From: an uncultured Acidobacteriota bacterium | GTDB lineage: Bacteria > Acidobacteriota > UBA6911 | Assembly (NCBI GenBank): GCA_963809485.1 | Contig: CAWEJX010000012.1 | Location: 192,001 to 256,000, forward strand | DNA length: 64,000 nt | Direction of reading: 5' to 3' | Shown: positions 1-64,000 of the stretch, piece after piece | Numbering within the stretch: the stretch's first letter is position 1 | Layout of the letters: each line of letters begins with the position of its first letter | Position numbers and translations under genes: made by a program | Notes under the pieces: model-generated | Database searches by the model: none | Seen by the model: the letters and a program-made list of their open reading frames with translations, nothing else | What the model was told of the DNA's origin: nothing

Positions 1-185
1 GGGCCGATTTCCAGAACATATTCAACCGGCTGGTCATTCCGGATCCAACGGCAACCAATGCCGCAGCGACCCAGAACGTTAATCCCGCCACGGGCCAGAC
101 CCAGTCCGGATTCGGATATATTGCAACAAACGGGACCGGAACAGCGCCTCGTAGCGGTATAATAGTTGCCCGAATTCAGTTCTAG
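1..185 (+). CDS. C-terminal end of a TonB-dependent receptor / outer-membrane beta-barrel protein (partial)
   Basis: Frame 3 reads ADFQNIFNRLVIPDP...SGFGYI...APRSGIIVARIQF*. The F-N..FG.I..PR...R.F pattern with terminal Phe is typical of acidobacterial TBDR C-termini. Confidence 0.75.
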   Translation, partial: ADFQNIFNRLVIPDPTATNAAATQNVNPATGQTQSGFGYIATNGTGTAPRSGIIVARIQF

Positions 186-305
186 GCCGCGCTGCAAAAA
201 TTATCTCTCGCTGTGGCGGCCGAGGAACGTTTCTCGAGGGAGAGCAAGTTCACTGAATGGATCGTCTTATTGGGACCGGCCAATAAAGTTACACGGCCAA
301 TACCC

Positions 306-396
306 AAGCCCCGGAGGGGCGTAACATGACAGCGCCCCGGGCGCAAGCCCGGGGTTAAGTGGATGGGAGAACGAAGCCCGGCAGGGGCGTCACATG
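306..396. repeat. REP-like palindromic cluster
   Basis: Two copies of aagccc(c)gg(c)aggggcgt(a/c)acatg flank the hairpin ccccgggcgcaagcccgggg; intergenic. Confidence 0.6.
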
Positions 397-548
397 GTTT
401 TTGGGTAGTGTCCCCTGTGATTTGCGGGACCCAATAATTAGCGCCTCAATCCTTCCGAAATGGTGTGCGTATTCACTCCGAATCAGAAAGAACAAAGGAC
501 ATGGACGATAACCGGGAAGGGATCTACGGGCCTGCCAAGGAGAAAAAA

Positions 549-2275
549 ATGAAGGGAATGGGTCGAAGTGCGAGAGGTGTTTTGTGGATAGCCGCCTTTA
601 TTTTCAGTTCCACGCTGCTGGCGCAAGAGGCAAAATTTGCGGTACTGAACCCGAGGGGCACACAACCGCCGATACGACTTGTCCCGATGGCGCCACGGTT
701 GGATACACTGGACGGCAAGACGATATACATCGTCAATGTGGGCTTTGGGGATACATTCCTGCCCGAAACACTGAAGGTGCTCGCGCAGCGATACCCCAAA
801 ACCAATTGGGTTCTCAAAAGGAAAATCGGAAGCTATTTTGACGATGATCCGAAACTATGGGCCGAAATCAAGGAAAAAGGGCATGGAATGATAATGGGAG
901 TCGGGCATTGAAGCACCTGTTCGCCGGCGGTCGTCGGCCATTGCCTGACAGTGGAAAGACTCGGTCTACCTACGGCTCCCGTGATCACGCAACGGTTCGA
1001 AGAACTGGTCAAGACCATTGCCTACAAAAAGGGGATGCCAAACCAACGATTTGTTTTTGTCCCCCATCCTGTCGCCGGCAGATCTCCCGAATTATGCCAT
1101 CGGTATATGGAAGGCAATGATCCGGTGACGAAAAAGCCTATCGTGGAGGAGTTTTTGGCGGCTCTGACAAAACCGCTGAATCCTGAGGAGAAAAAGACGG
1201 GATTTTTGCAGAGACCTCCTCGACCGAGGCTCATCGAACCGGATACAGCCGAAAACCTGCAGCGTCTCTTTGCAAAGAATGGGTGGACCGACGGTATTCC
1301 CATAGTCCTTCCGACCGAAGAAAGAGTGGCTTTGATGCTGAAGAACACGAGCCGCAAACCGGACGAGGTTGTCGGTACCATGCGCCCGTCGCCTCCCCAT
1401 GAGGCCTGGGAGTTCACCGTCGAAATGGTTGCCACGAATGCCGTAATGGCCGGTGCTAAACCGGAATATATTCCGGTGATTCTAGCCCTGGCTTCGACCG
1501 GAGTGACTTCACTTTTCAGTTCAACCACGTCTTTTGCGCGCATGGTTGTCGTCAATGGCCCTATCCGAGAACAGATCAGTATGAATTCGGGACTTGGCGC
1601 TATGGGGCCTTTCAATGAGGCCAATGCCACGATTGGACGAGCTTGGACCCTGATATCCAAAAATCTCGGTGGCGGAGGTACGCCGGGAGAAACCTACCTC
1701 GGCAGTCAAGGGAACAATCTTAATTACAACAATATTTGCTTTGCCGAAAGGGAGGACGCGCTTCCCGCCGGCTGGAATCCCGTTCACGTTCAAAAGGGCC
1801 ATAAGGCTGGAGAGAGCTACGTCAGCACCTTCACCGGCTGGAGCCTCATCAACTATGGCGGTTTTGCACTCCCGCACCATCAGTTTATCAAACGAATGCT
1901 GACCGGTTTGCTGGCCAGCGGGACCGGCTCCGGCAGCCAGGCCACTCTGTTGCTTGATCCGATTACGGCACGGGACCTCAGGAATGATGAGGGCTTCGAC
2001 ACAAAGGAAAAGCTAAGTGACTGGCTGATGAAGAATGGAACATCGCCCGCGCAGCAGTACTGGGCACGCCACTCCGATGAGCTGAAGAAAGGCAAAGAGG
2101 GGATCGAGCCCTTTGCGTCATGGCTGAAGTACCCAGAGGACGCCTTCATACCCGTTTCAAACTTCAGGCCGGAGACGCCGATCGAGATTATCGTTGTGGG
2201 GGGGAAACGAATGCTTTTCTGATGGCGGGGGATTTTCGTTATGTCTCGGGCGCCTCTGTGGATAAGTGGAGGTAA
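549..2275 (+). CDS. Exported UGSC-family-like selenoprotein, paralog 1 (Sec at UGA 909-911)
   Basis: ORFs 465-911 and 951-2222 are in the same frame, and read-through gives GVGH-U-STCSPAVVGHC. RBS aaggag before ATG 549, signal peptide, DGIPIVLPTEERV motif. A frameshift in the G-run at ~2200 restores the family end ...SVDKWR* at 2275. Confidence 0.88.
923..938 (+). promoter_or_regulatory. Bacterial SECIS-like hairpin (paralog 1)
   Basis: GCCGGC-GGTC-GTCGGC: 6-bp stem and GGUC loop, stem starting 11 nt after the UGA. Confidence 0.8.
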
Positions 2276-2400
2276 GGCTCGATTCGTTTGCGAACCAAAT
2301 TGTAATTGCGATCACGACTTCTCGGTGCAGATTTCATGGGGTCGCCTGCTTTTGACCGGGTAACGAGGTAGGAAACTGTTTATCAGCAAAGCAGCTGGAT

Positions 2401-2475
2401 ACGGAAGACACGGAGCAAGCGCGATCCACGGATAAAAACCCTGGCTTTTATCCGCGTTCTTCTGTGTCCTTCCGT
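2401..2475. repeat. Imperfect intergenic inverted repeat
   Basis: acggaagacacgga...ggataaaa-ccctggc-ttttatcc...tctgtgtccttccgt forms a long hairpin. Confidence 0.5.
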
Positions 2476-2505
2476 ATCCCTGCTTTTTCGCGATGGAGGC
2501 TTTCG

Positions 2506-3078
2506 TTGAATAATAAACAACTCTACTGCTTTTGGGCAGCTTCGATAATAGTTGCAGCCAGTCTAAGCCCGTTAGGCGCTCAAACCCCCGGTTCCTCACC
2601 GGCGGCCCCCGCGTCGACAGGCGTTACGATTACGGGAATCGTCGAATGCGGGCAGGGCTACACTTCCCACGAACTGTATGACATGAAAATTACCGTGACG
2701 GATGTGGTGCGCGGTGAAGCAGCATGGATGCGGATCAAGGAAGCGAGTCCATCAAACAAAGCTGCGGAGGCGGGATTCGAGTATGTCCTGGCCCGCGTGA
2801 AATTTGAATATTATGCGAGAGGAACACCCGGCCTGTGTATCCATCAACTCAATCCACAGCAATTCAGCGCTGTTTCTTTGGAAGGCCAGGATTATCAGAT
2901 TGCCCAGGTAGTGCTTCCGAAACCGGACTTGCGCAAAGCCATGAAGTCGGGTGAGACAGTCGAAGGTTGGATTGCGTTTTCTGTGTCTCAGCAGGACAAA
3001 GGTCCTCTCATGACATATTCTGCCGATCAGGGTGGGGCGATCGAGCACGGCGGAGCGAAGTGGTTTTTGCTTCGTTGA
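2506..3078 (+). CDS. Secreted DUF4352-like (Ig-like fold) protein, paralog A
   Basis: ggagg RBS before TTG 2506, signal peptide, motifs VECG..YDMKI..VVRG..A..RIK..GFEYVLARVKF and SGETVEGWIAF; paralogous to 5096, 12284 and 13205. Confidence 0.7.
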   Translation: MNNKQLYCFWAASIIVAASLSPLGAQTPGSSPAAPASTGVTITGIVECGQGYTSHELYDMKITVTDVVRGEAAWMRIKEASPSNKAAEAGFEYVLARVKFEYYARGTPGLCIHQLNPQQFSAVSLEGQDYQIAQVVLPKPDLRKAMKSGETVEGWIAFSVSQQDKGPLMTYSADQGGAIEHGGAKWFLLR

Positions 3079-3294
3079 GTTTGGGCCTGTGATAAGGCAT
3101 GCTGGGCAGGATGACAGCTTGGAAGTCTCAAGGCAGCCGAAGGCGTCGACCTGAGGTGAATGGAATGCGGCCATTTTGGGGAGAGCGGATTTGTCCTGCT
3201 CCTATCCATGCGAGAGCGAGACCAATGGCGTAGCTAACAAAATCCTGAAGCACTCAACAATTCGTTATATGCTGATTTAAGGAGGACTAGAGCA

Positions 3295-5023
3295 ATGAAA
3301 AGCCGAATTTGTTGTTTTTTGGCCGGAATGTTTTTAGCAGCCATTTTTCTGGTCGGGAATGCCATTGGCTGCGGAGAAGCCAAGGTCACGGTAGTAAATC
3401 CCTCGAGGCACACCTCCCCCGATACGCCTGGTGCCGATGGCGCCTCGTTTGGATACCCTGGACGGCAAAACGATCTATGTCATTAACATCGGGTTCGGGG
3501 ATACATTCCTGCCTGAAGTGCAGAAGGTGATGGCCGAGAAATATCCCAAGACGACCTGGATATTCAGGAGAAAGGCGGGAAGGGACTATTTCGACGACGA
3601 TCCGAAGCTTTGGGCCGAAATAAAGGAAAAAGGCCACGGAATGATTATGGGCGTGGGCCATTGAAGCACGTGCTCGCCGGCGGTCGTCGGCCACTGTGTA
3701 ACGGTAGAAAGATTGGGTGTGCCTACTGCGCCAGTTGTTACTCAGAGATTTCAAGAACTGGTGAAGAACTATTTCCTGGAAAAAGGGAATGCCGAAGCAG
3801 CGGTTTACCTTTATTCCGCATCCTGTCGCCGGCAGGCCCCCTGAGTTGTGTAATCAATATGTAAGGGGCAAGGATCCGTTGACTGGAAAACCGATCGTTG
3901 AGGAGTTTGTCGCTGCGCTGACAAACCCGCTGACTGCGGAGGAAAAGAAAACCGGATTCCTGATGAGGGATCCGCAACCACGGCTGTTAGAGCCAAACAC
4001 TCCAACGGCCCTGACAGATCTCTTTGAGAAAAACGGCTGGACCGACGGGCTTCCTATAATACTTCCCACCGAAGAGAGAGTCGCCAATATGCTTAAAGGC
4101 ACCAGCCATAGGCCGGATGAGATTGTGGGCACCATGCGTCCCTCTCCGCCCCATGAGGCCTGGGAATTCAACGTGGAGATGGTTGCCGCCAATGCCGTGA
4201 TGGCTGGAGCAAAACCGGAGTATCTTCCCGTTATCCTTGCATTGTCATCGACAGGCGTAACCTCGCTTTTCAGTTCTACAACATCTTTCGCGAGGATGGC
4301 GGTTGTCAATGGGCCTATCATTACGGAAATCGATATGAATGGCGGGATAGGAGCCATGAGTCCCCTGAACAAGGCCAATGCCACGATCGGAAGAGCGTGG
4401 ACATTGTTATCGAGAAATCTTGGGGGAGGAGCCATTCCCGGGCAGACTTACCTGGGGAGCCAGGGAAACAATCTCAACTACAACAATGTTTGTTTCCCTG
4501 AAAAAGAAGACAAATTGCCTGCGGGATGGAAACCCTTATCCGAGCAGAAAGGGTTCAAGCACGGGGAAAGTGCTGTCAGCACGTTTACCGGATGGGAAAT
4601 CGTTCATGGGGCCCTCGGGATGGGGGGTAACAAAGAAGGGCTTGCCCGGGCAGTAGCCCGATATTCCACGGGTGCGTATCGGCAGGTTACCTTGTTGCTG
4701 GATCCAATCGTGGCCAGTGATTATAAAGAGCTTCGACGGATTCCAAACCAAGGAAGCGCTCAGCGAATGGCTCCTGAAAAACACTCCTTCACCCGCTCAG
4801 GGGTACTTGCAGAGATCACCCCGATGAGGTGAAACAGGCCAAATCGGGTGTTGAGCCCTTTGCGACATGGTTGAAATATCCGGAAGGAGCACTCATCCCG
4901 GTATCAAGCCTTCGGCCTGAGGTTCCTGTCGAGATAATCGTGGTGGGAGGTGAGACAAATGCCTTCATGCAGATGGGGGATTTCAGGCACGTATCGACCG
5001 CCTCAGTGGACAAGTGGAGATAG
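3295..5023 (+). CDS. Exported UGSC-family-like selenoprotein, paralog 2 (Sec at UGA 3662-3664; several frameshifts)
   Basis: Fragments 3295-3486, 3431-3664, 3789-4832 and 4829-5023 join into a collinear homolog of paralog 1. Reads GVGH-U-STCSPAVVGHC and ends SVDKWR. Frameshifts near 3410, 3770 and 4735-4830. Confidence 0.8.
3676..3691 (+). promoter_or_regulatory. Bacterial SECIS-like hairpin (paralog 2)
   Basis: GCCGGC-GGTC-GTCGGC at the same spacing after the UGA. Confidence 0.8.
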
Positions 5024-5095
5024 AGGCAAATAGTCATGACCGGGAAAGAGGCAGACAATGCCTCTTTCCCATTTCATACAAAAGGAGAGGTTAAT

Positions 5096-5666
5096 ATGAA
5101 ACACAGGATTTCTGCTCTATTAGCTTGTTTGATTTTGGCGGCCTTTGCTCGGGTTGGATACCGCAGCAGCACAAGGTCTGTCTCCCTCCAATGCGGCGCC
5201 GATCGGCACGTCGATAAAAACTCAGGTGGAATGCGGGGAGCGAGCAGGTTCCATGGAGCCCTACGATGCAAAGATTGCTGTTCTCCAGGTTTTGCGCGGC
5301 AAGGAGGCATTGGATCGCATAAAGGCGGCAAACCCCTCCAGTCAGCCTCCGAAGGCCGGCTTTGATTATGTTGCTGCGCGCGTGGCGTTTCAGATGAATG
5401 CGATTCTGGCGCCGGGAAACAAGACTTTTGAATTGGCAAGAAAGATGCAGTTTGTTGCGCTCACGGCAGATGGGAACGAGCAGGAGCCTCCTTCGGTGAG
5501 TCCACCTTCGCCGGAGCTTCATCGGACAGTGCGCTCAGGTGAGTCTGCGGAAGGCTGGATTGTTCTGTTGGTGGAACAGTCGAATAAGAAACCCGTGATG
5601 TTCTTTGATCCTGCGGCTGGCGGTGCCATGGGAGGCGGTAAAGTCCTGTTCTTCCAGCTTTACTGA
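5096..5666 (+). CDS. Secreted DUF4352-like protein, paralog B (frameshift near 5150)
   Basis: RBS aaggag, signal peptide MKHRISALLACLIL... then shifts into ORF 5145-5666 with VECG, VLRG, RSGESAEGWIV and a C-terminal FQLY. Confidence 0.7.
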
Positions 5667-5870
5667 GTACCGGGGTTCGGTCTGCAAATCCATCGAGGCT
5701 CTTAGGAGAGATCCGGTCCAATCCGACAGGATGTCCTCCAACGCAATGCTCCTCTGTTTCTGGATATTTTCCAGCGAAATGACATTCGTTTCCGGCATGA
5801 CCGTCCATACCTACACTCGCTGTCCGATCATGGCGGCGGTTTTATGTCTCAGAGATGTTGCATTTCCTGA

Positions 5871-6152
5871 GTCAGGCACCTCCGGTAAAGCCGGAGGCTT
5901 GAAAGATTGGAACCGCTCAAAGCGGTTGGAGGAGTTCCGCCGGTCTTGAACGCTGACTTACGCGGGCAAAAGCCGATGAGGCGCTCCGCGCTGGCCCCTG
6001 CGGGGATCGGAAGCGCCTCATCGGCTTTTGCTCGCCGACCCTCGCCGAACAAATCGGCGTGTGTCAGCGCTTTTATCAGCGTTTCTCAGCGTTTCAAAAT
6101 ACCGAGCTGTCAAACTCTTTGAGTCTCCCGGCAGAGCCGGGGGGTTACCAAT
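5871..6152. mobile_element. Non-autonomous IS200/IS605-like element, copy A
   Basis: Begins gtcaggcacctccggtaaagccggaggc and ends gagtctcccggcagagccgggggg ttaccaatg (subterminal hairpins); near-identical to 17020, 25840 and 33650; no transposase ORF. Confidence 0.75.
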
Positions 6153-6288
6153 GTAATTATTTCGGAAAAATGCCGCTGCCTGAATTTTTTTGGCAGAAAA
6201 GCAAAGAAGTCCTGGATATAGGATTTATCCACGAAATAGGATATCAGTTGTCCGCTCATGGCAGAACAGGCTGGTCAGGGAGGATGCG

Positions 6289-7908
6289 ATGAAAGCAAGA
6301 AAAGGTATTTTATTGTTTCTTTCGGGTGTGAGCACATTGGTATTCATCCTGCTTGCCTCTAAAGCAGCACAGGCAGAAAACATCCGGGCGCTCGATCCTC
6401 GCGGCATCCCGCCGACTGTGGAGAGGATTCCGCTGAGTCCGCGTCTGGCCGGCATCAAGGGCGCCAGGATCTACATTGTGATGTCCTGGCCGACCAATTC
6501 CGCTTTCGATAGTGTCGTCAAAGATCTGGTGCTGCTCCTGAAGGAGCGTGGCGCCAAAGAAGTAACCATCAAGCAGCGCAATGCCCGCTATTCCGAGGAC
6601 GATCCGAAACTATGGGATGAGATGAAGCAGATGTGCGATGCATTTATGTATGTCGCGGCACCGTCCTCTTCGACTACGTCCTATGCTTTTCAATGGAGCG
6701 CCAAACTTGAAAAGATGGGCCTGCCTGGCACCGTTGTGAATTTCGACGATCTGAACAGCGTCGGCGACACTACAAGCAGCCGATGGGGAGCGATGCTGCG
6801 CCGTTCGTCCTTCGTTTATCCACCCGAAACCATGAATAAGCAGGCTTATCCTGAGGCATTATCCCGTGCGATCGATAATCTGACCAGGCCCTTGACTCCG
6901 GAGGAAAAGGCCACCGGCGTAATGCAACCCAAGCCGCGGCCGGAAATTTACGTCTCCGGTGATTTTGATCAAATTCAAAAATCGTATTACGACGCCGGGA
7001 TGACGGATGGGTTGCCGATCATTCCGCCAACAGCCGAACGCGTGGCTGCGATGCTGAAAGGCACAGGCCATAAGCCCGACGAAGTTGTTGCCCAGGCATT
7101 GATGCCTGAAGGGCTGGGCGTTACCGTTAAACACGTGGCGATCAATGGCGTAATGGCCGGATGCCTGCCGGAGCAAATGCCGGTTTTGCTTGCGACTATT
7201 GAAGCGTATCAAAAGAACAATTTGAATTCGGTTTTGCGGTCAACAAACCCTTTTTCCTTCATGCAGGTCGTGAACGGACCGATCGCCCAGCAGCTGAAGA
7301 TGAATAGCGGCACTGGCGCGCTCAGCCCCGGCAATCAGGCAAACGCCTCAATGGGGCGCGCTCTGCGGCTGTTCATCCTCAATCTCGGGGGCGGCGTGCC
7401 CGGAGTCAACCTGATGGCCGTAATAGGCAATGTCTCGAGTTATTCCTTTATGTTTGCGGAGAACGAAAAGGAAAGCCCATGGGAACCGCTCAGCGTCAGT
7501 CTCGGGTACCAGAAGAACGATAGCACTCTCACATTTTTTTTGGGAGGCTGGGCGCACTCCGGTAATTACGGACCTGGCTTTGCCGGTGAGGTTGCGCTTG
7601 ATAGCGTTGCGCAGGACATGTCACCGTATCAAATGACCTCCGGCGCGACTGTGATTATTTCTCCCAAGTTCGCGCAAGATCTCCAGAGACGTGGAATGAC
7701 CAAAGCTGACGTTGAAAGCTATTTACAGAAGCATTCCACACGCGCGCCGCGCAAAGGCCGGCCAGCCGAAGCCGCTCAAAGCGGGCCGGTGCCGGTGTTT
7801 CCGGAAGGCACCGTCAAGATCATTGTGGCCGGCGGAGATGCCAGTTCTATGATGCAGGCGTGGAGCATGTATCGCCCGATAATCGTATCGATCGACAAAT
7901 GGCGGTAG
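6289..7908 (+). CDS. Exported UGSC-family-like paralog 3, lacking the redox motif (SxxT instead of UxxC)
   Basis: Single uninterrupted ORF with signal peptide, LDPRG..P, YSEDDPKLW, DGLPIIPPTAERV and a SIDKWR end. AAP-SSST aligns without gaps to VGH-USTC. Confidence 0.85.
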   Translation: MKARKGILLFLSGVSTLVFILLASKAAQAENIRALDPRGIPPTVERIPLSPRLAGIKGARIYIVMSWPTNSAFDSVVKDLVLLLKERGAKEVTIKQRNARYSEDDPKLWDEMKQMCDAFMYVAAPSSSTTSYAFQWSAKLEKMGLPGTVVNFDDLNSVGDTTSSRWGAMLRRSSFVYPPETMNKQAYPEALSRAIDNLTRPLTPEEKATGVMQPKPRPEIYVSGDFDQIQKSYYDAGMTDGLPIIPPTAERVAAMLKGTGHKPDEVVAQALMPEGLGVTVKHVAINGVMAGCLPEQMPVLLATIEAYQKNNLNSVLRSTNPFSFMQVVNGPIAQQLKMNSGTGALSPGNQANASMGRALRLFILNLGGGVPGVNLMAVIGNVSSYSFMFAENEKESPWEPLSVSLGYQKNDSTLTFFLGGWAHSGNYGPGFAGEVALDSVAQDMSPYQMTSGATVIISPKFAQDLQRRGMTKADVESYLQKHSTRAPRKGRPAEAAQSGPVPVFPEGTVKIIVAGGDASSMMQAWSMYRPIIVSIDKWR

Positions 7909-8141
7909 CGGCAAGAATATCTTGAATGTTGTCAGCCCGGAAGCAGAGAAGGCTTGCAAAATCAGGGCAGACGGCACAATGTATGCCCTCCAAGGGTAGG
8001 CCGCACAAAGCGCGGCCAACCCTTTGCTGTGGCGCCCCGTTGGGGCCCTGCCCCCACCCTGGGGGACTTATCCGCCCTTAACCGCTCGAAGCCAACCTCG
8101 CCGCAAAGGCGCAAGCAGGCTTACGCACTCCAAAGACAGCT

Positions 8142-9872
8142 TCACCGCCATTTATCGATAGAGGCGCTGGCAACATGGCTGAAATCCATGGCCATCCAGT
8201 AGGGATTGGTTCCCCCTCCGACCACAATCACATTGATGGGCGGATTCCCTCCCTTCCGCCTGACAAAGGGAGATACGGGCAAAGCAGCGCTCTGCGGTAG
8301 CTTCAGCCACGATGCAAACGGTTCAACACCGGCTTGAGCCTTTTTAAGATCGTCAGGACGGCTGGCCCAATAGTGCCACGCGGGCCAGGTTGCGTTTTTC
8401 TCGAGCCACTCGGCCAGCTTCTCTTTGGTATCGAAGCCTTCGACTTCCTTCATATCTCTCGCGGTCACTGGGTCGATCAGCACGGTCGCCGTACTTCCCC
8501 ACCCGCCTCCGCTCATGAAGAAACTCATCAGCGCATTCTTCATGATCTCATGATGCTGTACCGGAAGGTATGCGCCGTAATCGAGAACGCTCCAGCCGCT
8601 GAATGCGCTGACGACGCTCTCTTGCGGCTTGAAGCCTTTCTGAACATGCAAGGGCTGCCAGCCTGCGGGCAGATCCTCTTCCGTTTCCGGGAAACAGATA
8701 TTATTGTAATTCATGCTGTTGCCCTGGCTTCCGAGATACGTCTCGCCAGGAATGCCGCCTCCTCCGAGATTCTTTGAAATCAGCGTCCACGCTCTGCCTA
8801 TGGTTGAGTTTGCTTCATTAAACGGGCCCATGGCCCCGATCCCCGAGTTCATCTTTATCTGCTGCGCGACAGGCCCGTTTACAACGACCATCCTCGCGAA
8901 AGAGGTGGTCGAGGTGAACAGGGAGGTGACTCCCGTCGAGGAAAGAGCCAGGATAACGGGAAAGTACTCGGGTTTTGCACCTGCCATGACCGCATTTGCG
9001 GCGACCATCTCAACTGTGAATTCCCACGCTTCGTGTGGAGGGGACGGCCTCATCGTGCCGACTGTTTCATCGGGCTTATGACTCGTTCCCTTCATCATCT
9101 CAGCGACCCTTTCCTCGGTGGGCAGCTCTATGGGCAGTCCGTCTGTCCACCCGTTGTCGTTGAAAAGCTTCTTCAGGTTGTCCGGAGTGTCGGGCGAAAG
9201 CAATCGCGAACGAGCACCGCGCGACACAAACCCGGTTTTCTTGTCGTCGCCGGACAAAGGCTGGGTAAGGCCTGCAATGAACTCCTGAATCAGCGGCTTG
9301 CCCGTTACCGGATCGTTACCTTCGAGATATTTACGGCAGACCTCGGCAGGTCTTGCGGAGATGGGGTGTGGGACGAAAGCGAATCGCATCCCGGGCATCC
9401 CTTTTTTGAATGCGATGGTTCTTACCAGATCGGTGAATCGCTGAGTGATGATAGGCACGGTGGGGATTCCGAGCCTCTCTACCGACAGGCAATGGCCGGC
9501 GACCGCCGGCGAGCATGTGCTTCAATGACCTATGGCCATGATCATGCCGTGCCCCTTTTCTTTTATCTCTTGCCAGAGTTTGGGGTCGTCGTCGAAATAA
9601 CTGCCGATCTTTTTCTTATAAACCCAGTTTGTTTTCGGGTAATGCGCAGCCATGACCTTCTGGATTTCCTGGACAAAGGGTTCCGTCAAAGGATAATTCG
9701 TGTCAACGATGTAGATTGTTTTTCCATCCAGGCTGTCCAGGCGCGGGGCCATGGGGATCAGGCGAATCGGAGGCTGTATGCCTCGCGGATTCAGCACTGA
9801 AATTTTTTGAGCATCTGCTGCAAATGAAGCGCAGGCGATGAGAATCGCCAGAAAAGGCATGTGCATTTTCAT
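8142..9872 (-). CDS. Exported UGSC-family-like selenoprotein, paralog 4 (Sec at UGA 9524-9522)
   Basis: ORFs 9522-9929 and 8142-9458 are in frame and read AIGH-U-STCSPAVAGHC. Signal peptide MKMHMPFLAILIACASFAADA; ends SIDKWR; about 576 aa with no frameshift. Confidence 0.92.
9495..9510 (-). promoter_or_regulatory. Bacterial SECIS-like hairpin (paralog 4)
   Basis: Minus strand reads GCCGGC-GGTC-GCCGGC, a fully Watson-Crick stem at the same spacing. Confidence 0.82.
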
Positions 9873-10097
9873 AGGAACCTCCGAACCCCATTTTCGCACA
9901 AAACAGTAAAGCAGCCATGCAGATTTCACAGATTTTACGAAAGACCCCGGAAAACAAGGCCCGCTTGCTTCATAGGGGCAATCTGTGAATTCTGCGGTTG
10001 TCTTTAGCTTTTGGAAAAATCAGGGGATTTGGGCCGGCCCGGCACTAGTATGTGGGTAGGCTGCAAATTTCTATATCGATAGTGCATTTTCATAGTA

Positions 10098-10265
10098 AAA
10101 TGGGGCTCGCGCAAAATGCAGCGACACCCGCAGGGCATTATTGTGTCCTTTGCGAAAATCACCTGAAACAGACCCAGTCGGGAATTGAACCTTTCGTGTC
10201 CTACTTGAAAGCCGGGAACATGGCATCACAGCCGGTATCGTGTTTCATTCGCAGACCTCCATCAG
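10098..10265 (+). pseudogene. Decayed C-terminal relic of another UGSC-like paralog
   Basis: LAQNAATPAGHY...LKQTQSGIEPFVSYLK...QPVSCFIRR aligns to paralog 4 LEKNATWPAWHY...LKKAQAGVEPFASWLK...LPVSPFVRR. Confidence 0.7.
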
Positions 10266-10420
10266 GCGCCCCCGCGTCAGCGCGGCATATGGCCGCCGGT
10301 ATGGAATGGCGGAGCAGGATTCGGGCTTGTGTAATAGGAAATCTGATTTACGGATCAGTGTCTGATCTGCACGAATGGTCGAAAGGGACGTAAACAATTC
10401 ATCATGAAAGGAGAACCGGC

Positions 10421-12229
10421 ATGGACCCTGCCGAGAATGAAAAGAAGAGCACGAGTAGAAGAGCATTTTTCAAGGGCATAGCCGCCGGCGCCGCAGGTGC
10501 AAGTTTGTTGAGTCCGTTTGCCCGGGAAGCCGCGCCCAGTTCCAGTCCGCAGAAAGCAAAGGAGGAGTTGATTACGGTTTTTAACCCTCTCGGACAACCT
10601 CCTCCCCTGGCTTTACTGCCTTTGGCGCCTCGCCTCGATACCCTAAAAGGCAAAACAATCTATGTCGTGGATACTAAATTCCCGGCCAGCAAGACCTTTT
10701 ATGAAGAATTCGTCAGAATTCTCAAGGAGAAATATCCCGATACGACCTGGATTCCGAGAGATAAGATAGGAAGTTATTTTGACGATGATCCAAAACTGTG
10801 GGCCGAAATCAAGGAAAAGGGCCACGGAATGATCATAATGGTAGGTCACTGAAGCACCTGTGCGCCGGCGGTCGCCGGTCATGCGCTAACCGTGGAAAAG
10901 CTGAAAGTGCCCGCAGTGCCCATAATCACCCAGACTTTTAACCGATCTGTCAAGAATGCTGTTTACGTCAAGGGAATGCCCCTCATCCGATTTGCCTTTG
11001 TCCGCCACCCCGTCGCATATACGCCGCTCGCTGACTGCAGGGCGGCCATATTGGGCAAGGATCCTGTGACCGGCAAACAGGTTCTTGATGAAGTTGTTGC
11101 GGGGCTGACCAGTCCTTTGACTGCGGAGGAAAAGAAGACGGGTTTCATAGAAAGGCCGCGGGACAGGTTTGTAAAGCCCGACACGGCCGACAACCTGCAG
11201 AACCTGTTTCGCGACAGCGGATGGACGGACTACCTGCCGATCATTCTTCCGACGGAACAGAAAGTGGCCGAGATGCTCAAAGGCACCAGCCACATGCCCG
11301 ATGAACCGGTAGGCGAGATGCGCCCATCTTCTCCTCACGAAGCGTGGTCCTTCGACGTACGGAAAGTTGCAATCAATGCGGTGATGGCGGGCGCAAAACC
11401 GGAATTTCTCCCGGTAATTCTGGCGATTGCATCCTCGGGGGTCACCTCGCTCTTCACTTCTACAAATTCCTTCACCTCCATGGTGGCCGTAAATGGACCC
11501 ATACGCAAAGAGATAAACATGAACATGGAGATAGGCGCGTTGGGTCCCTTTAATCACGCTAATGCAACCATTGGAAGAGCCTGGACACTGATGTCGAAGA
11601 ATCTGGGCAATGGAGGTGTTCCCGGGCAGAACTACATGGGCAGTCAAGGGCAAGGCCATAGCTACACCAATCTCTGCCTTGGAGAAAAAGAAGAGCGTTT
11701 GCCGCCAGGGTGGAAACCCTTTCATGTACAGAAGGGATTCAAGCCGGAAGAGAGTGTTGTAAGCATGTTCGACGGCTGGAACTGGTCCAACGTTGGGGGA
11801 TTTGAGAGTACTAAGGATCGATCCATCAAACGGTTTTTCGAAAATAATACGCAATGTTGCGGCGCCACCCTGGTTTTAGACCCACTCGTGGCCGACATGC
11901 TCTACAAGGAACTCGGGTACAAAACCAAGGAGCAGTTTCAGGACTGGCTGAACAAGAGCGTTGGAACGGTCAAAGATGATTATTGGGGGGCGATCTCCGG
12001 CCAGGGCGGAGCTGAAGGACCCGGCGGCCGTCGAGCGAAAGAGTATGAACAGGCCAAAGCAGGGGTTGAGCCCTTCGCAACATGGCTGAAATATCCTGAA
12101 GGAGCCGTACTCCCGGTGTCCAGAAATGTGCAGGTCAATATACTCGTGACTGGAGGAGAGACGAATCCCTATTGGCAGGGTGGGAGTCTCAGATACATCG
12201 CAAGTGCATCCGTCGACAAATGGAGGTAG
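10421..12229 (+). CDS. Tat-exported UGSC-family-like selenoprotein, paralog 5 (Sec at UGA 10850-10852)
   Basis: ORFs 10421-10852 and 10892-12229 are in frame and read MVGH-U-STCAPAVAGHA. Twin-arginine SRRAFFK; ends SVDKWR; about 602 aa. Confidence 0.92.
10864..10879 (+). promoter_or_regulatory. Bacterial SECIS-like hairpin (paralog 5)
   Basis: GCCGGC-GGTC-GCCGGT (closing G-U pair) at the same spacing. Confidence 0.8.
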
Positions 12230-12283
12230 GCGGGATGTGCAGGGGGGGCACGGCTCCCCCTGGTTTCCTGAGGGGGAGATCCC

Positions 12284-12853
12284 ATGAGAACAAAGATGAT
12301 TTTGGGTATGCTGGCAGCGCTGGCTGCCTCGATGCCCGCTATGCGGGCACAGTCACGAGAACCCGGTTTCTCTCCATTGAATCCCGCGCAGGTTGGAACC
12401 CGCCTGGGAACTGTTATCGAATGCGGCTTCGGCTATAGTCCCCATGAAAAATATGACGTCAAATTGACTCTTCTGGAAGTTCTGCGCGGAGATAAGGCAT
12501 CGGAGCGGATTAAAGCAGCAAGCGCATCCAATCAACCTCCGAAGGCTGGGCTCGAGTATATTCTTGCCCGCGTCAAGTTTGAGTTTTTTGCCAAAGGGGC
12601 GCCGGGGAATTGTGTTCATGAACTGAGACGGGAAGAATTTGCGGCCTTCTCCGCCGATGGGCAAGAATACGAGGCCGCCATGATTGCACCTCCCCAGCCG
12701 GGGCTCAGCGCGAAGCTCAATTCAGGCGATTCCTTCGAGGGCTGGCTTGCCTTCCAGGCGCCGCAAGGCGGGAACAAGGCATTGCTGAGGTTTGTCGCCA
12801 GCGTCGGAAGCGCCGTCGAACAGGGAGGGCAAGTGTGGTTTCAGCTTTATTGA
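12284..12853 (+). CDS. Secreted DUF4352-like protein, paralog C
   Basis: Signal peptide; IECGFGYSPHEKYDVK..VLRG..GLEYILARVKF..GNCVHE..SGDSFEGWLAF..WFQLY. Confidence 0.75.
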   Translation: MRTKMILGMLAALAASMPAMRAQSREPGFSPLNPAQVGTRLGTVIECGFGYSPHEKYDVKLTLLEVLRGDKASERIKAASASNQPPKAGLEYILARVKFEFFAKGAPGNCVHELRREEFAAFSADGQEYEAAMIAPPQPGLSAKLNSGDSFEGWLAFQAPQGGNKALLRFVASVGSAVEQGGQVWFQLY

Positions 12854-12861
12854 ATGGGCCC

Positions 12862-13171
12862 TAGCTAGTTTCTGTCGCGAAACTCGGTTCTTGCGAGGAA
12901 ACCGGATTTTTCAACAGTCGATAGGATATTTGATATTATGTAGAAGCCGGGAATTGGAGCCAGGCCGCGTAGCGGTCAGCTGAGTTTAGCCAGGCCTTTT
13001 AAGGCTTGGATCTAAAGGAGTTAGGTTTTCCGTCGCCTAGCAACGGTTGAATCTCAGGCGGCGCTACGCGACGCGCTATTCTCAATACCATGATTCCCGG
13101 CCTTGAAAGGCCGGGCTAAAATCATAGTGCCGCTATGCGGCGCAAACCAGTTTCGCGACAGAAACTAGCTA
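12862..13171. mobile_element. MITE-like element with 23-bp perfect terminal inverted repeats and internal REP-like hairpins
   Basis: tagctagtttctgtcgcgaaact (12862-12884) is the exact reverse complement of 13149-13171; internal cccggccttgaaaggccggg and cgtcgc..cgctacgcgacg palindromes. Confidence 0.7.
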
Positions 13172-13204
13172 TGGAAACCCAATCCAAAGCAAGGAGAAAC
13201 AACC

Positions 13205-13765
13205 GTGAAGCTCAGAAGAACACTCGCATGGCTTGTTCTGGCATACCTGGTTACAGCTCCTGCCTTACTGCAGTCGCAAATACCAGGCTACTCCCCGCTC
13301 AGCCCGGCAGCCGTCGGCGCCCGGGTGGAGACCGTGATCCAATGCGGCGGAGAGCCTTGTGATGTGAGAATCTTCCTTCTCGAGGTTGTGCGCGGCGAGA
13401 AGGCCTGGCAACGTATCCAAGCGACAAATTCGTCCAATACTCCGCCGGAAGGCGACCTAGAATATGTCCTTGCGCGTATGAGGTTCGAGATGTCTTCGAG
13501 GACTCCGGGAAGCAAGAGCTACCCGATAAGATCGGGACAGACAGGGCAGTTTTTCGCTTTCTCGGCAGAGGGCCAACCCTATGAGACGCCTGCTCTGGTG
13601 TTGCCCAAACCGGAACTGGAGGGCTTGCTCCGTTCCGGCGAATCGATTGAGGGCTGGATTGCTTTCCGTGTACTCAAGAGCGAAGCCAAGCCGCTGATGA
13701 GCTTTGATCCGGCATCCGGGGCGGCTAAAAGCCAAGGCAAGCTCATATGGTTCCGGCTCCAATAA
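13205..13765 (+). CDS. Secreted DUF4352-like protein, paralog D
   Basis: aaggag RBS, GTG start, signal peptide, IQCGGEPCDV..VVRG..LEYVLARMRF..RSGESIEGWIAF..WFRLQ. Confidence 0.75.
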   Translation: MKLRRTLAWLVLAYLVTAPALLQSQIPGYSPLSPAAVGARVETVIQCGGEPCDVRIFLLEVVRGEKAWQRIQATNSSNTPPEGDLEYVLARMRFEMSSRTPGSKSYPIRSGQTGQFFAFSAEGQPYETPALVLPKPELEGLLRSGESIEGWIAFRVLKSEAKPLMSFDPASGAAKSQGKLIWFRLQ

Positions 13766-14150
13766 ATAGCGGTTCCGGCAAGTCAACGAAAGATGAAATG
13801 ATTCGGCGGCCGGTGAGGACTTTCAATTCGCATCAAGAGGAAAAACACTGAAAAGGCGAAGTGGAAGAAAAGCCTGCACGGCGAGAAAGGCAATCGAATG
13901 GGATGTCCGCTCGTTGCGGGGCGCGGATGCACATCCTCTGCGCGATAAATCCTCCCTGGCGCCATTCGGAAAATTTTGAATTGCCTGGGATTGCCTTCCA
14001 AACCGCCGCCTGTTTTCCGGGTTCTGACATCACCTTAATGCCGGCTGTGTCGCCCGGCTGAAGCGAAGCAGATGAAAAGAGACCTATGGATGAGTGCATG
14101 GAATTTATCGGATTCACCAACAGATTTCGCAATGGAAAGGAGAAATAACG

Positions 14151-15836
14151 ATGAGTTCCGCTGCGAATGAGGAAAGGAAACTAACACGAAGGGAGTTCTT
14201 CAAAGGATCGGCTGCGGGAGGAGCGGCTGGATTGATTGTGGGCGCCGGAGGCGCTGCACTGATGAGTGGCAGCTCAAAGCCATGGCTGCCCAAGACGTGG
14301 GACTATGAGGCAGATGTGGTCGTCGTGGGAACGGGATATGCGGGTCAGAATGCAGCCATTGCCAGCCACGATGCCGGAGCGAGTGTGCTTGTATTGGAAA
14401 AGGCGCCGGAACGTTTTGCAGGTGGGAATTCCAGCGTTTCAGGAGGCGGCATGACGGTTCCGTTAAACGTGTCCGAGGCGATAAAATATTACCGCGCGTT
14501 ATGCTTCGGAACGGTCCCCGATGACCTGTGTGTTGTAATGGCCGAGGTCATGGCTAAGGTTCCGGAACAGCTTAAGAAGATAGATATTGAAACTTCTACC
14601 AGGCAATTCGCTACTGGCGCAGCGCCGGCGGCTCCATCGGGCCGCGCTCCGGCGGCTCGTCCACGGACCGGGCTATCCCTTCTTCCTGGTACCGGAAACT
14701 TTAAAATCTACTATATTGTTCCTTCGGGCGATGCCGATCGGCGCACGGGGGCCGGCACGCTACTATACCTTGCGCTCAAGAAGTGCTCGGTAGACAGGGG
14801 GGTCAAATTTTTATACGAGACTCCGGCGAAAAGTCTGATCCAGGACCCTGAAACAAAGGCAATTCTGGGCGTCGTTGCATACGCACAGGGCAAAAACGTC
14901 TATGTTAAGGCAAAAAGAGGCGTGGTCCTGGCCTGCGGCGGATATCAGACAAACCGTGAAATGCTGGGATATTTCAATTATCCGGGATTGAGGATTTACC
15001 AGTGGGGTACACCCTACAATAGCGGGGACGGCATAAAAATGGCGGCGGAAACAGGTGCGGCCCTATGGCATATGTTCAGCATTGAGTGGATCACTCCCAG
15101 TATAAAAGCGCCAAGTGAGCAATATGGTGTTTCTGTTCAAGTAAGCACCGGATATGGGGCAGCCAGCGGTTTTATTTTTGCAAACAAATACGGCAAGAGA
15201 TTCATGAATGAATTGAAGAATCTGGGTCACAACAAGGAGAGTTTGGAACTGACCTACTTTAGTCAAGATCGAGTGGAGTATCCCAATAATCCTTTTTATC
15301 TAATCTTTGATGAGAATCTCAAGACCAAGCAGCCGCTTTCAAGCACCGGAATGGGTATGGGTGGGCGTATGACTTGGAATGTCGTTCATGGCGTTTACAA
15401 ATGGAGTACCGATAACAATGCAGAAATAGAGAAGGGGTGGATCATCAAGGCAGATACCCTCAAAGAATTGGCTGCCAAAATCTCAATGGATGCTGCAGGA
15501 TTGGAAAGTACCATTGCCAAATACAATGAATACTGCAGAAACAGAAAGGATGCCGAATTTGACCGGCGGAAGGAATCTCTTCAGCCTATTAAAACTCCGC
15601 CGTACTATGCAACGGAGCTGGCACTTACCTGCATCAACACGCAGGGCGGTCCGAAACATAATGGCAAATCCCAAACACTCGATAAAGAGGATAAGCCAAT
15701 CCCGCGACTTTATTCTGCAGGCGAGCTTGGTTCGTTCTTTGGTTTCCTATATCCGGGCGGAAGCAACATACCTGAGGCCATAGCCTTTGGCCGCATCGCG
15801 GGCGAGAATGCGGCCGCTGAGAAGGCGTGGTCGTGA
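14151..15836 (+). CDS. Tat-exported FAD-dependent oxidoreductase (FAD_binding_2; fumarate reductase/flavocytochrome c/KstD-like)
   Basis: LTRREFFK Tat motif, DVVVVGTGYAG, GGNSSVSGG, NTQGGP and LYSAGE motifs. Confidence 0.88.
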   Translation: MSSAANEERKLTRREFFKGSAAGGAAGLIVGAGGAALMSGSSKPWLPKTWDYEADVVVVGTGYAGQNAAIASHDAGASVLVLEKAPERFAGGNSSVSGGGMTVPLNVSEAIKYYRALCFGTVPDDLCVVMAEVMAKVPEQLKKIDIETSTRQFATGAAPAAPSGRAPAARPRTGLSLLPGTGNFKIYYIVPSGDADRRTGAGTLLYLALKKCSVDRGVKFLYETPAKSLIQDPETKAILGVVAYAQGKNVYVKAKRGVVLACGGYQTNREMLGYFNYPGLRIYQWGTPYNSGDGIKMAAETGAALWHMFSIEWITPSIKAPSEQYGVSVQVSTGYGAASGFIFANKYGKRFMNELKNLGHNKESLELTYFSQDRVEYPNNPFYLIFDENLKTKQPLSSTGMGMGGRMTWNVVHGVYKWSTDNNAEIEKGWIIKADTLKELAAKISMDAAGLESTIAKYNEYCRNRKDAEFDRRKESLQPIKTPPYYATELALTCINTQGGPKHNGKSQTLDKEDKPIPRLYSAGELGSFFGFLYPGGSNIPEAIAFGRIAGENAAAEKAWS

Positions 15837-16100
15837 AGCGAATTCTCGGGCAGATAAGTCCGCTAGGCCAGCCTTAGGCGAAAGACCGATGTGGCAATGA
15901 TCCGGCTGGCGCAAGCAAAACAGGTCCCGTCCAGCAGGCGGGACCTCGGAGCCTGTCCGAGAATTGGGAGGGGCCACGTTCCTGGCTTGGCGGGGGCAGA
16001 TGTAGGGCGGCGCAGCGGCCCAGCCCCATACGCGCGATCCCTCCTCATTCTCGGGCAGGTTCCCGGTGCCGGATATAATCCTGATGATGGGAGAATACCG

Positions 16101-16985
16101 ATGCGCATGCGAAAAACCAAACTCTGGATTATCACGTCACTTTTCCTGGGCGCGTTCACCGCTGCGCTTGGCACAGCTCGCGCAGCGGATACGAATTGCA
16201 GTCGCGAGTGTCTGCAGAGTTTCATCGCGAAATACCTGGATGCCATGCGGGCCCATGATCCCGGCTTGCTGCCCTGTTCCGCGGGGCTGAAGTTTACCGA
16301 GGATTCCGAGCCGATGAAACTGGGCGACGGGCTGTGGAAGAGCGTGTCCGGCATTCGGCCATACCGCCGTGACGTTCTGGATGTCGCTCGGGGAATCGCC
16401 GCGTCCAAAGTTGTTGTTGAGGAAGCGGGCTCTCCGGTTCTTCTGCAGCTTAGACTGAAAGTCGTCAATCAAAAAATCACCGAAGTCGAAACAATGACGG
16501 TTCGCAACCAGAAAGAGGGAGGGCTCTTCAATCCGGCCGCGCTGCAGACTTCGAGCCAGGGGATGTCATTCGTTCCCGGGCGGGCGCAAATCGCCTCCCG
16601 TGAGGAAATGGTCAAGATAGCCGAAATCTACCCCGCCGGTCTGAAGATCGGGAGCTTCGTGACAGTGGACGCACCCTTCGGTCCGGAGGCATACCGCATC
16701 GAGAACGGAGTAATTACGGCCGGCTCCGGCTGCACGCGGCCGGGATGCGAGAACATCAAGACGCAGGTCAATATCAAACACCCCGGGATCACCTACCATG
16801 TAGCGGCCGTGGATGAGGATCTCGGCATTGTTTTGATGCGTCTGGATTTCGGCGAAACAAGCGCGTATGGACCCGGCATATCGCGGGTCTTGTGGGAGGA
16901 GTTCAAAATATACGGCGGCATGATCCACGCAGTCGAAGCATTTATGCGCTATATACCTGCCAGCAAGGGCTCCGGCTGGGACTGA
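16101..16985 (+). CDS. Secreted hypothetical protein
   Basis: Signal peptide from ATG 16101, then CSRECL..YLDAM..HDP..LKFTE; well-formed ~294-aa ORF. Confidence 0.75.
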   Translation: MRMRKTKLWIITSLFLGAFTAALGTARAADTNCSRECLQSFIAKYLDAMRAHDPGLLPCSAGLKFTEDSEPMKLGDGLWKSVSGIRPYRRDVLDVARGIAASKVVVEEAGSPVLLQLRLKVVNQKITEVETMTVRNQKEGGLFNPAALQTSSQGMSFVPGRAQIASREEMVKIAEIYPAGLKIGSFVTVDAPFGPEAYRIENGVITAGSGCTRPGCENIKTQVNIKHPGITYHVAAVDEDLGIVLMRLDFGETSAYGPGISRVLWEEFKIYGGMIHAVEAFMRYIPASKGSGWD

Positions 16986-17019
16986 GAGTCCCGGGGGCTA
17001 TTGCCAGATGCAGCTTTGT

Positions 17020-17413
17020 GTCAGGCACCTCCGGCAAACCGGAGGCTTGAAAGATTTAAACCGCTCAAAGCGGTTGAAGGAGTTACGCTGGTCTTGAACG
17101 CTGACTTACGCGGGCAAAAGCCGATGAGGCGCTTCCGATCCCCGCAGGGGCCAGCGCTCCGCGCTGGACAGTTTTCTGCGGCGGCACTGTGGCAAACGCC
17201 CTGATTCTCATAACCTCCATCTCCTTGCCGCACGGCCTTTGCCACAGTGCCGCCGCAGAAAACTCCATCGGAAGCGCCTCATCGGCTTTTGCTCGCCGAC
17301 CCTCGCCGAACAAATCGGCGTTAGTCAGCGCTTTTGTCAGCGTATCTCAGCATTTCAAAATACGGAGCTGTCAAACTCTACGAGTCCTCCGGCAAAGCCG
17401 TGGGTTTACCAAT
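17020..17413. mobile_element. Non-autonomous IS200/IS605-like element, copy B, with a nested inverted repeat
   Basis: Same ends as copy A, plus an extra ~25-bp inverted repeat gttttctgcggcggcactgtggcaaa / tttgccacagtgccgccgcagaaaac (17171-17263). Confidence 0.75.
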
Positions 17414-17547
17414 AGAATTTAGATGCCGCTTCTGATGTTTCGCGAGAACTCGTCCAACTCTATGCGGTTTGGGCATTTGTCGCTGTCGGATTACCCTAAC
17501 TCAGGCGGTGTTTTTCAATCGTCAACCCTTTATCGTAAATCGTCAAT

Positions 17548-18483
17548 CTATTTGGCCCTGCATCGATCGAAGAATTTAAATACACTCGGCAATACCAGCG
17601 GGATCATGCCGCCGTGATCGGCATTCACCTCCATGTACTCTATTTTAAAGCCGCGCTCCTTCATCCAGGCATACATTGCTTTGCTTCCGACAAGAGACGG
17701 GGTTGCCCCTGTTCCCTCCGTCATGAAGACAGGCATTTTTCGTATGCTGTCCCACGGATAATTAGATTCGTCAACAAACGGCCCCGACATGGGAGCTATT
17801 GCGGCCCAGTAACGGGAATATTTTGCGCCCAAATACCATGTGCCGCCGCTTCCCATCGAATGCCCCATCAGAAACACGGAGGAGCGGTCCACCGGATACT
17901 CGTTGAGCACGATTTCGAGCACATTGATGACATCTTTCTCGCTGAGTTCGAGCGTTCGTTCCTTTTCCGCGCTCACCGCTGCTCGCTGTTGTGCGGCTAT
18001 TTGCGGATTTCCAAAGACGGCCGGAAGACGCAGGGGTGTTCCGTAAGCGCCCATGCGAGTGTACCCTAACGGCGATACCAGGATGTAGCCGTGCTGCTCG
18101 GCCAAACGAATAAGCTGTTTGTCATTCGCATCGACATACCAATTCTCATCCGATCCCGCGCCGTGCAGCATCACGACCAATGGCAACTGGGATTTTCCGT
18201 CCCAGGAAGTGGGGACGTAAAGACGGTAGGGCATGTCGGCATTTGCTGCAGCAAAATGATATTTCCGATGAAGATCCCCTTTGGCGCGCCATTGCGGATC
18301 GTTGGGAGAAGCGATGCTTTGGGCCAGTGCCTGAGATTCGCGGACCTGTTCCCGGGCATCGACGGCACTGCCGAATGTTATCGTCAGGGACGTCTGTGCC
18401 CACAGCAGGGCGGCAGCAAAGCCGGCAAGAAAAAACACACATACCGGCAATGCCCTTTGCCGTGAAAAAGATTTGCTCGACAT
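17548..18483 (-). CDS. Secreted alpha/beta hydrolase (PHB depolymerase/esterase-like)
   Basis: PYRLYVP, LVVMLHGAG, GHSMG nucleophile elbow, C-terminal ADHGG His; signal peptide. Confidence 0.85.
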   Translation of the reverse strand: MSSKSFSRQRALPVCVFFLAGFAAALLWAQTSLTITFGSAVDAREQVRESQALAQSIASPNDPQWRAKGDLHRKYHFAAANADMPYRLYVPTSWDGKSQLPLVVMLHGAGSDENWYVDANDKQLIRLAEQHGYILVSPLGYTRMGAYGTPLRLPAVFGNPQIAAQQRAAVSAEKERTLELSEKDVINVLEIVLNEYPVDRSSVFLMGHSMGSGGTWYLGAKYSRYWAAIAPMSGPFVDESNYPWDSIRKMPVFMTEGTGATPSLVGSKAMYAWMKERGFKIEYMEVNADHGGMIPLVLPSVFKFFDRCRAK

Positions 18484-18606
18484 CGATCGTCTTTCCTTTC
18501 AATTTCCGGACTTGATTCGCCGACGCCGCCTTCCGCGCCACAGGATCTGCAAATTGGGCTGGGATCCGGTGTCCACTCCCGGCGATCCGCAAGCCGTTCC
18601 CATCGA

Positions 18607-19848
18607 TTAGGCCTCCGCCGCCTTCTTTGCCTGGGCTTTTTCAGTGTGGTGTTTCAGGAGCAACAGCTCGATCAGGGTCAGCACGGCGATTCCCGCCATC
18701 ATGTACCAGCCCGCGCTGAATCCCTTTGTCCAATCGCGCAGCACCCCCAGCATTTGAGGGCCCAGGTAGCCCGAGATTCCAGCTCCCAGTCCCAGCATAC
18801 CCATCACATTTCCCGTCTCGCGCCCGGTCAGCACGCTTCCGGCGAGCCCATACACTTGATTGGTTGCGGTAAATCCTGCGGCAAGCACCACGGCTGTGGC
18901 AATTCGAAATACCAGTTCATTCCCGCTGGTCATGGCAAGCGACGCCGGTATCAAAAATACAACGAGCGAGCTCAGGACGATCCATTTGTTGTAGTGATCC
19001 ATCAGGTAACCGAAAAGGAGGTTCAGGAAAATCGCGCAAATGTAGCCTGTACTGATCACAAACGATGCTTCCACAGCATCCATTTTGAAAACGGTGGTTG
19101 CTGCGGCGGGAACAAAAAAGGTCACGCTGAAGGCAGCCGCCCCCACCATTGCCACCAATACAACAAGCGCCCAGACAATCGGGGTACGGAATGCGCTCTG
19201 CCCGCCGTGCCGGGAACTGCCCCCGTGGTGCGCCTGTGCCGGTCCCCGCTCGCCCGTTTGCCGGCGATAGAATACCCAGACTGCAATGGCCCCCAGGACC
19301 GCTGCGAATGCGAAAGCCGTCATCCCTGTGCGCCATCCGAAATTTTCGCCGATTTTGCTCCCGAAGGGCGCTCCAATCACCGAAGCCAGCGAAGAAACCG
19401 ATCCGAGGAAGCCCATGGATGAACCCTTCAAGGAAGGGGGCGCGGTGAGCGCGATAGCCGTCAGCACACAGACGAAGGCGAACCGGTAAGCACCGAGCCA
19501 CAAAGCGCGGGAAGCGAAGGCGGAATAAAAACCCGGCGCCTTGCCCAGTATGAACAGCCCGAATCCCACCATAAACAGTGCCAGGACCAGCACGCGCTTC
19601 TCACCGTAACGCTTGGCCACAAGGCCCGCGGGCACACTTAAGGCCAGCGCAAGCAAGCCATACATCCCCGTGAACAGCCCCACCTGGGTGTAGCTCATGG
19701 AGAATTCCTTCTGGATGTCGGGCAAGAGTGGAGCAAACCCCAGGCTGGACATTTGAAGGGTCATCATCCCAAAGAGCGCCGCAACGAAGGGAACAATCCA
19801 GGATCGATCCGTGTTCGGTATTTTCTCTGACATCATGAATGCCTCCAT
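18607..19848 (-). CDS. MFS transporter
   Basis: About 12 hydrophobic segments; GLVAKRYGEKRVL motif A. Confidence 0.9.
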   Translation of the reverse strand: MEAFMMSEKIPNTDRSWIVPFVAALFGMMTLQMSSLGFAPLLPDIQKEFSMSYTQVGLFTGMYGLLALALSVPAGLVAKRYGEKRVLVLALFMVGFGLFILGKAPGFYSAFASRALWLGAYRFAFVCVLTAIALTAPPSLKGSSMGFLGSVSSLASVIGAPFGSKIGENFGWRTGMTAFAFAAVLGAIAVWVFYRRQTGERGPAQAHHGGSSRHGGQSAFRTPIVWALVVLVAMVGAAAFSVTFFVPAAATTVFKMDAVEASFVISTGYICAIFLNLLFGYLMDHYNKWIVLSSLVVFLIPASLAMTSGNELVFRIATAVVLAAGFTATNQVYGLAGSVLTGRETGNVMGMLGLGAGISGYLGPQMLGVLRDWTKGFSAGWYMMAGIAVLTLIELLLLKHHTEKAQAKKAAEA

Positions 19849-19862
19849 TTTGCCCGACGGCG

Positions 19863-21143
19863 CTATATTGATTGCGGACGAGACAGGACCTGAGCTGCCA
19901 GGAATTCAGAAACCTTCCGGCGCATGGCTTCCGGATCCCAACCTCGGGCGTCAACCATGTCGGCAACCACTGGAAACACCGGAATCCCGGCCCCCTCGAG
20001 GGCACGTTCAATAAAACGATTGCCTGTGGCTGCCGGCCTTGTTCCCAGAGGGGTCAGCACAAGAGCAGCATCGATTCTATGTTGCTTCGCCTGATGGATA
20101 ATCCATTCGTTGGCCCATGGCGGATTGTGCAGCTGCTCGTTCATGCTGACGGTGCGGCTGGCGAGCGCCAGCAGGGGGTCGTCGAGGCCATAGCGGATAT
20201 ATCCGTCGGGTCCAAAGGCCAGGTACATGGACCATACAAAGACAGCTCCGAACTCCTCTTCGAAAGCCGTATAAAAATCCGTGTCGTGCCAAAGCCCGGC
20301 GCCTACCCACATCAGGCGCAGGCGTTCGCCGCTGCAGGCCGCTACTCCCTGCCTTACGCGGTCGCGGATCTGGTCGCGGAAGGTACGGGCATGTTCAACC
20401 GCCCAGTCGCTTCCCCGTTCCCATTGTGCCGCCATAACATTGGTCACCTGTTCGTGCATGCGGACCGGCGTTTTGGCTGCGGAGCAAATCATCTGACAGG
20501 CCTCTTCGAAGTACTCTTCCTGGCGGTTGACTCTTTCCATCAGGTCGCGAAGACGATCAAGTTGAAAGGACCTTCCCGTGATTCTTTCCAATGCCTTGAT
20601 AAGGTTTTGAAGCTGTATCACCGTAAGCTTTAGCCGGTGTTCTTCAAAAAGCTCGCGCCAGCGATAACGGCTGAGTTCCCACCAGCGCTGCGGCAACTCG
20701 GTGGCTCCCGGATTATCGAGGAAAAAGCATTCAGAGCCAAACGCATCGGCCCAGATCCCAAAAACCCTCTGCAGGCAGTCGCACGTGAGTCGCGCGCACA
20801 GCAATGCCGGCTTGGGCAGTCCGCCCCACGGAGCACGATCCGGATCATTTGCCAGCGTGGATGCGGCCGCCAGACTGCAGTACCGGCATAGCCCTTCATG
20901 AAATCCCAGAGAATTCAGGATATCGAGGTAATAGGCCGAAAGCCGTTTGGCTGAAATTATTGCGGCCCACCACTGGTTGCTCACAGCCGGCACGTCCATC
21001 ACATGAAACAGTTCAAATGGCATATCCGCCTGGACAATGGCGTAAGGCCGCTGTTTTTCAAATACATCTTTCCGAAGCCGGGCAAACCAGGACTTTTGGT
21101 GTTCGGCGGCTGCAAGGGTGCAATCGAGTTGTTTCTCTGCCAT
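19863..21143 (-). CDS. 2-hydroxyacyl-CoA dehydratase family subunit (HGD-D)
   Basis: CRYCS and TCDC Cys, LERITGR, RLRLMWVG, ALEGAGIPV..ADMVDAR. Confidence 0.85.
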   Translation of the reverse strand: MAEKQLDCTLAAAEHQKSWFARLRKDVFEKQRPYAIVQADMPFELFHVMDVPAVSNQWWAAIISAKRLSAYYLDILNSLGFHEGLCRYCSLAAASTLANDPDRAPWGGLPKPALLCARLTCDCLQRVFGIWADAFGSECFFLDNPGATELPQRWWELSRYRWRELFEEHRLKLTVIQLQNLIKALERITGRSFQLDRLRDLMERVNRQEEYFEEACQMICSAAKTPVRMHEQVTNVMAAQWERGSDWAVEHARTFRDQIRDRVRQGVAACSGERLRLMWVGAGLWHDTDFYTAFEEEFGAVFVWSMYLAFGPDGYIRYGLDDPLLALASRTVSMNEQLHNPPWANEWIIHQAKQHRIDAALVLTPLGTRPAATGNRFIERALEGAGIPVFPVVADMVDARGWDPEAMRRKVSEFLAAQVLSRPQSI

Positions 21144-21149
21144 AGTTAC

Positions 21150-22331
21150 CTATTGTCCGACACCGAGGCTGCGAACAAACCGCTCGATCCGGTCGTGGCA
21201 TTCCTCCGAGATCGACATCGCGTCTTCGCGGACGAGGAGATGAGGAATTCTCCGGTCATCCAGGTAGCGCCGGCGTCTGGGGTAATCCCATCCGGCCACG
21301 CAATCTTCCGGCGGCAAATAGAAAATGACGCCATCGACTCCATCGGCGGATGCCTGTTGAAACCATGCGTCCGCGAACTTGAAAGGAAACAGGCGCGGGC
21401 TCGGCGTATCGAGATAATACTTCTCGAAGATGGCCTTCAATAGGTCCTCCGATTCGCTGTCGGTATCTCCGCCCGCACATTGTGAACCCCACCAGTTCTC
21501 CTCTGCGACCACAACAGCGCCGTGCATTTCCACCGCCTGGTGAAGGCCTCGATGGCTTATCGATGCGCCCGTGATCAGCACTCTCTTGCCGGAAAGCCTA
21601 TTTCGTTGCGCAATCCGGTTCACGGCCTGTTCCGCCAGTCGTGCGTATTTAGCCCTATCTATAAAAAAGAAAGATCCTGTCACCGACAACGCCTCTGCTC
21701 CGGAAACCTTTGGCTCCGGCTGCCGCAGGCGCAGCAGCCTGCGGATTGCCCCGCGCGCTGCGTTGGATTCCTCGATCGCCTGCTCAAGCGCATCGTTGTT
21801 TATCGATTTGCCCGTCACGTCTTCGAGCCGTTGCTTCAGACGCAGCGTGCGTTCCAGTCCATAGGAGTAGGATTCCGCAGAGCGCGTGTGAAGCAAATCG
21901 TACAGGTAAACGGGCGGAATGCGTCTCTCGGGCTCCTGGCGTGCAACTTCCCGGAGATAGAGGTACAGTTTGTATTCCTGTTCCGATGTCCGGGGTATCA
22001 GAAGAAGGCGGAGGTGCTGCAGGTTGCCGGAGATTGCGGCGCCAAATATGGCCCGGATGCGCTTCTCGAAAACATCCTCTTCCATGAAATTGCCGACGTC
22101 CGGGTGATCCGCATTTCCGCAGTGGATCACGACGGGGAATGCTCCGGCGGCCCGGACCAGTTCCCAAGGCACGGTATTTGACGTGATCCCGACGACCGGG
22201 ATGCCGTTTGCAGCGGATACCACGGCCTCTGCTGCCGGATTTTCGTAATGCCACGTCAGCCGCTCGATCGGATCTGCCCCATCCGGGAGCTTTGCCGTAA
22301 AATCAGCATTCGTCATATACAGCGTCCGCAT
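21150..22331 (-). CDS. 2-hydroxyacyl-CoA dehydratase family subunit (HGD-D)
   Basis: VVG..VPWELVRAAG, LEDVTGKSI..L..AI..SN..R, RVLITG, GAVVVAEE, VDGVIF motifs. Confidence 0.85.
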   Translation of the reverse strand: MRTLYMTNADFTAKLPDGADPIERLTWHYENPAAEAVVSAANGIPVVGITSNTVPWELVRAAGAFPVVIHCGNADHPDVGNFMEEDVFEKRIRAIFGAAISGNLQHLRLLLIPRTSEQEYKLYLYLREVARQEPERRIPPVYLYDLLHTRSAESYSYGLERTLRLKQRLEDVTGKSINNDALEQAIEESNAARGAIRRLLRLRQPEPKVSGAEALSVTGSFFFIDRAKYARLAEQAVNRIAQRNRLSGKRVLITGASISHRGLHQAVEMHGAVVVAEENWWGSQCAGGDTDSESEDLLKAIFEKYYLDTPSPRLFPFKFADAWFQQASADGVDGVIFYLPPEDCVAGWDYPRRRRYLDDRRIPHLLVREDAMSISEECHDRIERFVRSLGVGQ

Positions 22332-22390
22332 CTGAAAACACTATTCCGCGATCAGGCATCCCCTCCAGCACTCCCATCGGCGCCCAAAGA

Positions 22391-22432
22391 ATAACGCATA
22401 TAATATTCGATATGCATGCACAATGCATTTAT
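22391..22432. promoter_or_regulatory. Conserved operator/promoter motif TGCATGCA(C/T)(A/T)ATGCATT, copy 1
   Basis: ataacgcatataatattcgatatgcatgcacaatgcattta lies between divergent genes and recurs at ~29457 and ~47423. Confidence 0.65.
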
Positions 22433-22599
22433 ATTTTTGTTTTATCCGGGGATCCGATGCGATAAAGTAAATTCCGGCGGTAGAGTTACGGCAATAATTG
22501 CCAACCGCGGAATATCGTATGTCCAAGTGCTGAGTGTGCTTCTGCGGTTCAGCCTTCGTTATTCGTTATTCGATATTTAGGTAGTTAAGAGGCAGGCTT

Positions 22600-23856
22600 A
22601 TGGCTACAAAAGCAGTAACTCCACTCCCAAAACCCCTGGATGACATCACCGTCCTTGATATGACCGTTGCATTGGCCGGACCCTTCGCAACATTCCTGCT
22701 CGCCGGGCTCGGCGCCCGCGTGATCAAGGTGGAGAATCCGGCCAGCGGAGATCAATGCCGCGAGAATGCTCCCTACCTGGGAGCGGATGGCGCAAGCCTG
22801 GTCCGCAGAACCGCTGACGACGTATCCGTCTCCGCGATCAACCGCCTGCGCAACAAGCTCGCCATTACCCTCAACCTCAAGCATCCGGAAGCGCGCGCGG
22901 TCTTTGCAGACCTGGTGAAAAAAAGCGATGTATTGGTGGAGAATTACAGCCGCGGGACGCTTGATCGCCTTGGAGTAGGCTACAGCTGGCTGCAGGAAGT
23001 GAACCCGAGGCTTGTTTATTGCTCCATTACCGGCTTCGGAAGTGACGATGATTCGAGCCCCGCCAAAGCCATGGATACGATCATCCAGGCCCAAAGCGGA
23101 ATGATGTACACATCCGGCGAAGCCCAGGACCCGCCCGTTCGGGTTGGCATTCCCATGGCGGACCTTTGCGCCCCCATGTTCGGGGTTATCGGTGTCATGG
23201 CGGCCATACACCAGGCCCGGCGCACCGGCGTTGGCCAGCACATTGACGTTTCCATGCTCGGCGTATTGACAATGATGGTGTCGGTGGAACCTTTCGATCT
23301 TCTGGAGCGATGCGGCATACCGCAGCGGACCGGTCAGACGCTTCCGCGCCTGGCCCCATTCGGCGTTTATCCAACCCAGGACGGCTACATTGCCATCTGC
23401 GCGCCGACCGAGGCGATGGCGCGCGGTTTCTTTGAAGCGACAGGCCATCCGGAACTGGCGGATGATGAGAAGTTTGCCACGCGCAACGCCCGGGTTAAGA
23501 ATTTTAAGGAGCTCGACACCTTCATTGAGCAGTTTACCCGGTCGCTGACTTCATCGGAGGCGGTTGCCCGGCTGGAGCGCGCCGGGACGCCGGCGGCGGA
23601 GGTGCGTGCCCCCTATGCGGCAACGCGCGATCCCAGAGTCATACAACGCGGCGAAACGGTGCCTCTTCAGCATCCAAGACATGGCGCTGTGGAGGATGTT
23701 TACGGCATGGGTATGCCCATGAAATTCTCAGGCTCCAATGTCGGCTTTGACCAGCCGCCTCCGGAGTTGGGCGAGCACAATGATATGGTCTACGGCCAGG
23801 TTTTGGGCTACTCGTCGGAGAGAATCGCGGGACTGAAAGCTCACAAGGTGATCTGA
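22600..23856 (+). CDS. Family III CoA-transferase (CaiB/BaiF)
   Basis: PLDDITVLD..ALAGP..LGARVIKVE, NRLRNK..TLNLK, DVLVENY, GQHIDVSM, PPELGEHN. Confidence 0.93.
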   Translation: MATKAVTPLPKPLDDITVLDMTVALAGPFATFLLAGLGARVIKVENPASGDQCRENAPYLGADGASLVRRTADDVSVSAINRLRNKLAITLNLKHPEARAVFADLVKKSDVLVENYSRGTLDRLGVGYSWLQEVNPRLVYCSITGFGSDDDSSPAKAMDTIIQAQSGMMYTSGEAQDPPVRVGIPMADLCAPMFGVIGVMAAIHQARRTGVGQHIDVSMLGVLTMMVSVEPFDLLERCGIPQRTGQTLPRLAPFGVYPTQDGYIAICAPTEAMARGFFEATGHPELADDEKFATRNARVKNFKELDTFIEQFTRSLTSSEAVARLERAGTPAAEVRAPYAATRDPRVIQRGETVPLQHPRHGAVEDVYGMGMPMKFSGSNVGFDQPPPELGEHNDMVYGQVLGYSSERIAGLKAHKVI

Positions 23857-23860
23857 TACC

Positions 23861-24991
23861 ATGGCCAACGCCGCCTCTCTGAAACTGATGATGGTCGGGG
23901 ATCTGATTCTTGACGAGCCTGATCCCGACTCATTTTTCGAACCTGCGCGCACCATCCTGCAGCAGGCGGATTTACTCATTGGGCACGTGGAAGTCCCGCA
24001 CACACGGCGTGGACGCGAAAACACCTCCGACGTCCCGGCTCCGCCCAGCGACCCGGACAACCTGGCGGCTTTGAAGCGCGCCGGGTTTCAGGTAGCCACG
24101 TTGGCCGGCAATCACATCTCCGATGCGGGCCCCGATGGAATCGAGGATACCATCTCCGCGCTTCGAAAATTGGGCATTGCGGCAACAGGCGCGGGAATGA
24201 ATCTGGCGGAAGCGCGCCAACCGGCGATCGTGGCGCGTCAGGGATTGAGAGTGGGAACACTCAGCTACAACTGTGTCGGCCCCAAGGATTCGTGGGCGGG
24301 AGAGAAAAAGCCGGGTTGCGCCTACGTTCAGGTGATCACCCATTACGAACTGGACCACGCTTCCCCGGGAGGACCCCCACGGATATATACATTCGCCGAG
24401 CCGGAGAGCACCGATGCCATGTTGGCGGACGTGGTGAAGCTGCGCCCCGAGGTCGAGGTGCTCATCGTGGCGCTGCACAAAGGAATCGGGCATACGCCGG
24501 CTGCCCTGGCCATGTACGAACGTCCTTTGGCAAAAGCCGCAATCGATGCGGGCGCGGACGTTGTGCTGGGGCATCATGCCCACATTTTACGCGGCATTGA
24601 AATGTATAAGGGCCGGCCGATCTATCACGGCCTGGGCAACTTCGTCACCGTGACCCGGGCGCTGAATGTCGAGGAAAACCCAAGTCCCAAGCGCCTCGAA
24701 TGGGCGCGGCGTCGAAAAGAACTGTTCGGCTTCGAACCCGATCCGGCATACCCGACATACCCCTTTCATCCGGAAGCACGAAATGCAATGATCGCAGTCT
24801 GCGAGGTTGGCGCTGAGGGTGTGCGCAAAACGGGATTTATCCCCTGCTGGGTGAATCCAAAAGGGCAGCCCGAAATGTGCAGTCATGATGAACGGGGCCG
24901 GGCGGTTGCCTCCTATGTTGAGCACATCACCAGGAAAGCAGGGCTCAGCCCCAATTTCGAGTGGGATGGAGATTGGGTCCGCTGCAGCTGA
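23861..24991 (+). CDS. CapA-family (PGA_cap) metallophosphoesterase-fold protein
   Basis: VGDL, LAGNHISDAG, ALHKG, GADVVLGHHAH and YHGLGNF motifs. Confidence 0.9.
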   Translation: MANAASLKLMMVGDLILDEPDPDSFFEPARTILQQADLLIGHVEVPHTRRGRENTSDVPAPPSDPDNLAALKRAGFQVATLAGNHISDAGPDGIEDTISALRKLGIAATGAGMNLAEARQPAIVARQGLRVGTLSYNCVGPKDSWAGEKKPGCAYVQVITHYELDHASPGGPPRIYTFAEPESTDAMLADVVKLRPEVEVLIVALHKGIGHTPAALAMYERPLAKAAIDAGADVVLGHHAHILRGIEMYKGRPIYHGLGNFVTVTRALNVEENPSPKRLEWARRRKELFGFEPDPAYPTYPFHPEARNAMIAVCEVGAEGVRKTGFIPCWVNPKGQPEMCSHDERGRAVASYVEHITRKAGLSPNFEWDGDWVRCS

Positions 24992-25008
24992 CTGATTCGG
25001 GGCGTGAT

Positions 25009-25800
25009 ATGCCAGGACTGCTGAAAACAAAGTCTCGAAAGGGTAACTCCAGATCAGCCCGCGAAAGAGCCTATCTTTGCATTCAGCAAAAAATAGCGGA
25101 CCGCGAGATTTCGGCCGGAAATGCAATCTCCGAAGTTGCCCTGGCAGCCGAGCTCGGTCTCAGCCGCACTCCGGTGCACGAAGCCATCCGACAGTTGTTT
25201 GGCGAGGGCCTGTTGGAAGAGGACTCCAACGGAAGTATTGTCGTGGTCCGGCTATCACGGCAGGACTTCGTGGAACTATACGAATTGCGCGAGATGCTTG
25301 AATCCCATGCCGTTTCAAAAATAGCCAGACGCCGATTGGAGGGAAAAGACCTCGAGAGGCTTCAGGCGCTTGCGGGAGAAATAAAGGTTTTACGGAATCA
25401 GCTTGTCAAATCCGGGAAAAAGACGCTGGAGGACGCGCAGATGCGGCAATTCGAGATGGCCGACATCAGCTTCCATACTTTCCTGATGAGCATTGCTGAG
25501 AATGCAGTCGCACTGAAATTTTTCGGCAAAGTAAGATATTTGATCCGTGTCTTTGCCGCGCGACATGCCGGCCATGATGCCGAAGCCCTGGCTAGAATCC
25601 ATAAAGAGCATTTGGATATGATTCATGCCCTGGTTGAAGGGGATGTCGACAAATCCGTACAGGCCGTCTCTCAACACGTCCAGGCAAGCCAACAAGAACG
25701 TCTGAAGGAGTACTTTTACTGGGAGCGCGAGGCTCTCCTCAGAAATCAAATCCAGGACTTCTTCCGTGATACGCATGGTGAAGAGGTCATCGGCGATTGA
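25009..25800 (+). CDS. GntR-family (FCD) transcriptional regulator
   Basis: SEVALAAELGLSRTPVHEAIRQL wHTH; ELYELREMLE, D..FH and EH..M..AL..GD FCD motifs. Confidence 0.92.
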   Translation: MPGLLKTKSRKGNSRSARERAYLCIQQKIADREISAGNAISEVALAAELGLSRTPVHEAIRQLFGEGLLEEDSNGSIVVVRLSRQDFVELYELREMLESHAVSKIARRRLEGKDLERLQALAGEIKVLRNQLVKSGKKTLEDAQMRQFEMADISFHTFLMSIAENAVALKFFGKVRYLIRVFAARHAGHDAEALARIHKEHLDMIHALVEGDVDKSVQAVSQHVQASQQERLKEYFYWEREALLRNQIQDFFRDTHGEEVIGD

Positions 25801-25839
25801 CTAATGACGAAGGGGGCGCCTCTCCATCGTCATTCGCAA

Positions 25840-26060
25840 GTCAGGTACCTCCGGCAAAGCCGGAGGCTTGATAGATTTGAACCGCTCAAAGCGGTTGGAG
25901 GAGTTACGCCGGTCTTGAACGCTGACTTACGCGGGCAAGAGCCGACCCTCGCCGAACAAATCGGCGTTTGTCAGCGCTTTTATCAGCGTTTCTCAGCGTT
26001 TCAAAATACGGAGCTGTCAAACTCTTTGAGTCCCCCGGCAGAGCCGGGGGTTTACCAATG
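25840..26060. mobile_element. Non-autonomous IS200/IS605-like element, copy C (shortest)
   Basis: gtcaggtacctccggcaaagccggaggc ... gagtcccccggcagagccgggggtttaccaatg. Confidence 0.75.
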
Positions 26061-26353
26061 GTATCATCCATGCCGCAGGTCGGGGGGGAGGGATCGACGG
26101 CACTGCGTATCAAGACTATGCCGTCGGCGGAAGAAGTGCGGACTTCCTGATGGGTTCAATTCCCCGATCCAGGGGCCTTCCCTTCCCACAGGCGGATTTC
26201 TTCCTGTCTCTATCCAGGCCAACAAGTCCAAATGAATAAAGCCCCGGCAACGATGTATCTTGAAAGCCTATTTGTCCTCATGCAGTAAGGACGCGGAGCA
26301 CACGGACACGATCGATGCAGTCCGCGTGCCCCGGCCTTTCTCAGATCCGATAT

Positions 26354-27385
26354 TTAGTCCATCTTCTTCTTTTCAAATTTCCAGTTAGTGTCATTGCAAA
26401 GTCCGCAAGATGGACCCCTGAACATCTTTCCTGCAGTTTCATCCTTTTTTAAGTTCCATTGCAGCCATGCTACAGCGATTCTACCGAATTCGCCTCCATT
26501 CGGCTGGCTATAGGTCCCTCCGTGACCGACATCGAGGTTGGCCATAGCAACAGGAACTTTCTCAATCTTCGCGAAGTCGTCCATACCGTTCGCGTATGCA
26601 ATATCCTTCTCTCCGCCATTGATATAGATAACAGGCGAGTGCAATTTATTAAGGATATCTTTCCCGACTGTCATCGCTCCTCCCATTGCTCCCGGTTTGG
26701 GTGCTGCTCCCGGCGGCATTCCTTCTCGAGGGGCTTTCCCTTCAGGAACTCCAGCTTTCGCCGCCGCTTCCGGCGGCATTCCTGCCTTCGGCATGGCTCC
26801 TGGCGTCACAACCCCGCTGTCCATGACAAGGGTCGTCGTTACGCGCGGATCGGTAGATACTTCCAATGCCTGCAATCCGCCGCAGCTATGGCCGAACACG
26901 GCAAACTTTGACGGATTCAGTTTCTGGTAATACTTGCTGCCGGGGCGCTTATTCTCGGCTGTCGCCCAATCTAGGGCTTCCAGCAATTGAGCCGATTTCG
27001 TGCCCATCCCCATGCCGCCGCCCGTACCGGCAGGTTTGGGCGTGCCTCCCGGCGTGAACGGGCCGATGGCCACAACCAGGAAGCCGCGGGATGCGATTTC
27101 GGCTAAGAATGGGGCATAAAACTGATTGGAGTTGGAACAACCCCCGTTGCCCCAGGCCACAATCGGCAGGGCATTCTTTTGACTGAAAGCGCTCAAGTTT
27201 TCGGGACGATAGATTGTATGACCCGGCACTCCGGGATCTCCTTCAATGACCGCCGCGTAAGGGCCGGAACCAGTGGGCGGCGGGCCCTGGGCCGGCGGCG
27301 GACCCTGAGCGGGCGCCGGTTGGGCGATCGCAATTGCCGCGATTAAACTAAATGCACCTATCAGCATGCAAATCCGTTGAAGCAT
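26354..27385 (-). CDS. Secreted alpha/beta hydrolase (cutinase/chlorophyllase-like)
   Basis: Signal peptide; HTIYRP, PIVAWGNGGC, GHSCGG, D(IA) and GHGGT triad; paralog of 46213. Confidence 0.85.
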   Translation of the reverse strand: MLQRICMLIGAFSLIAAIAIAQPAPAQGPPPAQGPPPTGSGPYAAVIEGDPGVPGHTIYRPENLSAFSQKNALPIVAWGNGGCSNSNQFYAPFLAEIASRGFLVVAIGPFTPGGTPKPAGTGGGMGMGTKSAQLLEALDWATAENKRPGSKYYQKLNPSKFAVFGHSCGGLQALEVSTDPRVTTTLVMDSGVVTPGAMPKAGMPPEAAAKAGVPEGKAPREGMPPGAAPKPGAMGGAMTVGKDILNKLHSPVIYINGGEKDIAYANGMDDFAKIEKVPVAMANLDVGHGGTYSQPNGGEFGRIAVAWLQWNLKKDETAGKMFRGPSCGLCNDTNWKFEKKKMD

Positions 27386-27536
27386 TTTAATACCCTCCTA
27401 TCGGAACTATTATGTAACCCATTATTGCCATCGTGATATCGCGAAGCTGTTACCGCATAAACGCCTTCCTATCCGCTTAATACGGGCCTCCAGTGTTTCA
27501 GAAAAGCAACATTGCAGTATTCCGGATTATGCTAAT

Positions 27537-29360
27537 TCACTTCGTTCTCTCCTTCTTTTTGCGATCATACGCGTCCTCAGGATGGATCATGGGCAAACTG
27601 ATGTAAGAGGGGTTGGACGGCGTAGTGTAGATGGTCACAACCGGAGCGGGGGACACTGGCGCGCGATCGCGTTCGCGGTAGTCCGATCCCGCCACCGAAA
27701 TCCGGATTCGGTGGCCAGCTTTGAAGATGTACGACTGCGGCAAAAATGCGAAAACGATCTGTACCGGTTCCCCGGGTTTCAATGGTTGAGCGTCTTCCCT
27801 ATGGCTGCGGTGATAAGGCAGTCCATTGTTCTCATATTTGGGCTTGCTCATCCTGCGGAGCGAAGCTTTCAGCCGTGCGTCGGTGACTTGAATTACATTG
27901 CCATCCGGCGCCACGTCTTCCAGGTAGACGAAAATATTTCCGTCATTGGCGCTTGAAGACATCCAGAGATTGACGATAGCGTCGCCGGTGACCTCTGTGT
28001 CCGATTCGAGCGGAGCCGTCACGAACCGCGGACCGCCGTGCTCCACGGGACATGGGGGCGCTCCGGTGAGCAAACCGCCGGGCTGTCTGGCCAAGGCAGG
28101 ACAATCGAGGTCATACCGAACCGTGAACGTTGTTTGCAAGCCGGCTCCTGTCGGTGCCTGGGACTGGAGTTCGCCTCCCGAAGACGAGCTGCCGGCCAGA
28201 AAAAATTTCATCGGCTGCGTTCCGGCGACCGGCCAGGTTTTCGATGAACGCCACTCAGTTCCGGCCGGCGCATGGACGGTAAAGTAGTGGATCGGGTCCT
28301 GCGCAGCTATGCCGGTATGGATCCCCTTCAGGTGCTGATCAAAGAACCGTTGCATCTCGGCCAGCATATTGAAGTCGCCATTCTGGCAGTGGCCCCAGGG
28401 GCCAATAATCACATATCTGTCATTCTTCAAGTTGGCGTAAGCCAGCAATCCCTGGCCTCGAAGATCGTCGCGCCAGCCTCCCTGGATATAAATGGCCGTG
28501 CCGGATGCATGGATCTGCGGCAGGTAGCTGGCGACGCTCCCTTCGTACCAGAACCGGCTGCCAACGCCCGGCGCATAATCATCGCGGAACGGCATTGCAG
28601 CCCACATCTGAGTGAGCACGGTTCCGCCTTGATGCTCTTCTGCCGCCTGGCGCAGCAACACCTTTGCCTCATCACCCTGGACCGGTGTATTCGCCATGTC
28701 CTGTTCAACTGTGCGCTCGGGCCCGGTCCCCCAATTGGCGTAGATGCCGCCGCGCCAGAAACCATCGTATTTTTCCCAAGAGAAGCATCCCGCCCAGGCG
28801 GCTTTCAGGTGCGTATTCGCTGCGGTGACCGCATGCATGGCCGCATCGCCGGTATTGGAACAACCGTAGATGCCTACCGCACCTGTGGACCAGGGTTGCG
28901 CGGCCAGCCAGTCAATCAACTCATACGCATCATAGGCTTCAGACCGGTCGTTATATCCGCGACGTTTCCCGAACGAGGGGCCCTGACCGCGTCTCGCCAC
29001 CTGGACGACAACATAGCCGTAGTAGGCCAAACCCGGCACACCATTGTAACCGCCCGGTATCGCGCCCGACGAATTGGGTGCCAGAACACCAGGCGGCATA
29101 ATTGCCAGCGTATGCTGCCAGAGAACAGGGAAGCGCCCTTCAACGGCATTGCCATTTTGAGAAGGACGCGTAATGCTGATTGCCAGGCGCACGCCATCGC
29201 GCATGGTCAGGTACTGCGACGTCGTTACAGCTTCGGAGTAAAGCGGGGTTGGCTGATATCGCCCGAATGACGGCACCTGAGGCTCCGGCGGCGCCGTTTC
29301 AGCAAAGCCCGCGCAATACAAGAGCACGAATACGGCAATCCCGCAGACGAATTTCTTCAT
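27537..29360 (-). CDS. Secreted CocE/NonD-family (S15) hydrolase
   Basis: MRDGVRLA, RRGQGPSFG, IDWLAAQPWSTGAVG, GCSNTG, GPWGH; PepX_C-like C-terminus FKAGHRIR. Confidence 0.9.
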   Translation of the reverse strand: MKKFVCGIAVFVLLYCAGFAETAPPEPQVPSFGRYQPTPLYSEAVTTSQYLTMRDGVRLAISITRPSQNGNAVEGRFPVLWQHTLAIMPPGVLAPNSSGAIPGGYNGVPGLAYYGYVVVQVARRGQGPSFGKRRGYNDRSEAYDAYELIDWLAAQPWSTGAVGIYGCSNTGDAAMHAVTAANTHLKAAWAGCFSWEKYDGFWRGGIYANWGTGPERTVEQDMANTPVQGDEAKVLLRQAAEEHQGGTVLTQMWAAMPFRDDYAPGVGSRFWYEGSVASYLPQIHASGTAIYIQGGWRDDLRGQGLLAYANLKNDRYVIIGPWGHCQNGDFNMLAEMQRFFDQHLKGIHTGIAAQDPIHYFTVHAPAGTEWRSSKTWPVAGTQPMKFFLAGSSSSGGELQSQAPTGAGLQTTFTVRYDLDCPALARQPGGLLTGAPPCPVEHGGPRFVTAPLESDTEVTGDAIVNLWMSSSANDGNIFVYLEDVAPDGNVIQVTDARLKASLRRMSKPKYENNGLPYHRSHREDAQPLKPGEPVQIVFAFLPQSYIFKAGHRIRISVAGSDYRERDRAPVSPAPVVTIYTTPSNPSYISLPMIHPEDAYDRKKKERTK

Positions 29361-29456
29361 AGGGATCTCTTCGTTGGACGATGAGGCATGTTCCACAGAT
29401 ATGCACCGGTCCGTCCCACTCCAGCTGACGCCCTTCCGATAAATTAGGAATATGGC

Positions 29457-29492
29457 GCATATAATATGCTTTCTGCATGCATTATGCATTTT
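29457..29492. promoter_or_regulatory. Conserved operator/promoter motif, copy 2
   Basis: gcatataatatgctttctgcatgcattatgcattttt between divergent genes. Confidence 0.6.
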
Positions 29493-29541
29493 TATTTATC
29501 AGAAATCCGGTTCCAGGGAATACAATCATGGCGAGGCTCGT

Positions 29542-29559
29542 TGTCACAAATTTGTGATA
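29542..29559. promoter_or_regulatory. Palindrome TGTCACA-N4-TGTGA(C/T)A, copy 1
   Basis: tgtcacaaatttgtgata; recurs at 38045 and 55862. Confidence 0.55.
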
Positions 29560-29674
29560 AGTTTTGATGGATGCGGATTCAAAGCTCATATTATTTTAAA
29601 GCGTAACCGATAGCTCAGGCGCGGCAAGCCTGAGCCAATCCTTCAATATCGGTATCGCGCAAAGGAGATTTTCC

Positions 29675-31351
29675 ATGCCCGACAAGAAGAGTTTATCGCG
29701 CCGCAAATTCATCCAATCCGCTGCAGCCGATGCGGCGGCAGTGGCTGGTGCGGGTGCCCTGGCCGCTCTGGGGACCTCGGCTGCAACAGCAAAAACGGAT
29801 TGCTCCTCCAATATTCCAGCCAAGTGGGACCATGCGGCGGACCTGGTGATCGTGGGGACCGGGATGGCCGGACTCTCGACAGCTGTCACAGCCGCAGATG
29901 CCGGTGCCAAGGTGCTGATCCTGGAAAAGCTGTCCCAGCAGTACGAAGGCGGAAACAGCAAGGTGTGCATGCAGTTCATTTGGGCGCCCAAGGACATAGC
30001 GAAAGGAATTGCCTATATCAGAGCCATGGACTGCGGAATGACGGGAGACGAGGAAATTTATAGGGTCATGTCCGAAGGATTGGCAGAAAACCTTAAGGTC
30101 CTTAAAGACCTGGGCGCAACTCTGGCACCCTTGCCGCTCGCCATGGCGAATGTCGCATTTCCGGAACTGCCGGGCAGCGACTGCTATCAGGCTTATGCCT
30201 GGTCGGTGAATGGAGCCGGCCAGGGGAAAACGGGCGATGGGCTACTGTGGCAATTCATGCGCGACCAGGTGCAAAAGCGCAGCATCCAGGTTTTGTACGA
30301 GACTCCCGCAAAAGAACTGATTCAGGACGCCGGAAACAACGAGATCCTCGGTGTGATAGCTGAAAGAAAAGGCGTTAAAGTCGCCATCAAGGCAAAAAAA
30401 GCGGTTGTGCTTGCCTGCGGCGGTCTTGAATTCGACTATGCCATGCAGAAGCAGTACTTTTGGGGTTCGCCGGTCATGGGCGTCGGAACGCCGGGGAATA
30501 CCGGAGATGGAATCCGAATGGCCCAGAAGGCGGGCGCGGATCTTTGGCACATGAACGAGATCAACGGCGGTCACCCGGGCTGCTTCGCAGTCCCGGGGAC
30601 AGACCCGAATGTTGTAGGACTGGCGCCCGCCGGCCCCAGAGGCAATAGTTCCATCCTGGTCAACAAACTAGGCAGGCGTTATATGAACGACAGAGGCGGC
30701 ACCCGTTCCCACAGCCTGGGAACCCGAAATCTGGACTTCAACGCCGCGGCCATGGATTGGTCCAGCATCCCCTGCTGGGCAATCTTCGATGAGGCGTCAC
30801 GAAAAGCGGGTTGCATGCTTTCGTCGCGCGCCATCGGCGGGGGAGGAAAATGGACCTGGTTCGTGTGGCACTCCGGAATAACCTGGAGCGCCGACAACAG
30901 CGAGGAGGTTGCCAAGGGCTGGATACTAAAAGCCGCCTCCCTTGCTGAACTGGCGGAAAAAATCAGAACGGACCCGGACAATCGCAAATTGATGGATGTC
31001 AAAAACCTGGAATCGACTGTAGCCCAATACAACCAATACTGCGCAGACAAAAAGGACCCAGAATTCGGCAGGTTTCCGGGCTCGCTGGCGCCGCTCAGCG
31101 GACCTCCCTTCTATGCAATGAAGCAGTGGCCCAACACCGCAAACACGATGGGCGGCCCCAGACGTAATAAACTGTGTCAGATTGTGGATCCGGACAAGAA
31201 GCCGATTGCAAGGTTGTATGGAACCGGCGAACTCGGCTCCTTCTGGGGATGGGGATACAACTCGGGCGGTAACATTGGCGAATGCCTGTTCTCCGGCCGC
31301 ATTGCCGCAAAACATGCGGTAGCGCTCAAACCGTGGGATGCCGGCGCATGA
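29675..31351 (+). CDS. Tat-exported FAD-dependent oxidoreductase (FAD_binding_2)
   Basis: LSRRKFIQ, DLVIVGTGMAG, GGNSKV, NTMGGP and LYGTGELG; paralog of 14151 and 54004. Confidence 0.88.
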   Translation: MPDKKSLSRRKFIQSAAADAAAVAGAGALAALGTSAATAKTDCSSNIPAKWDHAADLVIVGTGMAGLSTAVTAADAGAKVLILEKLSQQYEGGNSKVCMQFIWAPKDIAKGIAYIRAMDCGMTGDEEIYRVMSEGLAENLKVLKDLGATLAPLPLAMANVAFPELPGSDCYQAYAWSVNGAGQGKTGDGLLWQFMRDQVQKRSIQVLYETPAKELIQDAGNNEILGVIAERKGVKVAIKAKKAVVLACGGLEFDYAMQKQYFWGSPVMGVGTPGNTGDGIRMAQKAGADLWHMNEINGGHPGCFAVPGTDPNVVGLAPAGPRGNSSILVNKLGRRYMNDRGGTRSHSLGTRNLDFNAAAMDWSSIPCWAIFDEASRKAGCMLSSRAIGGGGKWTWFVWHSGITWSADNSEEVAKGWILKAASLAELAEKIRTDPDNRKLMDVKNLESTVAQYNQYCADKKDPEFGRFPGSLAPLSGPPFYAMKQWPNTANTMGGPRRNKLCQIVDPDKKPIARLYGTGELGSFWGWGYNSGGNIGECLFSGRIAAKHAVALKPWDAGA

Positions 31352-31629
31352 ACGTGGCCCCGGATCCACCTGAGATCTACAATGGCTGCAACACATGTGT
31401 CAATATTTGTCAGATAGACGTATACATACCAAATCCCGAAAAGGGCAAGCCCCCTATTACTCTGCATCCCGATGAATGCTGGTACTGCGGTTGTTGTGTG
31501 AATGAGTGTCCTCGTCGAACTCTGGGCGCCATTAAATTTAACTGGCCGCTTCAGCAGAGAGGATTCTATAAGCGCAAGGCGACCGGCAGAGATTTTCCGC
31601 GTCTGATCGAATGGCGAGCATACGAATGA
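31348..31629 (+). CDS. 4Fe-4S dicluster ferredoxin, AprB-like
   Basis: ATGA overlap with the upstream gene; YNGCNTCVNIC and ECWYCGCCVNECP motifs. Confidence 0.8.
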   Translation: MNVAPDPPEIYNGCNTCVNICQIDVYIPNPEKGKPPITLHPDECWYCGCCVNECPRRTLGAIKFNWPLQQRGFYKRKATGRDFPRLIEWRAYE

Positions 31630-31761
31630 GGCCGAGGGCGACTGCCGACTCTATAAATGAGCGCCGGGACGGGATTGCAGGACGCAGCAGACGCCGGAGC
31701 TATAAACCAAACACCTGGCGATCAAAATAACGGAATGGGATTCCGGAGGGAGGCTGAATCG

Positions 31762-33612
31762 ATGACTTCTTCATGGCATGAGTTGATGGAAAATGACGGC
31801 CGCGTACCGGAGTGGCCTTATCCAATACGGTATGAACAAGAGCAGGAAATTGAGACGGATGTTCTCGTGATCGGCGGCGGTATTGCCGGATGCTGGGCAG
31901 CTTTAAGCGCGGCCAGGACGAAGGGCGTTCGGGTTGCTCTTGTCGAAAAAGCAGCCACACTAAGAAGCGGGGCCGGAGGACCGGGAGGCGATCACTGGGA
32001 TTATCCAATGACCTGTCCTTGGCGAAGGTGGATCCATTCGTACAGTGCCAGCGCATTATTGACAGTCAGGGCGGATACAGCAACGGGATTGGACACGCAA
32101 TAGAATGCCAGGAAGGCTATGACGCGTTTCTGGAAATGGAAAAGATGGGCGGCAAGATGAGAGATACCGAAGATGAGTTCGTTGGCGCCCCGGGACGGGA
32201 TGACAAGACCAAGCTGGTAGTCGCATCCAGGTATCAGCCGGACAAATAATTCTCTTCGCTTTTGGGGAACGACGGTTAAGCCTGCACTGAAGAAAGAGTG
32301 CGAGCGTTTAGGGGTCAAAATATTTGACAGGATCATGGGCACCAGCCTGCTGAACGAAAATGGCATCCACGGCGCCAGGGTTGCAGGCGCAACAGGAGTT
32401 AATACCAGAACCGGCGAATTCATGATTTTCAAAGCCAAAGCAATCATCCTGGCCACGGCGGGAATCGGATCCGTTTGGGTTTTTAACACGGAATTGGCGG
32501 GCATTTCCACCTTCAGGTCCCGCAATGCGTCCGGAGACGGAACGGTTATGGCATATAGGGCCGGCGCCGAGATAACCATGATGGAGAAGTCTGGACTTCT
32601 GTACCTGGGAACCGGTTATAAACATAAGATCGATTCAGCCGGCAACGATCCGGTCTTCGAAAATGTTCCATCCGTTGATGACAATGGCAAAGCTTTAACA
32701 ACTTCAGTGACAGTTCGCGAGGCTGTGCTCAAAGGAGAGCTTGCTTTGCCTTTCTGGGGAGACTTCCCCGCCATGTCGGAAGGCTGGAGGAAGATCAATT
32801 GGGATTTGGGGTACAGGGAAGAGTCAACGGCGATAGCCATGCGAAGATGTTTCGAGAGCGCCGGGTATGACCCCACGAAGGATCTGATGATGAATCATAC
32901 CCTGATAGAGGGAACCTCACCCGCCCATTTCCGCTCTCCCGACAGCATGAACGACCGCGGCGGCGTTGTTGTCGACTGGGATTTGAGAACTACTTTGGAA
33001 GGGCTGTATGCCGCCGGAGAACAAATGTTTGCCCCTGCAGCCCATGGTTATGCGGCCGCTACCGGCAGATATGCCGGCAGAAAAGCGGCGGCCTATGCCT
33101 CCCAAGCAAGCCAACCGGCAATATCAAGGGACCAGATCATGCGTGAGAAGGCCCGCGTTTACGCTCCAATTAAAAGGAAGGAAGGCATAGAGTGGAAGGA
33201 ACTGCATGCCGGAATTTCGCGGATGATGCAGTACTTCTGCAGCGAATATAAAACTGAAAAGCTCCTAAATATGGGGCTGGACGCGCTTAACGAAATTGAA
33301 AAAGACTTTGTTCCCAAGCTCTATGCCCTTGATCCGCACAAGCTGATGCGCAGCCTTGAGGATCTGAGCATTCTCACATTCTCTCAACTGATCATCCACG
33401 GATCCCTGGCGCGCAAGGCCAGCAGCCGGCCTTTGAATTTCCAAAGGATAGACTATCCGCAAATGGACCCGCCCGAATGGAAGAAGTTCATTACTCTTAA
33501 GCTGGTGGACGGCAAAGTGAAGGTTGGAGATCTGCCGCATGCTTATTGGGGCAATCTCAAGGAAAACTACGAAGCGCACAATAGAGACTACAAAGCCATG
33601 TACGCTGCATAG
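31762..33612 (+). CDS. AprA-like / SdhA-FrdA-family flavoprotein (frameshifts near 32020 and 32250)
   Basis: ETDVLVIGGGIAG..RSGAGG, KAIILATAG, SGDG..MAYRAGA, TLEGLYAAGE and RKAS..FQRIDYP, spread over three frames. Confidence 0.8.
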
Positions 33613-33649
33613 CGAATCGTTGACTGAGAACCGCTTTAGTTAGCATTGA

Positions 33650-33884
33650 GTCAGGCACCTCCGGCAAAGCCGGAGGCTTGAAAGATTGGAACCGCTCAAA
33701 GCGGTTGGGCTAGTTACGCCGGTCTTGAATGCCGACTTACGCGGGCAAAAGCCGATGAGGCGCTTCCGACCCGCGCCGAACAAATCGGCGTTTGTCAGCG
33801 CTTTTCTCAGCGTTTCTCAGCGTTTCAAAATACGGAGCTGTCAAACTCTTTGAGTCCCCCGGCAGAGCCGGGGGTTTACCAATG
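33650..33884. mobile_element. Non-autonomous IS200/IS605-like element, copy D
   Basis: Same hairpin ends and internal sequence as copies A-C. Confidence 0.75.
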
Positions 33885-33889
33885 TCATT

Positions 33890-34084
33890 AGGAGAGATGA
33901 AGGCTGAAAAATATTTTTCAGCCTTGCCGATCCTGCGTTCGAGTTCGTCGGCTCGCGCTTGCAGCTTTGTCAGCTGCCCGCCAGGATCAGGGGCGGCCGG
34001 GTTCGCGAATCCGGGGTTGGCGTGTTCAAAGCTAAGGCAGCAGAGCGCAGCTGCCGGCACATAGCCGAACAATCGATTTCTCAT
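33890..34084 (-). pseudogene. Truncated secreted-protein gene running into element D
   Basis: aggagg RBS, signal peptide MRNRLFGYVPAAALCCLSFEHA, coiled-coil QLTKLQARADELERRI like the SnoaL leader; the frame then enters the mobile element. Confidence 0.5.
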
Positions 34085-34179
34085 AAATGCACAACCTCCT
34101 GATTTGCCAAAGCATGATCCAAACCATCTGACGGATGACAGGAACGTCTCTGTTCCAGATTTTCATGGCCCCGTTTCTT

Positions 34180-36159
34180 TTACCTCTGGGTCACCGGATT
34201 TTTATAGTGGAAAGGAGCTGCAAAGGTTGCAGGGTACGGCTCATACATAACCGTCGGCGGGCGGTCCGGCGGCAAGCCCTTCTCCGGACGAGCGCCCGGC
34301 GATGTGCTTTTGCCCCAACCGTCCGCGTAAGGTGTGCAGAACCTGGAATAGGCGTGCAGAGTTTTGATTCTCCAGATCGTGCCCTCTTTGACGTATTCGT
34401 TTTCATAGGTGCCGGCACCCCAGGCCGCGGATTTCCTGTATTCGCCGAGTTCACTGAGGAACCGCCAGCGACCCTTGGCCGTCTTGCCGTCCGGAGCTAC
34501 GTCAATTATGGGTTGCAGTTGAAGGTGGTTGAATAGCTTTCCTCGCGTCAAACCGTCCGGCGAAATCCGGACAAGATATTCGAGTACCCTCGACTTGCCT
34601 GCGAATACACCCTGTCCGCCGATTTCGAGCGTGCCGTCATCCGCGAAGAGATCGGCGGCTTCTTTCCAGAGCTGCTTGTCGACATAGAACCCGTAGATCC
34701 GCTGCAGGTTTTCGATGGCGCTCTCGTCTTCGAGCCGTTGTATCCGATTCCCGACGCTCAGGAATGCAGCCCGCGCTTCTTCCGGGATCCGCAATGCTGC
34801 TCCTTCGGGCTTCGCTGCCGCACTCTGACCCGCTGCCGGATTCTTATAGTGGAACGGTGGAATATAGATTCCCGGGAAGCTCTCATAAGTTTCGCTGGGA
34901 GGCTTGTCGGGAGGGATTTTGTCGCTGACCTTGGGGGCCTGCCGTGCGCCCATGGCCCAACCCGTATCGTAGGGGGCAAAGAAAGTCGTGTAGAGGTGGT
35001 CCTTCTTGAATTTCCAGATTCCCTTTTCCTTGACGAGCTCGTTCTCGTACACGCTGTCGCCCCAAATTCCGATGCTCTCAAAAGTGCCCAACTGGCTCAG
35101 CGCGCGGCTGCGAACCCTTGCATGCTGTCCGTCCGGCTCCACATGGATGACCGGTTGCATCTGGATGTGATTGTGCAAGTGATTGCGCTCGATGTTTTGC
35201 GGACCAAACAAGTCCCACGCTCGCCTCACGCCTTTCCTGCCGACATAAATGCCGCGCTGGGAGATTTCCATCGTTGAGTCGTCAACGAACAGATCGGTCA
35301 GTAGATTCCATTGCTGTTTATCGAGGTAGTAACCGTACATCGAAATGAGGTTTTCAATTTCCTCTACGTCTTGAAGAAGTCGGATGCGGTGTGCCAGTGC
35401 AGCGATCGTCGGGTCGGTATCCATCGACTTGCCTGAAGAGGCAGGCGTTGGATTTTCGTAGTGAAAAGGCGGCGTGTACACGCCCGGCCACACTTCGTAA
35501 CGTTCGCTTGGAGGCCTGTCCGGAGGGATGCGCTTCGAGACGTAGATGCCGCCCGTGCTATCCCGGTTCTTAGCCCATCCGCCTCTGTATGGCACCATGA
35601 AAGTCTGATACCAATGCAGCTTGCGGATCCTCCAGATGCCGTTCAGCTTGACATACTCGTTCTCGTAAACGCCTTCGCCCCAAAAGGCGTTTTGGCCCAA
35701 CTGTCCCGCCATGATGAGCGCGCGCCAGCGCGCCTTTGCCGTACGGCCGTCTCCCGCAACACTCACTACCGGCTGGAGCATGAGATGTTCGTTGAGCTGG
35801 CCGCGCCTCAAACCTTCGCGTCCGCCGCCCGAGGCTAACAGATACTGGCGGACTCGCTGCTGTCCCACGTAGACGCCGTCAAGCCCGATTTCGATCGTGC
35901 CTTGTGGGTCAAAGAGATCCGCCGCCTGGTTCCACATCGCCTGGTCGACGTAATAGCCGTAGGCACGCTGCAAGCGCTTCAGGGCGCGCACATCTTTAAT
36001 GCGGTCAGCCTCGTTCTCGAGCTGCCCGAGTTGCCTTTGAAGAACGACGCGCCTTTCGCGGTCTTCTGCTTTATTGCGTAATGGCCTGTTGCATGAAACC
36101 GCCAGTACCCACACAGCAGCAATTGCTGCAACACCGATGCAAGGAAGAAGAGGTTTCAT
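34180..36159 (-). CDS. Lipoprotein with three tandem SnoaL-like/NTF2 domains
   Basis: LAVSC lipobox; three repeats of I..L..YG(Y/F)Y.D..W...DLF...HLQ.QP...YENE.VK..G.W...PPD.PP...PFHY.NP. Confidence 0.88.
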   Translation of the reverse strand: MKPLLPCIGVAAIAAVWVLAVSCNRPLRNKAEDRERRVVLQRQLGQLENEADRIKDVRALKRLQRAYGYYVDQAMWNQAADLFDPQGTIEIGLDGVYVGQQRVRQYLLASGGGREGLRRGQLNEHLMLQPVVSVAGDGRTAKARWRALIMAGQLGQNAFWGEGVYENEYVKLNGIWRIRKLHWYQTFMVPYRGGWAKNRDSTGGIYVSKRIPPDRPPSERYEVWPGVYTPPFHYENPTPASSGKSMDTDPTIAALAHRIRLLQDVEEIENLISMYGYYLDKQQWNLLTDLFVDDSTMEISQRGIYVGRKGVRRAWDLFGPQNIERNHLHNHIQMQPVIHVEPDGQHARVRSRALSQLGTFESIGIWGDSVYENELVKEKGIWKFKKDHLYTTFFAPYDTGWAMGARQAPKVSDKIPPDKPPSETYESFPGIYIPPFHYKNPAAGQSAAAKPEGAALRIPEEARAAFLSVGNRIQRLEDESAIENLQRIYGFYVDKQLWKEAADLFADDGTLEIGGQGVFAGKSRVLEYLVRISPDGLTRGKLFNHLQLQPIIDVAPDGKTAKGRWRFLSELGEYRKSAAWGAGTYENEYVKEGTIWRIKTLHAYSRFCTPYADGWGKSTSPGARPEKGLPPDRPPTVMYEPYPATFAAPFHYKNPVTQR

Positions 36160-36206
36160 GGATAGCCCTCACCAGGCATGCGACTCCCTTTGGAGTCTTT
36201 CGATTA

Positions 36207-37970
36207 TCATTGCGTGATTCGCGCGGCTCCGGGAACCGCGTTGCACAACGGCGCTTTTACAGGTTCGATCTCCGGAGCATCCGGAATAACCGGCAACAGC
36301 AAATGGGACGGATGTTTCCGGTCATGGTAAATGGAGATCTCAGCCTTCGCCGGCGATAAAGGTGTTTCCACGTACCGGGACGTGGCGTCCCAAGTTGAAT
36401 AAAGCGCATCATCGCTGGCAATTTTTAGCCAGATTCTGCAGCCTTTTTTGAATGTTTTGAATACCGGTTGGAGCTCTATCTGAAATTCGTATATCGTATT
36501 CGGCTTTATATTTTCGGGATTCCGAAACGAATGCCACGGCATTCCGGGTCGCGAGATGGCCTGGTCGACCTCTCTGAATTTCGCTTTCAGACACCCCCAG
36601 CTCCATATCTGTACTTCCTGCGGCGTGCAATTGTCGTTCGCCTCGGGCTTAATTTCAGGATTACGCGTCACAGGATTCAGTGGCACGCCGTGAGGAACCA
36701 TTTCACCCATCTTCACAAAGAATGACCAATCTGAGGTGACTTCTTCCGTTGTCGAAGCGAATAAACTGAAGCTGACCGGGCCCCAAATACGGAGGTCCTC
36801 TTCGAGCGGCATGGACACGTAAGCAACATTTGCAGGATGGGTGGCAGGGGTGGCGGCGGATAGACCGTAAGAGGCCATGAGGGCCGTATTCAAGCTGATG
36901 TTATGGTAAACGTCCGGCTCTTCTTCCTCAGGCAGCCGTTGGCTGAGGAGACCGTACGGTTCCTTCGCTGTGGTTTTCCTGCGCAAGTAGTGCTTTACCC
37001 ATCGGGTGCGTTTCACCGGATATTCATTTTCGTGGCGCCACCGACCGGTGCCATTGTCATATATCGCAACTTCAGGTTCATCCATTATCCCCGTGTCGAT
37101 ACCTTTCAACCAGTGGTCGAGCCATCGAAGAATGTGCTGATTAAAGGAAGTGGTTTCAAATATCCACGGCTGGTAGTTCTCGTTCGTCCATGGTGTAATG
37201 ATAAGTTTTTTGGGTGACCTTATATTCGCATAGGATCTCAGGTGATACATCGCATGCAGCCGATTAGGCGTGTGCACAAGATTCAGTATAGGAGCCTGGA
37301 TCTTGTCGACATGCTTCCATCCGCCGCCATGCTTCCACCAGAACGGACCGTCTTCGGTGTTGGCAAGGATCTCCGCGATAACGTTCATAGGCGGTTCTTT
37401 GCCGCGGACCGGGCCAGGCCAAATAGCCGCCATTGTCAGTCCTGAAACCAGTCCGAGGACAAAAGGCTTGCGCAACACACCGCCGGGATAACAGAGCCCC
37501 CTGTAGTTATCCGTCGTCCCCAGCACTACCAGGGCCTTTAAATGGGGGGGATTCAGCGGAGCCGTAATCCACTGCATGACTCCGTATCCCGATGCGCCCA
37601 TCATGGCCACGCTGCCGTTGCACCAAGACTGCCCGGCAATCCATTCAATGATGTCGTAGCCGTCCTGAGCCGCTTGCGGGCCGTGAAGCGAGAATTTCCC
37701 TTCGTTAAAACCGCTGCCTCTTTCCGCCGCCTGAACGCAAACATATCCCTTCGGGCAATAGAAGGCAGGCTTGGCGCTTTCGAAAAAACGTTCTTTCTGG
37801 AACGGCGAATATGCCAGAATTGCCGGCCACGGCTCCTGCATCCCGGCCGGTCTATAAACGTCAACGGCGAGTCTTATGCCATCCCGCATCGTAACGGGAA
37901 CATTCTTATCAAGAACAACTCCTGGCGGGATGGGATCAGGGTATACGACACCCCCACGGTCCATTCTCAT
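36207..37970 (-). CDS. CocE/NonD-family hydrolase (cytoplasmic)
   Basis: MRDGIRLAVDVYRP, ERGSG, DGYDIIEWIAGQSWCNG, GASGYG, FKKGCRI; start moved to MRMDRGG after aagga. Confidence 0.88.
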   Translation of the reverse strand: MRMDRGGVVYPDPIPPGVVLDKNVPVTMRDGIRLAVDVYRPAGMQEPWPAILAYSPFQKERFFESAKPAFYCPKGYVCVQAAERGSGFNEGKFSLHGPQAAQDGYDIIEWIAGQSWCNGSVAMMGASGYGVMQWITAPLNPPHLKALVVLGTTDNYRGLCYPGGVLRKPFVLGLVSGLTMAAIWPGPVRGKEPPMNVIAEILANTEDGPFWWKHGGGWKHVDKIQAPILNLVHTPNRLHAMYHLRSYANIRSPKKLIITPWTNENYQPWIFETTSFNQHILRWLDHWLKGIDTGIMDEPEVAIYDNGTGRWRHENEYPVKRTRWVKHYLRRKTTAKEPYGLLSQRLPEEEEPDVYHNISLNTALMASYGLSAATPATHPANVAYVSMPLEEDLRIWGPVSFSLFASTTEEVTSDWSFFVKMGEMVPHGVPLNPVTRNPEIKPEANDNCTPQEVQIWSWGCLKAKFREVDQAISRPGMPWHSFRNPENIKPNTIYEFQIELQPVFKTFKKGCRIWLKIASDDALYSTWDATSRYVETPLSPAKAEISIYHDRKHPSHLLLPVIPDAPEIEPVKAPLCNAVPGAARITQ

Positions 37971-38019
37971 AGATGATTCCTTGGTTTCGCAATGCGTTCG
38001 GGAACCGAAATCTTTCCTG

Positions 38020-38076
38020 GAAACCGTCATTTTAACACAATAACTGTCACATATCTGTGACAATATTCTTGACAAC
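38020..38076. promoter_or_regulatory. Conserved promoter block with palindrome TGTCACA-TATC-TGTGACA (38045-38062)
   Basis: Reverse complement ttgtcaagaatattgtcacagatatgtgacagttattgtgttaaa closely matches 55848-55892; ttgaca at 38069-38074. Confidence 0.7.
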
Positions 38077-38108
38077 GCACCGAAAGCTCCGATAGTAAGA
38101 GTTCACCT

Positions 38109-39443
38109 ATGAATCTCATGTTGCTGATTTGTGCGTTGGTAGCTGCTCTGGGCGGGTTTTTGTTCGGATTCGATACGGTCGTTATTTCGGGAGCCGAACA
38201 GTCAATCCAATCGCTTTGGGGGCTTAGTGCAACCGTTCATGGTCTTGTCATCAGCATGACTTTATGGGGCACGGTGCTCGGATCCTTAGCCGGCGGTTGG
38301 CCGACCGAGAGGTGGGGGCGCAAGAAGACACTGATTGGAATCGGCCTTCTTTATTTGACTGGCTCGATTGGGTCCGGGCTTGCAGCGGGCGTGCATTCCC
38401 TGATGTTCGCCAGGTTTATTTGCGGGATCGGAATCGGGATTTCGACCGTAGTGGCTCCACTGTACATTTCCGAAATAGCGCCACCCAATTTGCGGGGAAG
38501 GCTGACTGGAATGTTTCAGTTCAATATCGTCTTCGGCATTCTCGTGGCCTATGCCTCCAACGCGCTGCTGGCGAATTCCGGTGAGAACGCCTGGCGCTGG
38601 ATGCTGGGAGTGGCGGCTTTCCCATCCTTGCTCTACACCTTGTTTTCCATGGCTCTCGTCGAAAGTCCACGCTGGCTGATCACCCATTCCGGGAACCGAG
38701 CAGCCGGTTCCCACGCGCTTCAGCGGATCAATCCAAGGATGAGGGATACGGATTTGCAGATCTTGGTTGACGAGATTCAAGCGGCTGCTCATCGGAACGA
38801 GGCCGATGAGCGTTTCTTCAGGCGCAGACTGAAGCGTCCGATTGGGTTGGCCTTTTTGATTGCGTTTTTTAACCAACTCTCCGGTATCAATGCGGTGCTC
38901 TATTTCGCCCCTCGTATCTTTGAGATGACGGGACTGCAGAGCAGTTCCGCAATGCTGCAGTCGGTCGGCATCGGATGGACCAATCTCGTCTTCACCTTCG
39001 CAGGCCTATGGCTCATCGACCATCTTGGCCGCCGAACTCTGTTGATCATCGGCTCTTTCGGATACATCATTTCCCTGGGCCTTTGTTCCTGGGCCTTCTA
39101 CGCGCAGCATTTCACCATCGTACCTTTTTGCATTTTCGCGTTCATCGCCGCGCATGCTGTGGGACAGGGAGCGGTAATCTGGGTCTTCATCAGCGAGATC
39201 TTCCCTAACCGTCATCGCGCAGCCGGACAGGCTCTTGGCAGTTCCACGCATTGGCTTTTTGCAGCACTGCTGACGCTGTTTTTCCCGACGATGACGGAGC
39301 GCATGGCACCGGGAACCATCTTCGCATTCTTCTGCTTCATGATGTGTTTGCAGTTGTTGTGGGTCCGCTTCATGGTGCATGAAACCAAGGGTGTGCCGCT
39401 CGAAAAAATGATGCAGGAATTGGGGATCGAATCTTCGGAATAG
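38109..39443 (+). CDS. Sugar porter family MFS transporter
   Basis: GGFLFGFDTVVISG, YISEIAP..RG, ESPRWL, NQLSGINAV.YF, SEIFP and ETKG motifs. Confidence 0.95.
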   Translation: MNLMLLICALVAALGGFLFGFDTVVISGAEQSIQSLWGLSATVHGLVISMTLWGTVLGSLAGGWPTERWGRKKTLIGIGLLYLTGSIGSGLAAGVHSLMFARFICGIGIGISTVVAPLYISEIAPPNLRGRLTGMFQFNIVFGILVAYASNALLANSGENAWRWMLGVAAFPSLLYTLFSMALVESPRWLITHSGNRAAGSHALQRINPRMRDTDLQILVDEIQAAAHRNEADERFFRRRLKRPIGLAFLIAFFNQLSGINAVLYFAPRIFEMTGLQSSSAMLQSVGIGWTNLVFTFAGLWLIDHLGRRTLLIIGSFGYIISLGLCSWAFYAQHFTIVPFCIFAFIAAHAVGQGAVIWVFISEIFPNRHRAAGQALGSSTHWLFAALLTLFFPTMTERMAPGTIFAFFCFMMCLQLLWVRFMVHETKGVPLEKMMQELGIESSE

Positions 39444-39512
39444 ATGCCTTGCAGAACGGGCAGGGACTCCTGGACCGCAAAAGTGCCGAACTGCGCCGGA
39501 AAGGGCAAAGAC

Positions 39513-40861
39513 ATGACGAATTGGAAATGCTGTATTTCGTCGAGGCTGGTCGCCGCAATACTGTGCGCCTTTGGCGTGTTGCTTTTTTGCCAATGCTCAA
39601 AGAACAACTCCACCTCCGCTGAAATCCACCTTCTGCTGAACCGGCACCCCTTTACAGAATCAATCCTGCGATTCCTGCCGGAGTACGAGCGAAAGACCGG
39701 AGTCAAGGTCACGCACGCTGCTCCTGTCCGAAGAGGAGTATTTTGAAAAGCTCATTACGGAGCTTTCCAGCCGCAGTTCGTTCTATGACCTGTTCATGCT
39801 GGGTTTTCCGCACTTGTGGCAATATGCCAAGGCCGGGTGGCTCGAACCTCTGGATCCGTATATTGAGAATCCCAACCTTACGCCCGTAAACTGGGATTTC
39901 CATGATTTTTTCCCGGAGCTCATTGCCTGTTCCAGGTGGAATCTTAAGCAAGGCACAGGCATGGGTGAAGGACCCTTGTGGGCGCTTCCGGTAAACGAAG
40001 AAGCCTATATAATCTTTTATCGCAGGGATCTGTTCGAACGTTTCCGTATCGAGCCTCCCGCTACCTATGAGGAAGTATACAAAGCGGCCAAAGCCCTGAC
40101 TCGCAAAGTGGACGGCCAGCAAATCTATGGATTCGGCCATAGGGGCGTACGGAGCTGGTCGACCATCCATCCCGGATACCTGACTGCGTTTGCCTCCTGG
40201 GGAGCAATGGATTTCGACGAATCCATGCATTGCGTGATCGATAGCCCCCAAGGCATCGAAATCACGGACCTGTTCATCCGGACATTGAAGCAAGGCGGGC
40301 CGCCCGGCTGGCCCAGCTATACCTGGTATGAAGGCAAAGAGGCGTTCCTTTCAGGCAGATTCGCAATGTGGTTCGACGCAAATCACCAGGCTGCCGCCTT
40401 TGAGAATCCCGCCAAGTCTCAAATTGCCGGAAAGGTGGGATATCTGCTCCCGCCGGCGGGGTCCGGCGGCCAGATCAGGTCCAGCACCTGGATATGGAGT
40501 CTGGCCATGAATGCAGCTTCCAGGAAAAAGGACGTAGCCTGGCGGTTTCTCACATGGGCTACGAGCAAAGAAATGCTTCAGCGGACCGTTCCCCATGAGA
40601 ACATAAATCCCACGCGCAGGTCCGTATGGGAACGATCCCCAAACGGTGGAGGCCACAAACTGGGCCCAGGGCGAGTATCGTCGCACAGCGCAATTGCTCC
40701 TTTCAGAGTATGCCAGGATCCGGTGGACTCCATCGACCTATGTCACTCAGGCCGGCGATCGATGGGCCGCGGCTCTGCAGGAAATCTACGAAGGGAGTCG
40801 AACTGCGGAACAGGCCTTAAAGAGCGCAGCGGAGGACATTAATCAGATGGTGAGGAAGTAA
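39513..40861 (+). CDS. Carbohydrate ABC transporter substrate-binding lipoprotein (frameshifts near 39720 and 40640)
   Basis: Lipoprotein-like N-terminus, YERKTGVKV, AGWLEPLD, FYRRDLF..PPATYEE and AFLSGRFAM across frames. Confidence 0.85.
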
Positions 40862-40867
40862 TCCCCC

Positions 40868-41770
40868 ATGGCCGATCACGCTTTGCGCACGCAGCGCTTG
40901 AATCCTCCCAACACAAGCCTGCCCTATCTACTGACTTTGCCTGCATTCATCGCCCTGGTCGGTATTCTTTATCCCTTTATCCTGGGCGTGTACTATACAT
41001 TCACCGATTACACTCTGACCGATCCGGGAAATATCCAATTCGTCGGCCTGGCAAACTACCTCGATATCTTCAGGAGCATCGATTTCTGGAAGGCTTTCGG
41101 CCTGACTTTTGTTTTTGCCGCGTCCGTCGTAATAATCGAGCTGGCTTTGGGCCTCGGGGTGGCCCTGTTGCTCAAAGATACATTTCCAGGTGTTCGTATT
41201 CTGCAGTCCTTTTTGATCATCCCCATGATGATTCCCCCCATTATCAGTGCACTGATGTGGAAGGTAATCCTTCTCCCCACGGACCAAGGCGTGTTAAACC
41301 GCATCCTTGACCTTGTCGGGATCGAGCCCATTGCCTGGCTGGGGGATTCTGCTACGGCGCTGGTCTCCCTGATCCTCATCGATGTCTGGATCTATTCGCC
41401 TTTTGCGATACTCATTTTCCTGGCCGGGTTGCAGTCCCTGCCTAAGGAGCCGTATGAGGCAGCCCGGGTGGATGGAGCATCGGGCTGGTTTATGTTCCGC
41501 AAGCTTACGCTTCCCTTGCTCCTGCCATGCATCGTGCTGGTAACGCTCTTCCGCCTGATCGATTCGCTTAAGGTTTTCGATATTATCTATGCCACGACCA
41601 AGGGTGGCCCGGCCGGAGCCACTATGACGCTGCATATTCAGAGCTATTTTGAGGCCATTCGATGGTTCAGAATGGGCAGGGGTATGGTTTACCTTTTTGT
41701 CCTTTGGCTCCTGTGTTTCACTTTCTCCAAAGCTCTAAGCAGGCTCTGGACCAAGGCGCTGATGCGATGA
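40868..41770 (+). CDS. Carbohydrate ABC transporter permease
   Basis: FVGLANY; LAGLQSLP.EPYEAARVDGAS EAA motif. Confidence 0.93.
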   Translation: MADHALRTQRLNPPNTSLPYLLTLPAFIALVGILYPFILGVYYTFTDYTLTDPGNIQFVGLANYLDIFRSIDFWKAFGLTFVFAASVVIIELALGLGVALLLKDTFPGVRILQSFLIIPMMIPPIISALMWKVILLPTDQGVLNRILDLVGIEPIAWLGDSATALVSLILIDVWIYSPFAILIFLAGLQSLPKEPYEAARVDGASGWFMFRKLTLPLLLPCIVLVTLFRLIDSLKVFDIIYATTKGGPAGATMTLHIQSYFEAIRWFRMGRGMVYLFVLWLLCFTFSKALSRLWTKALMR

Positions 41771-42625
41771 TGACTTCCCGCCGGTTCCGACGCATTCTCA
41801 AAACTCTGGGCCTTAGCGCATATTTCACTTTTGCTCTGGGACCCATTATTTGGATAGCCATGATGTCTTTGAAGAACTCCAACGATGTCATAGCCAGTCC
41901 TCCAAAATTTGTGTTCACTCCCACCCTGGAGAACTACAAAGCTATTACAGTGGGCCAGTATGCGCATGAACGTGGAGGCCGTGAGACCCGATTTTCCGAG
42001 GTACTTCCTGAACACTTTGATTATTGCATCCGCCACCGTCGTAGTTTCACTTCTTTTAGGGATTTTTGCCGCATACAGCCTGGCTCGATTTTCTTTTCGG
42101 TTCAAGGAAGACATCGCCTTCACCTTTCTGAGTTTCCGATTTGCGCCGGAACTCATGATTATCCTCCCGCTGTATGTTGTCTTTCAAAAAATAGGTCTGA
42201 TCGATTCCTACTCCGGCCTCACCGCAGCTTATCAATTGATCACCTTACCGTTCCTGATCTGGGTTCTGAGGGGATTTTTCGAAGATATTCCTCGAGAGAT
42301 TGAACAGGCCGCACGCGTGGACGGATATACGTGGTGGGGTGTTTTCCGCAGGATTTCCCTGCCTCTGGCTAAACCAGGCATTGCTGCGGTGGTGATCCTG
42401 TCTTTTATCTTCGCGTGGAATAATTTCATATTTTCCATGATCCTGGGAGGCGAGCGCACCCAGACCATCACGCTGGGCATATTGGGATTTATCGGATACG
42501 AGCGTGTTCTCTGGGGACAAATGGCCGCCGCTACCATGATCTGTGTGATCCCGGAGCTTATCCTGGCGTTTTTTGTGCAGAGCTATATTGTGCGCGGATT
42601 GACCTTCGGTGCAGTAAAGGGGTAA
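41767..42625 (+). CDS. Carbohydrate ABC transporter permease (frameshift near 41960)
   Basis: FTPTLENY then YFLNTLII..AAYSLAR, IPREIEQAARVDG, GLTFGAVKG. Confidence 0.9.
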
Positions 42626-42628
42626 CAA

Positions 42629-43765
42629 GTGGCAGAAATTGTGTTCCAGCATGTTCGGAAGCGCTATGGCGACCACGAGGCCATCCGCGACCTGAGCCTG
42701 GAAATCCGCGACAGGGAGTTCTTTGTAATCCTTGGCGAATCCGGTGCGGGCAAGACCACCATTCTCAAAATGATCGCCGGTGTCGAGTCCGTCACTTCAG
42801 GTGCCATCCTTCTCAACGGCCGGCCGATCGAGAACCTTACACCTGAGGAACGGGATTGCGCCATGGCTTTCGAGACCTATGCTTTGTACCCGCACATGTC
42901 CGTATATGAAAATATTGCCTTCCCGCTACGTTCCCCAGGACGCCGGATCCCTGAAAATCAGATCGAGCAGACTGTTCTCCGCGTGGCCCGCACCCTGGGA
43001 ATCGATCCTTTTCTGGACCGCAGGCCCGGGGCTCTGAGTGGAGGTCAGCGACAACGCGTAGCTTTGGGACGAGCCCTGGTGAGGCAGCCTGCGGCCTTTC
43101 TCATGGACGAGCCGCTGTCCCACCTGGATGCACGACTGCGCAACGAAATGAGAACCGAGATCAAGGCCATGCGGGAGTCCTTCGGGACCACGATTGTTTA
43201 TGTAACACACGACTATAGCGAAGCCTTAGCCTTGGGGGATCGCATTGCAATCCTGCATCAGGGGCGCATCGAGCAGGTGGGAACGCCCTCGCAGGTGTTT
43301 CGTCGGCCCGTAAATCGCCTTGTGGCCGAATCCATGGGGGACCCGCCCATGAATTTCCTTGCAGGCACAATAGCATTGGATCAAAGCCGAGCTGTGTTTG
43401 CGGCTGGGGATGTGCGAATTCCCTTGCTCGATAGCTCTCGGCTGCGGGGGTGTGTTGGAAAAGAGGTTTGCCTCGGACTCAGACCGCAACACATCCGCCT
43501 GGAGCGTGACTGGCCTGACACTCCCTTCAGCTTGCCTTCGAAGCTTTTTGTGCAAGAACTTCTGGGAGACCGCGCTGTGATTTCGGTTACTGCAGAGGAT
43601 CGCGTGTTCAAGGCCTTATGCAAAGCGGATCAGGCTTACGGCATTGACGAGCATCTCTACCTAACATGGGCTCCCGAGCACATGTATCTGTTTTTGGAGG
43701 ATACGGGCGAAACACTTCTGGCGGAGGGCGACTGTGGCCGAGATCATCCTGAGCCATGTGAGTAA
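42629..43765 (+). CDS. Carbohydrate ABC transporter ATP-binding protein
   Basis: GESGAGKT, LSGGQRQR, MDEPLSHLD, YVTHD. Confidence 0.95.
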   Translation: MAEIVFQHVRKRYGDHEAIRDLSLEIRDREFFVILGESGAGKTTILKMIAGVESVTSGAILLNGRPIENLTPEERDCAMAFETYALYPHMSVYENIAFPLRSPGRRIPENQIEQTVLRVARTLGIDPFLDRRPGALSGGQRQRVALGRALVRQPAAFLMDEPLSHLDARLRNEMRTEIKAMRESFGTTIVYVTHDYSEALALGDRIAILHQGRIEQVGTPSQVFRRPVNRLVAESMGDPPMNFLAGTIALDQSRAVFAAGDVRIPLLDSSRLRGCVGKEVCLGLRPQHIRLERDWPDTPFSLPSKLFVQELLGDRAVISVTAEDRVFKALCKADQAYGIDEHLYLTWAPEHMYLFLEDTGETLLAEGDCGRDHPEPCE

Positions 43766-44870
43766 GCGTTATAGCAGGGGGAATGGTCCTTTTGCTGTAA
43801 AGGATCTTTCTCTCCGTATCCGCGACAAGGAGTTTATGGTACTCCTGGGGCCCTCAGGATGCGGTAAAACCTCCACGTTGCGAATGATTGCGGGGCTGGA
43901 GGAAATTACCGGGGGAAATCTCTCCTTTAACGGCAAGCAGGTCAAAGATCTGCCGCCCCAGTCGCGGGATATCGCCATGGCCTTCGAGAACTATGCGCTG
44001 TATCCCACGCTTGTCGTAAAAGACAATATTGAGTTTCCGCTGAAAATCCGTCGCTGGCCGCAATCCCGGATCGATGAAAAAGTCGCATGGGTGGCCGGGG
44101 AGTTACAGATCACCGATATTCTTCAACGCAGACCCTTGGAGTTAAGCGGCGGGCAACAGCAACGGGTATCTCTGGCGCGGGCCATCGTTCGGGAACCGCA
44201 GGTATTCCTGTTCGACGAACCCCTTTCGCACTTGGACACAAAACAGAGACAAGGGATGCGAACACTGATAAAGAGGCTGCATGCGCAGCTTGGGAAGACC
44301 ATGATTTATGTAACTCACGATCAGAACGAAGCCATAGCTCTCGCCGATAGGATAGCCGTCATGCACCAGGGGGAACTCCAGCAGGTGGGTACGCCCGGGG
44401 AGATTCTGAACGATCCGGCCAATGCCTTTGTAGCCGGGTTTGTAGGAGAGCCTGCCATGAACTTTCTGGATGTGGAGATCCGAATGGAGGATGGAGGACC
44501 TGCGTGGATACACCATGCCGGCTACCGCTTGGCAGACCTGCCTGGCGCGCTGAATCCGGTAAGCCGGCAGGATTTGTCCGCGCCCCTGCAGGCTGGAATT
44601 CGTCCCCATCACATTGAATTCTCCGAAACAAGGATGCGGGCTACGGATCTGGCTGCAGAGGTCGGCACATACGAATCCCTTGGAGAACGAGGCGTGCTGA
44701 CGGCGCGCCTCCAATCTCAAAGTATCAGGATCCTGACACCTCCGGATCAGACCTTCCACAAAGCGCAGCCCTTATGGGTATATTGTCCATTGGAGCACAT
44801 GCACTTTTTCTCAAAAGAGACCGGGCAAAGATTCCATCTGGATTATCTCGACAGGAGAATGACCTCATGA
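43734..44870 (+). CDS. Carbohydrate ABC transporter ATP-binding protein
   Basis: GPSGCGKT, LSGGQQQR, FDEPLSHLD. Confidence 0.95.
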   Translation: MAEIILSHVSKRYSRGNGPFAVKDLSLRIRDKEFMVLLGPSGCGKTSTLRMIAGLEEITGGNLSFNGKQVKDLPPQSRDIAMAFENYALYPTLVVKDNIEFPLKIRRWPQSRIDEKVAWVAGELQITDILQRRPLELSGGQQQRVSLARAIVREPQVFLFDEPLSHLDTKQRQGMRTLIKRLHAQLGKTMIYVTHDQNEAIALADRIAVMHQGELQQVGTPGEILNDPANAFVAGFVGEPAMNFLDVEIRMEDGGPAWIHHAGYRLADLPGALNPVSRQDLSAPLQAGIRPHHIEFSETRMRATDLAAEVGTYESLGERGVLTARLQSQSIRILTPPDQTFHKAQPLWVYCPLEHMHFFSKETGQRFHLDYLDRRMTS

Positions 44871-45901
44871 AAGCTATGGTACTAACGGGAATCAGGAAAA
44901 TTGAAATCGTGGAACAGCCTGCCCCCGCCGTGAAGCATCCGACCGATGTACTGCTCCGGATTGTCCGGGCCGGCATCTGCGGTTCCGATCTCCACTATTA
45001 CACTCAGGGACGGATCGGAGACCAGATTGTGCGTTTCCCCTTTTGTGTTGGTCATGAATGCAGTGCAGTCGTGGAGGACGCGGGAAAACAGGTAACACGT
45101 TTCAAAACTGGAGATCTGGTAGTTGTGGATCCGTCCGTCTCCTGCGGCGCCTGCGATCAATGCCGGGCCGGTTATTACCACACGTGCCGCACAATGCGAT
45201 TTTTGGGATGCCCGGGCCAATTGGAGGGATGCTTATGCGATCTCATGGTTATGCCCGAGGATTGCTGCTATAGCGCTAGGGGGTTGACTGCGGATCAGGC
45301 CGCCCTCGTGGAGCCATTGACCATAGGCCACTACGCCGTGCAACTTGCCGGCGACCTGAAAGGCAAAAAGGTTGGCATCCTGGGAAGCGGTCCCATCGGT
45401 TTGAGTGTGCTACTTTCTGCTCAGGTAGCGGGCGCCTCCGCGCATTATTTGACGGACCGGCTCGACTATCGACTCGAAACAGCTCAGCGGCAGGGTGCTA
45501 CATGGACTGGAAATCCAGATCGTACAGACATCGTTCACGACATCCTTCAGCAAGAACCTCTGGAATTGGACGTGGTCTTCGAGTGCTGCGGGCAGCAGGC
45601 GGCATTGGGCCAGGCGATGAAACTATGCAAGCCCATGGGCCGGCTGGTCATTGTGGGCATTCCCGAGACAGATCAAATCTCCTTCGCGGTGCATGACGCC
45701 AGGCGCAAAGGACTCACCTTTATAAACGTCCGGCGCCAGAATAAATGTATCGATCCCGTAATCGAACGGATCCGCACTGGCAGGATCAAGCCTGATTTTA
45801 TGATCACGCACCGATTCAGTCTGGACCGGGTGGCCAGGGCTTTTGAACTGCTATCCGATTATCGCGACGGCATTCTCAAGGCTTTGGTGGAGATAGGGTA
45901 G
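44867..45901 (+). CDS. Zn-dependent polyol/alcohol dehydrogenase (MDR, sorbitol dehydrogenase-like)
   Basis: GICGSDLH, GHE, CxxCxxC..C structural Zn site, GSGPIG. Confidence 0.92.
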   Translation: MKAMVLTGIRKIEIVEQPAPAVKHPTDVLLRIVRAGICGSDLHYYTQGRIGDQIVRFPFCVGHECSAVVEDAGKQVTRFKTGDLVVVDPSVSCGACDQCRAGYYHTCRTMRFLGCPGQLEGCLCDLMVMPEDCCYSARGLTADQAALVEPLTIGHYAVQLAGDLKGKKVGILGSGPIGLSVLLSAQVAGASAHYLTDRLDYRLETAQRQGATWTGNPDRTDIVHDILQQEPLELDVVFECCGQQAALGQAMKLCKPMGRLVIVGIPETDQISFAVHDARRKGLTFINVRRQNKCIDPVIERIRTGRIKPDFMITHRFSLDRVARAFELLSDYRDGILKALVEIG

Positions 45902-46212
45902 CATGGCGGCCTGATTCACCATCACTTTCACTTGTACCGGACGGAGCAAAGGGCAGATGAGCAAAAGAAACAACGTCGTCTCCCGCCCCAGGAGTATTTG
46001 TGAAGAATGGCATGAATGAAAACAGGGAAGCAATTCGATAGGGTGCTGACATGGGCATTGCTCAAACTCTCCTGCGCTCAGAGTCCCGGAGCCATTGAGG
46101 TGCGTCAAAGGCTCAAACGGTTTCCGACGTTAGCCGACTCGCCTGCTGCCGCCAGACGCAAGCAGCCGGATGGGCGCCGAATGCTCGGCCCCATCCGGCA
46201 ACCGCCTTCCAT

Positions 46213-47259
46213 CTAGTCGATCTTCTTCTTGCGCGTGACCCACTTCGGGTCCGCACAGAGTCCGCATTTGTTGCCCTGGAACATCTTCGCGGCTTCCTTG
46301 TTGCCCTTCAGCTGCCAGTCCAGCCATGCGAGCGCAACTTTGCCGAAGGTGCCGCCATCGGGATCGTGATAGGTGCCCCCGTGCCCGATTCCTTTCTCAA
46401 AGGCGCGAAAAACCGGTATGTGGTTGATCTTTTCAAAGTCGTCATTTGCATTCGCATAGGCGATGTCCGACTCATCACCGCTCATGTAGAGCACCGGTGC
46501 GTGCATCAGATTCAGAGACTTCTTGGGTATAGGCTTGCCGCTGCCCGACATGGTCGTCGGCACCGTCATCAATCCGCTGTTGGCCACGATCGCAGTCTTT
46601 ACGCGCGGATCCACCGAGGCTTCGATCGCCTGCACGCCGCCGCAGGACATGCCTGCAACCGCGATTTTTGCGGTGTCGAGCTTACCGTAATACCTGCTGC
46701 CCTGACGGCGGTTTTCCGCGATCGCCCAATCGATAGCTTCGAGGAGCTGCGCCGTTGTGGTGGGCGGCGTTGAAGTTATCACGGGAGGGACGCCGGGTTT
46801 TGCGTCCGCACCCGGCTGAGGAGCACGGCCTTCGGGAGCGCCCGCCTTTCGGCCACCGGCTGGAGCAGCGCCACGACCAGGCGGCGTGGCAGGCGGAAAC
46901 TGTGCTTTATCCGGGCCAATCGGGCCGTTCGCAATGACCAGGTAGCCGTGACTTGCTATCTGGGTCAGGAACACACGGAAGGCGTTGCCATCGGCCGCGC
47001 AGGCACCGTTGCCCCACGCCATGATCGGCAGCTTGACGGAACCGACAGAGTTCATGTCATTGGGCCGATAAACGGTGTGTTTTGCCAATGTCGGATCGAC
47101 TTCCATGATCGCCTTGAAGGGTCCCGTGCCGAGGGGCGTCGCGGCGGGAAGCACTTTAGGCAGCTTCGTCGCAGGCTGCTCTTGCGGCGGCGGGATTTGT
47201 GCGGAGCCGGCGCAACACAAGAGCGCCAATACAGCAAGGCAGCAGATGGGCATTTTCAT
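46213..47259 (-). CDS. Secreted alpha/beta hydrolase, paralog of 26354
   Basis: HTVYRP, AWGNGAC, GMSCGG, GHGGTY, CGLC and a KKKID end. Confidence 0.85.
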   Translation of the reverse strand: MKMPICCLAVLALLCCAGSAQIPPPQEQPATKLPKVLPAATPLGTGPFKAIMEVDPTLAKHTVYRPNDMNSVGSVKLPIMAWGNGACAADGNAFRVFLTQIASHGYLVIANGPIGPDKAQFPPATPPGRGAAPAGGRKAGAPEGRAPQPGADAKPGVPPVITSTPPTTTAQLLEAIDWAIAENRRQGSRYYGKLDTAKIAVAGMSCGGVQAIEASVDPRVKTAIVANSGLMTVPTTMSGSGKPIPKKSLNLMHAPVLYMSGDESDIAYANANDDFEKINHIPVFRAFEKGIGHGGTYHDPDGGTFGKVALAWLDWQLKGNKEAAKMFQGNKCGLCADPKWVTRKKKID

Positions 47260-47422
47260 ATGGATATCCTCAGTGAGTGGTTTCCCAAATTCCAGAGATG
47301 GGCATCGATTGCGATCGGCCCAGCGTCCAATCAACATATCCGGATTAGCCAACCGATGTCTGCACCTGCAAACCATCCTTTTGCGAGATCAGACTTATTG
47401 AACGAACGCATTCTGTCAAAGC

Positions 47423-47464
47423 AATAACGCAAATATTATTCTTTATGCATGCACAATGCATTTA
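47423..47464. promoter_or_regulatory. Conserved operator/promoter motif, copy 3
   Basis: aataacgcaaatattattctttatgcatgcacaatgcattta, nearly identical to 22391; between divergent genes. Confidence 0.65.
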
Positions 47465-47656
47465 AATTTTGGGGATTATGTGTGAGATATTCCGGTCTGA
47501 ACAATATGCGCTATTTCCTTGACACAAACGAAGGGTATGAAATAAGTCTGGGATCGTCTTCGACCGGATCCCGGGGTGCAGAGCCGGAGCATCCAAGCAG
47601 GTTTCCTATCTTTTGGCTCCGCTCACGATTCTGAAATCGAGAAGAAAGGAAGAGCG

Positions 47657-49276
47657 ATGAATTCCATCAAAGTATTGGGCATCCTGTTTTGCGCCCTATG
47701 TTTTGGACAAGCACCGGCGCGCTCTGCGCAGGCGCAGGCAAACTCCGCAGGATCGAATCCTGTCGCTTCGGTCCGCGCAGGCCAGCTGCGCGGCAGTTTG
47801 ACTGAGGATGGTGTCGCCGTGTTCAAAAACATTCCGTTTGCGCAACCGCCGGTGGGCAACCTGCGCTGGCGGGAGCCGGTTCCGGCGAAATCCTGGACCG
47901 GTGTCCGTGATGCGACTGCTTTTGGCCCCATGTGCCATCAAAACGACAACCATCATCTGCCCCACAGCGAAGACTGCCTGCAGCTGAACGTCTGGACGCC
48001 GACGTGGCCCATGAAATCAAAGGTGCCCGTCATGGTATGGTTCCATGGCGGAGGGAACTTCGCCGGATCGGGAGTGGAACCTCTCTTCAATGGTGAAACC
48101 CTCGCCCGCAATGGGGTGGTGCTGGTGACCAGCAACTACCGGCTTGGCATCTTCGGCTTCTTTGCGCATCCCGAACTCACCCAAGAGTCTGTCCGCCACG
48201 CCTCTGGAAACTATGGGCTGATGGATCAGATTCTGGCCTTGCGCTGGGTGCAGCAGAACATCGCCAGCTTCGGCGGCAATCCCGCAAATGTGACGATCTT
48301 CGGGGAATCGGCAGGCGCAGCCGACGTCAATTCGCTGATTGCTTCGCCTTTGACGAAGGGATTGTTTGTACGCGCGATTGCGCAAAGCGGTCCGATAAGC
48401 GACCAGCCATCGTTGGCGGAAGCGGAAAAGAGAGATGTGGAGTGGGCGGCCAAGCTGGGCATTACGGGCGACGAAGCCCTGGCAAAACTGCGCGCAATTC
48501 CCGATACGGAATTGATGGCGAAGCTTGGGCAGGAAGGAGGACCGCGGGGCCCCGGAATGGGAGGCAGCGGTCCCATGATGGGAATTGTCGTAGACGGCTG
48601 GGTGCTTCCGGAGCAGCCCACCAAAATATTCGCCGAGGGCCGCGGGCAAAAGGTGGGTTTGATGATCGGCAGCAACTCCCAGGAGTTTCAGGGAATGATG
48701 GGAATGACGGGAGCGAAGGGCGCGACGCCTCCTGCGGACATCCGTCAGATGATTTCCCAGCGCTATGGCCCTCTGGCCGACCGCGCGCTGGCAGCCTATG
48801 GGCTGCAAGGTGAGAGCGAACCTGAACCCGACCCTGGAAATGGACCCGTGATGACGCAATGGAGCACCGACAATGCGTTCCGCTGCGGTACAGTTCAGGA
48901 ATTGATTTGGCACACTGCCGCGGGGAACCCGGGTTACCAGTATCAGTTCTCGCGCACCGTGCACGGCCAGGAGGCTCAGGGAGCGCCTCACGCCTCCGAA
49001 ATTCCGTTTATCTTCGGGACGTTCTCCGTGTGGCAGAAAATGCGGAATTACAATGAGTCGGATCACCAATATGCGAAGCTGATACGACAATACTGGATCA
49101 ACTTCGCCAAGACCGGTGATCCTAACGGCGGGAGCCTTGTGAGGTGGCCGAAGTTTGATGCGGCCAGGCGCGTATACATCGATTTCACCGATGCCGGACC
49201 GGTAGTTAAAGAGGGCTTGAGACGGCCAGTCTGCGATCTTTTTATGGAAAACCAAAGGCGCCTGGCGGCGAAATAA
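47657..49276 (+). CDS. Secreted type-B carboxylesterase
   Basis: IPFAQPPVGNLRW, SEDCL.LNVW, HGGG, GESAG, HASE. Confidence 0.95.
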   Translation: MNSIKVLGILFCALCFGQAPARSAQAQANSAGSNPVASVRAGQLRGSLTEDGVAVFKNIPFAQPPVGNLRWREPVPAKSWTGVRDATAFGPMCHQNDNHHLPHSEDCLQLNVWTPTWPMKSKVPVMVWFHGGGNFAGSGVEPLFNGETLARNGVVLVTSNYRLGIFGFFAHPELTQESVRHASGNYGLMDQILALRWVQQNIASFGGNPANVTIFGESAGAADVNSLIASPLTKGLFVRAIAQSGPISDQPSLAEAEKRDVEWAAKLGITGDEALAKLRAIPDTELMAKLGQEGGPRGPGMGGSGPMMGIVVDGWVLPEQPTKIFAEGRGQKVGLMIGSNSQEFQGMMGMTGAKGATPPADIRQMISQRYGPLADRALAAYGLQGESEPEPDPGNGPVMTQWSTDNAFRCGTVQELIWHTAAGNPGYQYQFSRTVHGQEAQGAPHASEIPFIFGTFSVWQKMRNYNESDHQYAKLIRQYWINFAKTGDPNGGSLVRWPKFDAARRVYIDFTDAGPVVKEGLRRPVCDLFMENQRRLAAK

Positions 49277-49323
49277 CAACGGACCGGCGGGCCGCCGTCG
49301 CGTCCCGCCGTTACTTGTTCGGC

Positions 49324-50409
49324 TTATCGGGTGCTTTCATAGAAGGTGAGCCCAACGCCGCCGGAACCAGGGCCCGGATTTGAACTCAGATATAATCCCT
49401 TGTTCAGCCAGGCGTATTGGCTGTCCATACGGACCTCAAATGCAGGCGCCAGCAACCCGAACGAGCCGCCGTTTCGCACAATGATCACTTCACCGTCGCT
49501 CGTTTGCCAGAGATAGCGCGCATCAATTGTCGCAGGACTGGCTAGATTCTGGTAATCCGCGCCGCCCGGCAGAACTTTTCCCGCAATCTTCCCGCTGAGA
49601 GTCCCGCCGGTGATTGGAATGATGTTCCGGTTGCCTTTTTTGGTCGCTCCCACCGATTGGCTTGGTCCAAGGGTGACGTTCTCGCTAATCAACTGTTCGC
49701 CTCGTTTCTCCTCTGCCGTCGCCTTTCGATAATCCCACGGCTGACCTTGCACGTCCGCCGGCTTGCCCACCTGGACCGAGTTCGTCGCATTTGCTTTGAT
49801 TTCGACACCTGAGACATCATATACGCTCAACCTCACGGTCCGGGCAGCCAAATCCAGGACCCGCCTCCCTGCATACTTCCCTGAGTGGAGCCAGCTGTAA
49901 CTGCTCGCATTCGGCGCTTCAAAATCCGGCACCATTCTCACATCGCTCTGATCCGCTGCCGTTCCGGGGATTCGCAGATAGATGTACTTCCCGTCGCTCG
50001 TCTGCAGGACCAGTATCTCCTCAATTTCCAGGCCGCCGTTTGAAAAGTTCAGCTGAAAATCGAGCCCCCCCGGCATCACCGAACCAGTGATCTTTTCGCC
50101 CGATACTGTACCTCCCTGGATTACAGATATTGTCCTTTGACCATAAGGCGTCCTGCCCACTTCATAGACCTGGTCCAGCTTCATATTGGCCTCAAACACG
50201 GGCACGCCGCGTTCCGGCACGGGTATGCCCTCCGCCATCCCGCATGGCCATGACCTGTGAGGGACCAGAATCTTCCCTGTCCCTCCATATCCTGCATTTG
50301 TCCGCCCTGCGCCCTCCTGCGTCCTCCCATTCAGCGCCCGCAATTGGCAGAAAATCAAGATGCCCGCCAGCACCATCAGCGTTGACGTCTTCAAATATTT
50401 GTTTTTCAT
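49324..50409 (-). CDS. Secreted protein with tandem DUF3237-like domains
   Basis: Two repeats of VG.T..G.R....I.GG..SG...G.V.PGG.D.Q...L.QTSDG..I. Confidence 0.75.
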   Translation of the reverse strand: MKNKYLKTSTLMVLAGILIFCQLRALNGRTQEGAGRTNAGYGGTGKILVPHRSWPCGMAEGIPVPERGVPVFEANMKLDQVYEVGRTPYGQRTISVIQGGTVSGEKITGSVMPGGLDFQLNFSNGGLEIEEILVLQTSDGKYIYLRIPGTAADQSDVRMVPDFEAPNASSYSWLHSGKYAGRRVLDLAARTVRLSVYDVSGVEIKANATNSVQVGKPADVQGQPWDYRKATAEEKRGEQLISENVTLGPSQSVGATKKGNRNIIPITGGTLSGKIAGKVLPGGADYQNLASPATIDARYLWQTSDGEVIIVRNGGSFGLLAPAFEVRMDSQYAWLNKGLYLSSNPGPGSGGVGLTFYESTR

Positions 50410-50444
50410 CTCATCCCCTCAAGTTAGGTGCGCGAAGTTCGCGT

Positions 50445-52256
50445 CTATGGAGCCGTGCATGCGTAGGAAGATGCTGCATCAACAGAACCGCTCATGTACC
50501 TGGGATACATCGGATAGGAACACATCGGCAGACTGCGGCTCCCTGCTGTAACAGTCACAGACATCGAGGGCGCCAAATTTTTCTCAACCCAATCCACCAG
50601 CAGGCTGAGCCGGCTGAACGTGTTGGGAATAGGAACTGCCGGAATGGATTTTCCGTCGCCATCCGCAGCATAGTTCGTCCCGCTTAAACCGTGTCCGGTC
50701 TGGGGAAGCACGAAGAAGCGGGCAAACCTATCCACCTTTTTCCGTCTCATTTTCCTGATGACGGATTGGAAATAGTCCAACTGTGCGCCCGGGGACGCAA
50801 GCGTGTCATTTGTGCCAATGGAGACAATGAGTTTTCCTCCGCGCTTATAAAATTTATTCAGATCCGGATTCGTGGAATCCAGCCACCGGGAGATCTCCCT
50901 TCTCCTCGCATCAAACGCGCCGCCCTCGACATAGTCCAGCGGATTGGCCTTCAGGTTTTTCATCAGGAATCCGGTAACTCCCAAAGCTCCCAGATGGCTG
51001 TGCAACGGAGCGTCGTCTCCAGCCCCTTCCTGGCCACGATACCGGCTGGGCACAATCAATCCGCTGCCGGACGGATCGGTGTTCGGCACCCACATGCCGA
51101 ACGACTTGACTCCATTCGCCAGCGGCTTCGCGAATGGATACCGGCTGTAGACAAATCGCAGTGTTGAAATCTGACCATCGGTGAGGCACGCATTTGCGCT
51201 CGTGTCGTCAGGGTTCGGGTCGATATTGTTCGGGCAGCGCCTGTTTTCCCAGGGATTGCTGCCGCGATGCGCCTGTGTGCGATCAAAAATCGCGCGGCAT
51301 GCCATGTAGTTGTTGATGATTCCATCAGCCAGCCCGTCCAGATTGTCGCATTGACGCATAAACTCGCCGCGGATCGAATTCACCTTGGCCGGCGGCACCC
51401 AATGGGCCAGGGGCTTTTCCTGGATTCGAATCAGTTCGGGAGCAAGCATCAGCGAGGAGAAGTTTACAATCGGGACGTTGGCCGCAATTCCGTCATAGTC
51501 CGCCGGATACCTTTGAGCCACTGTGAGAGCTTCCCTCCCGCCTTGGGATGAGCCGAAGAAGTAATTGAACCGGTGCTTCTCCCCATAGATTCTCCCGATC
51601 AGAACCATGGCTGCATCATGAGTCTTTTTCAGCTGCATGTAGCCGAGGTTCTTCATCGCCTCGTCGTTCAGAGCCCAATCATCGCCTGAACCTGAAGGCG
51701 GTGCTCCTCTCTGGCTCATGCCACCTTGCGGCGCTGCACCCGGATCTCGGGCCATGCCGCGTCCGAAACCCGCACCGAAAACCATCTGGTGTCCCGAATC
51801 ACTGCCGTAGGTGGCGAATCCGAGCTGAATCAGGGATGTCCCCGGCCCCATGTCTACGCCGCCCAGCAGATTTGGGATCATACCGTTCATGCCGCCGCCG
51901 CCAAGTTGGGCCGCTCGCCGGCTCCAGGACGCCGGAAATACGACCTGGAAATTGATTGGTTTGGCGTTGGGATCCACAGGCGCCATTGCGCCCTTCACGC
52001 TGCAATAGGCCGGATTCGCTCCTGCTGCGACAGTCCACACTGGAGCATTGAGCGTCACTCCGGAAACCGGTTCACCGATGGCCGAGGCGGGAATATCGGA
52101 TCCCAGTTTTGCTGCCGTGCAATCCGATTCCGTTATGACTTTATCCTCCGCCGCAGCCGGTAGAGTCCTCGATTGTGCTCCGCTCAAGGCGCTTGAACTC
52201 ATCAGATAAAGCAGGCCGATTGCCAGAAGGGATGCTTTTCTCATGTTTCCATACAT
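50445..52256 (-). CDS. Tannase/feruloyl esterase family hydrolase (Cys-less active-site variant)
   Basis: YGSDSGH, YFFGSSQGGRE...AQRYPADYDGI, CD.LDG..DG, RGGKLI, GHG, LPMCSYP. Confidence 0.9.
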   Translation of the reverse strand: MYGNMRKASLLAIGLLYLMSSSALSGAQSRTLPAAAEDKVITESDCTAAKLGSDIPASAIGEPVSGVTLNAPVWTVAAGANPAYCSVKGAMAPVDPNAKPINFQVVFPASWSRRAAQLGGGGMNGMIPNLLGGVDMGPGTSLIQLGFATYGSDSGHQMVFGAGFGRGMARDPGAAPQGGMSQRGAPPSGSGDDWALNDEAMKNLGYMQLKKTHDAAMVLIGRIYGEKHRFNYFFGSSQGGREALTVAQRYPADYDGIAANVPIVNFSSLMLAPELIRIQEKPLAHWVPPAKVNSIRGEFMRQCDNLDGLADGIINNYMACRAIFDRTQAHRGSNPWENRRCPNNIDPNPDDTSANACLTDGQISTLRFVYSRYPFAKPLANGVKSFGMWVPNTDPSGSGLIVPSRYRGQEGAGDDAPLHSHLGALGVTGFLMKNLKANPLDYVEGGAFDARRREISRWLDSTNPDLNKFYKRGGKLIVSIGTNDTLASPGAQLDYFQSVIRKMRRKKVDRFARFFVLPQTGHGLSGTNYAADGDGKSIPAVPIPNTFSRLSLLVDWVEKNLAPSMSVTVTAGSRSLPMCSYPMYPRYMSGSVDAASSYACTAP

Positions 52257-52361
52257 CGTTGTTTCTCCGGTTCTAATCCCCTGCTTTTTCAAATTGAACT
52301 GGCGGATTATCGATGAGAAATCAGCAGGGGATGGTTCCTCATAACTCCTGGAATTGTGCGG

Positions 52362-53975
52362 TCAGCGGCAGGAAAAGCTCTCCTGGCTGTCCGGGCTGCC
52401 GCCGTCGAATCGAGCCACCCTTGGATAGGGACACAGCGGACGGGTCTTGCCGGGGAATGCTCTGCCCGAGGCGGTCACGCGGTCCGGAGCCTGTCCCTTC
52501 TCAACCCATTGCTGGATCGCCGCGAGCATGTCGAACTGGTCCGTAGATTCTCCGCCGCCGCAGTGGGTCATACCGGGCACGAGAAACAGACGGGCCCAGG
52601 ATTGCGGGCCCTGGCTGTCACGAGGCGTTAATTTCTCGTACCATTGAGTCAGAGCGCCGGTCCACATGGCCTGGTCCGATAGTCCGTGATACACAATCAT
52701 CTTGCCGCCGTGTCCCGCGAAAGGTGGAATGCAGGGTGGCCACCGCGTCATTGATGGCGGCGGTTTCGGCGAGGGTGCCCAAATCACGGTCGAAATCGAA
52801 ACGCAACGGGTCAACGTCCGGGATTGGGCGGCGTCATGGAGAAAAGACGCAGCGTGTCGCGGCCGAGGGACGCATTGGCAGGCGTGCTGGCTGCGGTACC
52901 CAGATGCATGGCCCGCCAGGAAGGCAATGCAATCCCCGTGTCATACGGAGTCGCACCATAAAGCAACTCGCCCCGTGAATTGCGAGCGCCTCCGAGGATG
53001 TCCTCCAGCCCCTCGATCTGCTGAGCCGAGAGGCAGGGCTGAGTCCCGGCGCTGTTTTCCGATCCGCACTTCAGGGAGGCCGGATCGAAACGACAGGCCT
53101 TATAGTCATTGATCATGCCATCCTCGAGTCCGTCAAGCCCATCGCATTTCTTGAGCACGCCTGACGCAACGGCCTTCAGTTGCGCATCCGTGAAAGCCTC
53201 GGACAATTGCGGCTTGCCCGTCGCGTCCTTGGGCGCAATCCGCGTGACCGTCTGCAGGCTCCAGATCTGGTTCATGGCAACCCGCGTCAGGTTGAATGAA
53301 GCATTGCCGGAGACCACGCCGTCGAACTCCAGCGGCAGGCGTTGAGCGGCCAGCATCGCCTCGCGCCCGCCGGTCGAGCAACCCATGAAGTAGGTATAGT
53401 CGGGTTTGCGTCCGTAGTAGCGGTTGATGAGCGACTTTGGCTTGGCTGGTCGTACGTTGCACCGCCTGGTAGGCAAAATCAAGCTTGGCCTGCTGGTCCA
53501 CGGCAAAGCTGGCGTCTACGTTACTGCGGCCGCGATGGCCACCGTCGGTCGACACAACTGCAAAACCACGTGCCAGTGCGGACGGAAATCCGGAGACAGA
53601 GCCGAATGCAGGATTCAGCGTTCCATCCAATCCACCGCCGCCCTGAAACAGCAGGCGTCCGTTCCAGGCCAGCGGCAGCCGCAATTCAATGCCGGTGCCA
53701 TAGCTCACGCCCTCTATTCCGGACGGGCGCGGGTCCATCACCACGCGAAACAGGCAATGGGCGGGGACCTCCGTGGTAGCCCCTCCCGGTCCTGCGGGCT
53801 GGCGTGAAGCCGCAACCCACTGCGACGTGTCGACCCGGAAAACCTGCGTGGAAAGTGCGGCAAGAGACTCGCAGGCCTTGCCGGAATCCTCCCCGTCAGC
53901 TAAGGCATGGTTCGACATAAGCAGGATGAAGGCTGCCGCACAAGCGCAGCCTAATGCAGTTCTGATGGCGATCAC
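52362..53975 (-). CDS. Tannase/feruloyl esterase family hydrolase (frameshifts near 53450, 52815 and 52730)
   Basis: WNGRLLFQGGGG, STDGGH, GCSTGGRE, GGKMIVYHG, PGMTHCGGG and RPLCPYP across frames. Confidence 0.85.
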
Positions 53976-54003
53976 GGGTACCCCCTTTTCTATGCCGATG
54001 CTA

Positions 54004-55552
54004 TTATGCCCAGGGCTTTTCTGCGGCAGACTGTTCGCCCGCGACATGACCGAAGACGATACACTCGAGGATGTTGCCGCCGCCCTGATAATGCCAGCTA
54101 TAGATAGCGCCCAATTCGCCGGCGGAATAAAGCCTTGCGAATAGGCTTTCGGTTTGTATCCAGCACCTGGCAACTGCGGTTGCGTCGGGGCCCTCCCTGG
54201 GTATTGGTGAATGCGGGAACAAACTCGGTCGCATAGAAAGGCGGCGTTTGAATCGGCGCCATCTTTTTAGGATCCCGGCCGAATTCCGCATCATTTCCCG
54301 CAGCACAGGATTTGTTCCAGGCGGCGACGGTTTTTTCGAGAGTTTCGGGATTCTTCCCGATTTTCGCTGCCAATTCCTTCAGCGTGTCGGCCTTGACGAT
54401 CCAGCCCTTTTCAATTTCCGCGCTGTTGTCCGGGCTCCAACTATATTTCTCTATCTGGGCCCACCAGCAGAAAATATAATTCGGCGGGTATAGTGGCCCA
54501 CTCTTTCTCATCGCTTCGTCGAAGACCAGGTGAACGGGAAGCGGAGTGGGGACGTGGATGTAAACTCCGTGGAACGGAATTTTGCCGTGTTTCGTGGAAT
54601 AGGTTTCGTTGGTAAATCGCGTGGCATCCTTGGCGATCCAGATCCAGTTTTTTCCCGGAGGAGAAAAACTGTAGCCGAAGGCCCAATCCTTGCCCGGGAT
54701 TCTGAAATTGAAATCCGGGCCGGCCTGGTTGTCCATGTGCCAGAGGTCCGCGCCGATAGCCATCGCCATCCGAATCCCGTCGCCGGTGTTGTATGGACTT
54801 CCCTTGGTATACGCATACGGCATCCCGAGATAGTCGCGTATCATTTCCTGATTATTTTCAAAACCTCCCGTACAGAGGACCACGGCTTTCTTCGCTTTGA
54901 CGTATAACTTCTTGCCTTTGTTTTCAGCGACCACTCCCCGGACCTCTCCGGTTTTGACGTCTCGAATCAATTCAACGCCAGGCGTTTCATAATGGATCCT
55001 GATTTTCCTTTTTTGGAGAGCGTTCTCCATTAGCAGAAGCCATAGGCGTTGAAATCCGTTCCCTTTAGTGGACCAACAGACGAATCCGGCACCTCCCGGA
55101 AATTCCGGATATTCTCCCGCCGTTGGAATCGTCCTCATATCAGCTCCCATTTTTGTGAGCCATTCGGTCACTTGGACTGAGTGTTCGTGGAAAACCCGAG
55201 TCATGTCATCCGGGATAGGGAAGCCATCGCTGAGCGCATTCTGATATTCGACGGCCTTATGGGTGTCGGAAGGGCACCAGTAACCTTGACCGCTCACCCG
55301 TGTGTTCCCGCCGGCATGAGCTTCCGGCGCCTTTTCCAGCATCAGGACGTCGGCTCCCTGATCATGGGCCGTGATTGCGGCCATGAGGCCTGCCGCGCCG
55401 ATGCCGAGCACGACGACACCGGCCTCATAATCCCAGTTTTTAACCTGGTCGAATTGAGTTGCTTCAGCCTGATTTGATCCAAGCCCGGCCAGCGCGGCTG
55501 TGCTCATTCCGGTTGCCGTAGCCTTAAGGAATTTGCGTCTCGATGTTTTCAT
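54004..55552 (-). CDS. Tat-exported FAD-dependent oxidoreductase (frameshift near 54170-54140)
   Basis: TSRRKFLK, GIGAAG, GGNTRVSG, NTQGGP; the C-terminal RLYSAGELG...AEKPWA is in an adjacent frame. Confidence 0.85.
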
Positions 55553-55847
55553 GGTTTCTTCCCTTTCCCAAATGGTCGCCAATGATGGATCCCTTGCAGA
55601 TTCAAATGCCGCTAATTCAATGCTGAGGAACGATTCGCCCCGACAAGTGAGTCAGCCCGGCTTCGCTGCACGGATGGATGCACTGGAGAACGGGCGAGGA
55701 TGAGTGTCACAAGGCTGATTGTCGGATTGTTCAATACCGCCATAGATTCCCGGGCCGGCAGAAAGTGCGACATGTCACTCTGATTCCGGGCAGCTTTTTG
55801 TTTTCGCGACGGTGTACCAGTGGCAGGCTATAGAAACAATTATGGCA

Positions 55848-55900
55848 TTGTCAAGAAATACGTCACAGATTTGTGACAACTATTGTGTTAAAGTCTTGAC
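55848..55900. promoter_or_regulatory. Conserved promoter block with palindrome GTCACA-GATT-TGTGAC (55862-55877)
   Basis: Homologous to the reverse complement of 38030-38075; between divergent genes. Confidence 0.7.
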
Positions 55901-55983
55901 CTCGGCATCTCGCAAAATGACTGGATATGCAAAACCACATTTTTGCAGCAGGTTAACAAGAATACCCAAGGAGGTTGCAGCTC

Positions 55984-57336
55984 ATGAAAAGGTCATTGGT
56001 CTATGCTTTGCTGACAACCCTGTTCGCCGGCGGAACTAGTTTATCCCAGACCTACAAAGCCTCGAGCGATTCCAGGTCGGCCGTAAAGCAGGAGATGGTC
56101 CCCGCCCCACTGCGCTCGGCCTTGGCGCCGCCGTTTCCGGCACATCCTTCACCCTATAACTTCCCGGGTGTTCAGTATCCGCGGGTTGAGGCCGACTCGC
56201 GGGTCACCTTCCGTTTCAAGGCCCCCAATGCACAGAAGGTGCAGGTCGCTCTCGTCACTTCCGGGTCGAATTCGCTCCAGCCCCTTCCGTTTGATATGGT
56301 CAAGGGCGACGACGGCGTGTGGACCTATACGAGCGCGCCGCAGAGCCCCGGGTATCACAACTACTGGATGCTCATAGATGGGGCAGCCGTGCTGGATCCG
56401 GCCACCAACGCATTCATCGGCTACGGCCACATGTGCAATGCCTTTGAAATCCCCGAGCCGGGCGTCGATTTCTACGATTTGAAGGACGTGCCGCACGGAA
56501 ATGTGCTGATCAAGAATTACTTTGCCAAGACGGCCAATTCGTGGCGGCGCATCTTCGTCTACACGCCCCCGGGATATGACACCAACACCTCCATCCGATA
56601 CCCGGTGTTGTATCTGCAGCACGGCGGCGGCGAGGACGAGCGAGTCTGGATTGAAATGGGCCGGACTAACTTGATCCTTGATAACCTGCTTGCCAAAGGC
56701 AAGATCAGGCCCATGATTGTGGTCATGGAAACCAGTGCCGTGGGAACCCCGGGAGGCGCTGGTGCAGGGCCCGGCGCTGCGGGCGCCGGCCGTGGACCCG
56801 GGTTTGGCGGGTTCGGCGGTCCTGGAGGCGGGCCTTATGGGCAGCTGATGGTCAACGATTTGATTCCATGGGTCGACCGCAACTTCCGCACGATAACCGA
56901 CAAAGATCACCGCGCCATGGCGGGCCTCTCCATGGGCGGCATGCAGACCGCATCCGTCGCTATGGCTAACCTCGACAAATTCTCGTACATGGGGCTGTTC
57001 AGCGGCGGGGCCGCCATGGGATTCGGGCCCGGGGGCCCCGGCAAAACGGCTCCGGGCGCTGCACCAGCTGCTGCGCCTGCACCGTTCGACATCAAGACCA
57101 TTTACAGCGGCGCCATGGCCGATCCTGCAGAATTCAACAAGAAGGTGAAGGTCCTCTTCATGAGTTTCGGCTCGGAACCCCCTTTGGAGAACCCTGAAGG
57201 CCTGAAGAAACATCAGGAACAGCTCATCGCCGCCGGGATCACCAACAGCTATGTCTATATATCTCCCGGCACCTCGCACGAATGGCAGACTTGGAGGAGG
57301 AGTTTGTATGTCTTTGCTCCTCTTCTATTCAGGTAG
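55984..57336 (+). CDS. Secreted esterase (N-terminal CBM48/E-set domain plus CE1/enterochelin esterase-like domain)
   Basis: VTFRFKAPNA, VPHG, VYTPPGY..YPVLYLQHGGG, GLSMGG, HEWQTWRR. Confidence 0.9.
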   Translation: MKRSLVYALLTTLFAGGTSLSQTYKASSDSRSAVKQEMVPAPLRSALAPPFPAHPSPYNFPGVQYPRVEADSRVTFRFKAPNAQKVQVALVTSGSNSLQPLPFDMVKGDDGVWTYTSAPQSPGYHNYWMLIDGAAVLDPATNAFIGYGHMCNAFEIPEPGVDFYDLKDVPHGNVLIKNYFAKTANSWRRIFVYTPPGYDTNTSIRYPVLYLQHGGGEDERVWIEMGRTNLILDNLLAKGKIRPMIVVMETSAVGTPGGAGAGPGAAGAGRGPGFGGFGGPGGGPYGQLMVNDLIPWVDRNFRTITDKDHRAMAGLSMGGMQTASVAMANLDKFSYMGLFSGGAAMGFGPGGPGKTAPGAAPAAAPAPFDIKTIYSGAMADPAEFNKKVKVLFMSFGSEPPLENPEGLKKHQEQLIAAGITNSYVYISPGTSHEWQTWRRSLYVFAPLLFR

Positions 57337-57489
57337 AGTGCTTCCGCCTGGACCCGGCAGGGCGGAATTCACTCAAAGACTCAAAGCCGCCAGGTCTTGA
57401 AAAATGCCCGGAATTCATTGCCGGAATTATCAGGCTTTTGCCCCTATTAGCATCGGGGTCGTAAGCGATCCAGCCAGCGGGCGATTTCT

Positions 57490-57888
57490 TCAAACCTTGC
57501 GCTGCTGAAGCGAGGAGACCTTCGCCAGCTGAGGATAATCGCGGTCGCGGTGCAAAATGGTCAATCCGTGGCGCAGGGCACAGGCAGTAATAAGGCAGTC
57601 AATGGATGATCGGATGGTCAGTCCCTGGCGCCGGGCCGCTCGATATAGCCCCACAGCTTCTTCCACAATGGATATGCCGAGCGGCGATTCGACCACCGGC
57701 AAGGCCAGCATCGCATCCCGGGCTGTGCGGAATGCACGCTCGTCACGGAAACCCTGCAGTACCTCCTGAATCACAGGCAAACAGGTAACAATCTGATCGA
57801 ATTCGACAATCCTCTCCAGGTCAAGCGGATTTTGCCTGCGAAAGACTTCAATCCAGACGGAAGTATCGAGGATGACCAGTGGGCTCAT
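57490..57888 (-). CDS. vapC: PIN-domain toxin
   Basis: ILDTSVWI, QEVLQG, IDCLI and LHRDRDY PIN acidic motifs. Confidence 0.92.
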   Translation of the reverse strand: MSPLVILDTSVWIEVFRRQNPLDLERIVEFDQIVTCLPVIQEVLQGFRDERAFRTARDAMLALPVVESPLGISIVEEAVGLYRAARRQGLTIRSSIDCLITACALRHGLTILHRDRDYPQLAKVSSLQQRKV

Positions 57889-58104
57889 CTAGCGGCTCCT
57901 CCGGCGCGGTCGATCCCGCCTCATGACAGCGAGATCTCCTTCCCAGAGGCCGGAGCCGGCGAGCTCGAGGATGCGTCGAGCCTTCGCGCGCCGGACAAAA
58001 TCCCGCAAGGCCATGTCCACCGCCCGGCTATATGTTTTTGCCCCCGCTGCCCTGACAACCTCTTCCAGTAACTCCTCATCAAGCACAAGATTTGTACGTT
58101 TCAT
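57889..58104 (-). CDS. vapB: VapB-type antitoxin
   Basis: MKRTNLVLDEELL...WEGDL; immediately upstream of vapC. Confidence 0.88.
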   Translation of the reverse strand: MKRTNLVLDEELLEEVVRAAGAKTYSRAVDMALRDFVRRAKARRILELAGSGLWEGDLAVMRRDRPRRRSR

Positions 58105-58161
58105 GTGTATATTATATATTATCGAAAAAGGATCGCCAGAACTTCAATTCAGCGAAGGGAA

Positions 58162-58225
58162 AGGGATTCGGGGGAGGGATTCGAGGGATTCGGGGGAGGG
58201 ATTCGGGGTCGGACCACGTTAAATC
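58162..58225. repeat. Short tandem repeat GGGATTCG x4 ending in ggggtcggacc
   Basis: gggattcg-ggggagggattcg-agggattcg-ggggagggattcg-gggtcggacc. Confidence 0.6.
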
Positions 58226-58540
58226 ATTTGCAATAAAGTGGAAAGGTGCAATTTTGCAGGTTTAAATGGGTCTTAGACGTAGAATTGATGAGGTTTTTGG
58301 GGCTCTAAGAAATCAGCGAGGTCCGTAGATATAATGAGAATCCTTACACTCAAAAAATGCCGCCCCAAATCGCCCCAAAGCCCATTTTCCAATCCCCAAA
58401 ACCGCACTATCGATAATCTTGCGAAGGCTTTATCGTGGTCCGTCCCCATTAGGCTCATTAGGCCCATTAAGATAAGACCATTAAGACAACGCTGATAACG
58501 GGCCAGCGGAAACTGGCAGAGAAAACTTCGGAGGCAAACC

Positions 58541-58930
58541 ATGGAACACTGGCTTGGAAAATATTCGGACTTCGCATACGGAATTATGCGGATTGTGGCC
58601 GGCATACTCTTCGCATGTCACGGGGCGCAGAAGCTTTTCGGCGCTTTCGGAAATGGCGCTCCTTCAACGCCGCTAATGACTGCGGCCGGCATCATTGAGT
58701 TCTTTGGAGGCGCTCTTATTGCCCTGGGCCTCTGGGCGGGGTATGCCGCCTTCATCTCGAGCGGCCAGATGGCTGCGGCCTATTTTATGGCTCATGCGCC
58801 CGGCGGGTTCTGGCCCATCGTCAATCAAGGCGAACTTGCCGTTATCTACTGTTTCGTCTTCCTGTATATCGCGTCCAGGGGATCGGGCAGGCTTGGCGTT
58901 GAGACATTCGCAAGAAAGAAGCGCGCCTGA
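58541..58930 (+). CDS. DoxX family membrane protein
   Basis: RIVAGILFACHGAQKLFG, IEFFGG, H..GFWP..N.GELA. Confidence 0.92.
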   Translation: MEHWLGKYSDFAYGIMRIVAGILFACHGAQKLFGAFGNGAPSTPLMTAAGIIEFFGGALIALGLWAGYAAFISSGQMAAAYFMAHAPGGFWPIVNQGELAVIYCFVFLYIASRGSGRLGVETFARKKRA

Positions 58931-59170
58931 TCCATTCCGTCTACGGCGCTTTCCCGGGGCCCAGGCATTTATTGCCTGGCGCAGAACTGCCGTGCGGATG
59001 AGGTGTCTCCAAATGGCACCAATGAATGGTATATTGTCTTCAGGGAACAGGAGTGTCAGGGTGCAGCCGGCCCGGCGGAAACCTGGAAGACGCGAGAAAG
59101 CAGCGGATCCCTGAAACTGCCGTTTATTTCTGTATCCCGCGCGCCTGGACATTGAATAGAGGAGAATTCC

Positions 59171-60685
59171 ATGGCTGACTTTTTGGACAATACGTTTACC
59201 CGCCGCCGCTTCATCAAAGATGCCGCACTGGCTTCCGCCTGCCTGTCGCTCGGGCCGTATTTCACTTTTGGAAAGGCTCAACGCACCGGCCTGATGAAGC
59301 GTCCCATGGGGCGCCTCGGCTTCGAAGCAACGACGCTGGGCCTTGGGGGGCAGGCTTCCCTGCAATGGACGCCCGCCGGTGTGGATCCCGTCAAGATCAT
59401 CCTGAAGGCCTTTGACCTGGGCGTGAATTACTTCGACACTTCGAACGTCTACGGCCCCAGCCAGGCCAATTACGGAAAGGCCTTCCGCGAACTGCACCTG
59501 ATTCCCGGCCAGCCCGGCTACCAGGAATCGCGCCGCCGTTCATTCTTTTTGACCAGCAAGACAATGCTGCGTTTTGCCAAGGGCGGCTACCAGAAAGAAG
59601 GCATGTGGAACTGGAGCGACGGGGCAAAGGGATCGCACGCCGTCGACGACATCAAGCGGACCCTGTCGCTGATTTTCGGCGATGGCCAGGGCTCCTACCC
59701 CGCGGGCGCTTATCTGGACATGGTTCTGGCCCACGCAGTCGAAAGCCAGGCGGATGTGGACGCTTTATACGAAGGATACGAACGTCCCGATCCGAAAGCC
59801 GAGCATATCGGCGCCCTCGCCATGCTGATGGATTACCGCGACGGCACCAATCTCACGGGGCTCAATCCCAAGGAAGAGAAGCTCATTCGCCATATCGGGT
59901 TTTCAGGGCATGCTTCGCCGGCCGTGATGATGGATATGATTCAGCGCGACCGCCGCGGCATTCTCGAAGGGTTGCTGGTAGCCATCAACGCCAACGACCG
60001 CCGCTATTTCAATATGCAGTACAACCTGATTCCGGTGGCCGCCGCCAACAATATGGGCGTGATCGCAATGAAGGTCTTTGCCGACGGCGCGATGTACGCC
60101 AAGCCGGCTACCTGGACCAACGGGCCGAACATGCTGGTTCTGAAGGTGGGGAGCAGCGATCTGCCCAGCGGACGGCTGGTCCAGTACAGCTTAAGCACAC
60201 CGGGAGTGCACACCGCCATTATCGGTACAGGGCACATTGACGCAAATCCGGCTGCCTGCCAGCTGCAGCAAAACCTGCTCGCCGCCCAGATCGAGCCCAA
60301 TGCCTTGAGCGTCTCGGACCGGAAGGAGATCGAAAAAATTGCCGGCGCAGCTAAGGAGGGCAAAACGAACTACTTCCAGGCCCAGGTCCAGGCGCTCGGC
60401 GCGCCGCGCAATGCCGCCGCCAGCCAGGAAATGCGCGGGCAGAAGCGGGTGGCGCAGCTGCATTGGCAAACCGCATATGCGGGGGATGAATCGATCCTCC
60501 GTTACGAAATCTGGCGCGACAACCAGAAAGCCGGCCAGGTCGCGCATAAGCCGCAGGTGCGCCAGACGCCGTTTTCTTTTGAAGAAGTCCTTTCCGACAA
60601 GGCCGCCCACCGCTACCAGGTTGTGACGGTAGATTCGGCCGGGCGTACAGCCAAAACCGAGGAGCTGCTTCTCTCAGGAGTTTAA
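59171..60685 (+). CDS. Tat-exported aldo/keto reductase with a C-terminal FN3-like domain
   Basis: TRRRFIK, LGLGG, GVNYFDTSNVYG, IRHIGFSGH, GVIAMK; tail LHW...YEIWRD...YQVVTVD. Confidence 0.85.
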   Translation: MADFLDNTFTRRRFIKDAALASACLSLGPYFTFGKAQRTGLMKRPMGRLGFEATTLGLGGQASLQWTPAGVDPVKIILKAFDLGVNYFDTSNVYGPSQANYGKAFRELHLIPGQPGYQESRRRSFFLTSKTMLRFAKGGYQKEGMWNWSDGAKGSHAVDDIKRTLSLIFGDGQGSYPAGAYLDMVLAHAVESQADVDALYEGYERPDPKAEHIGALAMLMDYRDGTNLTGLNPKEEKLIRHIGFSGHASPAVMMDMIQRDRRGILEGLLVAINANDRRYFNMQYNLIPVAAANNMGVIAMKVFADGAMYAKPATWTNGPNMLVLKVGSSDLPSGRLVQYSLSTPGVHTAIIGTGHIDANPAACQLQQNLLAAQIEPNALSVSDRKEIEKIAGAAKEGKTNYFQAQVQALGAPRNAAASQEMRGQKRVAQLHWQTAYAGDESILRYEIWRDNQKAGQVAHKPQVRQTPFSFEEVLSDKAAHRYQVVTVDSAGRTAKTEELLLSGV

Positions 60686-60757
60686 GGGGGACAGCCACCC
60701 GTGTCCCCCTGTTTTTTATGGCGGACTGGAACGGGGACACCAGTGACCGTCCCCCTT
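60684..60757. terminator. Paired hairpins between convergent genes (bidirectional terminator / REP-like)
   Basis: aggggga cagccaccc gtgtccccct-gttttttt and ggggac-accagtgacc-gtcccc-ctttt. Confidence 0.5.
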
Positions 60758-60760
60758 TTG

Positions 60761-62806
60761 TTACCAGACGCGGCAGCGCTTTTCGGGGGCCATGGGGGCG
60801 CCGGGCTTGCACTGGAAAGCCTGCCGGAACTCCGGCATATTGGTAACCACTCCATTGACCCGGAACCGTCCCGCGGAATGCTCGTTGGATTGCGCCTGAA
60901 GACGCGCAGCCTCCGGCGACACATTTTCACACCAGACCTGTCCCCAGCCGAGAAAGAACCTTTGCTCGGGAGTGAACCCGTTGATTGCCTGGGCGTTTTT
61001 TCCGGCGCCGGCCAGGTAAGCCATCAGCGCAATGCGAAGGCCGCCGTTATCCGCGATGTTTTCTCCCAGGGTCAGCTTGCCGTTGACGTGCAGGTCATCG
61101 ATCGCCACGAAGCCATTGTATTCGTCGACCAGGCACTGGGAGCCCTTCTCGAAGGCTTCGGCGTCCTCCGCAGTCCACCAGTCTCCCAGATTGCCTTGCG
61201 CGTCGAACTGCCGTCCCTGGTCGTCGAAGCCGTGGGTCAGCTCATGCCCTATGACTGCTCCGATGCCACCATAGTTCGATGCGTCGTCCCCCTTTCGATC
61301 AAAAAAGGGAGGCTGGAGGATTCCCGCCGGAAAGTTGATGTTGTTTTCCAGCGGATTGTAGTATGCGTTAACGGTCGGCGGCGTCATGCCCCATTCCGCC
61401 TTGTCCACCGGCCCGCCGATTTTCACCAGCTGGCGATGGCTTTCGAATCCGATCGCACGGCGCGCGTTGCCGAGAGTGTCGCCGCGAATGATCTGCAGTT
61501 TCCCGTAGTCGCGCCACCTATCGGGATAGCCGATTTTGTTGGTGATTGCCTGAAGCTTGATGAGCGCCTGCTTCTTGGTCGCGTCCGTCATCCAGGGCAG
61601 ATCCCGGATGTCACGTTTGAGCGCCTCTTCAAGCGCCTGCACCATGACGAGCGTGCGCTCCTTCCCTTCCGGTCCAAAAATCTTTTCGACATAGGCTACG
61701 CCAAGCGCCTCTCCAAGAGCATCGTCCGTGTATGCCACGCAGCGCTTCCAGCGCGGACGAAGCTCCTTTTGCCCTGTGAGGGTTCTGCCGTAAAATGCAA
61801 AGTTTTCATCGACGAAGGCGCGCGGCAGCACCGGCGCGGCGTCGCTGAGCACATTCCAGGTGAGGTAGGTACGGATCTCCTCCATAGTGGCTGCATCGAT
61901 GACGTGGTTCATGCCTTTGAAAAATTCCGGCATACCCACGTTGAGGTCCATAAACTTTGGCGAGGGTATTTCCGCAAAATATCTGTTCCACGCAAAGGCC
62001 GGGCTCAATGTTTGCAGGTCCTGGACCGTCATCTTGTGATAGATTGCGGTCGGATCGCGAAGGGCGATGATGTCCAGCGAAACCTTCGCCAGGTCGGTCT
62101 CGATGCGCATGACGGTTTCCGAGGCGGCTTTCGCTTTATCCGGCGCCCAGCCAAGCAGCTGAAACATGTTCTGGATATGCCGGACGTACTTCTCGCGAAG
62201 CTCCCTGGCCTTCGGATCATCCCGGAAATAGTAGTCGCGATCCGGCAAACCGATCCCCGCCTGCGAGACTCCGGCAATCACCGTGCTGGAGTTCTTGAAG
62301 TCGGGCTCCGCGCCGATTCCGAAGAATACGTTCGGGCCGTTGACATGGAGGTATGCGAGATATGCCGGCAGGTCCTCTTTGGTCTTAAGCGCCGCAATGC
62401 GGTCGAGTTCAGGTTTGAGCGGGGCGATCCCCTGCTTCTCGATCGCCGATTCATCCATGCAGCTTGCATAAAAGTCGCCGATCTTTTGATCGTTGGCATT
62501 TCTTAGCGCGGAGGGTGTACTGGCGCCTTCAAGGATGTCGCGCAGGATGAGGTAGTTGTTCTGGGCAAGCTCGTTGAAGCGCCCCCACTTCGCCTGGTCG
62601 GAGGGAATCGGATTGTTCTTCATCCAGTTGCCGCAGGCAAACTGGTAAAAATCCGTACATGGATCTATGCTGCGGTCCATCGCATCCGAATCGAACATTT
62701 TAATATTCCTGGGCTCGGCCCGGGATTGTGACGGGATTGAAGTCTGAGCCGGCAAAAAGCCGCTCGCCATAAGAATCAGCAAAATCGCCGAAAAGATATT
62801 TCGCAT
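60761..62806 (-). CDS. M13 (neprilysin/PepO-like) metallopeptidase
   Basis: PCTDFYQFACG, KIGYPD, VNAYY, HELTH, GENIAD. Confidence 0.96.
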   Translation of the reverse strand: MRNIFSAILLILMASGFLPAQTSIPSQSRAEPRNIKMFDSDAMDRSIDPCTDFYQFACGNWMKNNPIPSDQAKWGRFNELAQNNYLILRDILEGASTPSALRNANDQKIGDFYASCMDESAIEKQGIAPLKPELDRIAALKTKEDLPAYLAYLHVNGPNVFFGIGAEPDFKNSSTVIAGVSQAGIGLPDRDYYFRDDPKARELREKYVRHIQNMFQLLGWAPDKAKAASETVMRIETDLAKVSLDIIALRDPTAIYHKMTVQDLQTLSPAFAWNRYFAEIPSPKFMDLNVGMPEFFKGMNHVIDAATMEEIRTYLTWNVLSDAAPVLPRAFVDENFAFYGRTLTGQKELRPRWKRCVAYTDDALGEALGVAYVEKIFGPEGKERTLVMVQALEEALKRDIRDLPWMTDATKKQALIKLQAITNKIGYPDRWRDYGKLQIIRGDTLGNARRAIGFESHRQLVKIGGPVDKAEWGMTPPTVNAYYNPLENNINFPAGILQPPFFDRKGDDASNYGGIGAVIGHELTHGFDDQGRQFDAQGNLGDWWTAEDAEAFEKGSQCLVDEYNGFVAIDDLHVNGKLTLGENIADNGGLRIALMAYLAGAGKNAQAINGFTPEQRFFLGWGQVWCENVSPEAARLQAQSNEHSAGRFRVNGVVTNMPEFRQAFQCKPGAPMAPEKRCRVW

Positions 62807-63128
62807 GAAAACCTCTCATTCCCAGGGGAAATGTGGATGAATCGCTTATTTGCCGGTGAGGATCCACCATATCAATGCTCGTAATGCGCCTGCCGGTCTG
62901 CCCTGCTGGGGCGGTTCCGGCGACTCAACCATGCTCCCGCCATTATAGTATGCCCGAAGGTGGTCGGACCGCACAGGTTTCATGCAGGTTGCTGGGGGAG
63001 AAAATTGCTTTTCAACCGCTGCAGGGCGATGTTCATCCTTATAATATCTTGTCAAAATGGGTATTTATCCCCTATTCTCACGCGATCGCGCCAAACAGCA
63101 GAGACGCAATTCCATTAGGGGAGATAAG

Positions 63129-63629
63129 ATGGAGCCTGCCATGGCCGCCTCATCCGCTACCCCCAATGAATTAATGAGCCAGGCGACGCAATCGATAATT
63201 CTCGACCGCACGGATGTATATGCGGCGCTGATCCGCGAGCTGGCCGAACCTCCAAACCGGCCGCTGGTTTTTCACTGCACTGCCGGCAAGGACCGGGCGG
63301 GCATTGGATCGGCAATCGTGCTGACGCTGCTGGGCGTACCGTGGGAGACAGTCCGGGAGAATTACGTGCCGTCCAATTACTATCGCAAGGATGAAAACGA
63401 GCGGGAGCTCAAGAACATACGGGACGGGATCGCCGGAAAACAGGGTATCCCCCCGGATAAGGTTGACATGACTTCAATCGAGGCCATGTTCTATGTCAAA
63501 TCCGAGTACCTGGATGCCGCCCGCCAGGCCGTGATCGGCAAGTACGGCTCGATGGAATCCTACATTCGCGAAGGGCTCGGGATTTCCGATGAGGTAGTGG
63601 AAAAGCTCAGGAATGAGCTTCTCGAGTAA
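63129..63629 (+). pseudogene. Tyrosine-protein phosphatase (Y_phosphatase3 type), C-terminal portion only
   Basis: LVFHCTAGKDRAG P-loop and YGSMESY..GLG tail; the usual N-terminal NFRDLGG/DLR segment is not evident. Confidence 0.65.
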
Positions 63630-64000
63630 GGGTTTCAGTAATCCACAGCCTTGCCGAGCTTCTTGTAGATTTTGGCAGCTCCAGGGCCGGATAACGCCGA
63701 CAAACGCTGAAAAACGTCACTGATGAACGAGGACAAATAAGGTATCAGTCGGCGTTCACGAGTTGATGAGGCGTTCCCGCAGCCTGCCGGGCAGAGGCAT
63801 GCTGCGGCTTATTTTGCGGCCGGGCACGGGGAAAAGTAATAGGTTTTGCCTCCCTCGATGCTCTGGGCTTCCAGGCAGGCGGTATCGACCAGCAATTCCG
63901 GCTTGTAGCCGGTCTGCTCCCCGGCTTCCCCGATGTGGAGTTCCACCTTAACCGGGTAGTTGGTGAGGCTTAGGGGCTGAATCTTGTTGTGTTTGACGTC

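Follow-up and report, generated by a model that had tools for sequence, protein, structure and literature searches.

Closest described elements and family

The SECIS element of fdhF in Escherichia coli is the closest described counterpart of the hairpins considered here. The accessible text of PMC8659212 gives it an 11-nt offset and names G23 and U24 of its loop, and in NC_000913.3 the element reads TGA, 11 nt and GGUUGCA-GGUC-UGCACC. The bSECISearch model, as far as it is laid out in the accessible part of PMC13188914, takes a loop of 3–9 nt, an upper stem of 4–16 bp, a G at loop position 1, 2 or both, 16–37 nt from the UGA to the apical loop, and an energy of −7.5 kcal/mol or lower. At the protein level, the nearest described relatives are the UGSC family, which was first described in marine metagenomes and whose Sec forms outnumbered the Cys forms 255 to 21 in the GOS data, according to the accessible part of PMC2398784. 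The same part mentions a 'UGSC/Unknown_1' fusion for Figure S1A, which may or may not be the fusion described below.

UGSC-fusion genes in the window

We analysed a window of 64,000 nucleotides from an uncultured Acidobacteriota bacterium. Paralogue 1 (549..2222, + strand) is predicted to encode a secreted UGSC-domain fusion selenoprotein, with a signal peptide, a UGSC domain carrying U121-S-T-C, and a C-terminal domain of about 430 aa without known family. A frameshift probably accounts for its final residues in the present reading (KRMLF): the ending shared with homologues, MAGDFRYVSGASVDKWR, is encoded in the adjacent frame and runs to 2275 (ORF 2120-2275). An extra G was found behind 2197 in the contigs of all three public runs covering the place. 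Paralogue 2 (3295..5023, + strand), from the same family, is disrupted in the assembly by single-base indels and keeps its TGA and hairpin. Relative to L009, the indels are at 3364, 3379, 3399, 3767 and 4734, the same differences being present in contigs of other runs, and only 59 aa are open after the TGA. A further single-base indel is at 4809, and the disruption may reflect either assembly error or real decay. Paralogue 4 (8142..9872, − strand; U117-S-T-C) and paralogue 5 (10421..12229, + strand; U144-S-T-C) are intact UGSC-fusion selenoprotein genes, the latter with a twin-arginine-like leader (RRAFFKG) and a weak TIGR02811 match (E 0.002). Paralogue 3 (6289..7908, + strand) is a non-selenoprotein member with Ser at the Sec position, no UxxC and a PF24696 match of 32.4 bits. 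It has no hairpin, as had been described for it, and no TGA either, and it serves as an internal control for the hairpin.

Public-run contigs resembling this locus were found in four runs, with 90–99% likeness. Among them, contigs assembled from RNA libraries span the paralogue 1 UGA and hairpin (732-1183) and also include the corresponding part of paralogue 2, which is no evidence that this strain transcribes them.

The UGSC-fusion selenoproteins of the window matched Pfam PF24696 with 85.1, 94.7 and 67.3 bits (gathering cut-off 25), and their scores against the NCBIfam equivalog NF041046 (66.5, 70.7 and 46.8 bits) were below its 125-bit cut-off. The window genes are a divergent, fused branch of the UGSC family. 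They share with it the PF24696 N-terminal domain and Sec in a UxxC motif, and Sec forms outnumber Cys forms here too (91 vs 2 of 99 homologous matches). They differ from it in carrying U-S-T-C rather than U-G-S-C, with the UxxC spacing kept, and in the additional C-terminal domain; other paralogues of this genome have U-G-S-C or U-G-T-C. The C-terminal domain gave no Pfam or NCBIfam match, and its sequence matched none of the solved structures (E up to 1). A Foldseek search with the full-length model (mean pLDDT 78.3), in which the C-terminal domain was modelled as part of the whole protein, returned nothing at E ≤ 0.001. VIA-align matched just residues 53-214 to generic flavodoxin-like or receiver-like folds (Z 8–10.7), classed as a common arrangement, and the Atlas feature search named no cluster besides PF24696.

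Hairpins downstream of the in-frame UGA codons

In all four TGA-bearing genes a hairpin lies inside the coding region, directly downstream of the in-frame UGA. In paralogue 1 (TGA 909-911, hairpin 923-938, + strand) it reads GCCGGC-GGUC-GUCGGC, with 6 bp including one G-U and an energy of −9.0 kcal/mol, and paralogue 2 (TGA 3662-3664, hairpin 3676-3691, + strand) has the same sequence after the same 11-nt spacer. Paralogue 4 (TGA 9524-9522, hairpin 9510-9495, − strand) has GCCGGC-GGUC-GCCGGC, with six Watson-Crick pairs and −11.7 kcal/mol, and paralogue 5 (TGA 10850-10852, hairpin 10864-10879, + strand) has GCCGGC-GGUC-GCCGGU, in which the outer pair is G-U, and −10.3 kcal/mol; in both the spacer is again 11 nt. 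These energies are for the minimal 16-nt hairpins alone. The consensus is thus GCCGGC-GGUC-GYCGGY, and RNAfold gave the 6-bp stem and 4-nt loop in all four copies. Coordinates and motif search agree with the preliminary description, which had placed these very sequences 11 nt after each UGA.

With up to 2 mismatches allowed, the pattern GCCGGCGGTCGYCGGY was found 6 times in the window, compared with an expectation of 0.36, and none of 100 shuffles reached 6. The four sites account for five of these matches, since the palindrome at 9495 scores on both strands; the remaining one, at 30619, is unrelated and has 2 mismatches. A relaxed motif occurred 11 times in the whole 6.04-Mb genome, 9 of them with a TGA at the same offset.

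The likeness to fdhF that had been proposed was borne out by NC_000913.3: both elements lie in coding sequence, at an 11-nt offset, with a GGUC tetraloop whose G-U comes about 20 nt after the UGA. Unlike fdhF, the window stems are fully paired and lack the bulged U (U17), and their 5′ arm is 6 rather than 7 nt, with the loop G-U at nt 22-23 counted from the U of the UGA, one nt closer than in fdhF. The stem sequences are unrelated. In loop length, stem length, loop G, spacing and energy, the window hairpins fall within the bSECIS ranges given in the accessible account of that model; the 11-nt spacer and the 6-nt 5′ arm put 17 nt between UGA and loop, and loop positions 1-2 are both G. The model is permissive: a strict version of it, applied to background codon positions of these genes, accepts 110/2700 (4.1%). 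The same strict scan was passed by 21/42 Sec paralogues and by 0/10 non-Sec paralogues.

The 60-nt windows of the four sites gave unremarkable shuffle z values (+0.47, −0.02, −1.43 and +0.68). We consider this test, with 60-nt or 37-nt windows, uninformative because the proven fdhF SECIS scores only z = 0.10. We found no support for a lower helix that would reach back to the UGA by pairing the S-T-C with the H-C codons: it was paired in 72%, and the one pair free to covary was unpaired in 42/46 sequences. An Rfam scan of positions 1-14000 of the window, at E up to 10, gave no family at the four hairpins.

Each hairpin is very probably the SelB-binding upper stem-loop of a bacterial SECIS inside the coding sequence. 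This reading, already put forward in the preliminary description, is supported by the fit to the model, the likeness to fdhF, the Sec machinery of the genome, membership in a selenoprotein family and the conservation of the TGA. By this mechanism, as the ribosome nears the UGA, SelB with GTP and Sec-tRNA(Sec) would bind the downstream hairpin via its GGUC loop and hand the tRNA to the A site, so that the UGA would be read as selenocysteine and not as a stop. The predicted product is a full-length, exported protein of 560–600 aa, in which the N-terminal UGSC-family domain would present a U-x-x-C redox motif at a helix N-terminus. SelB binding, Sec insertion at the UGA and the redox function of the protein are what we infer from this arrangement.

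Probable selection on the hairpin RNA

The preliminary description had called the hairpin covarying. Within the four copies its substitutions do keep pairing, as it stated, and they are one-sided G-U/G-C changes only: GTC to GCC, which replaces Val by Ala, turns G-U into G-C, and GGC to GGT turns G-C into G-U. Compensatory changes appeared once homologues were added. In an alignment of 34 sequences, 94.6% of the cells were paired and 3 of the 6 pairs changed on both sides (14 cells), and 0/500 shuffles reached the observed pairing or covariation score. One stem pair was G-C in 28 and A-U in 6 of the 34 sequences and never unpaired; L091 makes this switch from G-C to A-U through a pair of synonymous substitutions (CCG to CCA, GCC to GCT). 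A 47-sequence alignment that includes all close orthologues counts against the SECIS reading, as covariation was weak, with one pair changing on both sides and three invariant. In this alignment, a U-U or U-C mismatch was found at one stem pair in 19/46 sequences; it adjoins the closing pair in orthologues with Ser for Ala.

The main alternative is that the hairpin is a by-product of the peptide P-A-V-V/A-G written in GC-rich codons, with no RNA function of its own, so that Sec insertion, if any, would depend on another feature. Indeed, the peptide S/A-P-A-V-V/A-G fixes 4 of the 6 pairs, which counts against the SECIS reading, and under random synonymous coding with the codon usage of the genome, the five inner pairs arose in 41% of trials, the full set of six in 13% and a GGTC loop in 10%. 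In the window's subfamily, the 45 nt after the TGA also fold just 0.2–1.6 sd better than synonymous recodings (MFE z −0.2 to −1.6), and the mismatch tolerated by the Ser-for-Ala orthologues points in the same direction. However, six pairs and the GGTC loop are expected jointly in 1.3% of synonymous recodings, yet they are present in all four copies.

Codon use also speaks against a mere by-product. The codons CCG GCG GTC, described as invariant, are identical in the four copies, and the Thr (ACC/ACG/ACA/ACC) and Cys (TGT/TGC/TGC/TGT) codons just upstream vary synonymously as had been observed. In a set of 52 Sec homologues of the type seen in the window, GTC encodes the loop Val in 48/49 (background 0.33), which makes this codon the most constrained of the 247 columns evaluated, and CCG encodes the Pro in 51/52 (background 0.42), whereas the adjoining Gly, Thr and Cys codons vary freely. 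Nor does a by-product of this peptide account for the double synonymous compensation in L091, or for a second subfamily with a different peptide (I-S/P-A-V-A-G) that builds the same hairpin in the same register. Much of the stem follows from the peptide PAV(V/A)G alone; what argues for selection on the RNA is the loop, the outer pair and the invariance at synonymous sites.

Among non-Sec homologues, the few that share the peptide have lost the hairpin. In L090 and L096, the two that keep PAVVG, the middle pair is broken and the loop contains GUA, as opposed to what a by-product of that peptide would give. On the other hand, L088, the sole Cys-form homologue with the same peptide found (metagenome_contigs), retains 5/6 pairs with a GGUU loop, which favours a by-product over the SECIS reading. 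As to whether Cys homologues keep the hairpin equally well, which the preliminary description had named as a refutation, the outcome mostly favours the SECIS reading, from a comparison that is thin because the search gave this one locus only. A search for Met-type homologues in 151 genomes of the order of G001 matched 6 genomes and added few controls. Taken together, we regard a by-product of the peptide as improbable and retain the SECIS reading.

Selenocysteine machinery and conservation of the UGA

The same genome encodes SelB (391 bits, cut-off 242), SelA (565 bits) and SelD (345 bits), the latter two over their curated cut-offs, together with a tRNA-Sec; the SelD gene itself has one TGA. 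At the aligned Sec position, TGA was present in 91/99 homologous matches, from 79 loci in other genomes of several phyla, and in 42/52 long paralogue matches within this genome. The non-Sec paralogue and the database homologues are single ORFs straight through this position, where uninterrupted homologues carry Ser, Leu, Met or Cys.

These data bear on the possibility that the TGAs are genuine stops in split or decaying genes, the hairpin being irrelevant or a terminator or pause site. The frameshifts of paralogue 2 in the assembly and the public gene calls, which begin after the TGA, would suit such decay. It is nevertheless very unlikely, as the TGA stands at one aligned codon across several phyla, the protein is conserved on both sides of it in one frame, uninterrupted homologues have an amino acid in its place, the genome has the complete Sec machinery, the genes belong to a recognised selenoprotein family, and no run of T follows the hairpin. 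Equally remote is another RNA role that coincides with the UGA by chance (translational pausing during export or folding, a site for RNase or the binding of a regulatory protein), given the fixed offset from the UGA, a G-U in the loop where E. coli SelB uses one, and the absence of the hairpin from the 10 non-Sec paralogues.

Other hairpin types in the genome and the family

Another gene of this genome, the canonical short UGSC gene at C12:92896-93303, has an in-frame TGA with a hairpin 12 nt downstream, which resembles that of the window in having G-U in a small loop and differs from it in its 8-bp helix and its loop (GUA). A single SelB therefore seems to recognise several stems here that are unrelated to one another. 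Within the fusion family, the hairpin with the GGUC loop occurs alongside a form of it that contains a mismatch and a further hairpin displaced by one codon. The shifted hairpin is held by rare codons, CCA and GGT being found in 38/38 sequences (background 0.07 and 0.08). For the type C hairpin, the minimum-energy structure from RNAfold was rejected, as it pairs a freely varying base, and we prefer a model of 7 bp that includes a C-A mismatch and accounts for every invariant synonymous site; this model is 98% paired, a value to be read with the fact that it was drawn from the consensus and that there is nearly no variation. Paralogues and orthologues show co-evolution of peptide and SECIS.

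A possible expansion of the family and its meaning

About 42 TGA-bearing paralogues were found in this genome, 36 of which look intact; the count comes from an assembly with a contamination estimate of 7.3%, and co-assembled strains may inflate it. Genomes of the genus, which comprises soil and wetland Acidobacteriota, have 11–55 UGSC-domain matches each. The hairpin itself is ordinary, and the scale of the family, in paralogue number and across the genus, is more notable.

We lean, with some reserve, towards the view that a single family of secreted UGSC-fusion selenoproteins has grown to dozens of copies in this genome and its genus. The family would also form a natural library of at least three stem or register solutions at the same codon position for a single SelB. 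The largest bacterial selenoproteomes on record have 57 and 63 genes according to the accessible part of PMC13188914. If the expansion is real, the UGSC-fusion family alone would approach them. A 2026 review has no occurrence of 'Acidobacteri'.

Public gene calls start after the TGA and yield 'hypothetical proteins' of 430–440 aa, so recognition of the SECIS gives back a signal peptide and a redox-motif domain to dozens of genes per genome. The 11–55 matches per genome suggest heavy use of selenium in exported proteins for a lineage not known for such use. If true, this would be an unrecognised selenium-rich lineage, and also a ready-made system in which SelB recognition outside E. coli could be defined.

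The hairpins and the in-frame TGA codons

Five paralogous UGSC-fusion genes were found inside 12.3 kb at the start of the window, which spans 192001-256000 of contig C12 in a source genome of 6.04 Mb in 21 contigs. In-frame TGA codons are present in paralogues 1, 2, 4 and 5, at 909 (+), 3662 (+), 9524 (-) and 10850 (+), respectively, and the stem-loop GCCGGC-GGUC-GYCGGY lies exactly 11 nt 3′ of each of them, both by inspection of the sequence and by pattern search. The search returned 6 matches in the window against 0.36 expected, with none of 100 shuffles reaching 6; 5 of these matches are the four sites, with the palindrome at 9495 counted on both strands. RNAfold gave the 6-bp stem with a 4-nt loop in all four copies, and the bare hairpins had folding energies of -9.0, -11.7 and -10.3 kcal/mol.

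The codon observations of the preliminary description were correct: CCG GCG GTC is identical in the four copies, with synonymous differences in the Thr and Cys codons shortly before it, while GUC to GCC (Val to Ala) converts a G-U pair into G-C and GGC to GGU converts a G-C pair into G-U. The remaining paralogue of the cluster (6289-7908) has Ser at the selenocysteine (Sec) position and no UxxC motif, and it does not carry the hairpin, as had also been described.

Compared with a 95%-identical relative (L009), paralogue 2 (3295-5023) is frameshifted at 3364, 3379, 3399, 3767 and 4734, and contigs of other public runs do not share its extra or missing bases; a further single-base indel was seen at about 4809 against both L009 and the other-run contigs. 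Paralogue 1 is one G short in a G-run near 2197, a base present in the contigs of all 3 covering runs, and the conserved C-terminal ending (...MAGDFRYVSGASVDKWR) is found in the next frame, up to 2275 (window 2190-2275). Given the missing G, the true end of paralogue 1 is probably the conserved ...SVDKWR at 2275, not 2222. The indels of both genes look like assembly error or strain-specific decay, and they leave the TGA codons and the hairpins untouched. Contigs from the public runs also showed depth maxima over the UGA-plus-hairpin island (871-1027 and 3540-3696), with loose contig ends concentrated at 903/906 and 941/943; this clustering implies that contigs of other paralogues or relatives reach 90% likeness only across that stretch of about 40 nt.

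Fit to known bacterial SECIS elements

The consensus model of the bacterial Sec-insertion signal (bSECIS), as set out in the accessible text of a 2026 review (PMC13188914), has a loop of 3-9 nt, an upper stem of 4-16 bp, a G in the first two loop positions, a UGA-to-loop distance of 16-37 nt and an energy of -7.5 kcal/mol or lower. The four window hairpins fall within all of these bounds, with a UGA-to-loop distance of 17 nt. The Escherichia coli fdhF element (NC_000913.3) has the TGA, 11 nt and then GGUUGCA-GGUC-UGCACC, with a GGUC tetraloop and one bulged U, in accord with the available text of PMC8659212, and the statement about fdhF in the preliminary description was thus right. The window hairpins share the offset and the loop with fdhF; however, they do not have its bulged U, so that the loop G-U is one nucleotide nearer the UGA. 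We predict that they are very probably ordinary bacterial SECIS elements.

Hairpin conservation and the encoded peptide

A serious rival explanation is that the hairpin is merely a by-product of coding for a conserved peptide, as it spans the codons Ser/Ala-Pro-Ala-Val-Val/Ala-Gly and 4 of its 6 pairs join first and second codon positions. In random synonymous recodings with the genome codon usage, the inner five pairs were retained in 41%, all six pairs in 13%, the GGTC loop in 10%, and the six pairs together with the loop in 1.3%. The 45 nt that follow the TGA fold with an energy just 0.2-1.6 sd better than that of synonymous recodings. With a stem so frequent in recodings and so modest an energy gain, the stem alone proves little.

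Codon choice, on the other hand, speaks against this by-product reading. Among 52 window-type Sec homologues, 48 of 49 use GTC for the loop Val (background 0.33), the strongest synonymous constraint of the 247 columns evaluated, and 51 of 52 use CCG for the Pro (background 0.42), whereas all codons are in use for the Gly that precedes the TGA by two codons and for the Thr and Cys that follow it. Two synonymous changes in one homologue (L091, CCA...GCU against CCG...GCC in the others) keep the pair, the outer pair is altered to A-U and C-G in two more (L031 and L063), and a second subfamily (A-G-U-P-G-C-I-S/P-A-V-A-G) forms UUCAGC-GGUC-GCUGGA in the same register. Moreover, in the non-Sec PAVVG homologues L090 and L096, with Met at the Sec position, third-position differences break the middle pair and the loop is GUA. 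A strict scan found a qualifying hairpin in none of the 10 non-Sec paralogues of the source genome, compared with 21 of the 42 Sec paralogues and 4.1% of 2700 background positions, and of the 11 hits to a relaxed motif across the genome, 9 sit downstream of a TGA at the identical offset.

The hairpin had been called covarying, which stood in part. An alignment of 34 sequences (the 4 window copies, 23 of the same type from other genomes, all P-A-V save one P-A-A, 2 further and 5 of the second subfamily), from which 19 Ser-for-Ala orthologues and a row that duplicates window copy 1 were omitted, had 94.6% of cells paired and 3 of 6 pairs changing on both sides (14 cells); neither the pairing nor the covariation score was matched in any of 500 shuffles, and every slid control was lower. 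The signal was much weaker when the 19 Ser orthologues were included and the second subfamily left out, with 89.5% paired, one pair changing on both sides and one pair mismatched as U-U or U-C in 19 of 46 sequences. The covariation evidence is real but modest, and some of it, at the least, traces to a single event common to a clade. Taken at the level of sequence, these patterns argue for selection acting on the hairpin RNA.

The question of whether Cys-codon homologues keep the hairpin equally was answered largely in support of the SECIS reading, from few sequences. For the window type, the metagenome collection yielded a single same-peptide Cys-codon form (L088), in which five of the six pairs persist and the loop is GGUU, and this counts against selection on the RNA; L088 may be a recent Sec-to-Cys conversion, and a single sequence decides nothing. 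For a sister type, the large P-A-T-V-G group of homologous loci (L044-L087), two Cys-codon relatives (L084) differ at precisely the synonymous sites that the 41 Sec forms hold invariant (A to C or G, U to C, C to U). This contrast is the cleanest result on the Cys homologues, and it concerns the sister type, not the window's own.

Other hairpin types in the family

The position aligned to Sec was TGA in 91 of 99 homologous matches (79 loci from other genomes), the remainder being 2 Cys, 2 Leu, 2 Met, 1 Ala and 1 Ser; judged from record titles, the hosts were mainly Acidobacteriota, in addition to Desulfobacterales, other delta-proteobacterial lineages and Dehalococcoidia. In the P-A-T-V-G group, CCAGCGACCGUCGGUCACUG is nearly invariant, the rare codons CCA and GGT (background 0.07 and 0.08) occur in all 38 sequences, and the most constrained of 148 5-codon windows is the one that starts there. 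Its hairpin can be modelled one codon out of register, as a 7-bp stem that contains a single C-A mismatch and carries a GUC loop; the model, itself drawn from the consensus of a sequence that hardly varies, is 98% paired. The short canonical UGSC gene of the source genome has yet another stem, with a GUA loop, and the loop includes G-U in all 21 paralogues passing the strict scan. Apparently, one SelB reads varied hairpins in this genome.

Encoded proteins and neighbouring features

Read through the TGA, three of the genes encode products of 558, 577 and 602 residues, two with a signal peptide and one with a twin-arginine-like leader (sequence reading and a weak TIGR02811 match). The N-terminal domain matched Pfam PF24696 'UGSC family' with 67-95 bits (cut-off 25); its match to NCBIfam NF041046 'UGSC family (seleno)protein' fell short of the threshold set for that model. 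The Sec motif is G-H-U-S-T-C, and a predicted model (mean pLDDT 78.3) places Sec between a strand and the N-terminus of a helix, the usual position for UxxC and CxxC redox motifs. The remaining ~430 residues matched no Pfam or NCBIfam family and no solved structure by sequence, and fold searches with the predicted model gave nothing specific. In marine metagenomes, UGSC is described, in the accessible part of PMC2398784, as a major family that is nearly always Sec (255 Sec versus 21 Cys forms), and a 'UGSC/Unknown_1' fusion is named in its supplement. The fused genes of the window are a divergent branch of this known selenoprotein family.

Small genes (~170-190 aa) lie 3′ of paralogues 1, 2 and 5 (2506-3078, 5145-5666, 12284-12853 and 13205-13765), the last two following paralogue 5. 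Their products appear secreted, and two of the four weakly match DUF4352 (22.4 and 24.4 bits, under the gathering score of 25.9); these genes may be operon partners. Two matches to the Rfam Acido-Lenti-1 RNA, at 307-354 (-, 34.4 bits) and 13096-13142 (+, 28.5 bits), fall below its gathering score of 37 and are consistent with an Acidobacteriota origin. The second is surrounded by a 31-nt inverted repeat with 90% complementary arms (12859-12889 and 13144-13174), 254 nt apart in an intergenic gap.

Selenocysteine machinery and expansion of the family

The source genome encodes SelB (391 bits, cut-off 242), SelA (565 bits), SelD (345 bits) and one tRNA-Sec. The selD gene (contig C8, 80982-81905) has one in-frame TGA, and thus SelD is probably itself a selenoprotein form. 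Judged by gene content, the organism would be able to insert selenocysteine. As paralogues 1 and 4 also terminate in TGA, the recoding is site-specific, with no change of the genetic code.

In the source genome, a draft whose estimated contamination of 7.3% makes the paralogue count provisional, tblastn gave 52 long paralogue matches, of which 42 have TGA at the aligned codon (36 of these appear intact), and Pfam placed TGA inside 41 of 58 UGSC matches. PF24696 matches numbered 11-45 in every one of the 18 genomes sampled within the same genus, and 0 or 1 in each of the 12 taken from other families of the class. The UGSC-fusion family is massively expanded in the source genome, and we found no description of such an expansion in Acidobacteriota in open-access text. 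The accessible text of the 2026 review puts the largest bacterial selenoproteomes at 57 and 63 genes, with no mention of Acidobacteria (PMC13188914); that of a 2025 study reports one Acidobacteriota genome with 3 selenoprotein genes (PMC12013277). The hairpin itself is of less interest than the extent of the family and the diversity of hairpins that one SelB seemingly reads.

Follow-up and report, generated by a model that had tools for sequence, protein, structure and literature searches.

In-frame TGA codons as predicted selenocysteine sites in an expanded family of exported UGSC-type proteins of an uncultured Acidobacteriota bacterium

The window analysed here, a stretch of 64,000 nucleotides from an uncultured Acidobacteriota bacterium (GCA_963809485.1, CAWEJX010000012.1:192001-256000), raises the question of why four paralogous genes close to its start end at one and the same codon. 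On translation with table 11 all four frames stop at a TGA directly after Gly-His, at 909-911 (+), 3662-3664 (+), 9524-9522 (-) and 10850-10852 (+), as stated in the initial annotation, and with this TGA translated as U all four read GH-U-STC. The TGA-interrupted array as a whole was confirmed; of the interpretation that had been attached to it, the selenocysteine (Sec) codons, the UGSC domain, the export and the split annotation were upheld, but the thioredoxin (Trx) context, the link to a TonB receptor and the feeding of an adjacent catabolic island were not.

Layout of the paralog array

The array lies downstream of the 3′-end of a TonB-dependent outer-membrane receptor gene (1..185, +), assigned by profile matches of its ORF (G000:C12:188469-192185) to OMP_b-brl_4, CarboxypepD_reg and TonB_dep_Rec_b-barrel. 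Paralog 1 (549..2275, +) encodes a signal peptide, a UGSC domain with GH-U-STC and a C-domain, and its predicted Sec codon (TGA, 909..911, +) is followed by a SECIS-like hairpin (923..938, +; GCCGGC, loop GGUC, GUCGGC) that starts 11 nt past the UGA. Paralog 2 (3295..5023, +) has its TGA at 3662-3664, with the hairpin at 3676-3691. Paralog 3 (6289..7908, +; Pfam UGSC E-value 1.3e-7) is full-length and free of TGA, with Ser replacing U and Thr replacing C, and aligns over the junction without gaps, as previously described; a hairpin is absent at the homologous place, and the gene is not present in the syntenic locus L021. Paralog 4 (8142..9872, -; TGA 9524-9522, hairpin 9510-9495), the source of the structure model, and paralog 5 (10421..12229, +; TGA 10850-10852, hairpin 10864-10879) are intact.

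The claim that the frames remain open beyond the TGA was verified to a ...DKWR end in paralogs 4 (8142-9872(-)) and 5 (10421-12229(+)), and in paralog 1 up to a run of seven G (2197-2203), which shifts the frame so that the final 25 codons fall within ORF 2120-2275. In paralog 2, about 35 codons are open after the TGA before single-base insertions break the frame. Two of the four Sec copies predicted in the window are frameshifted in the source assembly. One additional G at position 2197 of paralog 1 was seen in contigs from all four runs compared; paralog 2 has insertions near 3399, 3767, 4734 and 4809, the extra bases at 3399, 3767 and 4735 are missing from contigs of other runs, and its ortholog in L021 is intact. 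A tannase gene is also fragmented in this assembly.

Export of the proteins, as initially proposed, was supported by signal-like N-termini, which heuristic calls assigned to the Sec-type pathway in paralogs 1-4 and to the twin-arginine pathway in paralog 5 (Tat signal SRRAFFKG, with a sub-threshold TIGR02811 TAT match at residues 5-45); by a simple rule, 42/55 family members have such N-termini, and Firmicutes-type relatives bear Cu_amine_oxidN1 domains.

DUF4352-like genes directly follow paralogs 1, 2 and 5, in agreement with the initial annotation: secreted Partner A (2464..3078, +), Partner B (5145..5666, +) and secreted Partner C (12284..12853, +), the last 55 bp past paralog 5 and followed by a second copy, Partner D (13205..13765, +). 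Since the signal peptide of Partner B sits in a different frame (ORF 5036-5365), this gene is frameshifted in the assembly too. Family PF11611 (threshold 25.9 bits) scored below its cut-off for Partner A (E-value 1.9e-4, 22.1 bits) and Partner C (3.8e-5, 24.4 bits) and gave no match for the other two, and among the 30 homologs of Partner C a 96%-identical database protein has a precomputed PF11611 label. Genome-wide, 8 of 11 DUF4352-like copies have a family gene at most 500 bp upstream, and the adjacency is limited to one subfamily only. The partners had been described as Cys-containing, which held for 26 of 29 partner homologs but not as strict Cys retention. The TonB link was not supported by a genome-wide count, as 4 of 31 such receptors had a family locus no more than 6 kb away (p=0.39), and the supposed feeding of the adjacent island rests on a weak enrichment of neighbours.

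Decoding of the in-frame TGA

In the whole genome, 42 of the 56 family HSPs covering the motif site had a stop there, and all 42 stops were TGA, none TAA or TAG, a pattern far beyond chance; elsewhere in the genome, TGA is the commonest stop and ends 839 of 2037 long frames. The same codon was found in 22/22 HSPs from loci of other genomes, including Desulfatiglandales and Burkholderiales MAGs, and 149 of the 150 matches listed among relatives contained TGA; the codon is retained in relatives from other phyla. A search for TAA or TAG at the motif codon, or for loss of TGA in relatives, found neither. That the genes are pseudogenes with stops created by decay or assembly errors has next to no probability: the assembly does carry indels (the G run of paralog 1, four insertions in paralog 2, Partner B and the tannase gene), but the errors detected are indels not common to independent contigs, whereas all relatives examined share the TGA, among them a genome in one contig with 34 matches, and random decay would not place the same type of stop 42 times at a single codon.

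The machinery for Sec insertion is complete in the genome, with selA, selB and selD above cut-offs and a tRNA-Sec present (70.6 bits; anticodon TCA by ARAGORN), and selD itself carries one in-frame TGA, indicating a Sec-containing SelD. Cys-for-Sec homologs, which the initial annotation had proposed to look for, also exist: Cys occupied the site in 27 of 68 site-covering family representatives, in 21 of these as CxxC, including GH-C-STC. Because sequence storage may turn a U of the source into C, some of these could be annotated Sec forms. Among the best 120 database homologs, the 98 nearest full-length ones carry Leu or Met instead of Sec and none has Cys, and 13 paralogs in the source genome have S, A, G, T, L or M.

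The element guiding SelB to the UGA would be a short hairpin, rich in G+C, whose loop contains G/U and which begins 11 nt downstream, the same spacing as in Escherichia coli fdhF. At the 42 Sec sites, nt +8 to +50 had a mean folding energy of -12.5 kcal/mol; the 13 non-Sec paralogs averaged -6.95 (p=6e-5), and 168 in-gene windows averaged -9.7 (p=5e-5). A perfect stem of at least 5 bp starting at nt 12-19 was found at 29/42 Sec sites, most often at nt 15 (14 sites), against 146/588 control windows and 1/11 non-Sec paralogs, and all 29 stems enclose a G within the loop; by this simple perfect-stem rule, the hairpin was missing at 13/42 sites. Stem sequences vary among subfamilies, and the Rfam SECIS families gave no match. 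In the four window copies, third-codon positions vary where unpaired, and paired ones are invariant or change from G-C to G-U.

Because of the Sec machinery, the exclusive use of TGA at 42 sites, its retention in other phyla, the hairpin and the Cys homologs, the in-frame TGA is read here, from sequence, as almost certainly encoding selenocysteine, and the genes very probably encode genuine Sec proteins built of a signal peptide, a UGSC domain and a C-domain.

If the UGA were instead a true stop, each locus would yield two products, an exported short N-terminal fragment and a C-terminal protein with its own translation start. Gene callers do annotate the loci in this manner, as had been predicted: 22 of the best 120 database homologs and 53 of 150 representatives begin just past the site, and GTG or ATG codons occur 14-41 codons past the TGA. 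However, the stop would divide both the one Pfam domain and the one modelled alpha/beta domain mid-way (in paralog 4, the UGSC match at residues 26-181 and the modelled domain both span the TGA at residue 117), and would leave the C-terminal piece without a signal peptide. Right after the TGA, the frame and sequence (S-T-C-S-P-A-V) are more conserved than anywhere else in the gene, and the contig depth of DNA runs peaks there as well. With TGA-free homologs continuing gaplessly through the site, no stop codon but TGA at the source and other loci, and a full set of Sec genes at hand, termination at this codon is very improbable.

Domain architecture and proposed function

The UGSC-type domain named in the initial annotation was recovered by Pfam PF24696 with E-values of 1e-18 to 1e-27; scores were 85.1, 94.7, 67.3 and 32.4 bits for paralogs 1, 4, 5 and 3, above the gathering threshold of 25. 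The NCBIfam equivalog NF041046 in turn gave 66.5, 70.7 and 46.8 bits for window proteins, short of its cut-off of 125, which was passed by 0/49 matches in the genome (best 101 bits).

The AF2 model of paralog 4 is confident (pLDDT 93, pTM 0.92). For residues 26-190, the 50 VIA matches listed were to flavodoxin/CheY/Rossmann-like chains (Z 8.3-10.8), and the N-domain is modelled as a parallel-sheet alpha/beta/alpha arrangement with U-x-x-C at a helix start. The window proteins matched no Trx-fold family in Pfam or NCBIfam. The presumed thioredoxin-like context was not supported among the matches listed, and the modelled domain looks flavodoxin-like.

The C-terminal domain of ca. 365 residues is confidently folded in the model, had no convincing structural match in PDB, and shows neither a conserved Cys nor a cofactor motif. 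In another Acidobacteriota genome (G118), the C-domain (31% identity over 288 residues, E-value 5e-32) is fused to an AhpC/TSA-type CxxC domain, and a stand-alone UGSC selenoprotein (NF041046, 149.3 bits against the cut-off of 125) lies 38 bp past the fusion gene, in a neighbourhood that also holds a Prx-like UxxC-DsbD_N protein. This fusion was found in a second lineage too. That the C-domain occurs fused to a CxxC domain of Trx fold, next to a canonical UGSC selenoprotein, points to a redox role for it.

Taken as a whole, the array is best explained, with good probability, by exported Sec proteins of ca. 60 kDa with UGSC domain and C-domain that may act as redox enzymes; for the enzymatic mechanism by itself, the chances appear about even. 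Each gene would give one exported ca. 60 kDa protein consisting of a signal peptide, a UGSC-superfamily alpha/beta domain and the ca. 365-residue C-domain, in which the U-x-x-C pair may cycle between selenol/thiol and selenenylsulfide and serve as a redox module for the C-domain, which would bind or convert the substrate. The family would accordingly comprise extracytoplasmic selenol/thiol-dependent oxidoreductases, most likely reductases, with dozens of paralogs in the genus diverged to different specificities, and copies without Sec or Cys would no longer have redox chemistry. As full-length homologs and paralogs have Leu, Met or other residues in place of Sec, the C-domain clearly can exist without the redox pair, and its function may not depend on it.

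The U-x-x-C could also be a ligand site, in a periplasmic binder, chaperone or sensor of a soft metal or metalloid, or of Se/S species, with the C-domain used in delivery or recognition. U/CxxC pairs at helix starts bind metals too, and a review table in PMC13188914 includes a cation-transporting ATPase with UxxC and a mercuric transport protein with C/SxxU. The proteins are exported, in the window subfamily the residue before Sec is His (GH-U-STC), a second H-C lies 10-11 residues further on in paralogs 1, 2 and 4, and absence of the pair from many paralogs would be expected if binding were dispensable. However, neither the flanking His nor the later Cys is kept across subfamilies, and metal transporters are not recurrent among the neighbours, whereas the alternative architecture places a peroxiredoxin/thioredoxin-fold CxxC domain on the C-domain, next to canonical UGSC and Prx-like UxxC-DsbD_N proteins, a thiol-redox neighbourhood. 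Ligand binding is accordingly considered unlikely, and redox enzymes remain the preferred reading.

Family expansion and known systems

The four Sec copies counted initially are correct for the window but far fewer than in the genome, where 59 family loci include about 42 Sec copies (41-44) in addition to SelD. All 24 same-genus genomes had 9-34 family matches each, and genomes elsewhere in the phylum 1-3. The genus, probably of Acidobacteriota, occurs in wetland and soil metagenomes. What is new is the scale and the location of the family. A bolder proposal, to which we give somewhat less than even chances, is that this soil/wetland Acidobacteriota genus has one of the largest bacterial selenoproteomes known, built almost wholly from one exported family: a periplasmic selenoenzyme "toolbox", in which a UGSC selenol/thiol module drives a catalytic domain of unsolved fold. 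If so, Se-dependent extracytoplasmic redox chemistry would be a major overlooked trait beyond the classic anaerobic selenoprotein-rich clades. The family also broadens the view of selenoprotein-rich bacteria and of the cellular compartments in which their selenoproteins act. There is an annotation problem too, as in each genome dozens of genes are annotated in two pieces, both as hypothetical proteins.

A UGSC-containing selenoprotein family is known (Zhang, Fomenko and Gladyshev 2005; Zhang and Gladyshev 2008). As in that family, the N-terminal ca. 150 residues match Pfam UGSC with Sec at the homologous place of U-x-x-C; unlike it, the motif is U-S-T-C in the window and U-D-G-C, U-G-T-C or U-G-A-A in other subfamilies instead of U-G-S-C, and the domain is always within proteins of ca. 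560-670 residues bearing signal peptides. UGSC is among the most abundant selenoproteins predicted in aquatic metagenomes, its function not being known (PMC2398784, PMC13188914); the GOS table lists 255 Sec forms and 21 Cys forms, and the same paper mentions a fusion "UGSC/Unknown_1" (Zhang and Gladyshev 2008, PMC2398784). The fold is termed "likely Trx-like" in the literature passages concerned, whereas our model matches flavodoxin/CheY-like chains. Entry points to UGSC function are provided by the two-domain architecture with its confident model, the "Rosetta-stone" link of the C-domain to Trx-fold and canonical UGSC modules, and the natural Sec, Cys and redox-dead variants available for comparison.

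GrdB/PrdB of glycine, sarcosine, betaine and D-proline reductases (PF07355) offer an analogy, with a U-x-x-C module and a separate substrate-binding part. In GrdB/PrdB, bound substrate is attacked by Sec, and the adduct is resolved by Cys. The proteins described here differ in being exported and in the absence of a pyruvoyl proprotein partner, and Pfam scans of the window proteins gave no match to PF07355; the U-x-x-C motif is given for PrdB in the GOS table (PMC2398784). Extracytoplasmic thiol oxidoreductases of Trx fold (ResA/TlpA/AhpC-TSA-like proteins and DsbA-like selenoproteins) are likewise exported and have a C/U-x-x-C pair where a helix starts, and in other Acidobacteriota a Trx-fold CxxC domain takes the place of the UGSC domain on the C-domain; unlike Trx-fold oxidoreductases, the window N-domain is modelled with a parallel sheet and lacks a Trx-fold profile match.

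In number of Sec genes (41-44 of the UGSC-type family plus SelD), the source genome is comparable to selenoprotein-rich bacteria, for which counts of 39 in Syntrophobacter fumaroxidans, 46 in Desulfosediminicola, 57 or more in the Olavius delta-1 symbiont and 63 in a Methylomirabilota MAG are given (PMC9312934, PMC12013277, PMC13188914), and the deep-Sep table contains a single Acidobacteriota genome, with 3 selenoprotein genes. In those bacteria, the genes belong to many families in anaerobic, Deltaproteobacteria-type hosts, whereas here nearly all derive from one family.

In-frame TGA codons and their very probable decoding as selenocysteine

Under the standard code, four ORFs of the exported UGSC-domain family stop in the window at a TGA right behind Gly-His (909-911, 3662-3664 and 10850-10852 on the plus strand, 9524-9522 on the minus strand), and reading of this codon as selenocysteine (Sec, U) gives GH-U-STC in all four copies. 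The halt of four paralogs at one TGA within G-H-*-S-T-C, as described in the initial annotation, was thus reproduced by ORF reading and read-through translation. The frame behind the TGA reaches the common C-terminus ...DKWR in paralogs 4 (8142-9872, minus strand) and 5 (10421-12229, plus strand). Paralog 1, at 549, is open past the TGA, and a seven-G run at 2197-2203 shifts its last 25 codons to another frame; paralog 2, at 3295, carries four single-base insertions in comparison to the intact ortholog in a related MAG. The fifth copy (paralog 3, 6289-7908) is without the TGA, aligns gap-free across the junction, and has Ser/Thr at the U/C positions. Together with G000:C20:468171-469718 and C20:509929-511500 of the source genome (G000), this copy makes up a group of three redox-dead paralogs whose motif reads P-S-S-S-T-T; two of the three have a U-S-T-C copy within a few kb, so that Sec and non-Sec copies are recurrently neighbours.

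All four components of the Sec machinery that the initial reading calls for were found in the source genome (6.04 Mb in 21 contigs, with a completeness of 95.7% and a contamination of 7.3%), i.e. selA, selB and selD, all over curated cut-offs, and a tRNA-Sec with the anticodon TCA. The selD gene (G000:C8:80982-81905) has one in-frame TGA itself, which makes SelD a selenoprotein here. In a tblastn query of the genome with paralog 4, 56 HSPs spanned the site, and the stop present in 42 of these was TGA in every case (42/42, with one site on contig C13 doubtful, and two further candidates from another genome search). The weak match on this contig (68 bits; G000:C13:46038-46043) has two consecutive in-frame TGAs at the motif as well as a further stop, and has probably decayed. 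In other genomes TGA occupied the site in 22 of 22 HSPs from 19 loci, in MAGs of Acidobacteriota, Desulfatiglandales and Burkholderiales/Betaproteobacteria. Neither TAA nor TAG was seen at the stop-bearing sites of either set. One TGA was present in 149 of the 150 matches listed among 40 relatives. Elsewhere in the genome TGA is the commonest stop, closing 839 of 2037 long frames, and it also terminates paralog 4 itself; a changed code is therefore dismissed.

Downstream of the UGA, the window copies have a hairpin (GCCGGC / GGUC / GYCGGC), starting from nt 15, i.e. after an 11-nt spacer. Other subfamilies have other stems in the same place (GUGGUGGG/CCCACCAC, AUCGGC/GCCGAU and GUGUUCA/UGAAUAC, with loops GUU, CGUGA and GUC). 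Mean folding energy of the region +8..+50 was -12.5 kcal/mol at the 42 Sec sites, compared to -6.95 at 13 non-Sec paralogs (p=6e-5) and -9.7 in 168 other windows of these genes (p=5e-5). Perfect stems of ≥5 bp with a start at nt 12-19 were present at 29 of the 42 Sec sites, against 146 out of 588 control windows and 1 out of 11 non-Sec paralogs; 13 Sec sites were without a perfect stem under this simple rule. At third-codon positions of the four window copies, unpaired positions vary, whereas paired and loop positions are invariant or changed in a pair-preserving manner. Rfam queries over positions 1-14000 (E-value up to 10) returned no match to a SECIS family. Three tandem paralogs with QSW-U-GAAT (G000:C4:341962-347500), which retain Sec and have Ala replacing the resolving Cys, have a hairpin of their own, GUGUUCA/GUC/UGAAUAC.

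The frameshifts of paralogs 1 and 2 were compared over 549-5100 to metagenome contigs of close relatives (four runs, 92-99% alike). The relatives do not share these indels: they have one G more than this assembly at 2197 (4/4 runs), and the extra bases at 3399, 3767 and 4735 are absent in 3/3, 3/3 and 4/4 covering runs, respectively. This assembly alone thus carries the frameshifts, which represent either assembly errors or strain-specific decay; the contigs compared are the relatives' own (at most 0.31 of words shared). The signal peptide of partner B, a DUF4352-like gene (5145-5666, plus strand), is likewise in a different frame. Another gene in pieces was observed at 50448-54173 (minus strand), where tannase/feruloyl-esterase homology is split over three ORFs, two of which (52365-52814 and 53136-54173) align to separate portions of the profile. 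A single RNA-library contig (record 25, 732-1183) spans the UGA of paralog 1, which does not amount to proof of transcription. Summed contig depth in three DNA runs was 3- to 10-fold higher in the bins of UGA and hairpin (853-1004 and 3589-3740) than in the adjacent ones. Matches of ≥92% identity to these bins come from many relatives or paralogs, and the bins hold the most conserved DNA of the gene.

Domain architecture and distribution of the family

Paralogs 1-4 begin with a hydrophobic N-terminal signal peptide with an A-x-A-like end, and paralog 5 has a twin-arginine motif (SRRAFFKG) with a sub-threshold match to the TAT-signal model. Signal-like N-termini were found by a simple heuristic rule in 42 of 55 family members genome-wide. 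With regard to the UGSC family, to which the initial annotation had likened the proteins, Pfam UGSC matched residues 26-181 of paralog 4, whereas matches to the NCBIfam equivalog NF041046 stayed below cut-off throughout the genome (0/49 passing).

The AlphaFold2 model of mature paralog 4 from a 51-sequence alignment reached a pLDDT of 93.1 and a pTM of 0.92. In this model, residues 26-190 form a parallel alpha/beta/alpha domain, the best PDB matches of which were CheY-, flavodoxin- and Rossmann-like chains (Z 8.3-10.8), and Sec is predicted to lie after a beta-strand, just ahead of the next helix. The last 365 residues, the C-domain, gave a pLDDT of 92.9 when modelled alone. Invariant residues of the C-domain are polar or Gly/Pro (WTD, PTE, NGP, AN..GR, ENE, DKWR), with no Cys among them. 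The best Foldseek PDB match of the C-domain, a class I fumarate hydratase, was rejected as not convincing (E-value 0.026, TM 0.23-0.27), as were the best hits of a wide structure search (Z 6.0 over 86 residues) and of the whole paralog 4 model in Foldseek (E-value 1.7e-3). PDB sequence searches gave no match with the protein query and only E-values >0.3 with a profile query, the C-domain had no match in Pfam (E-value up to 10) or NCBIfam (E-value up to 1), and the ESM Atlas returned the family itself only.

Merged family loci numbered 59 in the genome, clustered on contigs C12 (18), C4 (16) and C20 (11). All 24 same-genus genomes searched had 9-34 matches (E-value ≤1e-10), with 34 in a single-contig genome of 6.9 Mb. 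Other families of the class gave one weak match in only 2 of 16 genomes, and an even sample of the phylum 1-3 matches in 12 of 150 other genomes. Database-wide, the profile matched 8058 cluster representatives at E-value ≤1e-3 and 1770 at ≤1e-30.

Cys-for-Sec homologs, which the initial annotation had suggested looking for, were present: among the best 150 representatives, 68 span the site, and Cys occurs there in 27 (21 as CxxC, including GH-C-STC), a count in which a U of the source may be stored as C. A further 53 of the 150 start just past the site, as UGA-split gene calls would. The nearest full-length homologs, from Chloroflexota/Dehalococcoidales, are without signal peptides, and all 98 of them have Leu/Met in place of Sec. 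Three longer members (P0216, P0217 and P0271; 845-1254 residues) combine the family with Cu_amine_oxidN1 or pentapeptide repeats and have G-C-G-L-C at the motif, and other representatives of 709-741 residues consist of the C-domain plus extra regions of no known family.

Partner genes and genomic neighbourhood

DUF4352-like ORFs follow directly after copies 1, 2 and 5. Eleven copies of this partner were found in the genome, eight of them on the same strand as a family gene and no more than 500 bp downstream of it. Homologs in a large protein collection numbered only 30, and 26 of 29 partner sequences retain the Cys of an E-C-G motif; NCBIfam (E-value up to 1) returned no match. Elsewhere the partner was seen only at the syntenic locus of a related MAG, and searching 4 kb to either side of the 18 remaining loci did not reveal it. 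The pairing of the genes described in the initial annotation is real, but limited to one subfamily.

The gene upstream of the array encodes a TonB-dependent receptor; the suggested link to such receptors was not borne out, as they are not enriched near family loci (4/31, p=0.39). CoA-transferases were near family loci in 1 of 16 cases in the genome-wide neighbour test. Enrichment of 2-4 fold was observed for XDH large subunits (8/31), FAD_binding_2 proteins (6/17) and carboxylesterases (6/14), and likewise for a 364-residue family represented by the ORF at 15891-16985 (plus strand; no Pfam or NCBIfam match), with 7 of its 25 genome loci within 6 kb of a family locus. This enrichment of oxidoreductase and esterase families is weak, because ten tests were made and the loci are clustered. 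A catabolic island occupies the remainder of the window. It encodes Tat-exported FAD_binding_2 flavoproteins, two HGD-D subunits and a CoA-transferase, along with esterases, tannases, S15 peptidases and transporters of the MFS and ABC types. Two intergenic Rfam matches to Acido-Lenti-1 RNA flank the array (307-354, minus strand, 34.4 bits; 13096-13142, plus strand, 28.5 bits), both below the gathering score of 37.

Redox association of the C-domain and comparison with published selenoproteins

A protein of another Acidobacteriota genome (G118) shares the C-domain (31% identity over 288 residues, E-value 5e-32) and has an AhpC/TSA-type Trx-fold domain (C-P-T-C) where the UGSC domain would be. 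A stand-alone UGSC selenoprotein (AD-U-GSC), which passes NF041046, is encoded 38 bp further on, and upstream in this locus (G118:C2:2996000-3004500) positions 25-1050 of the plus strand encode a Prx-like (AhpC/TSA) protein with TGA in W-U-P-Y-C and a fused DsbD_N. A C-domain gene paired with a gene for stand-alone UGSC was seen again in four genomes of the same genus and in one of another family, and a second fusion of AhpC/TSA and C-domain was present there. The C-domain is thus accompanied, in cis or in trans, by thiol/selenol redox modules. Mainly on this ground, we infer that the protein is an enzyme with U-x-x-C as its redox module and the C-domain as its substrate part. Many natural variants are without Sec or Cys, and the C-domain can therefore exist without the redox pair.

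The UGSC family is already known. Its members have been described as selenoproteins without known function and "likely" Trx-like (PMC2398784, PMC1976440), the GOS data holding 255 sequences with Sec and 21 with Cys (PMC2398784), and are still listed as uncharacterised in a 2026 review (PMC13188914). A UGSC fusion to a domain "Unknown_1" has been noted (PMC2398784), and may already be the fusion of UGSC and C-domain. Large selenoproteomes of 39, 46, at least 57 and 63 genes have been reported from anaerobic or symbiotic lineages (PMC9312934, PMC12013277, PMC13188914), and the sole Acidobacteriota genome tabulated for selenoproteins has 3 genes. A full-text literature search returned no report of a UGSC expansion or of selenoprotein-rich Acidobacteriota. 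The motif is U-G-S-C in the known family, whereas the window copies have U-S-T-C. What appears to be new is this U-S-T-C variant, exported, always fused, and expanded within a single genus to dozens of Sec genes in a genome, together with its link to a C-domain on which Trx-fold modules can take the place of UGSC.
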